A stretch of 64,000 bases of DNA from Dehalococcoidia bacterium. GTDB lineage: Bacteria > Chloroflexota > Dehalococcoidia > Lucifugimonadales > Australimonadaceae. The translations under genes were made by a program, and so were the position numbers. The DNA lies in assembly GCA_965247635.1 (NCBI GenBank), contig CBDFHJ010000008.1:135653-199652 (forward strand), in the 5' to 3' direction. Below are positions 1-64,000 of the stretch, in pieces (positions within the stretch are counted from its first letter, which is position 1; every line of letters begins with the position of its first letter). A model generated the notes under the pieces. That model was not told the origin of the DNA. It saw only the letters and a list, made by a program, of their open reading frames with translations, and did not search any database.

Positions 1-243
1 GCAGCCGTGGCCACGACCGTGCTCTACGACGTCGCGGCCAACGTGTACACGGGCGTCGCGTTGGCCCAGTTTACGGGAGGCGATGAGGTTGGCCGGTGGG
101 TTTGGGTAGCCCTGACCAGTCCTGGCGCTCTCTACTTCACCATGATGCACGTGAGCAGCAACGTTGCCTTCTTTGCTGCCTTCGGCCCCGGCCTCGTCAA
201 GGGCGTAGAGAAAGGGAAAGAAACCCTGGGATGCGAACGATAG
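1..243 (+). CDS. 3' end of a hydrophobic (membrane) protein gene; 5' end lies outside the window
   Basis: Frame 1 is open from nt 1 to TAG at 241-243. The translated tail (..VYTGVALAQF..WVWVALTSPGALYFTMMHVSSNVAFFAAFGPGL..) is TM-like. It overlaps the next gene start by 13 nt. No family recognised. Confidence 0.3.
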   Translation, partial: AAVATTVLYDVAANVYTGVALAQFTGGDEVGRWVWVALTSPGALYFTMMHVSSNVAFFAAFGPGLVKGVEKGKETLGCER

Positions 244-719
244 CTCCCTCCCGGCTATGTCTGGCAGCCATCCTGGCCATGGTGCTTAGCATGGCGGTCC
301 TGGTGGGCTGTGGTGAGGCGGACGCCTCCACACCCACGCCGACGCTGACGCCTACGCCCCTGCCAACGCACACCGTCAGCATGCTTATCGAGGTCGGCCC
401 CGACGACGCGCGTTGGTTCCGCGACGTGGAGGTACCCCAAGGGTACGACGCTTACCAACTGACCGAGCAGGTGACCGCGGGGGAGCTGGAAGCGACGTGG
501 TACCCCTCCTTGCGCGCCCACTTCGTGGAGTCGATCATGGGCGTGGCGAACGAAGGAGACTCCTTCTGGATCATCTTCCTGTGGGATGAGTTCAACGAGG
601 AGTGGAGTCCATTGACGGTGGGGTCGGGCTGGTTCTCGGTAAAGGACGGGCATACGCTGGCGTGGCACTACGTTGACACCGCCCAGCAGCCCTCACACCC
701 GCCGTCGCAGCTACCGTAG
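231..719 (+). CDS. secreted lipoprotein with DUF4430-like domain
   Basis: ATG at 231 gives MRTIAPSRLCLAAILAMVLSMAVLVGC, a signal peptide with lipobox LVGC. A Thr/Pro linker (TPTPTLTPTPLPT) follows, then a ~110-aa domain resembling DUF4430 (..FVESIMGV..FW..W..VKDGHTLAWHY). The listed ORF start at 96 would add an Arg-rich, non-protein-like N-terminus. Confidence 0.6.
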   Translation: MRTIAPSRLCLAAILAMVLSMAVLVGCGEADASTPTPTLTPTPLPTHTVSMLIEVGPDDARWFRDVEVPQGYDAYQLTEQVTAGELEATWYPSLRAHFVESIMGVANEGDSFWIIFLWDEFNEEWSPLTVGSGWFSVKDGHTLAWHYVDTAQQPSHPPSQLP

Positions 720-746
720 GCCTATGCGCAGGGCCATTTGCTAGTC

Positions 747-791
747 AAAGGCCGGCGTGCGCTTCCACGAAAGCGCGCCACGCTGGCCTTT
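747..791. terminator. long imperfect hairpin between convergent genes (candidate bidirectional terminator)
   Basis: AAAGGCCGGCGTGCGCTT (747-764) pairs with AAGCGCGCCACGCTGGCCTTT (771-791): about 18 bp with one G-U and a 3-nt bulge, loop CCACGA. It lies between the stop at 719 (+) and the stop at 819 (-). Confidence 0.45.
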
Positions 792-818
792 CACTGACGT
801 CTGGAGTGCGAATGGAGC

Positions 819-2084
819 CTAGCTGCCGGGGGCGGGCTCCACAGAGCCTTCCCTGAGGGTATACCCGTCAGGTGGCTCTGTGGTGGGCGTGATGGGGGTC
901 TCAGCGGGCTCAGGCCCTTCGACTGCGACCACCTCGGTGGCCAGGGCCGTTTCAGGCGAGGGTGTGACTTCAGCTTGCGTTTCCTCCGTGACCGTCTCCG
1001 CCTCTTCCGCTTCACGGGCTAACCGCCGCTCCCGGATACGTGTGCCGTAAGTGACGGCCAGCGAGTACAGGACCGCGGCGGCGGGCACCCCAAGCATCGC
1101 GCCCCAGATGCCCGCCAGCCGAGCGCCCATGACCACCGAAATGATGACGAGCATTGCGGGCATCCGTACGGCCTGGCCCAGGATGCGTGGGGTCAGAAGG
1201 TTCAGCATGACCTGCTGAATAAAGAGCAGCACCGCCAGCACGACGATAAAGGTGAAGAAGTCGCCGGATAGGCCGGCCACCAGCAGGGGTAGCGCCAGGG
1301 CTAACCAATCGCCAACGAACGGCACCACCAAAAGTAGGCTGGAGGCAATGGCCACGGGCAGGGCCAGGGGAAGTCCCGTGGAAAGCATGACCGTGGCGGT
1401 GCCCACGCCGTAGATGAGCGAGACTATCAGAAGGCCGCGCATGTACCCGTGGAAGGTGGAATCGAAGGTGTGAAGCACCATGTGGACTTCTCGCTCCCAG
1501 GCCGGGGGCAGCACGGTGAGCGCTTCGTTGAGCCGGCGGCCACCGTCGATGACGATGTAGAAGGAGAGGATGATGACCATGCCGATGGCAAATAACGTGG
1601 AGGCCGCCACCTGTGCGATGGAAGCGGCGTTTTCGGTGACGTAGTTGGTGGCCTGCGCGATCACGGAGTCGAAAGAGGAGAGCTGGTAGCGGTTGACCAG
1701 GTCAATCTGAACACCGATGTTCACCAGGAACGAGTCAACTCTGGCGAGCAGGTTAGGAATGCGCTCAACATACCCCGGAACGATGACTGCCAGCTCCGCT
1801 ATCTGGTCTGCCGTGGCCGGGACTACCAGAAACGCGAAGCCGACTATCATCACGACCAGGGTTAGGTACACCAGGAGAATGGCCAGCGGACGCCGCATAT
1901 GCGGTATGTTCATCAGGATGTTCACGAAGTGGAGTAGCAGTGAGCCTGCTAACCACGAGAAGAAGAGGATCAGAATCAGGTCGCCCATGAAGCTCCATAG
2001 GCGACCCAACGCCGTCACCAGATAGACGACGGCGCTCAGGCTGATCAGTACGAGCGCAACACGGAACCAGCGGCTGCGGTCCAT
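819..2084 (-). CDS. AI-2E family transporter (PerM/UPF0118-type permease)
   Basis: 421-aa polytopic membrane protein with the family layout: N-terminal TM pair, long loop, C-terminal TM bundle (..LVVPFVGDWLALALPLLVAG.., ..QQVMLNLLTPRILGQAVRMPAMLVIISVVMGARLAGIWGAMLGVP..). Acidic Glu/Thr/Pro tail. Confidence 0.85.
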   Translation of the reverse strand: MDRSRWFRVALVLISLSAVVYLVTALGRLWSFMGDLILILFFSWLAGSLLLHFVNILMNIPHMRRPLAILLVYLTLVVMIVGFAFLVVPATADQIAELAVIVPGYVERIPNLLARVDSFLVNIGVQIDLVNRYQLSSFDSVIAQATNYVTENAASIAQVAASTLFAIGMVIILSFYIVIDGGRRLNEALTVLPPAWEREVHMVLHTFDSTFHGYMRGLLIVSLIYGVGTATVMLSTGLPLALPVAIASSLLLVVPFVGDWLALALPLLVAGLSGDFFTFIVVLAVLLFIQQVMLNLLTPRILGQAVRMPAMLVIISVVMGARLAGIWGAMLGVPAAAVLYSLAVTYGTRIRERRLAREAEEAETVTEETQAEVTPSPETALATEVVAVEGPEPAETPITPTTEPPDGYTLREGSVEPAPGS

Positions 2085-2216
2085 TGTCCTTCCTACGGCC
2101 TTTATGGCGCTATTTTACACCCGCGGCGTAAGACCATGCCCGTCGGCGGCACGCTTGCACGGTGCATTGCCGCCTTACGAAGAAGGTCACCAAGCGCGGC
2201 AGGAGCGTAGCGGCCT

Positions 2217-4301
<2,085 letters not shown>

Positions 4302-4336
4302 GGGTGTCCTCAGCGGCGCTTGAGACTGCAATCCTT

Positions 4337-4555
4337 TCACATGAGATCCAGGAACTCCGCCACTGTAACGTCTGCGTCACGTATGAGGCGCCTCAACAGT
4401 CCCCTCCCGAGCTCCCTATGCCGGGGTACTGAGAGTGTAACTCGAACAGGATGCACGAGAATCATATGACTTCCCACGGTTCGTTCCCATCGGTATCCTA
4501 TACGGCGCATGGCCACCACGAACTCGTCGCCCGAGATGAGCGGCAGTGGTGGCAT
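4337..4555 (-). CDS. hicA: HicA-family toxin (type II TA mRNA interferase)
   Basis: 72 aa. ..[54 protein letters not shown] matches the HicA/YcfA pattern (GSH..., VP.H.EL..G.L..I...A). Its start overlaps the hicB stop (TGATG at 4553-4557). AT-richer than the flanks. Confidence 0.75.
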
Positions 4556-5055
4556 CAGACGACGACCACGACCTCCTCCAGTTCCTCTTCCGGCAGCGGC
4601 TCGCCACGGTGCATAAGGCTGGCTAGATAGCCTCGCATCGCTTCCTGGATGTTTCGCCTTGCCTCATTCCTGGTGTGCCCTTGAGAGTGGCAGCCAGGCA
4701 GGGCCGGCACGCTGGCAACTATGTAACCGTCCTCGTCCGCTGCGTAGGTAACCGTATAACTGCGGCGCTTACTGTGGATGCTAGGCGTGGAATCATTTCC
4801 CTGTTGGCTTCGGTCTTCGACTCCAAGCTGGTTTGGGAACCAATACTCGACGATGCGCCCCACCCGTGCCTTGCGGATGTGACCCTTACTTGCCAGGTCC
4901 ACGAGGCTAGTGTCGAAGGTAATCGCTTTATAATCGTTTTCCCGAGCAAGCTCAGTAATTTCTGGTCCGGCACGCCTGTACCGTTTCTCGGGATTCTTTT
5001 TCAACTCGTCAAGAAGCAGCTGGCGTGACCGTGGCAAGTGGCGGTGGGGCCTCAT
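4555..5055 (-). CDS. hicB: HicB-like antitoxin with an unusual N-terminal (putative winged-helix) extension
   Basis: The C-terminal ~70 aa (SYTVTYAADEDGYIVASVPALPGCHSQGHTRNEARRNIQEAMRGYLASL) match the HicB/UPF0150 fold. The N-terminal ~95 aa are helical and basic (..LLLDELKKNPEKRYRRAGPEITELAREN..LASKGHIRKARVGRIVEYWFP). I saw no alternative in-frame start before the HicB fold. GGAGG lies 6 nt upstream of ATG 5055. Confidence 0.6.
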   Translation of the reverse strand: MRPHRHLPRSRQLLLDELKKNPEKRYRRAGPEITELARENDYKAITFDTSLVDLASKGHIRKARVGRIVEYWFPNQLGVEDRSQQGNDSTPSIHSKRRSYTVTYAADEDGYIVASVPALPGCHSQGHTRNEARRNIQEAMRGYLASLMHRGEPLPEEELEEVVVVV

Positions 5056-5083
5056 GGAATTCCTCCGGAGTGCAGAGTGCTCG

Positions 5084-5145
5084 TATCATAGATAAACAGA
5101 TGATATTGGTCAAGTTAAGTATTAGTTGTGTAACTATCATAGATA
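5084..5145 (-). promoter_or_regulatory. candidate hicBA promoter with two copies of an 11-bp palindromic operator
   Basis: TATCATAGATA (TATC-N3-GATA palindrome) occurs at 5084-5094 and 5135-5145. On the gene strand: TTGACC (5113-5108), 17-nt spacer, TATGAT (5090-5085), then GGAGG and ATG 5055. The proximal operator therefore covers the -10. Confidence 0.5.
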
Positions 5146-5184
5146 CATTAGGTGCCATGCAAACGCCAGGGATGTCCCGCACAG

Positions 5185-5850
5185 CTACATCAGGGCCAGC
5201 AGGTGCATGACGCTCGCGCCGGCCACGGGCACGGTCACGTTGTCGTCCACGGGCATGGGCAGCAGCTCCACCACCGCCGCGACGAGGAGTCCCGGTAAAA
5301 ACCACCAGGCCAGCGGCACGTCCGGGTGTAGCGTCGCCAAGACGCCCGCGGCGCCCGCGAAGACCACGAACGCCGCCGTGCCCGCCAGGGACTTGCCGAA
5401 CACGCGCCCCTTGGGGACGCGTGTGCCCACCAAAGCCGCCATGGGGTCGCCCACGGCCAGGAAAAGCAATGCCAGGATGGCGGCGGGCTTGTCGAACACC
5501 AAAATGACCAACGTGGCGGCTAGGAGCATGTACGTAGCACCGGTGATCAGGTGGCGCTCCGACGGCTTGAAGAGGGGGAGCAGTCGCAGCATCAGGTCGT
5601 TGGCCTGGGACCAGACCAGTCGTGTGACCTCGCCCAGCACCGCCAGCAAGCTCAGCGCGATGAGTCCCCATAACACCAAGGAGTCGGACAGGTATAGGAA
5701 CGCGATGGGGATGCTGCTGGCCGTGGCTATGTGAAACAGCCGTCGTGGCCACGGAATAAGCGCTATCGGCGGCGAGAGAGGCCTCTGCAGGGTAGGGGAA
5801 GGCTTGGGTTTGGGCTTGGCGGTTGGCTTAGAGCGGTGCATGGCGTGCAC
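5185..5850 (-). CDS. polyprenol/dolichol/phytol kinase-like membrane protein (CTP-dependent SEC59/DGK1/VTE5-CdsA superfamily)
   Basis: 221 aa, multi-TM. The C-terminal motif ..LAVGDPMAALVGTRVPKGRVFGKSLAGTAAFVVF.. resembles the nucleotide-binding motif of this family. Lys/Pro-rich N-terminus. Confidence 0.55.
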   Translation of the reverse strand: MHAMHRSKPTAKPKPKPSPTLQRPLSPPIALIPWPRRLFHIATASSIPIAFLYLSDSLVLWGLIALSLLAVLGEVTRLVWSQANDLMLRLLPLFKPSERHLITGATYMLLAATLVILVFDKPAAILALLFLAVGDPMAALVGTRVPKGRVFGKSLAGTAAFVVFAGAAGVLATLHPDVPLAWWFLPGLLVAAVVELLPMPVDDNVTVPVAGASVMHLLALM

Positions 5851-5876
5851 GGAGGCGGGTTGTCGGTGACGAGCGG

Positions 5877-7073
5877 TTACGAACGAGGCGCTCCGGCCAT
5901 GGTGCGTAGCTTGCTGACCAGGCTGGCAACCGTGTCAATCACGTAGTCTACCTCCTCCTCCGTGTTCTCGGGCCCCACAGTCAAGCGGAGACTCCCTCGC
6001 GCCAATTCGGTGGACTGTCCGGTGGCCAGTAGGACGTGCGATGGGTCCAGCGAGCCCGCGGTGCAGGCACTCCCGCTGGATGCGGCGATCCCCGCCAGGT
6101 CGAGGCCCAGCAGAATGGGCTCGCCCTCCACGCCCTCGAAGGAGACATTGACGTTATTTGCCAGGCGGTCATCAGGGTGCCCGTTCAGGTGCGTATCGGG
6201 TACGCGTTCGTGGATCCCGCTTATGAGCCGGTCACGCAAGGTCTGACAGTAGCGGCTGGCCTCTTCCCGGCGACGCTCCGCCATCTCCAGCGCAACGCTC
6301 ATGCCCACGATTGCCGCCACGTTCTCGGTGCCGGCGCGGCGGTCCCGCTCCTGGCTTCCGCCCACCTGGGTGGGAGCGAAGAGCGTGTTGCGCCGGACGT
6401 AGAGCAGGCCCACGCCCTTGGGGCCGTTGAACTTATGCGCGGATAGACTCAGCATGTCCACGCCCAGCCGTTGCACGTTGATATCCAGAAGCCCAGGCGC
6501 CTGCACGGCGTCGGTGTGCATGACGATGGTCCGCTTTAACGCTTGGGCCTTGGCCTTTACCAGCTGCGCGACCTCCGCCACCGGCTGAATTGTGCCGATC
6601 TCGTTGTTGGCCAGGATAAGGCTGACCACCGTGGTCTCCGGCGTAACGGCCGCCTCGACGTCTACCGGGTCAACCATGCCGCGGCGGTCGACGGGAACGT
6701 AGGTGACGGAGAAGCCTAGCTGCTCCAGGAGGTGGCCGCAGTTCAGCACCGCGTGGTGTTCCACCGAGGAGGTGACGATGTGGCGTCCGGTAGCCTGGAG
6801 GGCTACGGCCGCGCCCATCAGCGCCGCGTTGTCGGACTCGGTGCCGCCGCTCGTGAAGATGACCTCACCGGTCCGGGCGCCCAGGACCTTCGCCACGCGC
6901 TCCCGTGCTTCGTCCAGGCCCTGGCGGGCCTGCTGGCCGAGGGTGTAGATGCTGGAAGGGTTGCCGTAGGCCAAAGAGAAGTAGGGCTGCATGGCGGCCA
7001 GCACTTCAGGCGCCACCGCCGTAGTGGCGGCGTGGTCCATATACACTAACGGTCTGCCTTGGGCTGCCATCAA
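5877..7073 (-). CDS. cysteine desulfurase, NifS/IscS class (PLP-dependent)
   Basis: 398 aa. ..[14 protein letters not shown]....YGNPSS.Y..G.., PLP-lysine motif [18 protein letters not shown], and active-site loop SSGSACTAG near the C-terminus. Confidence 0.9.
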
Positions 7074-7231
7074 GTGAATCTCCTAGCGCACTGCCGTTCG
7101 TAACCCTATTGTAGCCCTATTTTACAGGAGGGCGCGTCGTATCCGCTGCCCGCGTCCACGCTACAATTGGGAGGAGCCCCTACTATTCTAAGCCACTAAT
7201 CTGTTCAATAATTGTGGGGAGAGCTGCAGAG

Positions 7232-7339
7232 CCCGTTCATGGTTCGACAAGCTCACCACGAACGGGGAAAATCCGCTCCTCCTGAGCTGGTCGAAGGGTG
7301 AGCGGATTATGTCCCGACAGGTCGGGACTGACTCACCAC
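7232..7339 (+). repeat. modular palindromic intergenic repeat (MITE/REP-like), copy 1
   Basis: CCCGTTCATGGTTCGACAAGCTCACCACGAACGGGG...GAGCGGATTAT-GTCCCGACAGGTCGGGAC-TGACTCACCAC. It shares end modules and the GTCCCGAC..GTCGGGAC hairpin (7311-7328) with 46454-46628, which is in the opposite orientation. Confidence 0.7.
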
Positions 7340-7355
7340 CCACGGTGGGGGTGAC

Positions 7356-7991
7356 ATGAGACTGCTAAGGCTTGGTGTCGTCGTGGTCGTCTTTGGGGCT
7401 TTGATGGTCATGGCGGTGGCCTGCGCGGGCGAGGAGGACGGGCCGCTGCCCACCGACACCGCGACGACGATTGACTCCCTCCAGGACCTGGACAGCCTGC
7501 ACGACCTGCGTGCGGCGTTCCTTCAGGACGAAGGCAGCACGCGGTTGGTGCTGCTCGTGTCGCCGACCTGACCCGCCTGCACAGCGGGGGCCCGGTGGGT
7601 CCAGAAGGAGGTCCTCGATAAGCATCCCGATGCCGATCTCCAGGTCTACGCGGTCTGGTTCAACATAATCTTTAGCGACAGTGTGTCTAGGTGGTCTGCG
7701 GACGTCTTCACCGACCCCCGCGTGACCGAGTATTGGGACCAGGAACGCTTGGCGGGTAAGTGGTTCGCCGAAAACCTGGGCTTTTCTTTCGGACCGATCG
7801 CGTGGGATGTCTACTACCTGTTCGGCCCCGACGCTGCCTGGGAGGAGGAGCCGGCACCCCTGCTCGACGCCGGATTCACCATTCTTGGCCGCCGGGAGCA
7901 GCTTCTGTCCCACGTTGAGGGACTTATTGTGCAGTCGCCGTCCGGGGGTAGCGTGGCCGGCATCGAGTCCGTGGGTCCTCAGCGCGGGTAA
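7356..7991 (+). CDS. thioredoxin-fold lipoprotein interrupted by a single in-frame TGA at the CxxC position (candidate selenoprotein U-P-A-C, or pseudogene)
   Basis: ORFs 7356..7571 and 7683..7991 share a frame. The only stop between them is TGA at 7569-7571. Signal/lipobox MRLLRLGVVVVVFGALMVMAVAC, then ..RLVLLVSPT-TGA-PAC-TAGARWVQKEVL..VYAVWFNI..AWDVYYLFGP. Confidence 0.45.
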
Positions 7992-8020
7992 CGCTCTGGT
8001 ACGCGTCGTGGGCCTGGTGC

Positions 8021-8902
8021 CTACGTGGCGGAAGCCGTCGCGTAGGCCATGAGCTTGTAGGCCAGCTTCGCCGCGGTATAAGCGCACGCCTCCGGCCCTT
8101 CGGCGGGCGCCAGCTCCATGATGTCGAGGCCGACGATGCGACGCTCCCGGGCTACCGCCCGCAGCAGGCCTAGCACCTCCCACCAACCCATGCCGCCAGG
8201 CTCCGGCGTGCCCACGGCGGCCATGAACGAGGGGTCGAACACGTCCAGGTCCACGCTCACGTAAACGTTGGCCGATAGGTGGGCGATGAGGGCCTCGGCG
8301 TCGGAGATGGGCGCCGCCTCCCGGAGGAACATGGGGACAGCCCCCGCTTCGACCAGACGATGCGCCTCTTCGTGCACGCTGCGCACGCCCACCACCACTG
8401 CGGGGGCCCACTCCAGCATCCGGCGAGTGGCGCAGGCGTGACTATACCGCGAGCCCTGGTACTCGTCGGCCAAGTCGGTGTGCGCGTCCAGCACCAACAC
8501 GCTGAGGTTGTCGTGGTGCTGGGCCACCGCGCGGACCGCGGCCGACGTTAGGGAGTGGTCGCCTCCCAGCATGCACACCAACTTCCCCTGCGCCACGTAC
8601 CAGTCCACGGCCTGAGTGACCCGGGCAAGCATCTGCTCGGGGTCCCCGACGACGGGTTCTAGCGCCTGGGCCGTGTGGATGCCGACGCCGCAGGGAGAGA
8701 GTCCCAGCTCCGGGTCGAAATCCTCCATCTGATGGGAGGCACGCAGGATGGCGTATGGACCGTCCCGGGCGCCCGCCTTGTAGCTGGTGGCGGCGTCGTA
8801 GGGTACGGGCAGCACCACGACGCGGCTGCGGGCCAAGTCGTGGGCTTCGGGTGGAAGCGCCAGGAAGGTATGAGGGGTAGTTGGCCAACACGGGTCCCGC
8901 AC
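8021..8902 (-). CDS. speB: agmatinase / arginase-family ureohydrolase
   Basis: Mn-ligand motifs of the arginase family: GGDHSLT, LVLDAHTDL, SVDLDVFDPS..GTPEPGG, and IVGLDIMELAP. Confidence 0.85.
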   Translation of the reverse strand: MRDPCWPTTPHTFLALPPEAHDLARSRVVVLPVPYDAATSYKAGARDGPYAILRASHQMEDFDPELGLSPCGVGIHTAQALEPVVGDPEQMLARVTQAVDWYVAQGKLVCMLGGDHSLTSAAVRAVAQHHDNLSVLVLDAHTDLADEYQGSRYSHACATRRMLEWAPAVVVGVRSVHEEAHRLVEAGAVPMFLREAAPISDAEALIAHLSANVYVSVDLDVFDPSFMAAVGTPEPGGMGWWEVLGLLRAVARERRIVGLDIMELAPAEGPEACAYTAAKLAYKLMAYATASAT

Positions 8903-8952
8903 GCCTCACCTCATCGTATCCCTGCGTCGCAAGCACGTACCGCGGACTGTTG

Positions 8953-9366
8953 TTACAGCCGGCGCCGGACCGTCTCGCGCTCGCCTTCCACGACCTGCCG
9001 CGCTATAGCCGGGTCCAGGTGCTCCAGGCCCCGGTCCAGGGTCCAGCTCCTGACCTCTGCCATGGTAAAGACCTGACGGACCTCTTCCAACGCCCGCTGA
9101 GGGTCGAAGTCTATGCAGGAGAACACGTCGATGTTGACGTGGCCGCGGTCTGGGAACGTGTGGACGCTGATGTGGCTTTCCGCGATGATCACGAACCCGG
9201 AGACACCCCAGTCCTCCGGCTTCGGGCCGTGGTAGATATGGACCGCGGGAGGCGCGACCTTGGTCATGCTGATGGCGTCCGGATAAGTATCCAGGAAACG
9301 CCTCACGTGCTCCGGGTCCGCGAGCTGGTGGTAGTCGCAGCCGAACCCATCGACGATTAGATGCAT
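8953..9366 (-). CDS. speH: pyruvoyl-dependent S-adenosylmethionine decarboxylase proenzyme, small SpeH class (an arginine decarboxylase paralog is not excluded)
   Basis: 137 aa with the self-cleavage/active-site motif ..GFVIIAESHISVHTFPD..VNIDVFSC.. typical of class 1 AdoMetDC. It lies 50 nt upstream of speB. Confidence 0.75.
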   Translation of the reverse strand: MHLIVDGFGCDYHQLADPEHVRRFLDTYPDAISMTKVAPPAVHIYHGPKPEDWGVSGFVIIAESHISVHTFPDRGHVNIDVFSCIDFDPQRALEEVRQVFTMAEVRSWTLDRGLEHLDPAIARQVVEGERETVRRRL

Positions 9367-9599
9367 GCCGCTCTCCCGCGCCGCTGGAGTGGCTATTGGA
9401 CTAGCAGACGACGTCCGCCGGCGAGGCGGACACCGGCGTAGGATAGCATCGCCGCCCTCCTCTCACAACCGTGGGGTTTTTTGGGAGCACGCGCGGAACT
9501 TTTGTTGTAGGAAAAGACCCTCGCTTTTGTGGAGCCGTGAGGGTAGAGTAGGGCCGCTATGCTATACTTGCACCTGGCGTTCGTGCGCTGGAGGGCATC

Positions 9600-10880
9600 A
9601 TGAAGGCAGAGGTAATCGCGGTCGGTACCGAGCTCCTCATGGGCGAGACGGCCGACACCAACTCCGGCTGGTTGGCCCAGCGCCTGCCGGAGTTGGGCCT
9701 TGAGTTGCACGCGATCATCGTGATAGGCGACGACCTCGACCGCCTTACGGACGCCTTGCAAAGGGCGTGGCGGCGCTCCGACTACGTCTTCACCATCGGC
9801 GGCCTCGGGCCCACCGAGGACGACATGACCCGCGACGCGGTGGCCAAGATGCTGGGCGAGACGATGACCACTGACCCCGAGCTCGTACGCTGGCTGGAGG
9901 CTCGGTTCCGGCGTCGGGGTACCGCGCCGATGCCGCTGCATAACCTGCGTCAAGCGGCCATCATCCCGTCCGCCGAGGGCCTCCCGAACCCGGTGGGCAC
10001 AGCGCCTGGCTGGTGGGTGGAGAAGGACGGCAAGGTCCTGGCCACCATGCCTGGGCCGCCCGGCGAGATGATGGAGATGTGGAACGATCAGCTAGCGCCG
10101 AGGCTTCAGGCCAGGGTCATCGGGAGCATCATCCAAACCCGCACGTTCAAGACCATCGGCCTGAGCGAGGCGGCGGTGGACGAAATGGTGTCGCACCTCT
10201 ACGCCACCGAGGGCCTGGACCTGGGCTGCTACGCAAAGTCCGACGGCATCTACCTGCGGGCCATCGCCAAGGCCACCACAGAGGCCGACGCCCTGACGGT
10301 CCTGGATGGCCTGGAGCGGGACGTGCGTCAGGCGCTGGGCCCCCACCTGTGGGGCTTGGACGAGGAGACGCCGCAGCAACGGGCGGGCCAGCTACTGCGA
10401 GAGCGCGGCTTTACCCTGGCCGTGCTAGAATCGTGTACGGGTGGCCTGGTGGCCGGCGCCATCACCGAGGTGCCGGGCAGCTCGGCGTACTTCAAGGGCG
10501 GCACCGTGACCTACGCCGATGACCGGAAGGTCGCGGCCGGCGTCGACCCCAAGGTTATCGAGGAGCACGGCGCGGTCAGCCACGAGTGCGCCGCGGCGAT
10601 GGCCGAGGCGGCACGCCGCACCCACGAGACCGACTGTGGTATCGGCGTAACGGGCGTGGCTGGCCCCGACGACCTGGAGGGCAATCCGCCGGGCTTGGTG
10701 TACATCGGCGTATCGCATCCGGGCGGCACCACCACCTCCGAGTATCGCTTCCCCGCGCGTCGTGCGCTGGTCCGCGGCAGAGCGGTGGCTTCGGCGCTGC
10801 TGGCGCTCTGCCAAGAGCTGCAGCGCGCGGAACCGACGGCGGACGAAGTAAGCGCCAGCGTCGAGGCAGCCGGCCGCTGA
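9600..10880 (+). CDS. cinA: CinA family protein (competence/damage-inducible; MoCF-binding domain plus nicotinamide-nucleotide amidohydrolase PncC domain)
   Basis: [31 protein letters not shown].....VIGDD.DRL..AL......[18 protein letters not shown] at the N-terminus. C-terminal PncC-like ..[27 protein letters not shown]... GGAGGG lies 4 nt upstream of the ATG. Confidence 0.9.
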
Positions 10881-11011
10881 GGCGAGCGCGAGCGTCGAAG
10901 CCGCCCACCGCATGACGGCGACGTTCCACCAGTCCAAGACAATAGCTTACCTTACGCAAAAGCTAGCTGTTCCGGCCTACGACCGAAGCAGCTACGTGCG
11001 AGACGAGGGCG

Positions 11012-12001
11012 ATGGTAGCATCAAACCGAACCCCGACGACGGACCGCAAGCCTGGCTTTGTGGTGTTAAGAATGCTTGAGTACTACGTTGGCAGGGTGGG
11101 GACGGTGTCTTTTCTGGTGGTGGCGCCGCTTATTACCCTGGGCATCGCCATCTACATGACCTGGAACTGGCTGGTGAGCTGGCAGGACATGGTCTTGCTG
11201 GGAGTGATGTACCTGTTCATCAGCTTCGGGGTGACGATTGGATACCACCGGTATCTGACCCATGCCGGGTTCAAAGCAAACCGTGTCGTGAAGTACGTGC
11301 TAGCCATCCTGGGAACAATGGGATTTCAGGGTGGCGCCGTATCGTGGGCGGCCAACCACCGGCTGCACCACGCCTATTCGGACGAGGAAGGGGACGTCCA
11401 CAGCCCTCATCTGAGCAAGAACCTGTTCCGAGGTTTCATCCACGCCCATATCGGATGGCTGCTGATAAACCAGCGGGCCGATCCCAAGAAGTGGGCCAAG
11501 GACCTGCTACAAGACGAAGGCATCTTATTCATTCAGCGCACCGCGCTTTTCTGGTGCGCGTTGAGCCTGGTGGTACCCTTCGCGATCGGGGGTTGGAGCG
11601 GGTTGCTGTGGGGTGGCCTCGTGAGGATACTCCTGACGCAGCATGTGACATTCTCGGTGAACTCGGTGTGCCATATCTTTGGAAACAGAGCCTTCGAGAC
11701 CAAGGACAAGAGCACCAACAACTGGCTGGTAGGGCTGCTGGGTATGGGTGAGGGGGGACACAACACCCATCACGCATCGCCTCGATCGGCTCGGCACGGT
11801 ATCAGGTGGTGGCACTTCGATACGAGCTGGAAGGTTATCCGGCTTCTGGAACGGCTGGGGCTGGCGCGCGACGTGTACGACCTGGACCCGGTGGGCCTGC
11901 CGATAGCGCTAAAGAAGCGGGCCGCCAGTGTAAAGGCGACGATTCGGCGAGATCTGAGGGTCAGCAAGGTGGTCAAGAGCGCCGCGGCTGCGGGCTCTTA
12001 A
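11012..12001 (+). CDS. acyl-CoA (delta-9-type) fatty acid desaturase, membrane-bound
   Basis: Three histidine boxes in the canonical order: HRYLTH, HRLHHAYSD, HNTHHASP. The N-terminal TM hairpin and overall length (329 aa) fit the family. Confidence 0.85.
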   Translation: MVASNRTPTTDRKPGFVVLRMLEYYVGRVGTVSFLVVAPLITLGIAIYMTWNWLVSWQDMVLLGVMYLFISFGVTIGYHRYLTHAGFKANRVVKYVLAILGTMGFQGGAVSWAANHRLHHAYSDEEGDVHSPHLSKNLFRGFIHAHIGWLLINQRADPKKWAKDLLQDEGILFIQRTALFWCALSLVVPFAIGGWSGLLWGGLVRILLTQHVTFSVNSVCHIFGNRAFETKDKSTNNWLVGLLGMGEGGHNTHHASPRSARHGIRWWHFDTSWKVIRLLERLGLARDVYDLDPVGLPIALKKRAASVKATIRRDLRVSKVVKSAAAAGS

Positions 12002-12752
12002 CTGACCCTAACCCCCTTCATTCCGTTTCCAAGCCTTTTTTAGAAGGACGTTCCTTTTCTACTTTCCCGCGCATCATGCACGGGTCCGCGGCAGAGCGGT
12101 GGACATCAGGCCGAAGGCGGCGTTTGAGGCTGTTCTAAGGGCATCAACAGCTCTAGCAGGCCTGTTCACCTAGCGGGAATTAGCCCACCATTCCGCGATG
12201 GCAGCGGTTCGGACCGTCGCGCCCGTCGTTCCATGCGACCAAGAGGCAGCCGCCCTTTTCTGCCTACTTCTTGGGTGGGCTGTTCCCCCGGTTAGGTCCC
12301 GATGGATTACCCGTCTTGCTCGGCCAGTTGGGACCAGAGGAACCTTTTCCACCCTTTCCGCCGCTTTTCGCCACCGCAGTCAACTTACTCGTGGCCCGCT
12401 CCTTCTTCCAAAAATGCTTGATCAGACCTCCAGGTAGCTACGGACTAGCTCATCATGCACCCCAACCTGGCGTGCACGCAACGCTAGGAGCTCCATGCTC
12501 GATGCGATCGCAGCCTGCCCTGGGCTTGGCGAAGTGTGGTCACGGCGGGCTAAGGTCGTTGGTGCGAAGCCCTCGTATGTCCTGCGACCCCACCTATAAG
12601 CTTCGCTTACAACGCCATAACCAAATGCCTCTAGCGGCACGAGCAGATGCCCGAGACAATTCCCACTGCGCCCCAACACGCGGCTGCAACAATTGAGAGA
12701 AACAGTAGAGCGACATGGAAGGGGAATTCGGGACCTGGCAATAAGGAGGCTA

Positions 12753-13217
12753 ATGATGAAAGAAGGCTCGGAGACGAAAGGTGGATGGAAGGGCCTGCCC
12801 TTCTACACGCGAGTAACAATCGCGGGGCTGCTCGTCTTCGCCCTGCTCTTTACGGGTATCAACAGTTTAGCCCTGGTCCCGGGCGGTGTGGATTCTGACG
12901 CGGTGGAACGGATCGTCTTTTACTTCCTGCTCATGATACCGACGGTCGTTGTTGTTGTTCTGACCTGGAGGTCTAGGCAGACGCTCATCGCCGCGATCGG
13001 GGCAATACTGGTGCTGCTGATAACCGCCCCGTCCATACCAATCGCCTTGGGCACCTTCAACAGCTTTTTCGACGCCGGGCTGTTCATCCCCGTAATGGTG
13101 TCGCTGATCGTGGCAGGGGTCCGCGGGTATCGTGGGATTCCTACAGCACCGTCGGGGCGCCACCCGCGACGTGTCCACGGCAGGCGAGCGGTGGAGGTTA
13201 CGTCAATAGGTGTGTAA
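12753..13217 (+). CDS. hypothetical polytopic membrane protein whose 3' end now runs into the IS element
   Basis: AAGGAGG at 12743-12749 precedes ATG 12753 (a second ATG is at 12756). Four hydrophobic segments. The last 7 codons and the stop (13194-13217, EVTSIGV*) are IS-derived sequence. Confidence 0.4.
   Translation: MMKEGSETKGGWKGLPFYTRVTIAGLLVFALLFTGINSLALVPGGVDSDAVERIVFYFLLMIPTVVVVVLTWRSRQTLIAAIGAILVLLITAPSIPIALGTFNSFFDAGLFIPVMVSLIVAGVRGYRGIPTAPSGRHPRRVHGRRAVEVTSIGV
13185..13194. repeat. left copy of the direct repeat flanking the IS (target-site duplication, 8-10 bp)
   Basis: CGAGCGGTGG at 13185-13194 is identical to 14565-14574. Confidence 0.8.
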
Positions 13218-14564
13218 ACGACATCAGGCGGCGACCTTCTCAGCCGTTGATTCAATGGCGATTCCATCCGCATACTGTGCACCGAGATAGACGTCTTCGA
13301 TCAACTCAGGGGCCTTCAGACGCCTGAAGCGCTGTTCGGCGACCATCAACATTTTCCAGATCACCGCTATCGCCCGATCGACCCTCTTGTAGCGCTTGGC
13401 GGCATCGGTCCGAAGCCTGAGGGCCGCGAAGGGTGATTCTACCGGGTTCGTCGTGCGAAGGTGCCCCCAGTGCTCCTTTGGGAAGTCATAGAAGGTGACC
13501 ATGCGGTCCCAGTCCCGCTCCAAGGCCTCTGAGGCCGCCTCGTAGGAATGGTCGCCGCACCACCTGGTGAACACCGTCCTGAGCCGCTCAGCCTCTGTCC
13601 GAGTCGGCGCGTAGGGGATAGTACGCAGCATGAGCTTGGCCTGGTCCTGTTGTCGCTTTGGAAGCTTGGCGAGCACGTTTACGATCTTGTGGTTCCAGCA
13701 GCGTTGCTCTGCCGCCTGCGGATAGACGTTGCGCAGAGCTCCCCAGATGCCCAGGTGTCCGTCCCCAACCACCAGCCTCGGGCACTCCAGCCCGCGGCGC
13801 CTCATGTCCCTGAGCACATCGGACCAGTTCTCTGTGGACTCCCTGTATCCGGGAACAGCGCTCACCACCACCTTGCTCCCGTCGCTCAGGGCCGCCACCA
13901 CCACCAGTACTGCCGCCTTCTCCTTCTCAAGACCAGCCTTGACGTAGACTCCATCCATCCACATGTAGACCACTTCCAGGTCATCTAGGGGCCGGCTGCG
14001 CCATTGGGCAAGCTCATCGTTCCACTTGGACTTCAACCGGGCCACCGTGCTCGCCGATACCGGTGCGTCCTCTCCCAGCAGCCCCCGCAAAGCCAGATCG
14101 AAGTCGCCTTCGGATAGACCGTGCAGGTACAGCTCGGGGATCAACTCAGCAACCTTCCTGGTCCTGTTGACGAACAGCGGCAGCAGCCGGCTCTCGAACT
14201 GCTCCTCGGTATCGCGGACTCGCGGCCGCCTCAGCTGTATCGTTCCCGAACTCAGCGTAAGCCTCCGGGCTCTGCCGTATCCGTTCCGATAGCCGGTATC
14301 ATTGTCCGAGTCGGATCTGAGCGCCGACTTCGCCCTTCCCAGAAACGCCGTCACCTCCTCCTCCAGCAACTCCTGGATCAGCCTCTGGACCTGGCTTCGC
14401 ACCCAATCCTCCAACTGCTCCCACTCCGGCCTTGACTCCGACCTACTCTCAGTGCTTTCCTTCCTCATGGGCGGTCTATCTCCTCTCTTGGGCCTCGAGC
14501 CCGTGTTGTTCAGAGAGAGGGTACACCGCCTGACTGTTTACACACTTTTTGAAGATACCTCCTC
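13195..14564 (-). mobile_element. IS256-family insertion sequence (about 1.37 kb)
   Basis: A single mutator-type transposase ORF. Imperfect terminal inverted repeats share GGAGGT..TCAA.A.GTGTGTAAAC..TCAGGCGG (left 13193-13231; right, reverse-complemented, 14526-14564). It is flanked by the 10-bp direct repeat CGAGCGGTGG. Ends are uncertain by about 2 nt. Confidence 0.8.
13224..14468 (-). CDS. IS256-family (mutator-type) transposase
   Basis: 414 aa. ..GYRNGY..R.L....G.I.L..PR.R.., ..YLHGLS..D....L..LLG......S...V.RL...W..E...W..R.L...EVVY.W.DG.Y.., ..VV.D.G..G...A....YP.A..QRCW.HK..NVL..LP.. are hallmark IS256 blocks. Confidence 0.9.
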   Translation of the reverse strand: MRKESTESRSESRPEWEQLEDWVRSQVQRLIQELLEEEVTAFLGRAKSALRSDSDNDTGYRNGYGRARRLTLSSGTIQLRRPRVRDTEEQFESRLLPLFVNRTRKVAELIPELYLHGLSEGDFDLALRGLLGEDAPVSASTVARLKSKWNDELAQWRSRPLDDLEVVYMWMDGVYVKAGLEKEKAAVLVVVAALSDGSKVVVSAVPGYRESTENWSDVLRDMRRRGLECPRLVVGDGHLGIWGALRNVYPQAAEQRCWNHKIVNVLAKLPKRQQDQAKLMLRTIPYAPTRTEAERLRTVFTRWCGDHSYEAASEALERDWDRMVTFYDFPKEHWGHLRTTNPVESPFAALRLRTDAAKRYKRVDRAIAVIWKMLMVAEQRFRRLKAPELIEDVYLGAQYADGIAIESTAEKVAA

Positions 14565-14574
14565 CGAGCGGTGG
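14565..14574. repeat. right copy of the direct repeat flanking the IS
   Basis: CGAGCGGTGG, identical to 13185-13194. Confidence 0.8.
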
Positions 14575-14595
14575 GTTCTCCGGGCGACAACGGCT

Positions 14596-14979
14596 ATGGT
14601 GGTCGGGCTCATGGCCGTCTCGGGCGCACTCCACCTCACGAGCGTTGAATCGGTGAGCGCTAACGAGAAGGCGGGGGCAATCAGCGTTGAGATGAAAAAT
14701 AGCACCTTCGAGCCCGCTCAGCTGACGGTGCCGGCCGGCAAGCCCGCCAAGTTCGTTGTCAGGAACCGTGATCTCACCGTGCACACGTTCACCATTGAAG
14801 CGCTTGGTATCGATGTCAAAGTGCTGCCGGGCAGCGAGGTACTGATCGAGTTGTCCTCACCTCCCGCGGGCACCTACGTGTACGCATGCACCTATGGCGG
14901 TGGGTTTAGCCTGCCACTCCATAAGCCAGAGGTTGAGAGCGAGCCCAGCGGCCTTCAGATAACGGCACGCTCGTGGTGA
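14596..14979 (+). CDS. cupredoxin-like domain protein; 5' region probably disrupted by the IS
   Basis: ..ISVEMKNSTFEPAQLTVPAGKPAKFVVRNRDLTVHTFTIEALGIDVKVLPGSEVLIELSSPPAGTYVYAC.. follows the EfeO/plastocyanin-like cupredoxin pattern. The same frame is open upstream across the restored empty site (..GERWVLRATTAMVVGLMAVSGAL), so the native start may lie left of the IS. ATG 14596 is the first start right of the IS. Confidence 0.4.
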   Translation: MVVGLMAVSGALHLTSVESVSANEKAGAISVEMKNSTFEPAQLTVPAGKPAKFVVRNRDLTVHTFTIEALGIDVKVLPGSEVLIELSSPPAGTYVYACTYGGGFSLPLHKPEVESEPSGLQITARSW

Positions 14980-15152
14980 CCGAAGCTTGACCGTCAGCGA
15001 TCGTTGACCGAGGCTGGCGAAGGGGGATGCGCGGCAGGCGATGGTGGTGGTCACGGGGAATCTTCTGGTGAAGATGGTGGAGTAATGAAGTCCAGCACCC
15101 CCCAAAACAATATTGGGCTCGCTAAGAGAGCGGCGGGCTTTGGCTATCACGC

Positions 15153-15189
15153 TTAGCACTCAAGCCATCGGCAGTATAATTAGCGCATG
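15153..15189 (+). promoter_or_regulatory. candidate promoter giving a leaderless or near-leaderless mRNA for the 572-aa lipoprotein
   Basis: TTAGCA (15153-15158), 16-nt spacer, TATAAT (15175-15180), 6 nt, ATG (15187). No Shine-Dalgarno between the -10 and the ATG. Confidence 0.35.
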
Positions 15190-16905
15190 CGACCATCCTT
15201 AGTCGAGCTCCTGATCATTGCCTCGGCTACGGCACTGCTGCTGGCCGCTTGCGCCAGGCCTGAACCAACTGCCACCTCTACGCCAACTCTCACGCCCACA
15301 GCTACTTCCGCCCCAACCACGATGCCTACGCAGACATCGACACCCGGTGTGCCACTGGGAGACGCGGTGGTGCTGAGCGCGCACCGGTTCGTACCGGTGG
15401 GTGGTTCCACCTCGGTGAGTGGCCTTGGGGTAGTGCTGGAGTCGGTTGCGCTGGATGAAGGTGCGCTGTCTTATGACCCAGTGGCCCGCACCGTATCGTG
15501 CGAGCGCGATGGGCAAGGCTTCATTCGGGCGCGTTATCGAGACGAGGACGCCCAGAAGAATCAGGTTCAGACAATCGCCATCGTGTGCATTGACGAGGAA
15601 GGCGAATGCGCTGGCCTACCTCGCGTGTCCTATGACTTCGAGAGGTACCTGGACCAGGAACCCAAGGGTGAGGCCGACTACCTGGCCCAGGGCGACGCCC
15701 TGCTGTACGGCGTCTGCACCATGAGCGGGAGCTTTCGTCTCCAGCGTCCGCCGTCCATGCCACCACTGATGTACCGGGTCATCGACGCGCTAGGCGACGG
15801 CCCGTACTCACTCTCAGACGCCGATTTCACCAAGCTACGTGACAGCGTCGTGGAGTCCTATTCCGGCGAGACGTGGTCACCTTCCTGGTTCTCCGCCGTG
15901 AGCCGGGAGATCGAAGCGTTGTCTATTCACGCCGACGGCAGCGTGCGATTCACGGCGCCCAGCGACTGCGCCATGACGGTGAGCTGTAGCTACGACCGCT
16001 CACTGGTACAGGCCGGCGACATCCTGAGCATCGGCTTCGGCACGCCGGAGAACGCGGGTTTCGAGGATGCCATCGAGGCTTCGATTGAGGTCACCGATGC
16101 TTTCGTGGCCGCTCACATCGATCTGGCGTGGGATGAGGAGACGACTGGCCTGGTCCCTGAGGCACGGAACATGGTCGTCTCTCGCCTGATTGGAATGGAG
16201 GTGAGCCGGGAGGCGCTAACGTTTTTCGATGGCCTCTATGACCTGCGCGGTTCAGGTGTGCGCGTCGCGTTGAACCCGTTCTGGCAGACCCGCGGACGCA
16301 TCCCCGACTTTTGTCACCCCGACCAGCAGGCTTTGTGTGAGGAGATCGAGGCGTTGCTGGACCACCGCGAGCGGGAACTGATTGCGGAGTGGCGTGGTCA
16401 AGCCTATGCGCTATGGTATTCGGAGTTCCTCGGCTATGACGATCAAGGACAATACATACCCCTCGCCAGTAGGGCGCCGGCCTTCGACGCTTTCGAGGGC
16501 GTTGCTGTCATCATAGACATCGGGAGACAGGTGGCTTCAGGGGAGAAGCCCCAGGTATTAGCGAATGCCGTACGCTCGCTTGCAGCCGAGGTTGGGACGG
16601 AGCAGCGGGTAGTGTTGTCGGCGGGCGCGGGCCCCATGAGATTCGCGGTGGACGGTGTTTTTTGTGAGGCCGAGGTACGCACCTCGGCATTCTCGGACTA
16701 CTATCGCGACTACGAGAGGGCTGTGGCTGCCATGCTGGAGGCTTTCGCACCGGGACAGGTGGAGGGATTCGCAATCTCGCTCTTCGACGGAGGCATCCAC
16801 TTCGACATCCGCGACCCGTACGAGAACAGAGGGGGCGTGCCCCTCAACCGCGTGGGCGAAACGGGCTTCAATAGCCCACTGATGAATCTTTACGTAGCAC
16901 GGTAG
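15187..16905 (+). CDS. hypothetical secreted lipoprotein (572 aa), no recognised catalytic domain
   Basis: MRPSLVELLIIASATALLLAAC: signal peptide with lipobox LAAC. A long Thr/Pro/Ser linker follows (PEPTATSTPTLTPTATSAPTTMPTQTSTP), then a possible Ig-like segment. The rest matched no family I recognise. Confidence 0.55.
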   Translation: MRPSLVELLIIASATALLLAACARPEPTATSTPTLTPTATSAPTTMPTQTSTPGVPLGDAVVLSAHRFVPVGGSTSVSGLGVVLESVALDEGALSYDPVARTVSCERDGQGFIRARYRDEDAQKNQVQTIAIVCIDEEGECAGLPRVSYDFERYLDQEPKGEADYLAQGDALLYGVCTMSGSFRLQRPPSMPPLMYRVIDALGDGPYSLSDADFTKLRDSVVESYSGETWSPSWFSAVSREIEALSIHADGSVRFTAPSDCAMTVSCSYDRSLVQAGDILSIGFGTPENAGFEDAIEASIEVTDAFVAAHIDLAWDEETTGLVPEARNMVVSRLIGMEVSREALTFFDGLYDLRGSGVRVALNPFWQTRGRIPDFCHPDQQALCEEIEALLDHRERELIAEWRGQAYALWYSEFLGYDDQGQYIPLASRAPAFDAFEGVAVIIDIGRQVASGEKPQVLANAVRSLAAEVGTEQRVVLSAGAGPMRFAVDGVFCEAEVRTSAFSDYYRDYERAVAAMLEAFAPGQVEGFAISLFDGGIHFDIRDPYENRGGVPLNRVGETGFNSPLMNLYVAR

Positions 16906-16928
16906 CGGCCTGTCTTGCGCATGCCCGA

Positions 16929-19900
16929 CTAGATGGTCAGGCGGCGGTAGAGGTAGGGCAGGCGGCTGGGCAGGTCCATGACGTCGGGCAGCACTTCGTA
17001 CCCCATGTCGCCGGCCATGGTGCGCAGGTAGTCGTGGCCCTGGCGGTCCACGGTCAGACAGAAGGGCGTGATGTCCTTCTTGCGGGCCTCCATCAGCGCC
17101 ATGCGCGTGTCCTGCACCGCGTACTCCTTCTCCACGCCCTCCCGGCTATACCCCCGGTCCTGGGGACGGCCGTCGCTGATGACGAAGAGGAACTTGGTCT
17201 TCGCCGATACCTGCTCCAGCTTGGTGGCGGCGTGCCGGATGGCGGGCCCCATGCGCGTGGCGTGGAGCGGCGATACCTTGTCCAGCCGGCTTTTCACCTG
17301 GTCGGACAGCGGCTCCTCAATCTCCTTGATGACGTAGAACTCGACGTTCTCGCGTCCAAAGCCTGAGAAGCCGTACACGCCGTACTGATCGCCGATCATC
17401 TCCAGCGCGGTCATCAGCAGCACCATGGACTCTTTCTCCACGTCTATGATGCGCTTGTACTGACGGCGGCCGCCTTCGCCACGGCGCACGCGCAACCACG
17501 CCGCGTAGGCCGCCGGATCGGTCGGTATATCCCACTCGGCGTCCCGCTTGGCCTCCTCCACCGCCTCCGCCGTGGAAGCGCTCATATCCAACAGGAACAC
17601 CACGCCCACGTCGCGCTCCGCCTTGTTCCGGCGCCAGTAGATCTTCTCGTCGGGCACGAGGCCCGTCCGGAGGTCGATGAGCGCCTCGATGCCAGCGTCC
17701 AGGTCCACGTCTTCGCCCTCCGGCAGACGCTTCACCTTGCGGTACATCTCCGGCTTCACCGCCTCGAACTGCCGGCGGATCTGGTCCATCAGGCCGGAGT
17801 AGTTCTGAAGCGTCTCGGCGTAGAATCGGGTCTCGCCCATGAGCACCTGCTTCTCCTGGACGATGCACCAGCGGGGGCGGTAGTCGTTGGCGCGGAAGTC
17901 CCATTCGTCGTACACGTAGCTGCGCGGCTCCTTGACGTCCAACGCCCCGCCACGCTCCTCCTGATGCGGGATGTCCTGGTATCCGGCGCTGCTCCGCGCG
18001 GGCGGCAGGTCCACACCCTGCTCTTGCAGCAGGTTCTGGGCGAAGGTGACGACGTCGCCATCCTCGCTCAGCTCCAGCTCGGCGGAGGCCTTCAGAAGCT
18101 CCTCCAACATCTCCTGGGAGAGCGTCTGGCGGTCCTCTTCTTCGTCAACGCCTTCCGTTCCGCGGATTCGGGTGAGGAGCTGGACCATCTCCGGTTTGAA
18201 GTCGCCGCGGAAGTCGACCTCCTCCGGTGATTCGTACCCTCCCGGTTGCTCCTGCTCGTCTTCCTCCTGCTTCCGCTCCTCTGCTATCTGTTTCACCATA
18301 CCCTTGGTATCGCCCTCTTCGAACTCCACGTCGCCAAACCCCTGGTCCTCCCAGTCCTCGGGTGAGACCTCGTCGTTGGGCAGCTTGGAGATGACGGCGT
18401 AGATGCGGATGGTGGCCTCGGCCGAGTCCTCCACGGTGGCCGTGGGACTCTGGACCCGCTTGAGCAGCGCGGCGATGGCCCGGGCCTGGCGTGTGTAGGC
18501 TATGGGAACAGGCACCTGTTGGTCGAAATCGAGGCTCAGACGCACCAGTAGCTCCACCATGGCCATCTGCACGGGCATGTCCTGAATGGACGGCCGGTGC
18601 GCGAGGGCGTCGGTTTGCACCCACCGGTAATGGGACGCCAGGCCCTGGTAGCGGAAGAGCAGTGCGGTGTCCACCCGGCCGTCCTCCACGGCGCCGAAGA
18701 TGTCGGACGCCAGCTGCCGGGAGGCGAACAGGTCGAAGAACTCCGACATATCGGTGGTAAAGCCGCTCTCGGCGTGCCGGGGACGACGCTTCGCCAACGC
18801 TGGCCGGAGGTCTTTGAACAGGGGGGCCGGTTGGCCGAACTCAAGCTCGAAGCTGCCAAACTCCAGGTGGCCTACCTGGTGGGTGGTTACCACCTTCAGC
18901 CACGCAAAGTTATCTTGCTTCCGCGCCTCCCGGTCCACGATGGGCGGGAGAAAGATGCGCTTGCCGTCGGTGGAGGCCTGTTCCATGGAGACCCAGCCGA
19001 TGTTTTTCACGGCCAGGTCTTGAACAGGCAGCAGCTCCACGCTGGAGCCGGCGAGGGCGCGAGAGTAAATGCTGAAAAGGCCCTTCACCTTCTCCAGCTC
19101 GATGCTGGAGGAGAGGGTGTCCAGCACGTCCTCGGCTCGGGAGGACTCCAGCTTGAAGTACGCGACGCCGGAATCGGGGTTCTCCTCCAGAAGGCTCACG
19201 CCGTGCTGGAACCAGGTTTCCACCTGAGATGGGCTAATGCGCTCCAAGATCCTGGGCAGGCTCTTCAGGAAGGACCCCACCGCCTCCGGCGTGTAGCTCG
19301 CCAGGGACGCGGCCTGCTCCAGCAGCGCGTCTTGCCGTTCGCTGGGCGCCAGCGCCAGCGCCTGCGCGGACTCCACGATGAACGAAGCGACGTTGGTCAT
19401 GCCCTGGCGCGATAGCCGCTCCGCCAGCGTGATGAACTGGGCGCGCTGCTTGGGGCCGATGCTGGCGTTGATCTTCCCGACCGCCTCAAAGCACCCGCGC
19501 ACCTCTCGCCAGCTGCTGGATGCGAGGGTCCGTGCCAGCGAGATCACCTCGGTTCGCTCGCTGATGGTGGGCAGCACCCGCTGGCCTAGGTGGAGGCACT
19601 CCGCCGCTAGGTCGTAGGAGCGCTGGGAAAGCGCTTCTACCAGGGCGCCAAACGATTCCAGCTCGCGGAAGGTGAGGTAATTGGTCAGCTCAGGGCTCAG
19701 CTCGAAGAAACGGGCGGCCAGATTGCTCGACTTCCAGGTGCCCCTGAACAGTCCGTGGCCCAGGCCGGCCCAGCCTGGAATGTGACGCGCATGCAGGTTG
19801 AGCAGGGCCGTGGGGCTGGCCCGGAAGAAGGCCGCCGCCACCGTTGGCGAATCGTGGCACAAGGTAGCGCCCGTGTCGGCCCACCGCAGGAATTGGCTCA

Positions 19901-20129
19901 TGTTGAGCACCTGGAAGACCCGTGGACTGACCCGGAAATACTCAACGGCGGCCTCCCAAGCGCGGGCGGTCTGCTGGGCTATCCGCAAGCCCTCTTGCGA
20001 CCAGCGGACCTGCTGGGTGGCGTCGCTCACCCCGGCCATCTCTCCCTGCGCGTTCTCAAAGACCGAAGTCAGCACCGCTGGGTACTTGCGCAGCGTTTCG
20101 TAGAGCTGCTCCTGCTCCGGTGTGGTCAT
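16929..20129 (-). CDS. large VWA-domain protein of the CbbO/NorD type (adaptor for CbbQ/NorQ AAA+ ATPases)
   Basis: 1066 aa. C-terminal von Willebrand A domain with MIDAS DxSxS (VVFLLDMSASTAE) and ..FLFVISDGRPQD... Long helical N-terminal region and acidic tracts (EEEDRQTLSQEMLEELL, ERKQEEDEQEQ). The start ATG overlaps the Nudix stop (ATGA at 20126-20129). Confidence 0.75.
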   Translation of the reverse strand: MTTPEQEQLYETLRKYPAVLTSVFENAQGEMAGVSDATQQVRWSQEGLRIAQQTARAWEAAVEYFRVSPRVFQVLNMSQFLRWADTGATLCHDSPTVAAAFFRASPTALLNLHARHIPGWAGLGHGLFRGTWKSSNLAARFFELSPELTNYLTFRELESFGALVEALSQRSYDLAAECLHLGQRVLPTISERTEVISLARTLASSSWREVRGCFEAVGKINASIGPKQRAQFITLAERLSRQGMTNVASFIVESAQALALAPSERQDALLEQAASLASYTPEAVGSFLKSLPRILERISPSQVETWFQHGVSLLEENPDSGVAYFKLESSRAEDVLDTLSSSIELEKVKGLFSIYSRALAGSSVELLPVQDLAVKNIGWVSMEQASTDGKRIFLPPIVDREARKQDNFAWLKVVTTHQVGHLEFGSFELEFGQPAPLFKDLRPALAKRRPRHAESGFTTDMSEFFDLFASRQLASDIFGAVEDGRVDTALLFRYQGLASHYRWVQTDALAHRPSIQDMPVQMAMVELLVRLSLDFDQQVPVPIAYTRQARAIAALLKRVQSPTATVEDSAEATIRIYAVISKLPNDEVSPEDWEDQGFGDVEFEEGDTKGMVKQIAEERKQEEDEQEQPGGYESPEEVDFRGDFKPEMVQLLTRIRGTEGVDEEEDRQTLSQEMLEELLKASAELELSEDGDVVTFAQNLLQEQGVDLPPARSSAGYQDIPHQEERGGALDVKEPRSYVYDEWDFRANDYRPRWCIVQEKQVLMGETRFYAETLQNYSGLMDQIRRQFEAVKPEMYRKVKRLPEGEDVDLDAGIEALIDLRTGLVPDEKIYWRRNKAERDVGVVFLLDMSASTAEAVEEAKRDAEWDIPTDPAAYAAWLRVRRGEGGRRQYKRIIDVEKESMVLLMTALEMIGDQYGVYGFSGFGRENVEFYVIKEIEEPLSDQVKSRLDKVSPLHATRMGPAIRHAATKLEQVSAKTKFLFVISDGRPQDRGYSREGVEKEYAVQDTRMALMEARKKDITPFCLTVDRQGHDYLRTMAGDMGYEVLPDVMDLPSRLPYLYRRLTI

Positions 20130-20803
20130 CCCGACACCTCAGTGGAATGGACATCGCGGCTCTCGGCCAGCAGCTCCAAGAGGTCGGCTACGATCCGCGC
20201 GGTGGCGCCGAACACAAGATGATGCCCGAACGCGTAGGTACGGCGGCGGGCTAGGGAGCCGTCCGGCTGCACGACGGCTTCATGCCGTATCGCTCCTTCT
20301 TCCAACAGCCATTCCATGGGCACCTCTAGGAGCTCGGCCACCTCCCCCTCGTTTGCGGTGAAGGTGTAGTCGTCAGGTAAGGTGCCCACCGTGGGCGATA
20401 CCGCGTACCCCGTCCGGGTGTTGACCTGGTCCAGCGCTCCCAGCACCGTTACGTCCTCCGGCCGCACTCCCACCTCTTCTTGCGCTTCCCGGAGCGCGCA
20501 ACCCCTCAGGTCCGTGTCCTCGGCCTCCAGCCGGCCTCCGGGAAAGGCCACTTCACCTCGGTGCTCGTCGAGCTGGTCGGAGCGGCGGCACAGCAGCAGG
20601 CGCCACGCGCCGTCCCGGCGGAACAGCGGCACGAGCACCCCCGCGGCGCGCAGGCCCTCCCCGCCAACGGTCTTTGGGCGGTATGCGGATAGGGCCAGGC
20701 TTAGACGTTCGATGGAGAAATCGGGGGCGCGGTCCATTTCCTGTACCACCGTGGTGATCGGATTGCGTACTGGGCCTGGAGGGAAGAGCAGCCACCTGCG
20801 CAT
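20126..20803 (-). CDS. Nudix hydrolase of the CoA pyrophosphatase type (NudL/PCD1-like)
   Basis: Nudix box GGRLEAEDTDLRGCALREAQEEVGV, preceded by the CoA-pyrophosphatase signature LLLCRRSDQLDEHRGEVAFPGG (compare LLT.RS..L..H.G...FPGG). ATG 20803 abuts the cbbQ-like stop (TAG at 20804-20806). An alternative start is at 20737. Confidence 0.75.
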   Translation of the reverse strand: MRRWLLFPPGPVRNPITTVVQEMDRAPDFSIERLSLALSAYRPKTVGGEGLRAAGVLVPLFRRDGAWRLLLCRRSDQLDEHRGEVAFPGGRLEAEDTDLRGCALREAQEEVGVRPEDVTVLGALDQVNTRTGYAVSPTVGTLPDDYTFTANEGEVAELLEVPMEWLLEEGAIRHEAVVQPDGSLARRRTYAFGHHLVFGATARIVADLLELLAESRDVHSTEVSG

Positions 20804-21670
20804 CTAGGGAAAGATGGAGGTCACCACCTCCTGAACGCTGCGATGGACTTCGAATTCGTCGCTGAGCCCCCACACCACGGCCACCTGGCAAGCACGCCGG
20901 GGAGCGATTCCCTTCACTATGAGCCTGCCGGCGTAGATAAGCAGGCGCGTGCTGACACCCTCCTGCACGCCGTGGCCACGCAGGTTCCGCACCTTTTCGC
21001 CCAGCAGCGCCAATGCCTCCGCGGTCTCCGTATCCACCCCCGATTCGTGCTCGATAATGGGGACCTCCAGCTCTCTGGGTGGAAAGTCGAACTCCAGGGA
21101 GACGAACCGCTGTCGAGTGCTGTGCTTGAGGTCTTTCAGGGCGCTTTGGTAGCCCGGGTTGTAGGAGATGACCATCAGGAAATCCGGGTGCGCTTGAATC
21201 ACCTCCCCCAGCTTCTCGATGTGAAGGAGCCGCCGATGGTCGGTCAGGGGGTGGATCAGCACCGTGGTATCTTTCCGAGCTTCCACCACCTCGTCCAAGT
21301 AGCAGATGCCGCCGTACTTCACTGCCCGGGTCAACGGCCCGTCAATCCACCGCGTTCCTTCGGCTTCCAGCAGGTAGCGGCCCACCAAATCGCTGGCCGT
21401 GAGGTCCTCGTGGCACGCCACCGTAACCAAGGGGAAACCGTGACGTCCGTTAGACGCGGGGAATGCCTGCCCAATCCGGTATGACATGTACTCGATGAAC
21501 CGCGTTTTTCCCGAGCCGGTGGGACCTTTGAGCAGAACGGGGAGCTTCTCCGCGTACGCGGCCTCAAAGAGCTCCACCTCGTCTCCCACGGGGAGATAGA
21601 ACGGCTCCTCCTCGAGCACGTACTCCTCCACGGGCTGGGACCTGTACAGCTCTTCGCGTTTCTTGGCCAT
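20804..21670 (-). CDS. CbbQ/NirQ/NorQ/GpvN-family MoxR-class AAA+ ATPase
   Basis: 288 aa. ..[15 protein letters not shown]...[19 protein letters not shown] (Walker A), ..[19 protein letters not shown]...GT.W.DGPLT.A...[27 protein letters not shown].., ..[19 protein letters not shown].. are near-invariant CbbQ/NorQ blocks. Confidence 0.9.
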
Positions 21671-21676
21671 AGCCAG

Positions 21677-22279
21677 CTAGTCCTTCCCCTGTATCCGCCG
21701 GCGCCAGAGGCCCTCCACCTTTCGACGCAGCGATTCTAAATCTTCACTGTTCTCGATGACGACGTCTGCCTGGACACGCTTCCACTCGTTTGAGGTCTGG
21801 GCCTCGATGCGCTGCCGCGCCTCTGCCGTGGTGAGTCTCCGGTGGCGTTGGAGTCGGGGAATTACTACGTCCGGAGACGCCCACACGACCCACACCTCGT
21901 CCACCAGGCTTTGCCACCCTGCCTCAAGCAGGAGGGGTGCTTCCACCACTGTCACGGCCTGGCCCGCTTGCTCCAGCTCCTGGAGCCGCTCACCGACCGC
22001 TTCACGGATAAGAGGGTGAAGTGCCGTGTTCAGGCGAGTGAGCGCGTCAGGGTCGCCGAAGGCCACCGCGCCTAGCCGGCCGCGGTCTACCTCCTCGTCC
22101 TTGCCCAGGACCTGATGGCCAAAGAGCGCCACCACTCGACGCCACCCCTCGGTGCCCCGCCGATATATCCGATGGCCTTCCTGGTCCGCCTCCACCACCG
22201 CGGCGCCCAGCGACCTGAGCAGAGAAGCAACCTCTCCTTTGCCCGCGCCTATGCCTCCCGTGAGCCCTATGGTCTTCAT
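21677..22279 (-). CDS. coaE: dephospho-CoA kinase
   Basis: MKTIGLTGGIGAGKGEVASLL..LGA.VV.AD P-loop N-terminus and a 200-aa length typical of CoaE. The stop lies 6 nt before the cbbQ-like ATG. Confidence 0.85.
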   Translation of the reverse strand: MKTIGLTGGIGAGKGEVASLLRSLGAAVVEADQEGHRIYRRGTEGWRRVVALFGHQVLGKDEEVDRGRLGAVAFGDPDALTRLNTALHPLIREAVGERLQELEQAGQAVTVVEAPLLLEAGWQSLVDEVWVVWASPDVVIPRLQRHRRLTTAEARQRIEAQTSNEWKRVQADVVIENSEDLESLRRKVEGLWRRRIQGKD

Positions 22280-22401
22280 GCTTTTCAGCGGTACGACGAT
22301 AACGGCGCGAGTCTAGCTATTCTAGCATGGCGCCTAGGGGTGAACAACGTCGCCAAGCCGTGGCAGCCGCCGTAACCACTATCCCGGCGGCCCTTGGTAC
22401 A

Positions 22402-24828
22402 ATGAGACCCGTGGTCAACCAGCACAACGAGCCTGTCACCGGCGCCGTCACGGCCAACGACCTGCGGCGGCGATCCCTGGAGCTGTTGGAGTTTTCACGT
22501 ATCCGTGAGCTTCTCGCGTCTTACGCTTACCTGCCGGTGTCGCGTGACCTGGCCCTGGCGCTGGAGCCAGCTTACGACGCTCCGACGGTAGCCCGACAGC
22601 AGCAGGAAACGGCGGAGGCGCGCCTCTTGCTGGAACGCGATGTCGACACCGTCCTCGCCCTCGACCGTGACGTCCGCCCCGTGCTGGACCGGGTGGCCAA
22701 AGGAGGGCAGCTCACCGGCGAGGAGCTTCTGGCGGTGGCGAACACCTTGGAGGCGGTCCAACTCGCCAAGTCCCTGGCTACACGTCTCCAGGCCCAGACC
22801 CCGCTGCTGCGGACCCTGGCCCGGAACATCCCTGACCTGCGCACTCTGGAACGGGAGATACGCCGAAAGGTTTTACCCACCGGCGAGCTGGCCGACGACG
22901 CGACACCGTACCTGCGGGAGCTTCGCCAGGAGAGCCGGCGAGCCTATCAGCACGCCGTCCGAGCGCTGGAACGGTTCCTGGCCTCCGACTTGGCTAAAGA
23001 GGTGCTCCAGGAGCGACTTATCACGGTCCGCGCCGAGCGGCTGGTGATCCCCGTGAAAGCCGATTTTCGAGGCCGGGTCCCGGGCATCGTTCATGCCGTT
23101 TCCGACTCGGGCGCCACCCTCTTCATCGAGCCGCTGAACAACGTGCGGCGATGCAACGCCTGGCGAGAGTGGGCGGCCACGGAGCAGGAAGAGACGCAGC
23201 GCGTCTTGCGCCAGCTATCGGCCGCACTGGCCAAACGGCTGGCCGACGTGGGTTACGCGCTGGAGCTTACGGGCCGCATCGATTTGGTGCTGGCCAAGGC
23301 CCGCTACGCTCGGGCCAGCGGTGCGGCGATGGTACAGACCAGGGAGGAGGGCACCCGGCTGGTGGACGGGCGGCACCCACTCATTCCAGGCGCCGTCGTG
23401 CCCGTTTCCCTCGCCCTGGACCCTCCGCTGACGGGTGTGGTCGTCACGGGTCCCAACATGGGCGGCAAGACCGTGGCCCTTAAGGCCCTGGGATTGCTGG
23501 TGCTGATGCACCAGGCTGGGCTTCAGGTGCCCGCCGAGCCTACCACGCAGCTGCCGATTGTGGACGGCGTCTACGCGGACATCGGCGACCAGCAGAGCAT
23601 CGAGCGGTCGGTCTCCACCTTTAGCTCCCACATCTCTACCATCTCCCACATTCTGGGTGTGGCCACCCCGCGCTCGTTGGTGCTGCTCGACGAGCTGGGC
23701 ACCAGCACCGACCCTGAGGAGGGCGCGGCCTTGGCGGGAGCCGTCCTGGCGCACCTGACGGACCGAAGCGTGCCGACCGTGGTCACGACACACCATCGGA
23801 GCCTGGCGGCCTTCGCTGAGGAGCATCCCGCCCTGGAGAACGCCAGCGTGGAGCTGGACCCGGTGACGCTACGGCCCACGTATCGCGTCACCATGGGCCT
23901 CCCTGGGCGCAGCTACGCGATGGAGGTGGCGCAGCGCTTGGGCCTTGACGACAGAGTCTTGCAAATGGCCAGGGACCTTCAGGACCCCGATCACAAGGCG
24001 GCGGAGGCCCTCTTGGCCGGCCTGCAGGAGGAGCGACACCGCACCCGGCGGCGGCTACAAGAGGCGGAAGATGCCCGGACCCGCGCCGACACCCTTCGGC
24101 AAGACCTAGAGAGGCAGCTCGAAGAGGTCGCCCAGGCGAAAGGGAGGGTGGTGGAAGAGACACGCCAGGAACTGATGGCCCAGGCCAGGGAGGTGCGGGC
24201 TAGGCTGAAGCAGGCGGAGGCGGCCGCGGCATGGGAGCCCCGTATAGGCGCGGGCGAGCCACCTCCGCCGCGGGTTACCGAAGAGGCTCATCGGGAGGTA
24301 GCTGAGGTCCAGCGCCTGCTCCGCTCCCGCATCTGGGGTCAGGGGACCCACCCTGTGCCCCGTAGAGGCCCCTTGACCATAGGCGACGTGGTGGAAGTGG
24401 ACCCGCTGGGATTTACCGGCACCGTCGCCACGGCGCCTGACGGAGACAAGCGTGTCGAAGTCCTGGTGGGCAACGCCCGCGTCCGGCTGCCCGTCGCGCG
24501 GCTCAGGAAGGTGGGCCAACGTCGTGACGTCGTGCCGCTGGGGGTGAGCAGCATCCAGCTCACCTCGGAGCGTCCCTTGCTGGGGCCTGAACCGGAACTG
24601 GACCTGCGCGGCCTACGGCTGCACGAGTCGCTGGAGCAGCTGGACCGCTTTCTGAGCGATGCCTTAGCCCAGGGTCATCAACACGTCCGGATCATCCACG
24701 GCAAGGGCACCGGCGTGCTCCGCCAGGGCGTGTGGCGGCACCTGGCCAACCACTCGGCCGTCCAGCGTTACGACTACGCCGACGCTCACTACGGCGGCGA
24801 CGGCGCGACAGTAGTGGAGCTGGAGTAG
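22402..24828 (+). CDS. mutS2: endonuclease MutS2 (MutS domain plus C-terminal Smr domain)
   Basis: ..LELLEF..I...L.., Walker A VVTGPNMGGKTVALKALGL, ..LVLLDELGTSTDPEEGAAL.., a coiled-coil region, and a C-terminal Smr domain (ELDLRGLRLHESLEQLDRFL..A...G...VRIIHGKGTGVLR). The start is uncertain (ATG 22327 or 22402). Confidence 0.9.
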   Translation: MRPVVNQHNEPVTGAVTANDLRRRSLELLEFSRIRELLASYAYLPVSRDLALALEPAYDAPTVARQQQETAEARLLLERDVDTVLALDRDVRPVLDRVAKGGQLTGEELLAVANTLEAVQLAKSLATRLQAQTPLLRTLARNIPDLRTLEREIRRKVLPTGELADDATPYLRELRQESRRAYQHAVRALERFLASDLAKEVLQERLITVRAERLVIPVKADFRGRVPGIVHAVSDSGATLFIEPLNNVRRCNAWREWAATEQEETQRVLRQLSAALAKRLADVGYALELTGRIDLVLAKARYARASGAAMVQTREEGTRLVDGRHPLIPGAVVPVSLALDPPLTGVVVTGPNMGGKTVALKALGLLVLMHQAGLQVPAEPTTQLPIVDGVYADIGDQQSIERSVSTFSSHISTISHILGVATPRSLVLLDELGTSTDPEEGAALAGAVLAHLTDRSVPTVVTTHHRSLAAFAEEHPALENASVELDPVTLRPTYRVTMGLPGRSYAMEVAQRLGLDDRVLQMARDLQDPDHKAAEALLAGLQEERHRTRRRLQEAEDARTRADTLRQDLERQLEEVAQAKGRVVEETRQELMAQAREVRARLKQAEAAAAWEPRIGAGEPPPPRVTEEAHREVAEVQRLLRSRIWGQGTHPVPRRGPLTIGDVVEVDPLGFTGTVATAPDGDKRVEVLVGNARVRLPVARLRKVGQRRDVVPLGVSSIQLTSERPLLGPEPELDLRGLRLHESLEQLDRFLSDALAQGHQHVRIIHGKGTGVLRQGVWRHLANHSAVQRYDYADAHYGGDGATVVELE

Positions 24829-24981
24829 GGAGCGGATGGCAGAGTTGGACGGTTGCGACAGTAAAGCTGATGTCCAGGCTACGGCTTTATCGGGTGCTGC
24901 AAACCCTATCCTAGCCGAGCTCTGGGACAATGACACAGACGCCGCTTACGGCAATACCTAGCTGCGGTGACCTGCTCTTGG

Positions 24982-25326
24982 TCAACTGCCCGCACTTTGC
25001 TCGCACAGGTCCTGGCGTCGATAAGCCTCCTTTTCCAGCGGGTGCCTCCTGCCACCGCCGTAGAACGGCTGTAGCACCAGGTATGCGACGAGCCAGGGCA
25101 GCACCAGCCATCGGGCTTGGTCGGTCCAGTGATAGCGCTCGTGGATCTGCACGCACGGGTCGTCCCATACGTGCGGCTCGTAGAGGATGAACGGGAAGAT
25201 GGTGACGGCGTGGACGCTAGCCGGAAAGGGCCTGGGTATGCGTCCGACTCGTACCTCTAGGCGTCCCCGGTGAAGGCGTATCACGGCTCCCCCCTTGCAG
25301 AACGCTGAGTTGTATTGCCGCTGCAC
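24982..25326 (-). CDS. small hypothetical protein with an HExxH motif (possible minimal metallopeptidase-like fold)
   Basis: 114 aa. ..AVTIFPFILYEPHVWDDPCVQIHERYHWTDQARWLVLPWLVAYLV.. contains H-E-R-Y-H followed by a hydrophobic helix. No family assigned. Confidence 0.35.
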   Translation of the reverse strand: MQRQYNSAFCKGGAVIRLHRGRLEVRVGRIPRPFPASVHAVTIFPFILYEPHVWDDPCVQIHERYHWTDQARWLVLPWLVAYLVLQPFYGGGRRHPLEKEAYRRQDLCEQSAGS

Positions 25327-25343
25327 CGGTCCAACGTTAGATG

Positions 25344-26396
25344 CTACTCGGGGTGGGAGTGGGATGGAAGGTTGTCGTGCTCGTGCGCGGCAACGGCGTG
25401 GTGGCGGTTACCGGAGGCGCTGGTTGGGTCCACATGGATCGCTACAGACCCCAGGTAGACCAGGTGACGCGTAATCTGGTGCTGGACCTCCGTGGCGATC
25501 CTATGGCCCTCTTGCACCGCTAGGTCTGGAGCCACGGCGATATTGAGGTCGGCGTGAAGCTGGTGGCCGGACCAGCGCACCCGAACGTCGGTGACCGCCG
25601 CGACGCCACGGACGTGCTGGGCGGCGTGGGTGACCTCGTCAACGATGCCGGGGTCAACTCGGTCCAACAGCCTCCCGAAGACCAGGGCCGACGACTGCCA
25701 GACGATCCTAAAGATCAGGGCCGTGATGATGAGGGCGATGATAGGGTCGGCGATGGTCCAGCCCAGCCCAAGGGCGCCGGCGCCCAGCGCCACGCCAAGG
25801 CTGGTGAGGCCGTCGACGCGGGCGTGGTAGCCATCGGCCACCAGTGCGGCGCTCCCGATCTGCTTGCCGACCCGGATTCGAAAGAGGGCCACGGCTTCGT
25901 TGGCGGCGAACCCCACGACGCCCGCCGCGGCCATGGCCCAAAGGAACTCTACGTCACGGGGATTGAAGAGCCGATCAATAGCCGTGTATCCCGCAAACAG
26001 ACCGCTGGCAAGGATCACCAGGACGATGAAAATACCTGCCAGATCCTCCACCCGGCCGTACCCGTAGGTGAACCCCCGGCTGGGCCGACGCTGGGCAAAG
26101 CGAAAGGCGATCCAAAGCGGAATGGCGGTAGATGCGTCGCCGAAGTTATGGACCGTGTCCGCCAGCAGCGCGATGCTGCCCGTGAGCAAGACGATGGCCG
26201 CCTGGATGGCTGCGGTCGCAAAGAGCACGACGAAGGACCACTTGACGGCCCATATGCCCCGTTGCGATGCGGCGATGGAGGGGTCGACCGCGCCGTGGAT
26301 ATGCCCCTGTGGCCCAAGGCCATGGGCGTGTTGGCTGTGGTCGTGGTGGTGGGTCCCTGAGGAGCTCGTGACTTGGATGCCTCTTGCGCCGGTCAA
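25344..26396 (-). CDS. cation diffusion facilitator (CDF) family divalent-metal efflux transporter
   Basis: ..LLTGSIALLADTVHNFGDA.. (TM2 HxxxD-type site) and ..ALVADGYHARVDGLTS.. (TM5 site), followed by a C-terminal cytoplasmic domain. Both termini are His-rich (HHHDHSQHAHG; HEHDNLPSHSHPE). Confidence 0.85.
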   Translation of the reverse strand: MTGARGIQVTSSSGTHHHDHSQHAHGLGPQGHIHGAVDPSIAASQRGIWAVKWSFVVLFATAAIQAAIVLLTGSIALLADTVHNFGDASTAIPLWIAFRFAQRRPSRGFTYGYGRVEDLAGIFIVLVILASGLFAGYTAIDRLFNPRDVEFLWAMAAAGVVGFAANEAVALFRIRVGKQIGSAALVADGYHARVDGLTSLGVALGAGALGLGWTIADPIIALIITALIFRIVWQSSALVFGRLLDRVDPGIVDEVTHAAQHVRGVAAVTDVRVRWSGHQLHADLNIAVAPDLAVQEGHRIATEVQHQITRHLVYLGSVAIHVDPTSASGNRHHAVAAHEHDNLPSHSHPE

Positions 26397-26433
26397 TTGC
26401 GCGGCGCAAGACCATTATGCCACAGCGGCCTTC

Positions 26434-26895
26434 TTACTTACTGCCCTTCTGGTACTCCGCGACGGCGTCTTGGAGGGTGCTCCACGCCAGCAGCGCGCAC
26501 TTGATGCGGATGGGGAACCGTTGGACCCCCTCTAGGGCCATCAGCTCGCCTAGCGCCTCCTCCTGCTCGGCGGTGGGCGCTTGGCCCTGCATCAAGCCCT
26601 TGAACAGCTCAGCCAGCGCCTCCGCATCCGGTAACGTCTTCCCTTTGAGCAGCTCGCTCATGATGGACGCCGACGCCTGACTGATGGCGCACCCCTGGCC
26701 GTCGACCCCCACCTCCGCGATGTGGCCATGGGCGTCCAGTCCAGCCGTTAGCACTACCTGGTCGCCGCAGAAGGGGTTGAAGCCCCTGGCCGACAGGTCC
26801 GGCGCGCTCACCAGGCCGTGGTTACGGGGGCTGCGGTGGTGGTCCAGGATGATCTCCTGGTAGAGGTCGTCAAGTCCGTCGAGTTGCATTGCCAA
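26434..26895 (-). CDS. sufU: SUF-system Fe-S scaffold/sulfur-transfer protein SufU (NifU N-terminal-like)
   Basis: ..LYQEIILDHHRSPRN.G.....N.FCGD.V.L......G.I......GQGCAISQASASIMSELLKGK.. shows the three conserved Cys in the SufU pattern. Confidence 0.85.
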   Translation of the reverse strand: MAMQLDGLDDLYQEIILDHHRSPRNHGLVSAPDLSARGFNPFCGDQVVLTAGLDAHGHIAEVGVDGQGCAISQASASIMSELLKGKTLPDAEALAELFKGLMQGQAPTAEQEEALGELMALEGVQRFPIRIKCALLAWSTLQDAVAEYQKGSK

Positions 26896-28144
26896 AGAAC
26901 CTCAGGGCCTCCTTGAGCCCGTCGACGAGGATGTCCACCTCCTCCTCCGTGTTGTAGAGGTAGAAGCTGGCCCTCCCGGTGGCGGGGACCTCCAGCTTCC
27001 GCATCAGGGGCATGGCGCAGTGGTGGCCGGCCCTGATGGCGATCCCCCAATGGTCCAACACCGTCCCGATATCGTGGGGGTGGATATCGCTGGCGTAGAA
27101 GGACACTACGCCGCCACGCTTTTCCAAGTCCGTCGGGCCGTAGGTGACCACCTCTTCCAGCTCCCGGAACCGCTCCAGGGCGTAGCCGGTCAGCTGCACC
27201 TCGTGCTGGCGGACGCGGTCCATCCCCAGGCTGCTCAGGTAGTCCACGGCCGCGCCCATGGCGATGGCGTCGGCGATGTTGGGCGTGCCCGCCTCGAACC
27301 GCATGGGGAGGTCGTTCCAATCGGCCCTGTCCAGCCACACCTCCTTCACCATCTCACCGCCGGTCAGAAAGGGGTCCATCTCCTCCAGCACCGACCTCTG
27401 CGCGTAGAGCACCCCGATGCCCGTGGGCCCGCACATCTTGTGGGCGGAGAAGGCCATGAAGTCGCACTCCAGGTCCTGCACGTCCGTCGGAACGTGAGGC
27501 ACCCACTGGGCGGCGTCGAGCAGCACGGCCGCGCCCACCCGGTGCGCCGCCGCCGTCAGCTCCTTGGCCGGCGTGATGGTGCCCAACACGTTGGACATCA
27601 TGGTCATGGCCAGCAGGCGCGTCTTCGAGGTCAGCAGGCGGTCTAGGTCCGTTAGGTCCAGCGTGAACTCCTCGGTGATAGGAATAAACCGCAGGACTGC
27701 TCCCGTCTGCTGGGCGACCTGCTGCCAGGGCACCAGGTTGCTATGGTGCTCCATCTCCGTAAGCAGGACCTCATCGCCCGCCTTGAGGTTCGTGCTGGCC
27801 CACGTCTGCGCCACCAAGTTGATGGCCTCGGTGGTGTTCCGGGTCCAGATGACCTCCTCAGGCGACGGCGAGTTGATGAACCGCGCCACCTTGACCCGCG
27901 CCTCTTCGTACTTGTCGGTGGCCTCCACGCTCAGGGTATGGACGCCCCGGTGCACGTTGGAGTTGTACCCCTCGTAGTAGTCCGTCAACGCCTGGATGAC
28001 GGACCGCGGCTTCTGGGACGTAGCCGCGTTGTCCAGGTACACGAGCGGCCTTCCGTTCACCGTCCGCGACAGGATCGGGAACTCCTGACGGATGCTTGCC
28101 ACGTCCAGGGGAGCTGGCGGGTCGGGTTGACGGCTGGTCGCCAT
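26870..28144 (-). CDS. sufS: cysteine desulfurase SufS (group II)
   Basis: ..FPIL.R.VNG.PLVYLDNAATSQKP..V..A...YY...NSNVHRGVH.LS.., PLP-lysine motif FSAHKMCGPTGIGVLY, and RAGHHCA. I prefer ATG 28144 (AAGGAGG plus 4 nt upstream, inside the sufD 3' end) over 28186. Confidence 0.9.
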   Translation of the reverse strand: MATSRQPDPPAPLDVASIRQEFPILSRTVNGRPLVYLDNAATSQKPRSVIQALTDYYEGYNSNVHRGVHTLSVEATDKYEEARVKVARFINSPSPEEVIWTRNTTEAINLVAQTWASTNLKAGDEVLLTEMEHHSNLVPWQQVAQQTGAVLRFIPITEEFTLDLTDLDRLLTSKTRLLAMTMMSNVLGTITPAKELTAAAHRVGAAVLLDAAQWVPHVPTDVQDLECDFMAFSAHKMCGPTGIGVLYAQRSVLEEMDPFLTGGEMVKEVWLDRADWNDLPMRFEAGTPNIADAIAMGAAVDYLSSLGMDRVRQHEVQLTGYALERFRELEEVVTYGPTDLEKRGGVVSFYASDIHPHDIGTVLDHWGIAIRAGHHCAMPLMRKLEVPATGRASFYLYNTEEEVDILVDGLKEALRFFGNATRRT

Positions 28145-28157
28145 GGGGCCTCCTTGC

Positions 28158-29486
28158 TTAGAGCTCCCGGAGCCTTGTGTGCACAAGCTGCTCCAGGTAG
28201 GCGCGGAACGGCACGTGGGTGATGGTGGCGGGCACCTCGCTGACGAAGCCGGAGGTAAGCAGCTCGCGGGCGCCCAGGTCGTCCAGGCCGCGACTCTTCA
28301 GGTAGAAGACAGCCTCCCGGTCGAGCTGGCCGATGGCGGCGCCGTGGTTGCACTTGACGTCGTCGGCGTAAATCTCCAGCTGCGGCTTGGTATCCACCGC
28401 CGCGCCCTCCGATAGCAGCAGCGTCTTATTGACCTGATGGGAGTTGGTCTTCTGGGCGTTGGGCCGGACCAGCATCTTCCCGCCGAAGACCACGTGGGCC
28501 TTGCCGCTGAGCACGCCTTTGTAGAGCTCGTCGCTACTGGTGTTGGGCACCGCGTGGTCAACAAAGGTGTTGTAGTCCACGTGCTGCTGCTCGTTCAGCA
28601 GATAGAGGCCACGGAGCTCGGCCCTGGCGCCCTCCTCGTGGAGCAGGACGTTGATGTTGTTGCGGACGAGGCCGCCGCCGTGGTCCACGAGCAGTGACGT
28701 GTACCTACTCTCACCCTCCTGCCGCACCTCGATGGTGGCGACGTGGAAGGAGCCGGCGCTTTCGGTCTGGAGCTTGTAATGGTCCAGCCTTGCTCCGGGT
28801 TCCAGGACCACCTCCGATACCGCGTTGGTGAAGTAGCGTCCACCCACGGGTCCGATATACGACTCGATGACCGTTGCCCTGGACTCCCTGTCCATTAGGA
28901 TAAGCACCCGGGGGTGTGAGACGGTGTCGGTAGGGGTGGCCGTGGACAGGAAGATGAGCTGAATGGCAGCGGAGAGGGTGGTGCCTGAGGGCACGTGCAG
29001 GAAGCCCCCGTCCTGTACGAACGCCGTGTTCAGCGCTGTGAAGGCGTGGCCGTGATAGTCGGCGTACTTGCCCAAGTGCCGGCCAACCGGGCCCTTCAAT
29101 GCGTCCCGCAGATTACACAGGTGCACCTCAGGCGGCAGCGCCTCGGTGGACGAGTGCTCCCGACTGTAGCGGCCGTTCACGAAGACCAGGCGGCTGCCAT
29201 GCGTTCCCGCAAAGGCGTGGTGGTCAATCTCGGAGGCCGGCACGTGGATAGCCTGCGGCTCGTTTAGCACGCTAAAGGGGACCTTGGCCAAGGGGCTTAC
29301 GTCGGTGTACTTCCACTCCTCGTTGCCCCTGCGCACCACCGGGAACCCCAGGTCGCTAAAGCGGGAGATCGCCTCCCTGCGCAGCTTCCGTAGCCAAGCG
29401 GGGTCATGCTTGAACCCATCGCGCTCCAGGCTATCGAAGGTGGATAGGTACGATGCCTCTTGGGTTGCTCGCGCACGCTGGGTCAT
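28158..29486 (-). CDS. sufD: Fe-S cluster assembly protein SufD
   Basis: 442 aa between sufC and sufS. The C-terminal beta-helix region ..G.A..VF.GKM.V...AQKT...Q.NK.LLLS..A.VDTKP.LEIYADDVKC.HGA..G.L.. is typical of SufD. Confidence 0.85.
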   Translation of the reverse strand: MTQRARATQEASYLSTFDSLERDGFKHDPAWLRKLRREAISRFSDLGFPVVRRGNEEWKYTDVSPLAKVPFSVLNEPQAIHVPASEIDHHAFAGTHGSRLVFVNGRYSREHSSTEALPPEVHLCNLRDALKGPVGRHLGKYADYHGHAFTALNTAFVQDGGFLHVPSGTTLSAAIQLIFLSTATPTDTVSHPRVLILMDRESRATVIESYIGPVGGRYFTNAVSEVVLEPGARLDHYKLQTESAGSFHVATIEVRQEGESRYTSLLVDHGGGLVRNNINVLLHEEGARAELRGLYLLNEQQHVDYNTFVDHAVPNTSSDELYKGVLSGKAHVVFGGKMLVRPNAQKTNSHQVNKTLLLSEGAAVDTKPQLEIYADDVKCNHGAAIGQLDREAVFYLKSRGLDDLGARELLTSGFVSEVPATITHVPFRAYLEQLVHTRLREL

Positions 29487-29514
29487 GCCTTGGTGTCCTC
29501 GCGGATGCTGGCCA

Positions 29515-30279
29515 TTACGCGCTGGGGTGCGCGGCTCCGCTGCTCTCCACCCACTCGTAACCCTTCGCCTCCACCTCCATGGCCAGCTCCTTACCGCCGG
29601 TCATGGCGATACGGCCGTCGATGAACAGGTGCACCACGTCGGGGATGACATAGCTAAGGATGCGTTGATAGTGAGTGATCAGCAGGATGGCCCGCTCTGG
29701 GCTGCGCGTCTTGGATATGCCGTCGGCCACCTCGCGCAGCGCGTCGATGTCCAGGCCGGAGTCCACCTCGTCCAAGATGGAAAGCTTCGGTTCCAGCACA
29801 ACCATCTGGAGGACCTCGCTACGCTTCTTCTCACCGCCGGAGAACCCGTCGTTGACCGACCGTTTTAGCAGGGCAGGGTCCATCTCCACGGCTTTGAGCG
29901 TGCCCTTGAGCTGTCGGTCAAACTTCAAGACGTCGATCTCGTCCAGGCCTTTGCTCTTGCGTATCGCGTTGTAGCCCGCACGCAAGAAGTGGTCGAGGCG
30001 CACCCCTGGCACCTCCACGGGGTGCTGGAAGGACAGGAAGATGCCCGCCCTGGCACGCGCCTCTGGAGGCATCAGTAGCAGGTCTTGCCCCTCGTAACGT
30101 ATCGATCCCTTGGTGATGCGGCAGGCGGGATGGCCGGTAACGACTCTCGCCAAAGTGCTCTTCCCCGAGCCGTTGGGGCCCATGATGGCGTGGAGCTCGC
30201 CCGCGTTCACGCTCAGGCTCACCCCCTTGAGGATCTCAACGTTATCGACAGTGACGTGCAGGTCACGGATTTCGAGCAT
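29515..30279 (-). CDS. sufC: Fe-S cluster assembly ATPase SufC
   Basis: MLEIRDLHV.V......L.GV.L.V..GE.HAIMGPNGSGKSTL (Walker A), LSGGEKKR-like FSGGEKKRSEVLQM, and ILDEVDSGLDIDAL. I prefer ATG 30279 (GAGGAA 7 nt upstream) to 30294. Confidence 0.9.
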   Translation of the reverse strand: MLEIRDLHVTVDNVEILKGVSLSVNAGELHAIMGPNGSGKSTLARVVTGHPACRITKGSIRYEGQDLLLMPPEARARAGIFLSFQHPVEVPGVRLDHFLRAGYNAIRKSKGLDEIDVLKFDRQLKGTLKAVEMDPALLKRSVNDGFSGGEKKRSEVLQMVVLEPKLSILDEVDSGLDIDALREVADGISKTRSPERAILLITHYQRILSYVIPDVVHLFIDGRIAMTGGKELAMEVEAKGYEWVESSGAAHPSA

Positions 30280-30307
30280 TACACCATTCCTCATAGGGCG
30301 TGCGGGG

Positions 30308-31765
30308 CTAGCCTATGGCCCCTTCCAGGTTCAGCGCCAGCAGCCGGTTCGCTTCGACCGCGAACTCCATGGGCAGCTTGCTGAACACGTCCTTGCAGAA
30401 GCCGTTGATGATGAGCGAGTTGGCGTCCTCGGCCGACAGGCCCCGCTGGCTGCAATAAAACACCTGCTCTTCGCTCACCTTGGAGGTCGACGCTTCATGC
30501 TCCACCGTGGAGCTGTTGTTGTGCACCTCCAGGTAGGGCGTGGTGTGCGCGCCGCACTGGTCGCCTAGGAGCAGGGAGTCGCACTGGGTGAAGTTCTTAG
30601 CGTTCTCGGCCTTGGGCATGACCTTGACCAGGCCCCGGTAGGTGTTGTTGCCGTGGCCTGCCGAGATGCCCTTGGCGATGATGGTGCTGCTGGTGTTCTT
30701 GCCGGTATGGGTCATCTTGGTGCCGGTGTCGGCTTGCTGGTAGAGCTTGGTGAGCGCCACGGAGTAGAACTCACCCACGGAATTGTCGCCCTGGAGGATG
30801 ACGCTGGGGTACTTCCAGGTGATGGCCGACCCCGTTTCCACCTGCGTCCACGAGATATGAGAGTTTCGTCCCAAGGCCTTCCCGCGCTTCGTCACGAAGT
30901 TGAAGACGCCACCCTTGCCCTCGGCGTCGCCGGGGTACCAGTTCTGAATGGTGGAGTACCTGATGTCCGCGTCGTCCAACGCCACCAACTCCACCACGGC
31001 CGCGTGCAGCTGGTTCTGGTCGCGGATGGGAGCGCTACATCCTTCCAGGTAGCTCACGTAGCTGCCCTCGTCGGCGATGATGAGCGTCCGTTCGAACTGG
31101 CCGCCGCTCTCCTGGTTGATGCGGAAGTAGGTGGAAAGCTCCAGGGGGCAGCGCACCCCCTTGGGGATGTAGCAAAAGGAGCCGTCCGAGAAGACGGCGG
31201 AGTTCAGGGAAGCGTAGAAGTTGTCGGTGTAAGGCACAACCGAGCCGAGGTATTTTCTGACCAGGTCAGGGTGCTCCTGAACGGCCTCCGACATGGAGCA
31301 GAAGATGACGCCGTATTTCGCCAGCGTCTCCTTGGCCGTGGTCATCACGGACACGCTATCGAAGATGGCGTCCACCGCTACACCCGCCAGACGCTTCTGT
31401 TCCCCTAGCGGAATGCCCAGCTTCTCGAACGTCTCCAGCAGGTCCTTGTCCACCTCGTCCAGGCTGGCGAGCTCCGCCTTGGGCTTAGGCGCTGAGTAGT
31501 AGATGATGTCCTGGAAGTTGATACGTGGGTAAGAAACGTTCGCCCACGTAGGCACCTGATCCTTGTCCAGCAGGGTCTTCCAGTGTCTGAAGGACCGCAG
31601 GCGCCACTCCAGCATCCACTGGGGCTCACCCTTCTTGGCGGAGATCCAACGGACGATCTCCTCGTTAAGCCCAGGAGGCGCGGTGTCCGCTTCGATGTCC
31701 GTGACGAAGCCGTACTTGTACCCCTGGTCTGCCAGGTCCTTCACTGCTCTGTTCTTGGTGGTCAT
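30308..31765 (-). CDS. sufB: Fe-S cluster assembly scaffold SufB
   Basis: 485 aa. ..YKYGF.T.IE.......GL.E..V..IS..K.EP.WM...RL..F.., ..T.QNWY.G.....GG..NFVTKRG.., ..HEA..SK.SEEQ.FY...RG.S.E.A... No intein-sized insertion. Confidence 0.9.
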
Positions 31766-31891
31766 TAGCTGGCACCGTGTGGGGTCTGAACGCGACGTTA
31801 GGACCTGCCCGAAGGCTGCGCGTACAAGCCTGTGAAGTAAGGAACTATCACGCTACGACGCCGCGAATTGTTGACTAACTTACCCGACAAT

Positions 31892-31920
31892 AGTCTAGGG
31901 CAGCGCTGCAATAGTGTCAA
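31892..31920 (-). promoter_or_regulatory. candidate suf operon promoter
   Basis: On the minus strand: TTGACA (31920-31915), 17-nt spacer containing the perfect palindrome GCAGCGCTGC, then TAGACT (31897-31892). It sits about 125 nt upstream of the sufB ATG. A direct 7-mer CAATAGT flanks the palindrome. Confidence 0.35.
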
Positions 31921-31931
31921 GGAACGGAGGA

Positions 31932-32891
31932 CTAAGGCCGGCCCTTGGACTCTAGATAGCTACGCAGCGCCTCCTCGCCGGTGTGCTGGAACCGGAAGCC
32001 CGTCTCGCTCTCGAGCCGCTCCGTGCTCACCACCCACGGATAGCGTATCCAGTCCAATCCCACGGCGGGTGAATCGCTCTGCAGCCGCAGCCACCACGCG
32101 AGCTGGGTGAGCGGGTAGGCTACGGCGGTAGGTAGCCAGATGAGTCGCTTTCCGGCCATCCGCACCAGCTCCGACCACCGCACCGTGCCGGGTCCGGCCA
32201 CGTTGAACACGCCGGGGTGCGGCTCGGCTACGAAACGCCAGAGCAGCTCCACGACGTCGTCTTCGTGCACGAACTGCATGGGCGGATCGTAGCCGCGTAG
32301 CCCCACCAGCACCGGCTTGAACAGGGAGGACGTGATGAAGTTGCTGGCCGACGGCCCCATGACCACGCAACCGCGCAGGATGGAGACGACCGTATCTGGG
32401 TGGGCTTCCGCGTACCCCCGCAGCAGCCGCTCGCTATCCGCCTTGTCCCACGCGTAGTGAAAGGCGCGTGGCGGACGGCAGGGGGCGTCCTCGTCCAGGG
32501 GGACCGGATTGTCGGCGTGGGCACCGTACACCGTCGAGCTGGACAGCGCCACGATGCGCCGCACTCCCACGGCGTCGCAGGCCTGCAGCACGCTGGCTGC
32601 ACCACCTACGTTCACGCGTCGGTTGGCGCGCCGGTCGCGCCCCTGCCGCAGCACGAAGGCGAGATGGACCACCGCTTCCACACCGTGCCGGCGGAAGGCT
32701 TGCTCCAGGGGTTCGGTGACGTCTTGCCGCAGCGAGGTGACCTTGGGGCCCGTATCCGGCACCGGACGGATGTCGATGGCGACGATGTGCTTGACGCCGT
32801 CCTCCCGTCCCAGCCGGGCCATCAGCCGCTGGCCCAAGTAACCCGCCGCGCCGGTGACCGCCACCACCGCCGGCGGAGCGCTAGCCGCCAT
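31932..32891 (-). CDS. NAD-dependent epimerase/dehydratase family protein (extended SDR)
   Basis: N-terminal Rossmann motif VAVTGAAGYLGQRLMARL, later YAWDKADSE (the YxxxK region). 319 aa. Confidence 0.7.
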   Translation of the reverse strand: MAASAPPAVVAVTGAAGYLGQRLMARLGREDGVKHIVAIDIRPVPDTGPKVTSLRQDVTEPLEQAFRRHGVEAVVHLAFVLRQGRDRRANRRVNVGGAASVLQACDAVGVRRIVALSSSTVYGAHADNPVPLDEDAPCRPPRAFHYAWDKADSERLLRGYAEAHPDTVVSILRGCVVMGPSASNFITSSLFKPVLVGLRGYDPPMQFVHEDDVVELLWRFVAEPHPGVFNVAGPGTVRWSELVRMAGKRLIWLPTAVAYPLTQLAWWLRLQSDSPAVGLDWIRYPWVVSTERLESETGFRFQHTGEEALRSYLESKGRP

Positions 32892-33252
32892 CGCTGGCGA
32901 TGTCGGTGAAGTCGAAGCCCATGTCCCCCAGACCCGCCACCTGGAACCGCATGCCGAGCTTGTGGGGCGTCGGGTCTAGCTGCCATCCCTGGACGCGAAT
33001 GGTGGTGGTCTTGTTCATACCTAGCGTGAACGGCACGTCCTGGGAGACCTGGTCGAAGCCAACGATTTTGCCGTCCACCTCAAAGGTCGTGGAGACCCTG
33101 CCTACCTCCTGGCCGTCCACGGTCAGCGGAAACAGCTTGCGGGCGTAGCCCGAGCCCAGCCGGTTGCGGAGCTGGAACTCGAACCCGTCGCTTGTGCGCC
33201 TGAGGCTGCCCTTCACGTAGAGGCGACGGAGTAGAAATCCGGGTACTCTCAT
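32881..33252 (-). CDS. small hypothetical protein (123 aa, beta-rich)
   Basis: ATG 33252 lies 17 nt after the aldolase stop. MRVPGFLLRRLYVKGSLRRTSDGFEFQLRNRLGSGYARKLFPLTVDGQEV... It overlaps the SDR start by 11 nt. The 174-aa ORF-track version adds an Arg/Gly-rich, non-protein-like N-terminus. Confidence 0.4.
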   Translation of the reverse strand: MRVPGFLLRRLYVKGSLRRTSDGFEFQLRNRLGSGYARKLFPLTVDGQEVGRVSTTFEVDGKIVGFDQVSQDVPFTLGMNKTTTIRVQGWQLDPTPHKLGMRFQVAGLGDMGFDFTDIASDGG

Positions 33253-33269
33253 GATCAGGTCTCTCGAAG

Positions 33270-33998
33270 CTATAGGCCCTTGGTCTGCTGCCGCATGCGG
33301 AACAGCTCCATCTCGATGGCCACCACGTCGGCGGGCAGGGGATGCGCCCCGCCCAGAGCCGTGGCCACCACATAGACGTGCGCCAGGCGTTCCACCAGCC
33401 GGCACACGTTCACCGCTTCAGCCACCGTGCCGCCCACGCCCACCGCGCCGTGGTTGCGGAGGAGCACGGCGTTGCGCTCACCCAGGGCCGCCACCACGTG
33501 CTCCCCTAGCTCCTCGGTCCCAGGGAAGGCGTAATCCGCCACCTGGACCGAGTCGCCCAAGTACAGCACCATCTCGTCGATCAGCGCCGGAACCGCGCTC
33601 CCGGCCACCGCCAGGGCGCTGGCGTACACCGAGTGGGTGTGGACCACGGCGCCGACGTCGGGCCGGGACGAGTAGATGGCGGCGTGCATCAGGCTCTCGG
33701 TGGAGGGGATGGCCTCACCCAGCACCGGATCGCCCTCGAGGTCGACCACCACCACGTCGTCCAGCGTCATCTCCTCGTAGCCGGTGGACGACGCCGTCAC
33801 GGCCATGAGGGCGCCGCCATCCTGGCTTGCGACCCGGGCGCTCACGTTGCCGCTGGTGGCCACCACCAGGCCCTCGCGGTGAATGGCCTGGGCTGCGTGC
33901 AACACCGCGGTCCGCTCCTCGACCCAGCTAGGAGCGGTCTCGGCGGCACGTCTGCGGCCTTTTGCGACGCCTTTCTTCGTTGCCATGCCCCTAAGCAT
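33270..33998 (-). CDS. class II aldolase/adducin-family protein (L-fuculose-P aldolase / L-ribulose-5-P 4-epimerase-like)
   Basis: ..GLVVATSGNVSARV.., ..PSTESLMHAAIY..RPDVGAVVHTHSVYASALA.. (Zn-His motif) and ..LLRNHGAVGVG....A... 242 aa. Confidence 0.8.
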   Translation of the reverse strand: MLRGMATKKGVAKGRRRAAETAPSWVEERTAVLHAAQAIHREGLVVATSGNVSARVASQDGGALMAVTASSTGYEEMTLDDVVVVDLEGDPVLGEAIPSTESLMHAAIYSSRPDVGAVVHTHSVYASALAVAGSAVPALIDEMVLYLGDSVQVADYAFPGTEELGEHVVAALGERNAVLLRNHGAVGVGGTVAEAVNVCRLVERLAHVYVVATALGGAHPLPADVVAIEMELFRMRQQTKGL

Positions 33999-34090
33999 AC
34001 CGGGGAAGCGCTTCTTGCAAAAGAGCTTTCCCCGAACCCCTTTCAGAAAACGCTGGACCCTCCAAGGTTGTGCAGCAACGGACCCACACG

Positions 34091-35596
34091 CTATAGCTCA
34101 TCACTGAGCTCGTCGAGCCGGGCTTTCAACCGCAGCCACCTCCTGTATAGATCAGCGTATTCGAGGGTGCTGCGTACGTCCGGCTCGATGACCGTGCCCT
34201 GGCCGGCAGCCCGCTTGGCGGCCTCCTCCCACTGGCCTCGTGGAGCCGAAGCCGCGATGGCGGCGCCGATGGCGCTGGCCCGGTGGTGGTGCAGCCGGAC
34301 CGGACTCCCCAGTACGTCGGCAAGCATCTGCGGGAACACGCTGTTCTGGCTCAGGCCGCCGGACAGCGCCACCAGGCGAGGCTTCCGCTCCATGACCTCC
34401 TCCAGCCGTTCGGCGCCCTGCCGAATGCCGTAGGCGATGTTCTCCAGCGTGGCCCTGGCCACATGGCCAGCGTGGATGGGGTTGTAGGTGATGGGGGAGG
34501 GCATCAGCAGCCCACCCATGCCAACGCCGGGGTTGGCCAGGTCCAGGGCGTGGGGCCCCCAGAAGGCCGTGACGAGGTTGGAGCCCAGGCGCGACCGGCT
34601 GAGCAGGCTGTCCAGCCTGTCGATGCCAGCCCTGGGGCCCAAGAGTCGACGGACCATCTCCAGCGTTCCACCCGTGTCGCCGACGTTGGCCTCGGCCACC
34701 CAGCGGCCCGGCAGTACGTGGCACCCGGCCCAGGTGCGGCGCTGGGGGTCGAGCACCGGCGCTTCGGTGACGGCCTGCACCGGCGTGCTCCACCCGCTGA
34801 CGACGGCCGCGTCTCCCGGAGCGACCGCACCCATGCCCAGCAGCGCAGCCTGGGTATCGGGCCCAGCCAGGACCACCGGCGTTCCTTCACGCAGGCCGGT
34901 GGCCGCCGCGGCGTCGTGCTGCACGGCCCCGACGGCAGCACCCTCGTCCACCACCGAGGGCAGCAGGGAGCCGTCAACCTCCAGCGCATCGAGCAGCGCA
35001 GATGGTTGCCGCGTCGCCACGTCCGCTAGCCCCGCCTCGTTGAGCTGCGATGGGACGTCTGCCTGCTCACCCGTAAGGCGGTAGGCCACCCAGGCGCCCA
35101 AGGTGAGGATGCGGTGGATGCGCCGGGAGGTCCGCGGATGTTGCCGCCGCCACCAGTGCAGCTTGGCCGGCGTGAAGAGGAACGATGGAAGGTGTCCGGT
35201 GGCCGCGTGGACCTGGTCCGCCAGCCGGTCGTCGATGGCGGCCCCCTCGAAGACCGCGCGCAGGTCCACGTTGGGCGCCAGGTAGATGGTGGCGCCGTCG
35301 CGGTCCAGGAAGGCCACCCCCTGGCGCTGGCTCGTGATGCTGACGGCGGCTACGTCCTCGGGCGCGACCCCTGCCGCCCTTACCCCTTCGCCGAGCACGG
35401 CTGCCACCCGCTGCCACAGGTCGTTGGGCTCGAACCAGCAGACCAGGGAGTCGGCGCCGCGGGGACGGCCCACCCGGTAGCGCCGTTCCGCTCCCGGCGT
35501 CAGGGACCACGGCTGGTCGACCGGCGCCGTGAGACTGCGAAGGCCGGTGGACCCCAGGTCCAGCATCAGCACGTGTTTTTGCGTTCGGTTAGCCAT
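34091..35596 (-). CDS. FGGY-family carbohydrate (pentulose-type) kinase
   Basis: N-terminal HVLMLDLGSTGLRS (FGGY_N phosphate-1 motif), ..ITSQRQGVAFLD.DG...Y.., and C-terminal ..LSGGLSQNSVFPQMLADVLG.PV... I prefer ATG 35596, 4 nt after the upstream gene's stop, over 35665. Confidence 0.8.
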   Translation of the reverse strand: MANRTQKHVLMLDLGSTGLRSLTAPVDQPWSLTPGAERRYRVGRPRGADSLVCWFEPNDLWQRVAAVLGEGVRAAGVAPEDVAAVSITSQRQGVAFLDRDGATIYLAPNVDLRAVFEGAAIDDRLADQVHAATGHLPSFLFTPAKLHWWRRQHPRTSRRIHRILTLGAWVAYRLTGEQADVPSQLNEAGLADVATRQPSALLDALEVDGSLLPSVVDEGAAVGAVQHDAAAATGLREGTPVVLAGPDTQAALLGMGAVAPGDAAVVSGWSTPVQAVTEAPVLDPQRRTWAGCHVLPGRWVAEANVGDTGGTLEMVRRLLGPRAGIDRLDSLLSRSRLGSNLVTAFWGPHALDLANPGVGMGGLLMPSPITYNPIHAGHVARATLENIAYGIRQGAERLEEVMERKPRLVALSGGLSQNSVFPQMLADVLGSPVRLHHHRASAIGAAIAASAPRGQWEEAAKRAAGQGTVIEPDVRSTLEYADLYRRWLRLKARLDELSDEL

Positions 35597-36188
35597 CGAA
35601 GACGTGATTACGGCCTGCTTCCTGGTTAGTTTTTCGCTCGATTTCAGATTTGAGCCCAACGACACTTACTGACCGGGCTAACCCTTGGATGTCTTTGAGG
35701 GTGAGCTGCTTCCGGTCAGGGAAACGCTCGTCGAGTACTAACCGCGAGACTACATAGAATTCCCACTGGTTCATATCGAGAGGATTCACCCGTGTACCGT
35801 CGGTTTCTGCGAGCAAGCAGAACACATATGCATCTGCGTGTCGTCGTGGCTCTCCGACGAACTCATTCGTTGCAGGATCCCATAAAAGCGTTGGACGGAC
35901 TCCAAAACTGATCCGAGATGGACGGCGTTGGTACCAGCCTTGGAGATACGCGGCAGACTTCACTTCGAGCCGAATTCCCTCCGGTGTGGTCAGGTCGAAT
36001 GACCGCCATGCGTCCCGCGCTGCTTCTTGGGCGTTGACCGCGGATGCGACGATGAATTCCGCGAGGACACCCCTATGCGTGTTGTCGCGCACATTAGAGT
36101 ACGCCCATCTCCAAAACTCTTGAATGGACCGCTCGTGCCATCCCGGAGGACCCTTGAGGGGTGTACCGGGGTCTAAGGGCTCAACCAT
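35589..36188 (-). CDS. hypothetical protein with a PD-(D/E)xK nuclease-like core, AT-rich relative to its neighbours
   Basis: 199 aa. ..RGVLAEFIVASAV... then D-x10-E-x-K (FDLTTPEGIRLEVKS), then ..YVFCLL..T......LD.NQWEFYVV.., a restriction-endonuclease-like arrangement. It overlaps the upstream stop by 8 nt, and the downstream start lies 4 nt after its stop. Confidence 0.45.
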   Translation of the reverse strand: MVEPLDPGTPLKGPPGWHERSIQEFWRWAYSNVRDNTHRGVLAEFIVASAVNAQEAARDAWRSFDLTTPEGIRLEVKSAAYLQGWYQRRPSRISFGVRPTLLWDPATNEFVGEPRRHADAYVFCLLAETDGTRVNPLDMNQWEFYVVSRLVLDERFPDRKQLTLKDIQGLARSVSVVGLKSEIERKTNQEAGRNHVFDG

Positions 36189-37191
36189 GGGTTCTACCCC
36201 GCCTGCGCCACACCTCCGGATTGGCCAGGTGTCGCGGCCGTTTGCCAGCCAAGAAGCGCTGGATGTCGTCTACCACCATCTGCGAGTGGCGCTGCACCGT
36301 CTCGACGGTTGCGCCACCGATATGAGGTGTCAGGATGACGCTGGGCAGACCCAGGAGCGGTGACGTGGGAGGGATGGGATGCGCCTCGTGCGCGTCCATG
36401 GCGGCGCCGGCGAGCCTCCCATCCCGTAGCGCGGCGGAGAGGGCCTCGGTGTCCACCACCGCGGGCGATGTAACGTTGACCAGATAAGCCGTTGGCCGCA
36501 TCACCCGCAGCCGCTCGGCGTTCAGCAGGCCCTCCGTCTCGGGCGTTTCGGGCACGTGGACCGTGACGAAATCACTCTCCCGCAGCACCGTTTCCAAAGA
36601 CGCCAAGGTCACGCCCGCAGTGCCACGTGTGCCCGCCCGGACGTATGGGTCGTACGCCAGCGCCCGCATACCTAGACCACGGCCTAGCCTGGCCACCCGC
36701 TTACCTATCTCTCCGAGGCCGATGATCCCCAAGGTGGCGCCTGCAACCTCCCGCCCTTGGAACAGCCGGTACGGCTCGGTAGGCTCTTCCCAGCGCCCGG
36801 TGCCCACGTAACTATGGGCCTGAGGAATGTGCCGGGCCAGGCTGAGGACCAGACCCAGGACCAACTCAGCCACGGCCTGGGCGTTGCGGCCCGGTGTATG
36901 GAGCACCGTTACCCCGTGGTCAGTCGCCGACTCCAGGTCCACCTGGTTGAGGGCTGCCCGGCAGATGGCGGCGAGTCGGAGCATTCCGCCTGCCGCGTCA
37001 AACAGCTCCTCGAACAGGAAATCCGACTCCACCACCAGCGCTTGGAATCCCTCGTCACGAAGGCGCAGGCCTAGCTCTTCCGGGTCGTGCAGGCGTAGCG
37101 TCTGGGTCCACGGCTCGTAGGCCACCGTGCCGAAGTCCCCGAGCGCCGCCAGGCCGTCGGTCGAAAAGGGCGCCAGCACGAGGGTGTTCAT
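36181..37191 (-). CDS. D-isomer-specific 2-hydroxyacid dehydrogenase (phosphoglycerate dehydrogenase-like)
   Basis: NAD motif GATLGIIGLGEIGKRVARL, then ..RESDFVTVHVP.T.ET.GL.., ..VN..S...VD..AL..AL..G.L.GAA.D...E.P.., and ..ILTPHIGG.T. Confidence 0.8.
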   Translation of the reverse strand: MNTLVLAPFSTDGLAALGDFGTVAYEPWTQTLRLHDPEELGLRLRDEGFQALVVESDFLFEELFDAAGGMLRLAAICRAALNQVDLESATDHGVTVLHTPGRNAQAVAELVLGLVLSLARHIPQAHSYVGTGRWEEPTEPYRLFQGREVAGATLGIIGLGEIGKRVARLGRGLGMRALAYDPYVRAGTRGTAGVTLASLETVLRESDFVTVHVPETPETEGLLNAERLRVMRPTAYLVNVTSPAVVDTEALSAALRDGRLAGAAMDAHEAHPIPPTSPLLGLPSVILTPHIGGATVETVQRHSQMVVDDIQRFLAGKRPRHLANPEVWRRRGRTHG

Positions 37192-37211
37192 TCACTACAC
37201 TCCAAGTTTAG

Positions 37212-37237
37212 CTGGGGGCCGTTCACCACGCCCCCAG
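37212..37237 (-). other. perfect 8-bp GC hairpin between hpnE and the dehydrogenase gene (possible terminator/attenuator, no U-tract)
   Basis: CTGGGGGC (37212-37219), 10-nt loop, GCCCCCAG (37230-37237). Confidence 0.3.
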
Positions 37238-37263
37238 AACCCCAGGGCTCAGCCGGCCGACCT

Positions 37264-38649
37264 TTACTGGGCCCGGAGCGCTTCCGCCGCGGCCATCCCG
37301 CTGCGCACCGCGCCCTCCATGGTCGCTGGCCAGCCCGTATCTGTCCAGTCGCCTGCCAGGAAGAGGTTGGCCAAGGGCGTCTTGGCCGGCAGCCGGTTCA
37401 CCGCGCTCCCCGGCAGCGACTGGAACGTGGCCTGCTGCTCCTTGACCACCACGAACCGCTCCACGGTGGCCGACCTGGCGTTGGGGAGCACCCGCGCCAG
37501 CTCCGGCACGAACAGCTCCTCCAGCGCCTGCTTGCTTATGGGCCAGAACTCCCACGCCCCACTGAGGGAGACGGTCAAGTACTGGCCTGGTCCAGCGTCG
37601 CCGGTGATCCACGACCGGTTGAACACCCACTGGACCGGGCTTTCCACGAAGGCCGCGAAGTGGAAGTCAGCCACCGGTCGGTCGTACCACACGTGCAGGT
37701 TGACGATGGGAGACCACGTGTGGCTGGACGCCGGGGCCAGCTCCGGTGCGTTGCGAAGCACCTCTGGTAGCGCGGCCAGCAGGGCGGACGGCGGCAGCGC
37801 GCTGACGTACCAATCGGCGTGAAGCACGTCGCCGCCACTGAGCCGAACGCCGGTGAGCCGCGGCCCCGCACCCGGCGTATCGTCGGTCAGCAGCTGCTCC
37901 ACCGTGCGGTCCAGCAGCAGCGTAGCGCCCCGGGCCTTGAGCCGTTCTTCCACGGCGGTCCCCATGATTTCGGAGAGCCCGGCGCGCGCGTATCCCACGT
38001 CGGCGCCGTGGCGATTGCGCAGCAGCGACTCCTGGAACACCATGAACCCCATGCTGGCGCTGACGTGCCGGGAGCTATCGTTGAGCGCCGGAACGATGAA
38101 GAGGTCCCAGAAGTTGTCGATGGCGCGCTGCGACTGTCCGTGGCGCCGCAGCCAGTCGTAGAAGCTCAAGCGTTCCAGATCCGGCCGTTCACGGTGCCGC
38201 TCCATCGCCATGCGCCCGAGGGCGGGGACGGCTCGCACCTTATCGCGCCAGCCGATGTGCGGATAGCGGAGGAAGGAGACGAGGAGGTGTAGGGGAGGGG
38301 GCAGTGGCAGCGCCGAAAGCATGCCCCGGCGGCCGTCGGGGCTGCGTACCTCGATGCGCAACGACCGTTGCCGCTGAGTGAGGTGCAGCGTGCCGATCTC
38401 GCCAAGAAAGCTCGTGTAGGCGGTGCAGCAGCCCAGAAAAACGTGTTGACCGTTGTCTACCTGCTGCCCCGTCGACCTCTCCTCGAAGGAGTAGGCGCGC
38501 CCGCCCAAGTACGGCCTGCGCTCCACGAGCGTGACCGGATGGCCCAAGGTGGTCAACCGCCAGGCAGCGGCCATGCCCGCCAGCCCGCCGCCCAAGACCG
38601 CGACGCTGCTTAGCTCTTGCTGCTGATGGGGAGGACGCTGGTAGCCCAC
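37264..38649 (-). CDS. hpnE: hydroxysqualene dehydroxylase HpnE (FAD-dependent, phytoene-desaturase family)
   Basis: ..VAVLGGGLAGMAAAWRL...GH.VTL.E.RP.LGGRA.SF.....G..VDNGQHV.LGCCT.Y..FL..IG.., C-terminal ..LAGDWT.TGWPATMEGAVRSG..AA... The start is uncertain: GTG 38649 (40-nt overlap with hpnD) seems more plausible than ATG 38775 (166-nt overlap). Confidence 0.75.
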   Translation of the reverse strand: MGYQRPPHQQQELSSVAVLGGGLAGMAAAWRLTTLGHPVTLVERRPYLGGRAYSFEERSTGQQVDNGQHVFLGCCTAYTSFLGEIGTLHLTQRQRSLRIEVRSPDGRRGMLSALPLPPPLHLLVSFLRYPHIGWRDKVRAVPALGRMAMERHRERPDLERLSFYDWLRRHGQSQRAIDNFWDLFIVPALNDSSRHVSASMGFMVFQESLLRNRHGADVGYARAGLSEIMGTAVEERLKARGATLLLDRTVEQLLTDDTPGAGPRLTGVRLSGGDVLHADWYVSALPPSALLAALPEVLRNAPELAPASSHTWSPIVNLHVWYDRPVADFHFAAFVESPVQWVFNRSWITGDAGPGQYLTVSLSGAWEFWPISKQALEELFVPELARVLPNARSATVERFVVVKEQQATFQSLPGSAVNRLPAKTPLANLFLAGDWTDTGWPATMEGAVRSGMAAAEALRAQ

Positions 38650-39488
38650 AACTTTGCGGTTAGTAGTAGTTTCTCGTGGTTGGGCAGCCGGATGCGGCCC
38701 CGGAAGACGTCGAACCCGTTGGCCTCGATACGGTCCAGCAGCCGGCTGTACAGCCCCTGTAGGACCGTCACGCACGCCCGCGACCGGACCGGCACCAACG
38801 CCGCGAGCTTCGCTCCCTGGGCGTAGTACGCGCGGGCCCGCTCCGCCTGGAATCGCATGAGCGCGACGAACTGCGCGTTGATGATACCACGCAGCAGCTC
38901 CTCCTCTGAGTAGCCGAAACGCGCCATCTCGTCCTGCGGAAGGTACACCCGGCCTCGCTCGGCGTCCTCCCGTATGTCGCGGAGGATGTTGGTGAGCTGC
39001 ATGCCCAGGCCCAGGTCCACGGCGTACTCCCTGGCCACCGGGTCCTTGTACCCGAAGATCTCCCCGCAGATGAGGCCCACCGTGGACGCCACCCCATAGC
39101 AGTACTCCCTGAGCTCTTCAAAGGTCTCGTACCGGCTCTTGGTGGTGTCTATCTCCACGCCGGAGACCAAGCTGTCGAAGAATGCCTGAGGAATGCCGTA
39201 GGTATGAGCCGCGTGCGCCAGGGCGATAAACACCGGCCCCTGGGGAGCGCCGGCGTAGGCGTCGGCCAAGGAGTCGCGCGCGCTGGCAAGCTGCTCGATC
39301 TTCTCCTGGACCGGGGCCGCGCCGTCCGCGATGTCGTCGCAAAGGCGGGCAAAGGCGTAGGCGGCGTAGATGGCCCGCCGTTTGGTGCCTGGGAGCGTGA
39401 TGAAGGCGAAGTAGAAGTTACGGGCTTCCTTGCGGGTGACCCGCTGGCAGTGTCGGTAAGCCTCTTGGAGCTCGACGGCCATGGCCAT
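38610..39488 (-). CDS. hpnD: presqualene diphosphate synthase HpnD (squalene/phytoene synthase family)
   Basis: ..AYRHCQRVTRKEARNFYFAF..LP..KR.AIYA.YAFARLCDDIADG.., and second Asp-rich region NILRDIREDAERGRVYLP. I prefer ATG 39488 (MAMAVELQEAY), 11 nt after the hpnC stop, to ATG 39551. Confidence 0.8.
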   Translation of the reverse strand: MAMAVELQEAYRHCQRVTRKEARNFYFAFITLPGTKRRAIYAAYAFARLCDDIADGAAPVQEKIEQLASARDSLADAYAGAPQGPVFIALAHAAHTYGIPQAFFDSLVSGVEIDTTKSRYETFEELREYCYGVASTVGLICGEIFGYKDPVAREYAVDLGLGMQLTNILRDIREDAERGRVYLPQDEMARFGYSEEELLRGIINAQFVALMRFQAERARAYYAQGAKLAALVPVRSRACVTVLQGLYSRLLDRIEANGFDVFRGRIRLPNHEKLLLTAKLWATSVLPISSKS

Positions 39489-39499
39489 TGCCAATAACC

Positions 39500-40390
39500 T
39501 CAGGGCCGGCCCAGCAGCCCGGCCTTGGCGGCGGTGGAGAGCATGAGCCACAACTTGCGGACCGTGGAGACCGTGGGCCGGTGGGTGAGCACGTCGTACT
39601 CCTGACGACGGATGGCCCGCAGCACGGCCATGCCGCCCTTGCTGAAGAGCGCCACGTCGATCCGTGCCTTCCCGCGCAGCATCCGCGCCAGGGGCAGGCC
39701 CTGCCGGAACAGCGCTTCGGCCCGGTCCACCTCAAAGCGCATCAACTCCCGGAACCGGTCGTCGACGACGCCTTGGGCCAGGTCCGCTTCGCCGTACGCG
39801 AAGCGTGTCATATCCTCCAGGGGAACATAGACGCGGCCCATCTCCCAGTCGCGGCGTACGTCCTGCCAGAAGTTGGCTAGCTGGAGGGCGGTGCACGTCG
39901 CGTCGGACAGGCGCTGGCGCTCCTCGTCCCGGTAGCCCAGCACGTACAGCACCATCCGTCCGACCGGGTTTGCGGAGTGGTCGCAGTAGTGGAGCAGGTC
40001 CTGGTAGGCGGGGAACCGTTGCTGGCGCTGGTCCATGCGGTTCGCCTCGATGAGCTTTCGGAACGGTTCGTCGGGGATGTCGAAGTGGTGGATCGTATCC
40101 TGAAGGGCCACCATGATGGGGTGGGTGGGTGCGTCGCCGTAGCAGCGAGTGAGCTCCTCTTCCCAGGCGTCCAAGAGCGAAAGGCGGTCTCCCGACGCTT
40201 CGTCTCCTAAGTCGTCGGTGTGCCGGCAGAAGGCGTAGACGGCGTACAGGTAGGGCCGCAGCCGTCGGGGTAGAAACCAAGAACCCACTGTGAAGTTTTC
40301 ATAGTGGGTCTTTGCGAGGCTTGTACAGTAGCGGTACGCGGAGGTGAGGTCAGGCGCAGGCGCTGCGTCAGCGCGAGGAACGGAGGACAC
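39500..40390 (-). CDS. hpnC: hydroxysqualene synthase HpnC (squalene/phytoene synthase family)
   Basis: ..AYRYCTSLAKTHYENFTVGSWFLPRRLRPYLYAVYAFCRHTDDLGDE.. (HYENF is typical of HpnC), and ..LQLANFWQDVRRDWEMGRVYVP... Confidence 0.8.
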   Translation of the reverse strand: MSSVPRADAAPAPDLTSAYRYCTSLAKTHYENFTVGSWFLPRRLRPYLYAVYAFCRHTDDLGDEASGDRLSLLDAWEEELTRCYGDAPTHPIMVALQDTIHHFDIPDEPFRKLIEANRMDQRQQRFPAYQDLLHYCDHSANPVGRMVLYVLGYRDEERQRLSDATCTALQLANFWQDVRRDWEMGRVYVPLEDMTRFAYGEADLAQGVVDDRFRELMRFEVDRAEALFRQGLPLARMLRGKARIDVALFSKGGMAVLRAIRRQEYDVLTHRPTVSTVRKLWLMLSTAAKAGLLGRP

Positions 40391-40399
40391 AGCCCCGAC

Positions 40400-40849
40400 T
40401 CACGTGCCCACGACCTGGACGACCACTTCCCGCTGGCGAGGCCGGTCGAGCTCGATGAGGAAGAGCGATTGCCACGTGCCGAGCTGGAGCTCGCCGTTGA
40501 TAAGGGGGATGGTCTCGCTGGAGCTCATGAGGAGGTGCTGGCAGTGGGCGTGGCCGTTGGGGCACTCGTCTTCGGTCATGTTCACGGTGCGGATGCTGAA
40601 ATCGTTGTGGCCGTAGTAGGCGTTTACGGGAGCGAGACGGGACAGGAACTGCTCCATGTCCCGGATGAGCAGCGGTTCGTTTTCATTGACTTTGATGGCG
40701 GCCGTGGTGTGCTTCGAGTAGATACATACCAGTCCGTCCCTAGCTCCCGAATCCCGAACATGCTCCATCACGCGTTCCGTGATGTCGATGAACTGGGGTG
40801 CGCGTTCGGTCTCCAACACGATACTAGACGTCAAAGCACGAGTAGCCAT
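40400..40849 (-). CDS. yjbQ: YjbQ/UPF0047 family protein (secondary thiamine-phosphate synthase-like)
   Basis: ..FIDIT..V......SG...GL..IYS.HTTAAI.VNENEP.L..D....L.RL.P......H......N..AH....L...S...P...G.L.LGTWQ...L.ELD.PR.R.V... It lies 9 nt upstream of hpnC. Confidence 0.8.
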   Translation of the reverse strand: MATRALTSSIVLETERAPQFIDITERVMEHVRDSGARDGLVCIYSKHTTAAIKVNENEPLLIRDMEQFLSRLAPVNAYYGHNDFSIRTVNMTEDECPNGHAHCQHLLMSSSETIPLINGELQLGTWQSLFLIELDRPRQREVVVQVVGT

Positions 40850-41100
40850 TGTGGTCTATCCTCTCTCGGGGCCAAGCGCTCCACGAGTGCCTAGCGCCAG
40901 TCTCTGACGCGAGGCACCCTAGCATAACTAGGCACTGATATCAACACCCTAGGCCGGCTTTTTTGCCGCCTCTTCGGCGTAGCGACGCCGACAGTACGTA
41001 TCAACCGCTGCGCTTCGCCCGGCCACGGCATTATACCGCCTCCGCGGCCCCTTGAGCATACCTCTCTCCACACGTTGCTGACGGCATCGTTCGTGCCGCT

Positions 41101-43227
41101 CTAACGCCGGCGTCCGCGCCGTGGTCCGCTGCGCTCTGGGCCGCTTGGTGCAGGGCTAGCACCGAGCAGCCGGTGGTAGCGGCCGAGAGCCCACAACGGG
41201 AAGTAGTCCCGATAAAGGTGGTAGTTAATCATGAAAGCGGCGCCTAGCTCGATCCCCTGCCAGGTGGAGTCGCCTGGCGCACGGTACGCCTTCGGCTGAT
41301 CGCCAACTCCGTAGCCAGGGAAGCCAGCACCGGTAAACTGGGGTTCGTCCCAGGTGCCGTCCTCCTGCTGGGTGGATACCAGATAGGCAATACCGGCGCG
41401 GGTGGCAGCGTGGTCTACTTCGCCCGCCGCCAGCAGACCAATAAGCGCCCACGCCGTCTGCGAGGCGGTGCTCTCGCCCTGGCCTCGAAGCGACGGGTCC
41501 ACGTATGAGGCACACGTCTCGCCCCAGCCGCCATCGCCGTTCTGGTGGGCTACGGTCCACTCCACGGCGCGGCGGACATACGCCTGGGACATGTCTTCAC
41601 CGATGGCCTGGAGCGCGGGAAGCACCGCGCCGGTACCGTAGATGTAGTTGACTCCCCAGCGCCCGAACCAAGGGCCGTCGGGCTCCTGCCGCTGCTTGAT
41701 GAACCCTAAGGCCCGGCGCATGGGCATGAAGCTGGCGTCGTACCCCAGGCGGCCGAACATCTCCACCACGTGGGCCGTCACGTCCACGCTGGGCGGGTCC
41801 AGCACCTCACCAAAGTCGAAGAAGGGCAGCTTGGCGAGCAGGCTGGTCGTGTTGTCTTTATCGAACGACGCCCAGCCGCCGTCCGATGACTGCATGGCCA
41901 CCAACCAGGTGATCGCCCGCTTCGCCGTCGCCTGCCGGGCTTCCTCCTCTTCCGCCGTGCTCAGGCGGGCCAGCTCCAGGCCCATGACGATTATTGGCGT
42001 ATCGTCCACGTCCGGATAGGTGTCGTTCTCAAACTCGAAGGCCCAGCCGCTGGGCTCAACGTTGGGGGCTTTGACGGCCCAATCGCCCTTCACGCGGATC
42101 TCCTCCTTCAGGAGCCACCGCACGGCCCGCTGCACCGCCGGATGGTCGGAGGGCAGGCCTGAGTCCAGTAGCCCAAGCAGCGCGAGGCACGTGTCCCACA
42201 CGGGCGACAGGCAGGCCTGGACCCGCATTGACTGGCCGTCGTCGCTCAGCTTGCTCCATTCGTCGCGGAACCCTTGCAGCGCCTTGGCCATGACCGGATG
42301 GTCGTTGCCGTAGCCCAACTGGTGCAGCGCGAGCATGGAGTAGACCCACGGCGGCTGGATGCCGCCCCAAGAGCCGTCGGCCTCCTGGTGGTCCAGGATC
42401 CACCGCTCCAACCTGCGCAGCGCCAGCCTTCGCAGCGGCTTCCGTGGCGTCCGCTCGTACGCGCGCAGGAGCTTGTCGGCGACCAGGAAGAGCTGCTCCC
42501 AGCTGAGCAGGCTATGGCTTCGTCGAGGAACGCTGTAGTCGGTCTGCTCGCGTGGCTCCGGGTACAGCTCGTCGACGTGCTGCGCTGGAAGTAGCTCCTT
42601 CGTCGGGTGCTGCGTGAGGATGACCAGCATGGGGGCCACCGTGGCGCGGGCCCAGGCGGAGAACCGGTAGATGTTGAAGGGCATCCACGTAGGGAGCAGG
42701 ATGAGCTCCGGAGGCATCACCGGCGTACCCTCCCACTTCCACTGGCCAAAGAGCGCGAGCCATATCTTCGTAAAGACCCTGGCCTTGGGCACCCCGCCTT
42801 TGCTCAGGATGAATTCCCGCGCCCGGGCCATGAATGGCTCCGAGGCGGGCACACCGACCAGCTTCAGGGCAAAGTAGCACTCCACCGAGGTGCTCAGGTC
42901 ACCGGGCGCGCCGTAGTACATGCCCCAGGAGCCGTCCTCCCGCTGCCGGCGCTTGATGTCGGTGGCGATGAGCCCCCAACGCTCACCTTCGTCGGAATCC
43001 AAAAAGTGGGTGAGCATCAAATACTCGGCTTCCATGGTGGGGTTCGATTCCAGCTCGCCCCACCAGTACCCCTCGGCGTGCTGCGTGGCGAGGAAGTACT
43101 CCTGGACACGACCAAGCGCCTCGGCTGCCTGGTGTCGAAGCTGCGTGGCGGTAGGCGCTTTTCTTGCTCCCGTTGTGTCCAATGGCCGCTCCTCAGGTAA
43201 GCCGCCGAGACGCGGTCCTATTGCCAC
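41101..43227 (-). CDS. shc: squalene-hopene cyclase
   Basis: Catalytic DxDD motif (YPDVDDTPIIVMGL). Multiple QW repeats (e.g. QREDGSWG, QSSDGGWASF, RQEPDGPWFGRWG, HQNGDGGWGE, TQQEDGTWDE). 708 aa with an Arg-rich C-terminal tail. Confidence 0.9.
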   Translation of the reverse strand: MAIGPRLGGLPEERPLDTTGARKAPTATQLRHQAAEALGRVQEYFLATQHAEGYWWGELESNPTMEAEYLMLTHFLDSDEGERWGLIATDIKRRQREDGSWGMYYGAPGDLSTSVECYFALKLVGVPASEPFMARAREFILSKGGVPKARVFTKIWLALFGQWKWEGTPVMPPELILLPTWMPFNIYRFSAWARATVAPMLVILTQHPTKELLPAQHVDELYPEPREQTDYSVPRRSHSLLSWEQLFLVADKLLRAYERTPRKPLRRLALRRLERWILDHQEADGSWGGIQPPWVYSMLALHQLGYGNDHPVMAKALQGFRDEWSKLSDDGQSMRVQACLSPVWDTCLALLGLLDSGLPSDHPAVQRAVRWLLKEEIRVKGDWAVKAPNVEPSGWAFEFENDTYPDVDDTPIIVMGLELARLSTAEEEEARQATAKRAITWLVAMQSSDGGWASFDKDNTTSLLAKLPFFDFGEVLDPPSVDVTAHVVEMFGRLGYDASFMPMRRALGFIKQRQEPDGPWFGRWGVNYIYGTGAVLPALQAIGEDMSQAYVRRAVEWTVAHQNGDGGWGETCASYVDPSLRGQGESTASQTAWALIGLLAAGEVDHAATRAGIAYLVSTQQEDGTWDEPQFTGAGFPGYGVGDQPKAYRAPGDSTWQGIELGAAFMINYHLYRDYFPLWALGRYHRLLGASPAPSGPERSGPRRGRRR

Positions 43228-43637
43228 GCGCCAAGCACGGTGCCCATGACCGCGTACGCGATGATGGGGTAGCCGGCGTCGATGAAGAACAGCTTCAACG
43301 ACTTAAAGGCGAAGCTGTAGTTGAGGGCCAGGAAGCTGACCACGAACCCCACCCCGACGATGAGCCCGAGTACGACACCGTCCGCCGCGTCGGTGGCGCC
43401 GGCAAGCTGGACGATGACCGCCAACGATCCCGCCGCGATAAGCCAGACCACGGCCCCGGTGAGGTAGCTAACGTACATTCGCGCTTTCTGGGCCGCCACG
43501 GACTCCCGCGTTAGCCCGACCTCCTTCATCCACGGATTGGCCAGGATGCCGTACCAGGCCGCTCCCATCACGAAGCTGATCACCAACGCCACCAGCACCG
43601 CCAGGTAGTTAATGTCGCCGAACTCAATGTCCATCAT
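43218..43637 (-). CDS. DUF1761-family membrane protein
   Basis: ..INYLAVLVALVISFVMGAAWYGILANPWMKEVGLTRE.. plus three further TM segments, as in DUF1761. Its 3' end overlaps the shc start by 10 nt. Confidence 0.65.
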   Translation of the reverse strand: MMDIEFGDINYLAVLVALVISFVMGAAWYGILANPWMKEVGLTRESVAAQKARMYVSYLTGAVVWLIAAGSLAVIVQLAGATDAADGVVLGLIVGVGFVVSFLALNYSFAFKSLKLFFIDAGYPIIAYAVMGTVLGAWQ

Positions 43638-43717
43638 TGCACCTCAATAAAGATAGTGTTCCTTTGCCCATTCCCCTCAGTCGCGCTAGTCACGCTGGAG
43701 CTCGTCGGAAGCAGTGC

Positions 43718-44788
43718 CTATGCGCCCACCGCCTTGGCGGCGCGGCCTTGCGCGGTAAACCACGCCACCGCCTCGCGGAGCGCCTCCTCCACCGGTCGCT
43801 GCGGAAGTCCCAGCTCGCGCACCGCCTTGGAGCAGTCCACCCACATGCGCTTGCGAGCCATCCGGGTGCCCTCCAGCGGAATACGAGGCTGACGCCGCAG
43901 GATAGTGCCCTCCACGAGCCAGTCCAGGTTGGCGGCGGCCATGGCCAACGCCCAAGGGATTCGGCGCCTGGGAGCGGGGATTCCAGTAATGCGCTCCAGC
44001 ACCTCAAACAGCTCCTTTAGAGAGAGGTTACCCTCCAGGTTCCCAAGCAGGTATCGTTCCCCCACGCGGCCTCGCTCGAGCGCCAAAGCGTGGCCTTCCG
44101 CCACGTCGGTCACGCTGACAAAATTGAGGCCCGTATCGACATACGCGGGGAAGCCACGCCGAAGAAAGTCCACGATAACCTGTCCGGTGGGGGTGGGCTT
44201 GTTGTCGCCGGGACCTACCGGCGCTGTGGGATTCACGATGACCACCGGCGCGCCCTGATGGACAAGCAGGCGCGCCACGCGCTCCGCCTCGAACTTGCTT
44301 CGCTTGTACGGTCCCGTCAGCTCGTGGGGGAGGGCGTCCTCCGTTTCGTCGCCCAGCGCTCCATCCCGGTCCATCCGTACCGTGCCCACCGTGCTGGTGT
44401 AGACGATGCGTCCCACCCCGGCGTCCGCTGCCGCCTGCAACACGTTTCGGGTGCCGTTCACGTTAACGTCGTGCATGCGCTTCCGCCGTGGTGTCCAGAA
44501 GGTATGCAGGCCCGCGACATGCACCACGCCATCGCAGCCTTGCACCGCGGCCGCGACAGTGGCGGGATCGGTCACGTCCCCGTAGGCCACTTCCAAGTCG
44601 GACTGGGGGCCGCTCGCCGCCTGTCCCGACTTGTCGGTGACGCCCCCAGACCCCATGGCGGATTGCCGATCCTCCAACGCCCAGCCCGGCCGGAGGAAGG
44701 CGCGTACTTGGTAGCCACGGCTGAGCAGCGCTTGGACCACGTGCCCGCCGATGAACCCCGTAGCCCCTGTGACCAAGACCAGGCTCAT
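43718..44788 (-). CDS. hpnA: hopanoid-associated sugar epimerase HpnA (SDR family)
   Basis: ATG 44788 gives MSLVLVTGATGFIGGHVVQALLSRGYQVRAF.. (Rossmann motif) and later ..YKRSKFEAE.. (YxxxK). ATGA overlap with the hpnG stop (44785-44788). The 445-aa ORF-track version has an Arg/Gly-rich artefactual N-terminus. Confidence 0.75.
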   Translation of the reverse strand: MSLVLVTGATGFIGGHVVQALLSRGYQVRAFLRPGWALEDRQSAMGSGGVTDKSGQAASGPQSDLEVAYGDVTDPATVAAAVQGCDGVVHVAGLHTFWTPRRKRMHDVNVNGTRNVLQAAADAGVGRIVYTSTVGTVRMDRDGALGDETEDALPHELTGPYKRSKFEAERVARLLVHQGAPVVIVNPTAPVGPGDNKPTPTGQVIVDFLRRGFPAYVDTGLNFVSVTDVAEGHALALERGRVGERYLLGNLEGNLSLKELFEVLERITGIPAPRRRIPWALAMAAANLDWLVEGTILRRQPRIPLEGTRMARKRMWVDCSKAVRELGLPQRPVEEALREAVAWFTAQGRAAKAVGA

Positions 44789-45543
44789 GCAGGCGACCCT
44801 AGCGTCGGGACCAGCACCCGGACCGCACGCCGTAGGGCGAATCGGGCCCGCCGGGCGCGATATGCCAGTGCCACCAGCCAAGGCAGGCCCCAGGGGTGGG
44901 CCAGAAGCCAGCGCACGGCGTGACGCCACTCCTGGCTGCTCTGGCCGGCCACGATGGCTGCGACAAAGGCCGGCAGCTCCTGGTCCACGGCGTCGAGCAC
45001 CACACGCAGACCCACAAAGCGTACCTGGTGCTCGGCGGCGGCCTTCGCCAGCCAATAGCCCTCCATATCCACCAGCGCCGCTCCTGTCTCCGAGCCGGCC
45101 CTGCGCTTGTCGTCGCTGGTCAGCAGCGGGGTAGGGACGGTCAGCAGCGGACCGCTCGAGACGGACTGGCCAGCCTGGGAAAGCTGGTCCATGACGGCCC
45201 GGAGCGTGGCGGCATCCGCGTCAATGGAAGGGAGGGGGCCAGCTCGACCAGCCGGGTCCGCACGGAACGAATCGCACGCTACCAAGGCGCCGGAGCGAAG
45301 CTGGGGTGCCAGGCCGCCGGCAAAGCCGATGGACAGCGCCAACGCCGGACGGTGTGCGATTAACAGCTCGGTGAAGGCAGGCGCCGCCGCTTCGCCCAAC
45401 CCCGTTACCGCCGTCTGCACCCCGGCGCGTTGACCCAACGGCAAGCCTCTGAGCTCGCGCCGAGTGGGCGCCACCACCAGGAGGTCCACCGTCTGCTCCG
45501 GGGAAACAGGGCCTCGCGCGGCTTTCTGTGGTGTGCTAGCCAT
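44785..45543 (-). CDS. hpnG: hopanoid-associated phosphorylase/nucleosidase HpnG (PNP_UDP family)
   Basis: From ATG 45543: ..VDLLVVAPTRRELRGL......VQTAVTGLGEAAA......L.., ..GFAGGL.P.LR.G.LV.., ..ALVDMEGYWLAKAAA... Position between hpnH and hpnA supports the call. The start is uncertain. Confidence 0.7.
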   Translation of the reverse strand: MASTPQKAARGPVSPEQTVDLLVVAPTRRELRGLPLGQRAGVQTAVTGLGEAAAPAFTELLIAHRPALALSIGFAGGLAPQLRSGALVACDSFRADPAGRAGPLPSIDADAATLRAVMDQLSQAGQSVSSGPLLTVPTPLLTSDDKRRAGSETGAALVDMEGYWLAKAAAEHQVRFVGLRVVLDAVDQELPAFVAAIVAGQSSQEWRHAVRWLLAHPWGLPWLVALAYRARRARFALRRAVRVLVPTLGSPA

Positions 45544-45559
45544 CGTCGTTGGGGAGGCC

Positions 45560-45925
45560 TCAGCCCTTCTCTGCCTCCCGACGGCGCTTCCACGCGTCAT
45601 AGGACTTGCCCGCCGCCGTATCCCTGCCTGTGAACCGGACACGCCGGATATCGGCGTAGAGGATGTTGAACGGCCCATCGCCCTTCCTGTCAAAGAGCTG
45701 GACGTAGGGGTTGGGCACGGCGCTATCCCGATTGAATAGGTAGCCCACCATCTCCGTCCCATCCACCTTCTCGATGGTGACCTCACCTCGATAGTCGAAA
45801 GCCAAGTCCACCACACGCTCCAGGGAGGCGTCTACACCTACCTCAGGCTCCCACCCCTGCAGGCTCTCCTCTTCGGGAGCGGCGGGTCCCTTCCAGCTTT
45901 GCTCTTTGTCCTCTTGTCCTGGCAT
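45560..45925 (-). CDS. hypothetical protein (121 aa) immediately upstream of hpnG
   Basis: Acidic N-terminus, then a beta-rich core ..VVDLAFDYRGEVTIEKVDGTEMVGYLFNRDSAVPNPYVQLFDRKGDGPFNILYADIRRVRF.. and a basic tail. The stop lies 16 nt before the hpnG ATG. No family recognised. Confidence 0.4.
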   Translation of the reverse strand: MPGQEDKEQSWKGPAAPEEESLQGWEPEVGVDASLERVVDLAFDYRGEVTIEKVDGTEMVGYLFNRDSAVPNPYVQLFDRKGDGPFNILYADIRRVRFTGRDTAAGKSYDAWKRRREAEKG

Positions 45926-46038
45926 CTATTACCGGGCCGCCCAGTACTCCGCCTCCGGAGGTGCATGGGCAGTTATGTCTTTTACACACCTTAGCACGCG
46001 CCAAACTCTTATAGACACGGGACCGCTCGCTCAGGTAA

Positions 46039-46371
46039 TCATGGCTCGTCGGCATGCTTCAGCAGGATTCGCTTGCTAGAGCTGCCGTTCTCGATCCTTT
46101 TTCTCTCTTTCTCCCGGTAGACGACTTCAAGCGGCAAGCCGTTCTCTTTGGCGATGGCTTCGACTAGCTCAAGCACATCGCCGAGTTCGTTAAGAACTTC
46201 ACCTGGCGTCTTGGCTGCGCCCAGCTCGTTCGCTTCCTCAATCATCTTGGCTTTCAATGCTCGGCGGAATTCCTCTTCCGCAAGAACCATTACTTCTGGC
46301 ACACCCCCATGCTTTTGGATGATATCGGGGATGTTGTCGCGCACTAGCTTATTGTAGTTTTTCCTACCCAT
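46039..46371 (-). CDS. all-alpha NTP pyrophosphohydrolase (MazG/PRA-PH-like house-cleaning family)
   Basis: 110 aa. MGRKNYNKLVRDNIPDII...G......L..EEF...L..K..EE..EL......E.L.ELGDVLE...A... is the typical KLVRD.IP / E..E / ELADV.E pattern. Visibly AT-richer than the flanks. Confidence 0.6.
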   Translation of the reverse strand: MGRKNYNKLVRDNIPDIIQKHGGVPEVMVLAEEEFRRALKAKMIEEANELGAAKTPGEVLNELGDVLELVEAIAKENGLPLEVVYREKERKRIENGSSSKRILLKHADEP

Positions 46372-46453
46372 GGTTACCTCGCAATCATGGTCTCTCGTAC
46401 TAGTAAGCTAGAGGTGTGTTAAGTACATAATTCCCGGTGCATGAGTCGCGAGA

Positions 46454-46628
46454 GTGGTGAGGCAGTCCCGACAGGTCGGGACATAATCCGCTCATCCTTA
46501 GACAAGCTCTCCGACTTCGTCAGGAGTCTCGATGAGCGAAGCATCATCGGACAGGACGAGCGGATTTCCCCCGTTCGTGGTGAGCCCTTCGACCTTGCTC
46601 AGGACAGGCCTGTCGAACCATGAACGGT
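46454..46628 (-). repeat. modular palindromic intergenic repeat (MITE/REP-like), copy 2 (longer variant)
   Basis: The reverse complement begins CCGTTCATGGTTCGACA.. and ends ..GAGCGGATTATGTCCCGACCTGTCGGGACTGCCTCACCAC, matching both ends of 7232-7339. Extra internal modules are present. The core hairpin is at 46465-46482. Confidence 0.7.
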
Positions 46629-46680
46629 CCGAAGGACTCTCCGCAGAAGTCCGGAGTCCTTCGGACCGGACTCCTGCGGA
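46626..46680. repeat. two overlapping, mutually exclusive 14-bp hairpins
   Basis: GGTCCGAAGGACTC (46626-46639) is the perfect complement of GAGTCCTTCGGACC (46654-46667). CCGCAGAAGTCCGG (46641-46654) pairs 13/14 with CCGGACTCCTGCGG (46667-46680). Confidence 0.6.
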
Positions 46681-46798
46681 GGGCTCTGAAACGCTCCTCA
46701 CATTTATTGAATGGATTAGTAACTCAGGATACAAGAATGTCTTGCGCGGTGGGAAAGGTTGACGGGCGCCAGGCGTGGCATCCAGGCCGGACGGCTGG

Positions 46799-47821
46799 CT
46801 ACAGCTTGCCGGTGATGGTTGCCACCGCGGCGTCCTTGAGGCCCTTGAGGGAGCCAAAGGTCTCGTTCACCGCCGTGGGCTCGTAGCCGCAGTGGACCAT
46901 GCAGTCTTGGCACTTTGGGTTGCCGCTGGCCCTGCCGTACTCTTCCCATGGCGTGGTCTCCAGCAGCTCTTTGAAGCTGGAGGCGTAGCCCTCTTGCAGG
47001 AGGTAGCACGGGCGCTGCCAGCCGAACATGTTGTAGGTGGGGTTGCCCCACGGCGTGCACTCGTAGTCACGCTTGCCCATGAGAAACTGCAAGAACAGGG
47101 GTGACTGATTGAGCCGCCAGCTCCGCTTCTTGTCCGACAGTACCTGAGTGAAGAGTTGTTTCGTGTTCTCGCGCTGCAGAAAGTGGTCCTGGTCTGGCGC
47201 CTTTGAGTAGCTGTAGCCGGGAGAGATCATCATCCCCTCGACTTTCAACTCCATCATGGCGTCGAAGAACTCCCGGACGCGCATGGGCTCCGCGCCGTCG
47301 AACAAGGTGGTGTTCGTCGTCACGCGGAAGCCCCGGCTGACCGCTTCCCTAATGCCCTCCACCGCCTGGTCGTAGACGCCGTCGCGGCAGACCGACTCGT
47401 CGTGTTCCTCCCTCAGGCCGTCCATGTGGATGCTAAAACTCAGGTATTTGGAAGGCTGGAACGCTCCCTCCTCCAATCGCTGCTTCAGCAAGACGGCGTT
47501 GGTGCACAGGTAGACGTACTTCTTGCGCTTGCCCAGCTCGTCCACCAGCTCGGCGATGTGGGGGTACAGCAGGGGCTCTCCCCCGGGAATGCTTACCATG
47601 GGGGCGCCACACTCCTCCACCGCGGCCAGGCACTGCTCCACGGTGAGGCTCTTTTTCAAGATGTACGCGGGATACTGGATCTTGCCACAGCCGGCGCAGG
47701 CAAGGTTGCAACGCAGGAGCGGCTCCAGCATGAGCACCAGCGGATAGCGCTTCCGCCGCAAGAGCTTCTGCTTGAGCACGTACGTGGCTACCGTCCACGC
47801 CTGAGATGCCGGAACTCCCAT
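46799..47821 (-). CDS. hpnH: adenosyl-hopene transferase HpnH (radical SAM)
   Basis: ..RYPLVLMLEPLLRCNLACAGCGKIQYP..IL...L.VEQCL.AVEECGAPMVSIPGGEPLL.. (CxxxCxxC radical-SAM cluster). C-terminal ..NPKC.DCMVHCGYEP.A.. is typical of HpnH. Confidence 0.9.
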   Translation of the reverse strand: MGVPASQAWTVATYVLKQKLLRRKRYPLVLMLEPLLRCNLACAGCGKIQYPAYILKKSLTVEQCLAAVEECGAPMVSIPGGEPLLYPHIAELVDELGKRKKYVYLCTNAVLLKQRLEEGAFQPSKYLSFSIHMDGLREEHDESVCRDGVYDQAVEGIREAVSRGFRVTTNTTLFDGAEPMRVREFFDAMMELKVEGMMISPGYSYSKAPDQDHFLQRENTKQLFTQVLSDKKRSWRLNQSPLFLQFLMGKRDYECTPWGNPTYNMFGWQRPCYLLQEGYASSFKELLETTPWEEYGRASGNPKCQDCMVHCGYEPTAVNETFGSLKGLKDAAVATITGKL

Positions 47822-47861
47822 CCCTCGCTCCCTTCGACTTGCTAGAACTCAATTCGGTCCG

Positions 47862-47957
47862 CTCTCCCTCGATGGGAGAGGGCTGGGGTGAGGGTGGCCG
47901 CAAACCGGCGGAACGCCTTACCCCCTCATCCTAACCTTCTCCCGCCAGGGGAGAAGG
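47862..47957. repeat. REP-like compound palindrome between the polyprenyl synthase gene and hpnH
   Basis: CTCTCCC-tcgat-GGGAGAG (47862-47880), then GGCTGGGGTGAGGGTGG facing ACCCCCTCATCC, then CCTTCTCCC-gccag-GGGAGAAGG (47935-47957). Confidence 0.55.
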
Positions 47958-47980
47958 TCTCTTGAAACAGACGCGCTAGT

Positions 47981-49036
47981 CTAACGCTCCCGGCTTACGA
48001 AATACTCGGCCACCGCCTGGACCCGCTGCCTGGCAGCCGACGGAAGGTCCAGCCCTTCCAATGGCTCCAAGGCCGCGTGGCTCCGGGCTTCGGCCGTTTT
48101 CCTTACGTACGCGGGCGTCTCGACATCACCCATCATGACCATGACCTCTTCCACCTCCCGGCCTTCAACCTGGGGTGCGGTATAGATCTGGCGCAATCGC
48201 TCCCTGTCCCGACCTTTGGCCTCCTGGAACACGTGGACCACCGGCAGGGACTTCTTCTTGCGGCGGATGTCGGCGCCCACCGGCTTGCCCACCTTGGCGG
48301 GGTCGCCCCAGATGCCCAGGTAGTCGTCCTGCACCTGAAAGGCCTGCCCCAGCAGCCGTCCGCAACGGCCGAACGCACCGGCCACCTTCAACTCTCCGGT
48401 GGCCACCAGCGCCCCAACGAACATGGCAGACTCGATGAGGGCACCCGTTTTGCGGCTTATCATATCAAGGTAGCCGTTGGTCGTCACCTGGTCTGATTCC
48501 TCAAAGGCCATATCCAGGTACTGGCCTTCGATCATCTCCATGTAGCGGGCGGTGAGCATCAGGGACGCGGTCACGGCGGTAGGGGCGGGCACACTTAGGT
48601 CCGCCAGCGCCAGCAGCGACTGGTCGGCTAGGACCCGCATGGCGTTGCCGGCGGTCACCGCCTTCGGGATACCCCAGATGCTCCACGTCGTAGCCCGGCC
48701 GCGGCGGGTCGCGTCGCGGTCTTGAATATCGTCGTGGATCAAAGAGAAGTTGTGGATGAGCTCTAGCGATGCCGCCGCGGGCAGCGCCTGGCGCCACTCG
48801 CCTCCCGCCAGCTCGCACGCCATCAGGCACAGCAGTGGACGGAGGGCTTTGCCGCCGTTTCCTGTAACGGTGTTGCCGTCGGCCTCTTCCCACCCCAGGT
48901 GGTAGCGCAGCAACGTGTGGACGTCGCCTTCCCGCTCAGCATCTGCCCGCGGGACCACGCGGCGCAGCTCATCGTGGACCGCGTCCAGGTAGCGCGCTTG
49001 GAGCGCCGCAACTTCGCGTTCGGCCGTTAGTTGCAC
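47981..49036 (-). CDS. polyprenyl diphosphate synthase (FPP/GGPP synthase family), canonical
   Basis: First Asp-rich motif LIHDDIQDRDATRRGRAT and second Asp-rich motif FQVQDDYLGIWGD are both intact. 351 aa. Adjacent to the hopanoid genes. Confidence 0.85.
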   Translation of the reverse strand: MQLTAEREVAALQARYLDAVHDELRRVVPRADAEREGDVHTLLRYHLGWEEADGNTVTGNGGKALRPLLCLMACELAGGEWRQALPAAASLELIHNFSLIHDDIQDRDATRRGRATTWSIWGIPKAVTAGNAMRVLADQSLLALADLSVPAPTAVTASLMLTARYMEMIEGQYLDMAFEESDQVTTNGYLDMISRKTGALIESAMFVGALVATGELKVAGAFGRCGRLLGQAFQVQDDYLGIWGDPAKVGKPVGADIRRKKKSLPVVHVFQEAKGRDRERLRQIYTAPQVEGREVEEVMVMMGDVETPAYVRKTAEARSHAALEPLEGLDLPSAARQRVQAVAEYFVSRER

Positions 49037-49217
49037 AGCCGTTTCCTATCCCGGCAGGGACCTGTCCGGCTGCCTTGGCTTCCGATGGTCGGAGGGTAGC
49101 GCAGGGCCATGGCCGTGTCAAGGCAATCTAGCCCACCGTTATGGCGTAGTGGCCTTGGCGAAAGGCTCGCGCCATACATTTGCTACCGCTGCTAGTGCAC
49201 TTCCTGACTCCACCGAT

Positions 49218-50084
49218 TTAGAGTACCTTCACGTGGTAGGTGTTGCAGTCGGAAGTCAGTTGTACTATGTCGTTACCGGCACCGGTGTCCATGAGCCAAA
49301 CCTTCGCGCCAATGCTCTCCAGCCTGTCTACTACCTCTTGGTAGGCATGGACATCCTGATCATCACCACCTGCACTGATGACCGCGACCTCCGGCTTCGT
49401 TTCATTCAGAAAGGGTGAGGATGGGTAGGAGCTAGAGCCCTTGTGCGCCACTATCAGGACGTCAATGTCTCTTAAGATGCCTGCGGCTAGCATCTGCCGC
49501 TCCGATTGAGCTGTGCCGCCGGCAGCGAACAGGACGGCGACGTCGCCGCAGGCCATCTCGAGAACGAAAGAATCAGTACTGGAGTCGTCCGAGTGGCCCC
49601 TAGGGGATAGCACGATTAGGTCGAGCGGACCGAAAGACACCGAGCCGACGCCCTGCAATATGGAATGCGGGCCCCAGAGCATGAAATGCCAGTAGACGTC
49701 GGTGATACCAATCTCGTCAATAAAGTATGCACGCCTAGTCCCGTAGGCCCTCCCTATTTCATTCAATTCGCCAAGGCGGTTAACATCGGCGTGAGTGATC
49801 AGGATGGCATCTAGGTCCGTCACACCGACGGCATCCAGGCTTTCAAAGAGAAGCGACTGACTTCCTCCCCGGTCTATCAGGATCGTGCCATGGTCCTCCG
49901 CGGCTACTACTAACGTGGCAGGGCCATTCCCGAGGTCGAGGAGGTAGACGGTGAACGACGGAGCTGGCCGAATTGGTGGCAAAGTGGACGAGGGAGTTGG
50001 TGTCGGTGTGGGTAGTGCCTGGCCGCAGGCCGCTAAGAAGAGCGCAACTAGTAACAAGGTGGACAGGTAAAGTGCCCGCTTCAT
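49218..50084 (-). CDS. ComEC-C-terminal-like metallo-beta-lactamase-fold lipoprotein with degenerate metal motif
   Basis: ATG 50084 gives MKRALYLSTLLLVALFLAAC (lipobox), a TPTPTP linker, then ..VYLLDLGNGPATLV......ILIDRGG.., and DAILITHADVNRLGEL where ComEC-type MBLs have THPHADHIGG. Later ..LIVAHKGSSSYPS..FL....PEVAVISAG (HHGS becomes HKGS). AT-richer than the flanks. Confidence 0.55.
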   Translation of the reverse strand: MKRALYLSTLLLVALFLAACGQALPTPTPTPSSTLPPIRPAPSFTVYLLDLGNGPATLVVAAEDHGTILIDRGGSQSLLFESLDAVGVTDLDAILITHADVNRLGELNEIGRAYGTRRAYFIDEIGITDVYWHFMLWGPHSILQGVGSVSFGPLDLIVLSPRGHSDDSSTDSFVLEMACGDVAVLFAAGGTAQSERQMLAAGILRDIDVLIVAHKGSSSYPSSPFLNETKPEVAVISAGGDDQDVHAYQEVVDRLESIGAKVWLMDTGAGNDIVQLTSDCNTYHVKVL

Positions 50085-50261
50085 GGGCTTAGTGTATCGC
50101 AGAAGCAGAGACCCTCCCCTCTCCACGGCTTAGAGCGACACACGGTGCTCGTTGCCGTGCTGAGGGGGTGGGTGGTGGGTGGTGGGGCTACCACTCCCGC
50201 TATCGCGCCCGCCATCAAACACAGCAATGGGCGCGCGGCCGTGGCTCTAACGGATGGGCTG

Positions 50262-50651
50262 CTAGTGCGCTTGCCGGTTCCACCGAGCTACCGTCAGCAG
50301 GGCCATCGCAAGGATGAGGTATGCACCGGTCATTGTCATGAGGCCAGCGGCGTAAATGGAGAAGACAGAGAAGCCGAAAAAACCTACCGCAATGACGAAA
50401 AATAACCAGGCCGAGGCAAGCCCTACCCCAGGAGGTCGTACATCCAGGAACTCGCTCCACGCGACCACAAAGGCCCCAACGCTTCCGGTCAGACCAAGGA
50501 CTGTAGCTACGGCCCCCAAAGCCCAGCGCATGCCCAGCGGGATGTTCAGGTGACCGTCAACTGCCAGCGACACGACGATTAAGAGCGACCAAAGCGCAAT
50601 GAGGATACCCAAGCCCGCGGCGATGAGGAACAACCAACCGCTTCCGTGCAT
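50262..50651 (-). CDS. hypothetical 4-TM membrane protein
   Basis: 129 aa, four clear hydrophobic helices (LFLIAAGLGILIALWSLLIVV.., WALGAVATVLGLTGSVGAFVV.., LASAWLFFVIAVGFFGFSVFSIY.., MTGAYLILAMALLTV). No family recognised. Confidence 0.4.
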   Translation of the reverse strand: MHGSGWLFLIAAGLGILIALWSLLIVVSLAVDGHLNIPLGMRWALGAVATVLGLTGSVGAFVVAWSEFLDVRPPGVGLASAWLFFVIAVGFFGFSVFSIYAAGLMTMTGAYLILAMALLTVARWNRQAH

Positions 50652-50689
50652 GGCATATCACCCTGGGCCAGGGTAGGGGTATTGCACCG

Positions 50690-51001
50690 CTAGCTCACGG
50701 CCTTACCACCCCGCCACGTTAGGCCGCACTCCGTGCACCGGTACGTTCGCAAGCTGAGCCAGAGCCGCGCAGCCAGCCACAGCGTCGCCGCGCCGTAGAC
50801 CGCCAAGGGCGTCAGCCACAGCGGTGCCGCATCCAGCACGAGCCCCGCCGCCAGCCACGGCGCGTACGTGATCCACAGCGCCAGCGCAAGGCGAATCAAC
50901 GCCCGCCGATGTCGTGCCGCCTGCAGGTCCCACGGCACCCGCACGGCGGGACTCGAGCATCGAGGGCAGCTCACCATCACCGGTCGCGAGAATGGCTGCA
51001 T
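50690..51001 (-). CDS. hypothetical small membrane protein with split zinc-ribbon cysteines
   Basis: ATG 51001 gives a 103-aa product: CPRC near the N-terminus, two TM helices, CTEC near the C-terminus. The 182-aa ORF-track version extends antisense into the aldo/keto reductase gene and is unlikely. Confidence 0.35.
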   Translation of the reverse strand: MQPFSRPVMVSCPRCSSPAVRVPWDLQAARHRRALIRLALALWITYAPWLAAGLVLDAAPLWLTPLAVYGAATLWLAARLWLSLRTYRCTECGLTWRGGKAVS

Positions 51002-51104
51002 GGCCAACTCACCATACCATATGCTGCCGGTCCCTACGGTTTTCCCCGGCGTCCAAAGCGGGTAGGATGGGTGACCAGCCGGAAGTGAGGAACGTGGAGG
51101 GCCC

Positions 51105-52037
<933 letters not shown>

Positions 52038-52066
52038 GCGATGCGGCATTGATGCTTCCCTGGCAT

Positions 52067-52117
52067 GCTCAGCGGAGCGAGGGACCTCCCGGCGAGAGGC
52101 CCTTCGCTACGCTCAGG
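52067..52117. repeat. REP-like imperfect palindrome
   Basis: GCTCAGCGGAGCGAGGGACCTC faces GAGAGGCCCTTCGCTACGCTCAG, about 20 bp with a few mismatches. Confidence 0.5.
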
Positions 52118-52145
52118 GTGACAAACGAAACGCCGAGTGAGTTCA

Positions 52146-52183
52146 CACCAATGGGCCCCGCCTTCGGGCGGGGCCCATTGGTG
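52146..52183. terminator. perfect 17-bp hairpin with a TTCG loop between convergent genes
   Basis: CACCAATGGGCCCCGCC-TTCG-GGCGGGGCCCATTGGTG. No flanking U/A tract. It lies between the AKR stop (52037, +) and the ftsZ stop (52402, -). Confidence 0.5.
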
Positions 52184-52401
52184 GCCCACTCCCGTGGCGC
52201 ATCGGTGTGGGCCCAGGAGGAGGGACTGAGGACACTCGCGAGGGGATCGCGGGCGTCCAGGGAGCCCCGGCGCACCGGGGCTGCTCTGCGATTGTTAAAC
52301 CCCTCCTAGCTGCCCAAGCCACGCCCTTGGAGAGGCGTTGCTAGCGGAGGACCGCGCCGGGGGAGGTGTAACCCGACGCGGCCCAGGGAAGGAGTAATCG
52401 T

Positions 52402-53502
52402 TCAGCTAAGCTCCGGCAGCTCCTCTGCGTGGCGCGCGCCGGTCCGCAGGAACGGAGGCAAGTCGAGATCGCTCTCGTTCTCGCCTAGCGCTTCTCGCAG
52501 AAAGTCGGAGATGCCATCGTCACGCAAGGTGTCGGCCTCAACGGTGGGAAGCCCGGTGGCGATGATGGTCACGCGCACTTCGTCCTCCATCTTGAGGTCG
52601 GTCACCATCCCGAAGATGATGTTGCCCTCGGGGTCCACCGAACGGCTGATCAGGTCGGCGGCCTGCTGCACTTCCAGCAGCGTCATGTCAGAGCCGCCCG
52701 TGATGTTGAACAGCACGCCGCGGGCGCCCTCGATACTGACGTCTAGCATCGGGCTGTTGAGGGCCGCCTTGGCGGCGTCAGCGGCGCGGTTCTCTCCGTG
52801 CCCATGCCCGATAGCCATCCAGGCGGGGCCGGCGCCGCTCATGATGGTCTTTACGTCCGCGAAGTCCAGGTTGATCTCTCCCGGCACGGTGACCAGCTCG
52901 GCGATGGACTGGACCCCCTGGCGGAGCACTTCGTCCGCCATCTTGAAGGCGTTTTCTGCCGTCATGGTTTCGTCTACTATGCTGGTGAGCCGATCGTTGG
53001 GGATAACGATGAGGGTGTCGACGTTGTCCTTGAGCCGATGGACGCCATCATCTGCGGTCTTGGTCCGCTTGCGCCCTTCGAAACCAAAGGGCTTGGTTAC
53101 CACGGCAATGGTCAACGCCCCGATCTCACGTGCGACCTCCGCGACCACCGCCGAAGCGCCGGTGCCGGTGCCGCCACCCATGCCGGCGGCGATGAACACC
53201 ATGTCAGCCGAGCGCAGCACCTCGTAGAGCTCTTCGCGCGACTCCTCAGCAGCGGCCCGGCCAAGCTCCGAGTCACCGCCCACACCCAGGCCGCGGGTCA
53301 GCTTATCGCCAATACGAATCTTTACCGGCAGCTCGCTCCGCAGCAGGTGCTGCGCATCGGTGTTGACCGCTATGTACTCGATGCCCGGGACCCGGTCGAG
53401 GTACATGCGAGAGACGGCGTTGCATCCGCCACCTCCTACGCCGATGACCTTGACCTGGGCTAGGCCATCCATTGAGACCAACGGACTAAAGTGCTCGTTC
53501 AT
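52402..53502 (-). CDS. ftsZ: cell division GTPase FtsZ
   Basis: ..IKVIGVGGGGCNAV.RM.., tubulin signature GGGTGTGA (AAGMGGGTGTGASAVVAE), and C-terminal peptide DLDLPPFLR. GGAGGA lies 8 nt upstream of ATG 53502. Confidence 0.95.
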   Translation of the reverse strand: MNEHFSPLVSMDGLAQVKVIGVGGGGCNAVSRMYLDRVPGIEYIAVNTDAQHLLRSELPVKIRIGDKLTRGLGVGGDSELGRAAAEESREELYEVLRSADMVFIAAGMGGGTGTGASAVVAEVAREIGALTIAVVTKPFGFEGRKRTKTADDGVHRLKDNVDTLIVIPNDRLTSIVDETMTAENAFKMADEVLRQGVQSIAELVTVPGEINLDFADVKTIMSGAGPAWMAIGHGHGENRAADAAKAALNSPMLDVSIEGARGVLFNITGGSDMTLLEVQQAADLISRSVDPEGNIIFGMVTDLKMEDEVRVTIIATGLPTVEADTLRDDGISDFLREALGENESDLDLPPFLRTGARHAEELPELS

Positions 53503-53518
53503 GGTCTGGTTCCTCCTT

Positions 53519-53554
53519 TGTAGTGACGCTTGTAGTGACGCTTGTAGTGACGCT
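53519..53554. repeat. perfect 3 x 12-bp tandem repeat immediately upstream of the ftsZ Shine-Dalgarno
   Basis: TGTAGTGACGCT x3 (53519-53530, 53531-42, 53543-54). On the ftsZ strand: ATGAGCAAA-(AGCGTCACTACA)x3-AAGGAGGAACCAGACC-ATG. Confidence 0.9.
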
Positions 53555-53667
53555 TTTGCTCATGTACTCCGCAACCGCGTGCCGTTGCTCCAAAGCAGAC
53601 TTGATACGCGTACGAATCTCTTCGAATAAAACGACGCCCCAGCCCACAAGCGTGGGGACTACGGAGT

Positions 53668-54927
53668 TCATACCCGCACCTCTGTAGGCCGCCGGGGAGA
53701 TAGCCAAGATACCCACCCCCGTAGCCGTTGCAGCACCGGTGGTGAAAGGGATACGCGTGGACTGATGGCGCTTGCCCGCTGGTGGCGGGTCCCCCATAGC
53801 AGAAGCCCAACGCCCGTGGCGAAAGAGGTCTCGGTTAGCTCTTCGGGCAGCCCCAGGGCCTGGGAAGGAACTCCCAGCCGCACGGGGCAAGATGCGTACT
53901 CCTGGGCCACCTCTGCGAGGCCTCTTAGGTTGGCTGAGCCACCCGTGAGGACGAGCCCCGCCTGGGGCATCCGGGACCATCCGAGCGCACGAACGACGTG
54001 CATGATTAGCTTGACCAGTTCAATGGCCCGGTCGCGCAGCAAGGTGTTCAACCAAAGCTGCGAGAAACGCTTGCTCTCCGAGGCATCCTCGAGCTGTACC
54101 TCTATCAGCTCCTTGGGGCCAACTCGGTCGGTCAACGCGGAGCCATACCGCAACTTGACCTCCTCCGCGACCGATAGGGGAACGCCCAGGCCAATGGACA
54201 CGTCGCTGGTGAACTGCTGGCCGGCCACGGGCACCGACGCCGTGTGATGGAGAACGCCGTCTTTGTAGATGGCGATGTCGCTGGTGCCCCCACCGATATC
54301 CGCCAGCACCACGCCCGCTTCCCGGTCATCGATGGTAAGCACCGCCTCGCTGCTGGCCATGTGCTCCATCACCAGGCCGCGCACCGGAACGCCGGCCGAG
54401 TGCACCACCCTGGCTACGTTAGCCAAAGAAGCGGTATCGCCCAGCACCACGTGCGACTCCACCGCCAAGCGGCGGCCTGAAAGCCCCACCGGGCTCCGCA
54501 CGCCCTGTAGGCCGTCCACTCGATAGCCGCGTGGAATGACGTGGACTACCTGGCGACGCCCCCCGGGGTCAGGCCGTGATGACTCGAGCAAGCGGTCCAC
54601 GTCTCGCTGAGATATGGTGCTCCCAGCCTTTGCCTTGCGGGTCACGGAAATCGCGGTGTTCATCGTGCGAAGGTGATTGCCGGTAACGCCGACAAAGGCG
54701 GGAGGCAACGGCCCTCCCAGCATGCTTCGCGCGTCGTCCACAGAGTCTTGGACCGCGGTTTTCAGCTCATCCGGGTTTATGACCATTCCCTTCTTCATTC
54801 CTTCAGAGGCTGCATGGCCAAGGGCTACCACCTGCATCTCACCCTCGGACGATACCTTGGCCACCAACGTGCACACCTTGGTGGTGCCTACGTCTACGGC
54901 GGTATAGAGCATCTCTTTAGAGGCCAC
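53668..54927 (-). CDS. ftsA: cell division protein FtsA (actin-like ATPase)
   Basis: ..LYTAVDVGTTKVCTLVA.., ..VLADIGGGTSDIAIY.DG.., ..LTGGSANL.GL.E.A.... C-terminal amphipathic helix LQRLRGWVSWL. Confidence 0.9.
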   Translation of the reverse strand: MASKEMLYTAVDVGTTKVCTLVAKVSSEGEMQVVALGHAASEGMKKGMVINPDELKTAVQDSVDDARSMLGGPLPPAFVGVTGNHLRTMNTAISVTRKAKAGSTISQRDVDRLLESSRPDPGGRRQVVHVIPRGYRVDGLQGVRSPVGLSGRRLAVESHVVLGDTASLANVARVVHSAGVPVRGLVMEHMASSEAVLTIDDREAGVVLADIGGGTSDIAIYKDGVLHHTASVPVAGQQFTSDVSIGLGVPLSVAEEVKLRYGSALTDRVGPKELIEVQLEDASESKRFSQLWLNTLLRDRAIELVKLIMHVVRALGWSRMPQAGLVLTGGSANLRGLAEVAQEYASCPVRLGVPSQALGLPEELTETSFATGVGLLLWGTRHQRASAISPRVSLSPPVLQRLRGWVSWLSPRRPTEVRV

Positions 54928-54940
54928 TATCAGCTCTCCC

Positions 54941-55852
54941 CTAGCCAGGCGTTACGGCTTGCTCGGCGACGCGTAGGCGTGCGCTCCGGCTGCGACGGTT
55001 CCCCCGTACCTCCTCTGGAGTGGGCTTGATCACCCGCCTGATGGTCGGCTGCGGCCGCTCACCCGAAGACAGGCGTTTGGCTTCGTTCAGAAAGGTCTTG
55101 ATGAGCCGGTCTTCCAAGGAGTGATAGGCGATGGTGACCAGTCGGCCTCCGGGCCCAAGGACCCGCGCCGCCCCTCCTAGGGCCGACGCCAGATGCTCCA
55201 GTTCGCTGTTTACCGCCATACGCAACGCTTGAAAGGTGCGGGTCGCCGGATGGGTGCGTCCTCGCCGGTAACCCGATGCCTTGCGCACGATATCGGCCAG
55301 CTGCTGCGCCGTGGTGATTGGCCGCTCGGCGACTATAGCTCGGGCGATTCGACGAGACCTAGGCTCCTGGCCGAAACGGAAGAGCAGGTCGGCGAGCTCG
55401 CGTTCGCTGCTGTCGTTCACCAGCTCCGCCGCCGTCCTGTCCTCCGACGGGTCGAACCGCATGTCCAACGGGCCTGGGCGCTGGAAACTGAACCCTCGCT
55501 CCTCAGCTTCAAGCTGACGGGAGGAGAGCCCCAGGTCGAATAGGACACCGTGCGCGGGAACGAACCCGTGGGAGTGCGCCGCGGCTTCCAGCGTGTCGAA
55601 GTTGGCGTGAAGGACCACGGCCGCGCTGCCGTAGGGTGCCAGCCGGTGCCGGCAGAAGGCGACCGCTTCCGGATCGGCGTCCATACCCAACAGGCGTCCG
55701 CCTGGCGTGGCGGCCTCCAAGATGGCGGTGGCGTGGCCCGCGTCGCCCAAGGTGCAGTCGATGTACGCACCGCCCGGCCTGACGGCCAGACTGTCCAACA
55801 CCTCCTGGACCATTACTGGCTGATGGAAGGCCCCTGGCGTGTCGGAAGTCAT
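54941..55852 (-). CDS. rsmH: 16S rRNA (cytosine1402-N4)-methyltransferase RsmH (MraW)
   Basis: From ATG 55852: ..HQPVMVQEVLD.L....GG.YIDCTLG.AGH...IL.., ..FDLG.SS.QL......RGFSF....PLDMR.., ..YHSLEDR.IK..F... ATGA overlap with the mraZ stop (55849-55852). Confidence 0.9.
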   Translation of the reverse strand: MTSDTPGAFHQPVMVQEVLDSLAVRPGGAYIDCTLGDAGHATAILEAATPGGRLLGMDADPEAVAFCRHRLAPYGSAAVVLHANFDTLEAAAHSHGFVPAHGVLFDLGLSSRQLEAEERGFSFQRPGPLDMRFDPSEDRTAAELVNDSSERELADLLFRFGQEPRSRRIARAIVAERPITTAQQLADIVRKASGYRRGRTHPATRTFQALRMAVNSELEHLASALGGAARVLGPGGRLVTIAYHSLEDRLIKTFLNEAKRLSSGERPQPTIRRVIKPTPEEVRGNRRSRSARLRVAEQAVTPG

Positions 55853-56283
55853 CCGCTCGTCTCCCCGTCTTCGGCCATCTGAGACGCGGCTTCCTCGATG
55901 CACGGGAGCTCTTGCTCCTCCCATCGGCGCCGGTCCCACAGACCCAGAAAGCTGCCACCGCCGATGATGACCGCTTCCTCGGCAAGGCCCGCGTACCGTC
56001 GGAGCGGCGGCGGTACCAGCACTCGGCCCTGACGGTCTAGGCCCAGGTCGTAGGCGCTACCCAAGACCAGCTCCCGCAGCACCCTGGCCCGGCGCTGGTT
56101 CAGGGGCATGGCCCCCACGGCCCCAGCCCACTCCTCCCAACCCTGAGGCGAGAAGACCCACACGCAAGGGTCCAACCCCTTGCTGAGGTAGATGCCGTGC
56201 CTGAACTCCTCCCTGTACCGGGCCGGAATCGCCACGCGGCCTTGGGCGTCTATGCGATGCTGGTGTTCTCCGAGAAATTGCAT
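55849..56283 (-). CDS. mraZ: transcriptional regulator MraZ
   Basis: From ATG 56283: MQFLGEHQHRIDAQGRVAIPARYREEF.. and the second half ..LDRQGRVLVPPPLRRYAGL.., the duplicated SpoVT/AbrB-like (D)xxxR motifs of MraZ. Confidence 0.85.
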   Translation of the reverse strand: MQFLGEHQHRIDAQGRVAIPARYREEFRHGIYLSKGLDPCVWVFSPQGWEEWAGAVGAMPLNQRRARVLRELVLGSAYDLGLDRQGRVLVPPPLRRYAGLAEEAVIIGGGSFLGLWDRRRWEEQELPCIEEAASQMAEDGETSG

Positions 56284-56362
56284 TGACCACTTATTACCGG
56301 AACGAGCGCTCCCCAACAACTCCTATATAATGGTAGGAAAGGCGCCTAAATTTGAGGTAGTC

Positions 56363-56377
56363 CCCCAAATTTCCCCA
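56363..56377 (-). promoter_or_regulatory. candidate MraZ operator: two TGGGG boxes at 10-bp periodicity
   Basis: On the mraZ strand: TGGGG-AAATT-TGGGG (plus-strand CCCCA at 56363-56367 and 56373-56377), 80-94 nt upstream of the mraZ ATG. It resembles the TGGGN direct repeats with 5-nt spacers described for E. coli MraZ, but only two boxes are present. Confidence 0.35.
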
Positions 56378-56823
56378 GACAATAGTATGCAGACCTGGAA
56401 ATTACAACCCCCTTTCCTGGCGACTTCTCGACCGGTTTTTGTGGGCGTGATTGGGTTGCCGTAATGGCCTATTTTCTCTTTGGCTACTAGAGATAGTAGC
56501 GAGCCCATGCGTTCGCACAACTTGCGGTGTGAACGATGAATAACACTGTATGGACCGGCTAGCGCGTTCACTGGATCCGGGGTTTCCAGTCCGTGGGGAA
56601 ACCGCCGTAGAATGGCGTACCTCCAGCGCTCTGATTTCAGGCCGTGCGTACACTCTCGCTACCTCCTTGATGGGTGCGCGGACCTCCCTTGGAGGCCGGT
56701 TTTCCTGGTTGGTGCCGTTACCTATACCCTGAAGGGCAACGCAATGGCCGTTCCCGCTTGGCCAGGCCGTGCACGGATGCTATACTTATCGCGCTGAACC
56801 GTGCGGCAGAGAGAATTTTCAGC

Positions 56824-57471
56824 GTGCAGTGCGTGCCAGATACCCCATCGAACCGTCGCGCCGCCGGCGCGCTGTTGCGCCGTGGTGGTCTGGTGGCGTA
56901 CCCCACCGACACCTTGTACGGTTTGGGGGCGTCAGTAGCGGACCCGGAGGCCGTGTCGCGCGTCTTCGCCGCCAAGGGCCGCGCATCGACACAAGCACTC
57001 CCCGTACTGGTGGCATCCTTCGAACAGCTTGACCAGGTGTGCGCGGAAGTCGGCCTCTTGGCCAAGGAGCTAGCGGGCCGTTTTTGGCCTGGCGCCCTGA
57101 GCCTGGTACTGCGTAGGCACGCCTCCGTGCCCGCGGCGATCGGTGGCGGAGGTGACACCGTCGCGGTGCGCCTGCCGCGCCACCCCGCGCCCTTGGCGCT
57201 CATCGCTGAGTGCGGGACGCCCATCACCGGCACCAGCGCCAACTTGAGCGGTGGGCCGCAACCGGACACCGCGTTCGAGGTGGTGCGTCAACTGGGCGAC
57301 GCCGTGGACATGGTGCTGGACGGTGGACCGTGCCCCGTGGCGGCGCCGTCCACGATTCTCGACCTGACCACCAACCCAGCGAGACTCCTGCGGGCGGGGG
57401 CCGTCTCGATCGACGAACTGAGGGAGGTCTGCGCGGTGACACCGCTCCCGAACGGCGTCCCGCCGGTGTAA
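56824..57471 (+). CDS. tsaC: L-threonylcarbamoyladenylate synthase (YrdC/TsaC type)
   Basis: ..AAGALLRRGGLVAYPTDTLYGLGA...D..AV.RVF..KGR....ALPVLV.S..QL.., ..FWPGALSLVL.., ..VAVRLP.HP....L......P.TGTSANLSG.P... I prefer GTG 56824 (215 aa, typical size) over GTG 56674, whose extra 50 aa look non-coding. Confidence 0.8.
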   Translation: MQCVPDTPSNRRAAGALLRRGGLVAYPTDTLYGLGASVADPEAVSRVFAAKGRASTQALPVLVASFEQLDQVCAEVGLLAKELAGRFWPGALSLVLRRHASVPAAIGGGGDTVAVRLPRHPAPLALIAECGTPITGTSANLSGGPQPDTAFEVVRQLGDAVDMVLDGGPCPVAAPSTILDLTTNPARLLRAGAVSIDELREVCAVTPLPNGVPPV

Positions 57472-57509
57472 CATCGGGTGCGCACAATCCCTGAGCACAA
57501 GAGGTATGG

Positions 57510-58544
57510 GTGGAGTTTCCAGAGGTCCTGCAGCTACACCAGTCGGCCGTGGACCAAGCCCTTCATGAGGTGACGTCGGGCCCGGCCGCCCAGGGGCTAC
57601 CCCTGTACCGGATGATGGAGTACCAGCTCGGTTGGGTAGACCAGGAGGGTTCACCCGAGCCTTACCCGCCTTCACCCCGGCTGTACGGCGCGCTCTGCCT
57701 GGAGGCGGCGCGGGCCGGGGATAGGCCGGAGCTGGCGCAATCCGCCGCCGCCGCGGTGGAGCTGCTTCACCACTCGTTCATGGTCCACGAGGATATGCAG
57801 ATTGCCGATCCCCATCCTCACGATAGGGCCTCGGTGTGGTGGGTCTGGGGACCGGCTCAGGCCATCAACGTAGGGGACGGCCTGCACGCCATGAGCCGGC
57901 TGGCCGTGCTCGGTCTGGAGGCCAAAGGCCTGACTCCCGAGCAGACCCTGGCCACCACCCGGACGCTGGATAACGCGGCCTTGCGCTTCTATGAGGGCCA
58001 GTACATGGAGCTGGCGTTTCAGGAGCGCATCGACGTGACGGAGGCCCAATACATGCGCGTTGCGGAGACCAAGTACGGTGCGCTGACAGGGGCGGCCATG
58101 GCTTTGGGCGCGGGGGCCGCGGGCGCGGGCCACGACACGGTGCAGGCCCTCCAACTGAGCGGCCAACGCCTCGGCTTAGCGGCCCAGATCGCCGACGACA
58201 TAGCCCAGGTCTGGGACACGTCAGGCGCGCAAGGCGCTACTCCCCGCGTCCTCAACAAGAGTAAGCTTTTCCCGGTGGTCTACGCCCTGGAGCAAGCTAC
58301 CCTATCGCAAAAGCGCGCTCTGGGTGAAGCCTATTTCAAAAGGGTCATGGAGGCGGAGGACGCCCAGCGGGTGCGAGGGGTGCTGGAGGAAGTGGGCGCC
58401 AGACAGTACGCGAAGGAGAAGGCCCACGCCATCGCCCAAGAGGTGCTTGACCTCTTGCAGACGGCGGGCCTAGACGCCGAGGCCTATCAGCGCTGGTCCA
58501 AGGTCGTGGAGTTCCTGGTGGAGAATCGATTAACCGATGGTTAA
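57510..58544 (+). CDS. polyprenyl synthetase-family paralog with degenerate Asp-rich motifs
   Basis: Clear paralog of 47981..49036 (..YQLGW..G......P.......LC.......G........A.A.EL.H..S..H.D.Q..D...). The first motif reads VHEDMQIADPHPHDRAS instead of IHDDIQDRDATRRGRAT. The second reads QIADDIAQVWD. GTG start; 8-nt overlap with pgk. Confidence 0.7.
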   Translation: MEFPEVLQLHQSAVDQALHEVTSGPAAQGLPLYRMMEYQLGWVDQEGSPEPYPPSPRLYGALCLEAARAGDRPELAQSAAAAVELLHHSFMVHEDMQIADPHPHDRASVWWVWGPAQAINVGDGLHAMSRLAVLGLEAKGLTPEQTLATTRTLDNAALRFYEGQYMELAFQERIDVTEAQYMRVAETKYGALTGAAMALGAGAAGAGHDTVQALQLSGQRLGLAAQIADDIAQVWDTSGAQGATPRVLNKSKLFPVVYALEQATLSQKRALGEAYFKRVMEAEDAQRVRGVLEEVGARQYAKEKAHAIAQEVLDLLQTAGLDAEAYQRWSKVVEFLVENRLTDG

Positions 58545-59724
58545 GAAGACCGTCAAGGATGTCCAATGGGCCGGGAAGCGGGCATTGGTCCGCGTAGACC
58601 TTAACCTTCCCTTCCAACCTGGCACCACCACCATCTCCGACGACACACGCATTAGGGCCGTGCTTCCGACGGTGCAACACCTGCGAGAGCAAGGCGCTGG
58701 CCTGGTGCTCTGCACCCACCTGGGCAGGCCGAGCGGCGAGCCGGCGCCAGACCTGGAGCTCGGGCCGGTGGCCGAACGCCTGTCGGAGCTGACAGGGGCC
58801 CCCGTGCAGTACGTGCACGACGCGGTAGGCGAGCTGGCCCGCACCCAGGCCGAGGCGCTGGGTCCGGGCGATATCTTGCTCTTGGAGAACGTCCGCTTCT
58901 ATCCCGGCGAGGAGGCCAATGACCCGGAGTTCGCGCGGGCCCTGGCCTCGTTGGCCCACGTCTATGTGAACGACGCCTTCGGCGCCGCACACCGGGCCCA
59001 CGCCTCTACGGAGGGCGTGGCCCACTACCTTCCGGCGGTGGCTGGCCTGTTGATGGAACGGGAGACCACCATGCTGGGGCGGGCGCTTGAGGCGCCTCGA
59101 CGGCCATTGGCCGCCGTCCTGGGCGGCGCGAAGGTGAGCGACAAGATCGGCGTTTTGGAACGGCTCGTGGACCAGGCCGACGATATCTTTATCGGCGGCG
59201 GCATGGCGGCTACCTTCCTCAGAGCCAAAGGCCACGACGTAGGCAGCTCCTTGGTCGAAGAGGACCGCATAGCCCTCTGCGGTGATATTATGAGACGGGC
59301 GGGCCAAAGAGGCGCCGCCCTTCACCTGCCCACCGACGTGGTGGTTGCGGAACGGTTGGAACAGGGCGCACGCTCCAAGACCGTGCCGGCGGACCAGATA
59401 CCCGGCGGCTGGACCATCGCGGATATCGGTCCGCGGACCGTTGCCGGCTTCATCCGCGAGCTGGGCCGGGCCAAAACGGTGGTCTGGAACGGGCCCGTGG
59501 GTGTGTTCGAAGTGCCGCCCTTCGACCGCGGGACCCGGGCCCTGGCCGAGGCCCTGGCCGGCAGTGACGCCGTGACCGTCATCGGTGGCGGCTCGACGGC
59601 CGAAGCGGTGGTCCACCTCGGCCTGGCGGAGCGGATGTCCCACGTCTCTACCGGAGGCGGCGCGTCCTTGGAGTTTCTACAGGGCAACGTACTGCCCGGA
59701 CTGGCAGCGCTGGAGGACCGGTAG
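58537..59724 (+). CDS. pgk: phosphoglycerate kinase
   Basis: ..KRALVRVDLN.P........I.DDTRIRA.LPT...L...GA.LVL..HLGRP.G.., ..LLEN.RF...EE.ND.EFA..LA.L...YVNDAFG.AHRAHAST.G.., ..GGG....F.., ..STGGGASLEFL.G..LPG..AL.. Confidence 0.95.
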   Translation: MVKKTVKDVQWAGKRALVRVDLNLPFQPGTTTISDDTRIRAVLPTVQHLREQGAGLVLCTHLGRPSGEPAPDLELGPVAERLSELTGAPVQYVHDAVGELARTQAEALGPGDILLLENVRFYPGEEANDPEFARALASLAHVYVNDAFGAAHRAHASTEGVAHYLPAVAGLLMERETTMLGRALEAPRRPLAAVLGGAKVSDKIGVLERLVDQADDIFIGGGMAATFLRAKGHDVGSSLVEEDRIALCGDIMRRAGQRGAALHLPTDVVVAERLEQGARSKTVPADQIPGGWTIADIGPRTVAGFIRELGRAKTVVWNGPVGVFEVPPFDRGTRALAEALAGSDAVTVIGGGSTAEAVVHLGLAERMSHVSTGGGASLEFLQGNVLPGLAALEDR

Positions 59725-59729
59725 CGGCG

Positions 59730-60953
59730 TTGGCCGAACGAGGAGCGATGATCGATTTCCCCTACTTGGCGGAGCTAGTCCAGAAGACGGACTCCAAGAT
59801 CCTCATGCTGGTCGCCGACGGCCTCGGAGGGTCGCCCGACCCCCTGCGCCGGCGCACGGAGCTGGAGGGTGCGCAGGTCGTTCATCTGGACCGTCTGGCG
59901 CAAAACAGCGCTGTCGGCCTTACCATTCCCGTGGCCCGGGGTATCACTCCGGGCAGTGGACCGGGACACCTGGCCCTCTTCGGTTACGACCCCCTTAAGT
60001 ACGTCGTCGGCCGGGGTGTTGTGGAGGCCATGGGCATCGAGATGGAGCTTAAGCCTGGCGACGTGGCGGCCAGAGGCAACTTCGCCACCGTCGACAAGGA
60101 CGGACTGCTGGTGGACCGGCGCGCCGGCCGGATCGAATCGGAGGCGGCCATACCCCTGGTCGAGAAGCTCAACGAGATATCCGTGGACTCGGTGGAGACG
60201 CTGGTGGCCCACGTCAAGGAGCACCGGCTCGTGCTCAGGCTCCGAGGGGAGGGGCTCAGCGATGCGCTTACAGAGGGCGACCCCCAAAGGACGGGCGTGC
60301 CCCCCCTGGCGATGAAGCCTCGCACCAAGGCGGCACAGCGCATGGCCAAGCTGGCCAACGCCTTCGTGGAGAAGGCGGCCCAGGCGCTCGAAGGCGACTC
60401 TCAGGCCAACGCCGTACTCCTGCGGGGCTGGTCGTCGTTGCCGGCCATTCCCTCCGCGGCCGCGGCCTACTCTCTCAACCCAGCCGCCATCGCCGCGTAC
60501 CCCATGTACCGGGGCCTGGCCCGCTTGACGGGCATGCAGGTGCTCTCCACCGGTGCCACTTTCGACGACGAGCTTGAGACACTCCGCCAGCACTATGATG
60601 AACATGACTTCTTTTACATTCATTACAAACCGACGGATACCGCGGGGGAGGACGGCGACTTCGATGCCAAGAAGCGGGCACTGGAGGCGTTGGACGAGCA
60701 CATTCCGGCGCTGATGGACCTGAAGCCAGACGTGTTCATCGTAGCCGGCGACCACGCAACGCCCAGCGCCATGGGCGCCCACTCCTGGCACTCGGTGCCT
60801 TTCCTTCTACACTCCAAGTACACCCTGGGCGAAGGGGTGAACCGGTTTAACGAGCGCGACTTGCGCTACGGCTCTTTGGGCACCTTTGAGGCCAAGAACG
60901 TCATGGCCCTGGCCCTGGCCCACGCCGACAAGCTTCTTAAGTTCGGTGCGTGA
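59730..60953 (+). CDS. apgM: 2,3-bisphosphoglycerate-independent phosphoglycerate mutase, archaeal-type (ApgM family)
   Basis: ..KILMLVADGLGG.P......T.LE.A....LD.LA.....G......GI.PGSG.GHLALFGYDP.., ..FFYIH.K.TD..GEDGDF..K...LE..D..I..L......V..V.GDH.TPS....HSW..VP.L.. are metalloenzyme-superfamily iPGM (archaeal type) blocks. Confidence 0.85.
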   Translation: MAERGAMIDFPYLAELVQKTDSKILMLVADGLGGSPDPLRRRTELEGAQVVHLDRLAQNSAVGLTIPVARGITPGSGPGHLALFGYDPLKYVVGRGVVEAMGIEMELKPGDVAARGNFATVDKDGLLVDRRAGRIESEAAIPLVEKLNEISVDSVETLVAHVKEHRLVLRLRGEGLSDALTEGDPQRTGVPPLAMKPRTKAAQRMAKLANAFVEKAAQALEGDSQANAVLLRGWSSLPAIPSAAAAYSLNPAAIAAYPMYRGLARLTGMQVLSTGATFDDELETLRQHYDEHDFFYIHYKPTDTAGEDGDFDAKKRALEALDEHIPALMDLKPDVFIVAGDHATPSAMGAHSWHSVPFLLHSKYTLGEGVNRFNERDLRYGSLGTFEAKNVMALALAHADKLLKFGA

Positions 60954-60982
60954 CCCCCTGAGGCATTCTCGCCCCTCCCTCT

Positions 60983-61023
60983 GTCATTCCGAAGGAGCGA
61001 AGCAACTGAGGAGTCTCGTTCAG
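60983..61023 (+). repeat. intergenic repeat, copy a (upstream of tpiA)
   Basis: GTCATTCCGAAGGAGCGAAGCAACTGAGGAGTCTCGTTCAG matches 61860-61900 at 37/41 positions, same orientation. Weaker similarity continues for about 20 nt. Confidence 0.8.
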
Positions 61024-61067
61024 AGTAAACTCCGCCAAGACTCTCTCGATATCGCCTCCTAGGTAAC

Positions 61068-61847
61068 GTGATGGCCACCCCTTTTGTTGCTGGCAACTGG
61101 AAGATGCACACCACCCTGGACGAGGCCGTGGCCCTGGCCCAGGAGATGCGGGAGCCGCTATCGGCCCTGCGCGACGTTACCAGGGTCGTCTGCCCACCCT
61201 TCGTCTCCCTGGCGGCGGTGACCAACGCCCTGGCCGGGAGTCCCATCGCCGTGGGCGCCCAGGACCTGCACCCGGCGCCACAGGGCGCCTTTACCGGCGA
61301 GGTGTCCGGCGCCATGCTGCGGGGCCTGTGCCAGTACGTGATCGTCGGCCACTCGGAGCGCCGCCACCTCTTCGGCGAGAGCGACGACCTGGTAGGCAGA
61401 AAGGTGACCGCCGCCCTGGACGTGGGACTGACGCCCATCCTCTGCGTCGGCGAGACCTTGGAGGAGCGGGACGCCGGCCAGGCTACGGAGGTGGTCATCC
61501 GCCAGTTGCAGACGGCGTTACGAGGCCTGAAGACCGACGCCATATCCGCTTTTGCCGTCGCCTACGAGCCGGTCTGGGCCATCGGCACGGGCCGTCCGGC
61601 TACCGGTGAGCTGGCCCAGGAGATGATGGGCGTGGTTCGGGACGTTCTGACCGAGCTGGCGGGCCCAGGCGCGGCTACCTTGGTGCCGCTGCTCTACGGG
61701 GGCAGCGTTACCGCTGGCAACATCCGCGAGTTCGCCGCGCAGCGCGACGTGGACGGTGCGCTGGTGGGTGGCGCCAGCCTCCGGGCCGGCGAGTTCGTGG
61801 CCATCGCCAAGGCCATTGCCGAGACGCGCGGCCCTGGGCCACCCTGA
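61068..61847 (+). CDS. tpiA: triosephosphate isomerase
   Basis: ..PFVAGNWKMH.., ..AQD.......GAFTGE.S..ML...G...VIVGHSERR.., ..CVGE.LEERD.G.., ..AYEPVWAIGTG..A.., ..LYGGSV... Start at GTG 61068 or ATG 61071. Confidence 0.95.
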   Translation: MMATPFVAGNWKMHTTLDEAVALAQEMREPLSALRDVTRVVCPPFVSLAAVTNALAGSPIAVGAQDLHPAPQGAFTGEVSGAMLRGLCQYVIVGHSERRHLFGESDDLVGRKVTAALDVGLTPILCVGETLEERDAGQATEVVIRQLQTALRGLKTDAISAFAVAYEPVWAIGTGRPATGELAQEMMGVVRDVLTELAGPGAATLVPLLYGGSVTAGNIREFAAQRDVDGALVGGASLRAGEFVAIAKAIAETRGPGPP

Positions 61848-61859
61848 GCCCTTCACTTT

Positions 61860-62054
61860 GTCATTCCGAAGAAGCGAAGCGACTGAGGAATCTGGTTCAG
61901 GATCAACTCGGTCAAGAACCTCACCCCCTCCCGAAGGAAAAGTCGAGATTCCTCGTCCACCTGAGGCGGGCTCTCCGATACGCCCCGATACCATCGGGGC
62001 TATCGAGAGCCTCGATGAGTCCCGACAAGTCGGGACATCATCGGACGGAATGAC
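61860..62054 (+). repeat. MITE-like element between tpiA and miaA (copy b of the GTCATTCCGAAG repeat plus nested hairpins, short terminal inverted repeat)
   Basis: Starts GTCATTCCG (61860-61868) and ends CGGAATGAC (62046-62054), which is repeated at 62066-62074 over the miaA ATG. Internal hairpins: CTCTCCGATA-CG-CCCCGAT-ACC-ATCGGGG-C-TATCGAGAG (61971-62009), and CGATGA-GTCCCGACAAGTCGGGAC-ATCATCG with its core at 62019-62036. Confidence 0.6.
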
Positions 62055-62069
62055 ATAGGCTAAGTCGGA

Positions 62070-63023
62070 ATGACAAGTACGAAACCGCCAGTCGTCTTCA
62101 TCGTCGGCCCCACGGCGTCAGGCAAGACGGCGGCCGCGCTGGCCGTGGCCCAGCGTTACCCCGTGGAGATTATCAACGCCGACTCCCGCCAGGTGTACCG
62201 GGGCATGGACATCGGCACGGCCAAGCCGTCCCGAGAGGACCTGGTCAGCGTGCCGCACCACCTCATCGACGTGGCCGACCCCGACGAGCCGTACAGCCTG
62301 GCGCTTTTCCTTGGCCAGGCCCGGAGCGCGATCGACGGCGTGCTGGCTCGGGGCAAAGTCCCGCTCGTCGTCGGGGGCACCGGCCAGTACGCCTGGGGCC
62401 TCGTCGAAGGGTGGCAGGTCCCCCAGGTCCCGCCGCAACGCGAGCTCCGTGCCCGGCTGGACCGAGAGGCCCAGGAGAAGGGCGCCGACGTGCTGTACCG
62501 GCGGCTCCAGCGCATCGATGCCGCCGCCGCCAAGCGTATCGACCCGCGGAACGTTCGGCGGCTGGTCCGTGCCCTGGAGGTATGGGAGGTCACCGGCCAC
62601 CGATTCTCTGCGCAACGCCTCCAGGTCCCGCCGCCCTTCATCCCACACGTCTTCGGCATCTGGGTGCCACGGGAGGAACTGGACCGCCGCATCAACGCGC
62701 GGGTGGACGCCATGGTAGACGCCGGTTGGGTGGACGAGGTGCGCCGCTTGCTCAACGCGGGATACGCCCCCGACCTGCCGTCCTTCTCCAGCGCGGGCTA
62801 CCGGGAGCTAGCGTCGTGCGTCGCGGGGGGGCTGGAGCGAGAGGAAGCGCTCGACCTCACCAAGGCTGCGGTACGACGGCTGGCGCGCCGCCAAGGCGCT
62901 TGGTTTCGGCGGGACGACCCGCGCATCGACTGGCTTAGCGGGGCAGGGGAGTTGGCCGACGCCGTGGGCCGTCTGCGCGGCGTTCCTATGGTACAATCCG
63001 CCTCGAAACGAACGGGAACGTAG
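62070..63023 (+). CDS. miaA: tRNA dimethylallyltransferase
   Basis: ..VVFIVGPTASGKTAAALA.A......EIINADS.QVYRGMDIGTAKP......VPHHLIDV..P.E.YS...F.., ..P..VGGTG.Y... 317 aa. Confidence 0.9.
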   Translation: MTSTKPPVVFIVGPTASGKTAAALAVAQRYPVEIINADSRQVYRGMDIGTAKPSREDLVSVPHHLIDVADPDEPYSLALFLGQARSAIDGVLARGKVPLVVGGTGQYAWGLVEGWQVPQVPPQRELRARLDREAQEKGADVLYRRLQRIDAAAAKRIDPRNVRRLVRALEVWEVTGHRFSAQRLQVPPPFIPHVFGIWVPREELDRRINARVDAMVDAGWVDEVRRLLNAGYAPDLPSFSSAGYRELASCVAGGLEREEALDLTKAAVRRLARRQGAWFRRDDPRIDWLSGAGELADAVGRLRGVPMVQSASKRTGT

Positions 63024-63029
63024 CGCACA

Positions 63030-63938
63030 ATGGCCATCCAATTCACGAAACTTCATGGCACGGGTAACGACTTCCTGGTGGTGGATGGAAGCACCGAGGA
63101 GCTGGACTGGTCATCGCTGGCGTGCCGGCTGTTGGACCGCCACTGCGGCGTGGGCGCCGATGGCCTGTTGGTCGTCGCGCCTTCGGCCAAGGCGGCGATA
63201 CGCATGCGCGAGTTCAACCCCGATGGCTCCGAGGCTGAAATGTCCGGCAACGGCATTCGTTGCTTCGCCAAGTACGTCCTGGAACGCCGAATCGCTCCGC
63301 CGGATGGGGCGATTCTCAAGGTAGAGACTGGCGCCGGCGTGCTCACCGTGGAGCCCCACTGGGAGGATGGTCGTGTTATCCGGGCGAGGGTGTCCATGGG
63401 CGAACCGGTGCTGCGCTGGGCCGATGTCCCCGTCGACCCCCGCCAGGCGGGCCCGCGAGACGACCGGCTGCTGGACCGAGAGTTGGCCGAGCGCCTGGGC
63501 ATCGCCAGCGAGGAGCTGTTCTTCGACGGCAGGCTGACGGTGGACGGCGAAGACGTGACGGTCACCGCGGTCTCCATGGGCAACCCCCACGCCGTCCGCT
63601 TTGTCGAAAGGCCCGTGTCCAATCACGCGCTGGATACCATCGGTCCGAAGGTTGAGCACCATCCCGCTTTTCCCCGCCGGGCCAACTACCACGCGGTGAA
63701 CGTGCTGGGGCGCGACCGGCTGGCGGTCACGACGTGGGAGCGTGGGACAGGGCAGACGCTGGCCTGCGGGACCGGGGCCTGCGCGGCGGTCGTGACCGCT
63801 CGGCTGCACGGCTACGTGGACGATGCCGTTGTCGTGCAAGTGCCGGGGGGTGAGCTTGCCATTACCTGGCCTGGCCATGGCCCCGTCGTGCTGGATGGCC
63901 CGGTCGCCGAGGTCTTCTCAGGTGAGTGGGCGGGGTAG
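63030..63938 (+). CDS. dapF: diaminopimelate epimerase
   Basis: MAIQFTKLHGTGNDFLVVD.., first catalytic Cys NPDGSEAEMSGNGIRCFA, ..SMGNPHAV.FV.., and second catalytic Cys WERGTGQTLACGTGACAA. Confidence 0.9.
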   Translation: MAIQFTKLHGTGNDFLVVDGSTEELDWSSLACRLLDRHCGVGADGLLVVAPSAKAAIRMREFNPDGSEAEMSGNGIRCFAKYVLERRIAPPDGAILKVETGAGVLTVEPHWEDGRVIRARVSMGEPVLRWADVPVDPRQAGPRDDRLLDRELAERLGIASEELFFDGRLTVDGEDVTVTAVSMGNPHAVRFVERPVSNHALDTIGPKVEHHPAFPRRANYHAVNVLGRDRLAVTTWERGTGQTLACGTGACAAVVTARLHGYVDDAVVVQVPGGELAITWPGHGPVVLDGPVAEVFSGEWAG

Positions 63939-64000
63939 GGTGGCCAGGGCCATTTCCCTATACTATGGGTACAGGGTTCCTTCGATTTGTCTGAGGAGAT

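Follow-up and report, generated by a model that had tools for sequence, protein, structure and literature searches.

The 64,000-nucleotide stretch of DNA analysed here (the window) contains, at positions 7356–7991 of its forward strand, a gene interrupted by an in-frame TGA that is almost certainly a true selenocysteine (Sec) or SelB-dependent recoding gene. The full explanation, that its product is an exported Sec protein of the thioredoxin fold that captures Hg(II) and hands it on, is quite likely. Decoding of the TGA as Sec, as suggested in the initial annotation, is strongly favoured because the TGA column is conserved with a minority of Cys codons, selection acts past the TGA and a covarying hairpin follows it. 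The mercury-gene context and the domain fusions of the family are new here; the initial annotation contained no such link.

The coding sequence comprises 211 codons, with Sec as codon 72, and ends with a TAA at 7989–7991; frame, coding composition, homologs and omega values all bear on this assignment. In the window translation, the open reading frames 7356–7571 and 7683–7991 share a common frame, and the single stop between 7356 and 7991 is the TGA at 7569–7571. Re-translation of the region confirmed the earlier description of one frame, one TGA and about 211 codons; the read-through product of 211 aa reads ...LVLLVSPT-[TGA]-P-A-C-TAGARWVQKEVL... The composition of this frame is coding-like (GC1/2/3 = 0.66/0.46/0.77). 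An antisense open reading frame at 7365–8411 fails the same composition filter, lacks any domain and was set aside as a shadow ORF. The TGA at 7569–7571 is the sole TGA in the 64 kb flanked on both sides by coding-like composition, and TGA is otherwise an ordinary stop, ending 14 of the 44 genes in the window. Normal termination at TGA and the single internal candidate rule out a genome-wide reassignment of UGA. Since no other such TGA occurs in the window, where the codon normally terminates, and the same column is TGA in 124 loci, its in-frame position is beyond chance.

The UGA codon (7569–7571, forward strand) corresponds to U72, the first residue of the U-P-A-C motif encoded by 7569–7580. 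In an alignment of the window with 128 related loci, this column contains 124 TGA, no TAA or TAG and six TGC (Cys; loci L018, L026, L029, L041, L043 and L046). The stop is thus TGA in all 124 stop-bearing loci, which belong to at least six phyla. The family motif at this column is S-P-T-U-x-x-C, a redox or metal-binding motif position. Four divergent homologs read SPT-stop-PVC, SPT-stop-SVC or SPT-stop-STC at the DNA level. Database homologs are either truncated, beginning just past the CxxC column, or full length, reading SPTCPAC; the strict core motif is carried by 74 representatives with the truncation after the Sec column and by 21 of full length. Full-length SPTCxxC representatives include P0002, P0003 and about 15 more. 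The family comprises 1,786 clusters at E ≤ 1e-3, with Sec and Cys forms in a ratio of about 3.5:1 and the UGA and hairpin present in about 78% of members.

Conservation in the protein alignment runs on past the TGA. Omega downstream of the codon is 0.28 against locus L049 (dS 0.41) and 0.38 against L007; the upstream dN/dS against L049 was left out because a linker indel makes the value unreliable. The column that the initial annotation proposed to compare among homologs is TGA even in divergent members, with TGC in a minority, and the region past it is under purifying selection. Besides S-P-T-U-x-x-C, the family has its own conserved motifs D-x-R-V, W-D and A-W-D-V-Y-Y-L-F-G-P.

A SECIS-like hairpin on the forward strand occupies 7588–7602, 17–31 nt after the UGA. 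Its stem, which begins at 17 nt, pairs GGGCC (7588–7592) with GGUCC (7598–7602) and encloses the loop CGGUG (7593–7597). RNAalifold applied to 70 sequences predicts exactly this helix; 94.1% of its cells are paired, against 29–54% in slid registers, and its covariation score was matched by none of 500 shuffles. The second pair of the helix occurs as six standard pair types by way of synonymous Gly/Val third-codon positions, and at the fourth C-G gives way to U-A where Ala-to-Val and Val-to-Met substitutions occur together. Loop positions G26, U28 and G29 are invariant in the relatives. More distant members have the hairpin in other registers; in register B2, 93% of cells are paired, none of 1000 shuffles scored as high and the pairs are preserved through amino-acid-changing swaps. 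Covariation is therefore seen in two registers. Part of the conservation of the hairpin stems from the protein, as the element sits in conserved coding sequence.

Bacterial SECIS elements are described as stems of 6–8 bp, the loop of which has a conserved G some 20 nt downstream of the UGA (PMC4605307, PMC9312934). The predicted geometry of the hairpin fits the published description (PMC4605307), although the invariant stem is shorter, 5 bp against 6–8; a sixth, C-G closing pair is present in 42 of the 70 sequences. The local folding energy of Sec and Cys forms (−11.4 and −8.6 kcal/mol, respectively) shows a modest contrast based on six Cys forms, which was set aside as too weak. A search of Rfam, at gathering thresholds or E-value thresholds, returned nothing. 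Both hairpins described in the initial annotation exist in the sequence, but only the one at 7588–7602 is conserved. The other, an 8-bp pairing of 7570–7577 with 7594–7601, is the minimum free energy structure of the single sequence, yet it forms in just 3 of 70 relatives and was rejected as a SECIS.

Upstream of the gene, a candidate sigma-70-like promoter (TCGACA-17-GAAAAT) matching the consensus is located at 7244–7272 of the forward strand; two promoter-like sites were found, against 0.0 expected in shuffles. The 5′ leader contains a perfect palindrome on the same strand, GTCCCGAC-AG-GTCGGGAC (7311–7328), which might be an operator or a leader hairpin; in L007, the closest relative, the upstream sequence does not have it. 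A purine-rich Shine–Dalgarno-like stretch, GGTGGGGGTG (7344–7353, forward strand), located 3–12 nt before the ATG, is kept in L007. The predicted N-terminal export signal, MRLLRLGVVVVVFGALMVMAVAC, is encoded by 7356–7424 of the forward strand, its type having been judged by eye. It ends at Cys23 (codon 7422–7424), a candidate lipidation site; the alternative is cleavage after A-V-A. The sequence M-A-V-A-C resembles a lipobox except for the A at −3, while A-V-A could just as well be cut by signal peptidase I. Of the lipoprotein signal proposed earlier, the export function is upheld, and lipidation is one of these two possibilities.

Among the family N-termini, 91 of 102 contain a hydrophobic stretch of 12 aa or more. 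Many Actinomycetota-type members have an N-terminus with ...A(S/T/G)AC, and some relatives possess clearer lipobox-type motifs (...LLSC, ...STAC). An exported Sec protein had been regarded in the initial annotation as unusual; however, exported and lipoprotein bacterial selenoproteins have been predicted before, and some UxxC families are exported (PMC13188914).

Scans of the read-through protein against Pfam (E ≤ 1) and NCBIfam (E ≤ 0.1) gave no match, and a PDB profile search with the window protein gave nothing significant. The fold was modelled with AlphaFold2 on the Cys form P0002, 44% identical to the window protein (pLDDT 81.6); its CPAC lies between strand β1 and helix α1. Foldseek comparison of this model with the PDB placed Mycobacterium tuberculosis DsbF at the top, together with DsbE, ResA, CcmG and the pneumococcal surface lipoproteins Etrx1/2 (E about 2e-6 and TM about 0.66 for the top matches); ScoI was also among the matches. 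In the window protein, strand β1 (LVLLVSPT) precedes the TGA and helix α1 follows it, so that the predicted thioredoxin fold spans the TGA. According to the model, the window protein is of the TlpA/ResA/DsbE-type thioredoxin fold, a structural relative outside any defined sequence family. The fold proposed in the initial annotation is correct by the P0002 model, while sequence models do not detect it.

The TlpA, ResA, DsbE (CcmG), DsbF and Etrx1/Etrx2 proteins have the same predicted fold as the family and, like it, a dithiol-type motif at the β1/α1 junction. Their location, exported and membrane-anchored or as lipoproteins, is also the one predicted for the family. The family differs from them in being undetected by Pfam and NCBIfam models and having no significant PDB profile match, in carrying Sec as the first Cys in most members and in its own conserved motifs. 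The genomic context differs as well, the family lying among mer and metal genes in place of cytochrome maturation genes. Sco1/ScoI provide a precedent for a membrane-anchored thioredoxin fold serving as a metal-binding and delivery module; they bind Cu by CxxxC and a His ligand, whereas the family has UxxC, and no conserved His ligand was identified in it.

UxxC selenoproteins with a thioredoxin fold are listed in Table 1 of PMC13188914 and include Trx, Grx, Prx-like thiol:disulfide oxidoreductase, DsbA-like, DsbG-like and SaoT proteins, as well as thiol:disulfide interchange protein (PF13098), Redoxin (PF08534) and 'thiol-disulfide isomerase-like' (cd02966) proteins. As in the family, Sec takes the place of the N-terminal Cys of CxxC, Cys homologs exist and a hairpin follows the UGA (PMC13188914). 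The family matches none of their Pfam or NCBIfam models, a comparison that covered all but the two CDD-defined entries (cd02966). Selenoproteins known or predicted to be involved with mercury or metals comprise a MerT-like 'putative mercuric transport protein' (PF02411), an HMA-type 'metal-binding protein' (NF041115), HgcA/HgcB, proteins of the SAO system and Csac_0668, the last a CopZ-N-terminal CU protein. As in the family, Sec is located there in proteins thought to touch mercury-like metals, but the protein families and folds differ. The parts of these reports that were available describe no Sec protein with a thioredoxin fold in the place of MerP or NmerA, and no Sec-thioredoxin in a mer operon was found within a limited library of literature.

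The genomic company of the relatives connects the family with mercury resistance. The MerA found beside family members is a true equivalog (590 bits, cutoff 454), MerB adjoins a family member in relatives, and MerT lies directly upstream of the domain (44–53 bits, cutoff 32.9). Four loci (L027, L030, L031 and L033) have the order merR-merT-X, where X is the family domain, and L044 and L045 encode MerT-X fusions, the former in frame. MerR-like regulators near relatives have Cys 77/112/121, the spacing of Hg-MerR. HMA domains are fused to the family domain in L021 and P0048 as a separate domain. In L129, from assembly GCA_044343465.1, a family domain with the TGA and hairpin but no signal peptide forms the N-terminal part of a fusion with a true MerA (517 bits for the MerA part). 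MerA, MerB, a MerR-like regulator or a CopZ-type chaperone occurs within 5 kb in 19 of the 27 loci with at least 2.5 kb of sequence on both flanks, and family members often have a CopZ-N-terminal 'CC' relative as a neighbour.

In their operon position (merR-merT-X) and fusion position (X-MerA), the relatives share the places of MerP and NmerA. The family also has a two-ligand, x-x-spaced motif that would suit linear coordination of Hg(II). MerP and NmerA, however, have the HMA ferredoxin-like fold with GMTCxxC, whereas the family is thioredoxin-like and one of its ligands would be selenium. The MerP position (after merT and under merR regulation) or the MerA N-terminus is filled in relatives only, unlike the window copy, which lies outside any mer operon; metal binding by the family is a prediction from genomic context and fusions.

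No mer genes (MerA, MerT, MerB, MerR) were found near the window copy, the neighbours of which encode a NifS-like desulfurase, an arginase-family protein, an AdoMet decarboxylase and CinA. The NifS-like protein was considered as a selenocysteine-lyase partner, an idea that found no support; the adjacency is conserved in no relative and the protein scores best as NifS/IscS, not SclA. Pfam scans and a tRNA search revealed no selA, selB, selD or tRNA-Sec within the 64-kb window, and neither tRNA-Sec nor Sec-machinery genes were found in 41 genome-derived related loci. These absences say little, since Sec-machinery genes usually lie elsewhere in the genome than the genes for selenoproteins.

In the proposed mechanism, the UGA at 7569–7571 would be read as Sec by SelB-dependent decoding in the window organism. 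The N-terminal signal would direct export of the product, which would thereafter be anchored by a lipid on Cys23 or set free by cleavage after A-V-A. The thioredoxin domain would place U72-P-A-C75 at the junction of the first strand and first helix, where, on the outer side of the cytoplasmic membrane, the selenol/thiol pair would bind Hg(II) or a different thiophilic metal. The bound metal would move to the two vicinal Cys residues of a MerT-type transporter and on to MerA. The family protein would then be a functional analogue of MerP and NmerA that has a thioredoxin fold and contains selenium.

Capture and hand-off of Hg(II) is the most likely role because of the genomic company and domain fusions of the relatives; handling of mercury or soft metals by the family, for which this context and the fusions argue, is moderately likely. 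The role of the window copy is less certain than that of the family, since this copy stands alone beside the NifS-like gene, and its handling mercury or soft metals has slightly less than an even chance. About evenly balanced is the more specific reading that the Sec thioredoxin domain took over the capture and hand-off of Hg(II) from MerP/NmerA in mercury-resistance systems of soil and sediment phyla (Actinomycetota, Chloroflexota, Acidobacteriota, Gemmatimonadota and others), the window copy being a stand-alone member that scavenges mercury or other soft metals in the envelope.

A different biochemical role for a genuine selenoprotein, and the only point on which this alternative departs from the preferred explanation, would be that of a thiol-disulfide (selenenylsulfide) oxidoreductase, like ResA, CcmG, TlpA or Etrx, with U-x-x-C not acting as a metal ligand. 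Such an enzyme would keep extracytoplasmic Cys residues, for example those of MerT, MerP or HMA proteins, in the reduced state or restore envelope proteins damaged by oxidation or metals. The nearest solved folds are all extracytoplasmic disulfide reductases, and a redox role is ascribed to the UxxC selenoproteins known to have a thioredoxin fold (PMC13188914); the absence of mer genes near the window copy and of a metal gene within 5 kb in about 30% of the good-flank loci points the same way. However, the domain follows merT in the place of merP, is also fused to MerT and, in a form lacking a signal peptide, stands in for NmerA as the N-terminal part of a true MerA, NmerA being a metal hand-off module and not a reductase. 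A general neighbour survey of the family also found no CcdA/DsbD-type reductant partner among the conserved neighbours. The oxidoreductase role is rather unlikely.

Much less probable is the recoding of UGA to Cys or Trp, either by near-cognate read-through or by means of a tRNA-Sec-like tRNA-Cys(UCA) that works with a SelB-like factor. A selC* tRNA-Cys(UCA) beside a second selB copy exists in nature, and one selC* tRNA decoded UGA as Cys in E. coli (PMC5389517). Such a system would use a hairpin too, and one family member, P0085, has TGG (Trp) at the Sec column. On the other hand, selC* is found in anaerobic Firmicutes, Thermodesulfobacteria, Nitrospirae and Proteobacteria, which are not the main host phyla of the family, while true tRNA-Sec has been reported in Actinobacteria and Chloroflexi (PMC5389517). 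Moreover, the costly UGA and hairpin are kept in about 78% of members across six phyla, where a TGC would suffice.

Sec decoding has also to be weighed against two readings in which the TGA is a plain stop. In one, the TGA arose recently from TGC by mutation or is a base-calling error, as the initial annotation had allowed, and the downstream half is not made; TGC and TGA are one base apart, and in L007 and L008, the closest relatives, a single nucleotide is missing shortly before the TGA, which shifts the frame a few bases upstream of it. The L007 defect, however, is one missing T on a contig of about 2× coverage, with the sequence downstream still conserved, and this reading, highly improbable for the window gene, is already refuted at the family level by the recurrence of TGA, never TAA or TAG, in 124 loci of many phyla, the downstream omega of 0.28–0.38 and the covarying hairpin after the codon. 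In the other, there are two genes, one for an exported peptide of 71 residues that stops at the TGA and one for a separate downstream protein of about 102–139 residues. This agrees with public gene callers, which split relatives into genes of 74–84 aa and 116–124 aa, but is just as improbable: the TGA falls inside the thioredoxin fold, homologs of the Cys form consist of one polypeptide, the downstream piece would be left without an export signal and with half of the active site missing, and its called starts vary in position with no conserved ribosome-binding site context.

The preferred reading, a Sec-containing thioredoxin-fold protein, exposes a blind spot in annotation. About 1,800 clusters are split into two genes because the UGA is taken as a stop, and database sources name the family members hypothetical; as no Pfam or NCBIfam model of the family exists, pipelines cannot repair the split genes. 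The use of selenoproteins is extended into largely aerobic soil phyla and, there, to an exported protein. Most important is a concrete, testable molecular link between selenium and mercury detoxification, with a predicted Se/S ligand pair where mer operons normally place the dithiol of MerP or NmerA. Antagonism between selenium and mercury is a long-standing theme of toxicology and geochemistry. A bacterial selenol protein that binds and routes Hg(II) would open this antagonism to biochemistry, including binding constants, transfer to MerT and MerA, and Se-dependent resistance, and may have a bearing on biosensors and on mercury cycling in soils. If the Sec domain did take over the place of MerP and NmerA, bacteria would use selenium directly as a ligand for mercury uptake and detoxification.

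The gene at 7356–7991 (+) is very probably a member of a new, large selenoprotein family. It consists of one frame of 211 sense codons, the sole interruption being TGA at 7569–7571, and ends with TAA at 7989–7991; the translation is MRLLRLGVVVVVFGALMVMAVAC-AGEEDGPLPTDTATTIDSLQDLDSLHDLRAAFLQDEGSTRLVLLVSPT-[TGA]-PACTAGARWVQKEVLDKH.... Re-reading of the sequence confirmed both the frame with its single in-frame TGA and the translation proposed in the initial annotation. The values of GC1/2/3 (0.66/0.46/0.77) are gene-like for a sequence with 64% G+C. An antisense ORF (7365–8411, 348 codons) was rejected, as it fails the composition filter and has no domain match. TGA is the ordinary terminator of 14 of the 44 genes in the window, and a scan for internal TGA codons, requiring coding-like sequence on both sides, returned 7569–7571 as the only site there.

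A homology search yielded 13 proteins, mostly of 116–124 residues and starting just past the CxxC column (e.g., 'MCKAGARWVQKE...'); two full-length homologs among them read ...LVSPTCPACAGG.... The DNA upstream of the short homologs contains a same-frame ORF of 74–84 codons, terminated by TGA in exactly the column found in the window. The motif at this column is SPT*PVC in homologous loci L001 and L002, SPT*SVC in L005 and SPT*STC in L006. After the addition of 120 further loci from scans of species-representative genomes and metagenomes, the Sec column was found to contain TGA in 124 sequences, TGC in six and TAA or TAG in none. The genome matches are MAGs labelled Anaerolineales/Chloroflexota, Actinomycetota, Acidobacteriota (Blastocatellia, Thermoanaerobaculia), Gemmatimonadota, Planctomycetales and Clostridia/Heliobacteriaceae; the best match among species-representative genomes is 46% identical to the window protein.

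Downstream of the TGA, the closest intact relative, L049, is 81% identical to the window protein, with a dN/dS of 0.28 at a dS of 0.41. A conserved TGA, a minority of Cys forms and selection on both sides of the codon are the usual hallmarks by which comparison reveals a selenoprotein family, according to the criteria summarised in PMC9312934. In the loci above, the column holds TGA or Cys and the part past it is under purifying selection, as would be expected from the Sec decoding suggested in the initial annotation. Its alternative, a recent pseudogene or a base-call error, was rejected on the grounds of the TGA in 124 homologous loci, the Cys minority and the selection past the TGA. The closest relatives, L007 (positions 295–310) and L008, two ENA assemblies with contigs of about 2× coverage, lack one T from the TT run just before the TGA; they read GTGT-GCCCACCTGA where L049 has GTGTTGCCCAGCTGA, and the upstream part is thereby out of frame. 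They also have a C–C mismatch in the second pair of the hairpin stem, and the remainder of the gene is conserved (dN/dS of 0.38 between the window and L007 after the TGA). The missing T is either an assembly error or a mark of a very young pseudogene.

In an exhaustive profile search, 1,786 clusters (50% identity) reached E ≤ 1e-3 and 656 reached E ≤ 1e-10. Among the core-motif carriers of the best 150 clusters, 74 are broken off directly past the Sec column; 21 others are full length, and SPTCxxC is found in nearly all of these. The exceptions are SPTWPVC, whose TGG differs from TGA by a single mutation, and a subgroup with SPESxAA, which is redox-dead. Variants in the Sec column of the database proteins P0085, P0023, P0008, P0123 and P0144 comprise Trp (SPTWPVC), Gly (SPTGVEC) and SPESxAA, which has neither Sec nor Cys. 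Two SPESxAA members are C-terminal domains of proteins of 430–450 residues without any other recognisable domain.

The region following the TGA was aligned without gaps, from −3 nt to +54 nt, for 70 distinct sequences of the window's clade. RNAalifold gave a single helix, corresponding to 7588–7592/7598–7602 of the window with the loop at 7593–7597. This is one of two hairpins put forward in the initial annotation, and both RNAalifold and pair counts show that it is conserved and covaries. In a slightly extended helix, 94.1% of cells are paired; the observed covariation score was matched by none of 500 column shuffles, and shifting the 3′ strand by 1–3 nt lowers pairing to 29–54% of cells. As the stem lies in coding sequence, its variation is informative. 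The second stem pair occurs as C-G, G-C, U-G, U-A, A-U and G-U through synonymous third positions of Gly and Val codons (G-C in the window, C-G in most relatives), and the fourth changes from C-G to U-A by coupled Ala-to-Val and Val-to-Met replacements. Loop nucleotides G26, U28 and G29 (the U of UGA being 1) are invariant. The other hairpin put forward, an 8-bp pairing 7570–7577/7594–7601, is the minimum-energy fold of the window sequence alone; it is present in just three of the 70 relatives and is therefore not the conserved element.

More distant members have a different peptide after UxxC, and the hairpin is still there in other registers. In register B2 (positions 13–18/26–31, n = 10), 93% of cells are paired, a level reached by none of 1000 shuffles, and the pairs survive amino-acid-changing swaps: Arg(CGG)...Glu/Asp(GAx), Trp(UGG)...Lys(AAA) and Gly(GGG)...Gln(CAA). 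A third register, in Gemmatimonadales, is fully paired and invariant. The geometry agrees with that of described bacterial SECIS elements, which have a short stem and, roughly 20 nt past the UGA, a conserved G in the loop (PMC4605307); the invariant stem of 5 bp (6 bp in 42 of the 70 sequences) is at the short end. No Rfam model matches the hairpin. The contrast in stability of the hairpin region between the Sec and Cys forms is weak.

The window protein has no match in Pfam (E ≤ 1) or NCBIfam (E ≤ 0.1), a search of PDB sequences with the family profile gave no significant match, and family members appear in public sources as 'hypothetical protein' or without a name. A structure model was made for P0002, a full-length Cys-form homolog 44% identical to the window protein. 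The model has a mean pLDDT of 81.6 (>90 across most of the core) and the element order helix, β1 (56–61), CPAC (64–67), α1 (66–80), β2, etc. Foldseek matches of the model in the PDB (E about 2e-6, TM about 0.66 on the target) include M. tuberculosis DsbF and DsbE, B. subtilis ResA, CcmG, the pneumococcal surface lipoproteins Etrx1 and Etrx2, and ScoI. The thioredoxin fold expected from the sequence was thus the right one, and the protein is predicted to be structurally related to the extracytoplasmic TlpA/ResA/DsbE class, belonging to no defined sequence family. The N-terminus of the window protein combines a basic n-region with a hydrophobic core of 16 residues and the end ...M-A-V-A-C. Among 102 distinct complete N-termini of family members, 91 contain a hydrophobic stretch that is 12 or more residues long. 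Actinomycetota-type and Gemmatimonadota N-termini often have lipobox-like ends (...STAC, ...GAAC, ...LLSC); A-V-A/C of the window protein is compatible with signal peptidase I as much as with a lipobox. The predicted export of the window protein is well supported by these features, and its lipidation is possible.

To describe the genomic neighbourhood, ORFs around the family gene were clustered, and their representatives were annotated and counted by tblastn across 113 non-redundant loci, many of them short. A MerR-family regulator was found at 19 loci, a CopZ-N-terminal 'CC' metallochaperone at 18, MerA at 10 and MerB at six. Flanks of 2.5 kb or more on each side are available for 27 loci, and 19 of these have one or more of MerA, MerB, a MerR-like regulator and the CopZ-type chaperone within 5 kb. 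The chaperone matches NF047645 (108 and 122 bits, cutoff 100) and MerA the TIGR02053 equivalog (590 bits, cutoff 454). The regulators score best with the Hg-MerR model, yet under its cutoff, and have exactly three Cys, in Gemmatimonadota at 77, 112 and 121, then Pro. The Hg(II) ligands of MerR (Cys79, Cys114 and Cys123) are spaced in the same way, by 35 and 9 residues, unlike the shorter loop of CueR (PMC4551924).

Four Gemmatimonadota loci (L027, L030, L031 and L033) share the order merR, a small DUF2703/thioredoxin-like ORF, MerT and the Sec protein, which is in the merP position. MerT of the first three matches PF02411 with 44.7–53.5 bits (cutoff 32.9); the putative MerT ORF of L033 was assigned by the shared CC motif. 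In Actinomycetota-type loci, merB and merA are followed by a small hydrophobic ORF (...LCCALP..., with weak MerT and MerE matches), the Sec protein and a 292-residue protein. L001, the nearest relative with usable flanks (52% identical), adjoins two merB genes and ArsR-type regulators.

The 292-residue protein has no Pfam or NCBIfam match and contains one N-terminal hydrophobic segment; it is encoded immediately downstream, always after the selenoprotein gene, at 22 Actinomycetota-type loci (L011, 10473–11348, and 21 others; +387 to +1265 nt from the Sec codon). The small IELVYFTGCPHV...GSPTVLVxGRDV protein between merR and merT lies about 600–970 nt upstream of the Sec codon in L027, L030, L031, L033 and L044. 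Its domain is weakly DUF2703/Thioredoxin_3-like and also forms a C-terminal extension of the Sec protein in L025 and L028; the protein may be another unannotated accessory component of mer operons. Two Sec paralogs are present in one operon in L010 (4826–5326 and 5926–6452), L056 and L093, with the CopZ-N-terminal 'CC' metallochaperone gene between them and a MerR-family regulator ahead.

Fusions of the family domain to modules that handle mercury also occur. L044 and L045 encode it in frame behind MerT; the three-helix topology of MerT would place the domain outside the membrane. A signal peptide and an HMA domain precede the family domain in L021 (Sec form; PF00403, 66.6 bits) and in L018 and L026 (Cys forms), and P0048 has two copies of it together with an HMA domain. 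The most telling case is P0126/L129 from an NCBI MAG, where a copy without a signal peptide, MAMSDSAQAVETIELIELESIEELAARF...LLLLSPT-TGA-PVCIKGARRVQ..., which has both the TGA and a hairpin in register A, runs directly into a true MerA (516.7 bits, cutoff 454; C-terminal ...LSCCAG). MerA normally carries the HMA-type NmerA domain at that place; therefore, the family domain stands where NmerA normally is. Residues 453–532 of P0054, a 571-residue fusion with the family domain, weakly match the 'DF family (seleno)protein' model NF049942 (29.8 bits, cutoff 70).

The merP-like position, the fusions to MerT and HMA domains and the replacement of NmerA point to U-x-x-C as a metal site, most likely one that binds Hg(II), or a different thiophilic metal, through two ligands. 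The pair would acquire the metal and pass it to the next dithiol of the pathway: outside, the Cys pair in the first MerT helix, and inside, the C-terminal Cys pair of MerA. A selenolate is expected to bind Hg(II) tighter and to exchange faster than a thiolate. The structural relatives of the domain are disulfide reductases, and the main functional rival, a role as a disulfide (selenenylsulfide) reductase keeping envelope thiols reduced under metal stress, is conceivable, if rather unlikely, beside the metal-site role suggested by the gene company and fusions.

The 64-kb window encodes no tRNA, and neither SelA, SelB nor SelD is among its approximately 50 substantial ORFs; its organism presumably has the Sec trait. 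Decoding of UGA as Cys by SelB-like factors paired with tRNA-Cys(UCA) has been published as an alternative, but is highly improbable here, that tRNA having been placed in anaerobic Firmicutes, Thermodesulfobacteria, Nitrospirae and Proteobacteria, and true tRNA-Sec having been reported in Actinobacteria and Chloroflexi (PMC5389517).

The window's own copy has none of the mer/metal neighbours of its relatives. A divergent gene (5877–7073, −) encodes a NifS/IscS-like cysteine desulfurase (class-V aminotransferase), scoring 508 bits with TIGR03402, slightly under the cutoff of 531; an arginase-family gene (8021–8902) is convergent. It is tempting to regard the NifS-like neighbour as a selenocysteine lyase, but the adjacency is conserved in none of the relatives and this reading is not supported. 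Given the lack of mer/metal neighbours and the unconserved NifS adjacency, the role of this copy in its own genome is less certain than that of the family. A purine-rich ribosome-binding stretch (+) lies before the ATG, and a sigma-70-like promoter match is located upstream at 7244–7272. Downstream of the latter, 28 nt before the ATG, the 5′ leader contains a perfect 18-nt palindrome (7311–7328; GTCCCGAC-AG-GTCGGGAC), not found upstream of the L007 gene, for which a role as operator or leader hairpin is possible.

At a distance of 3 kb, gene 2217–4340 (−) encodes a 707-residue Thioredox_DsbH (DUF255) protein without an internal TGA, which has faint NCBIfam matches to selenoprotein-family models (TsoB, Trx7/PDZ), all far under cutoffs. 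A Mutator-family transposase (13224–14468, −), the only obvious mobile-element gene near the locus, adjoins a cupredoxin-like protein (14302–14979, +). The window also contains a second desulfurase with SufU and SufBCD (26434–31765), FtsA, MutS2 and a hopanoid biosynthesis cluster (38610–47821) with two squalene/phytoene-synthase-family genes, an amine-oxidase-family gene, squalene-hopene cyclase (41101–43227) and a radical-SAM/DUF3463 HpnH-like gene (46799–47821). The hopanoid cluster, FtsA, MutS2 and SufU may be of use for the taxonomic placement of the organism.

The protein is of the same kind as known thioredoxin-fold UxxC selenoproteins, with a hairpin after the UGA. A 2026 review covers about a hundred known or predicted prokaryotic selenoprotein families, each with a Pfam, NCBIfam or CDD model (PMC13188914); the window protein matches none of their Pfam/NCBIfam models, and may at most belong to one of two CDD-defined entries (cd02966, TlpA-like). 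Precedents for Sec in metal handling include MerT-like and HMA-like proteins, HgcA/B, the SAO system and a CopZ-N-terminal CU protein (PMC13188914 among the sources); no description of a thioredoxin-fold Sec protein at the MerP/NmerA position was found in the literature searched. The mer-gene company of the relatives goes beyond what could be seen from the window alone, and there is an even chance that selenium as a mercury ligand in mer systems represents a new functional twist.
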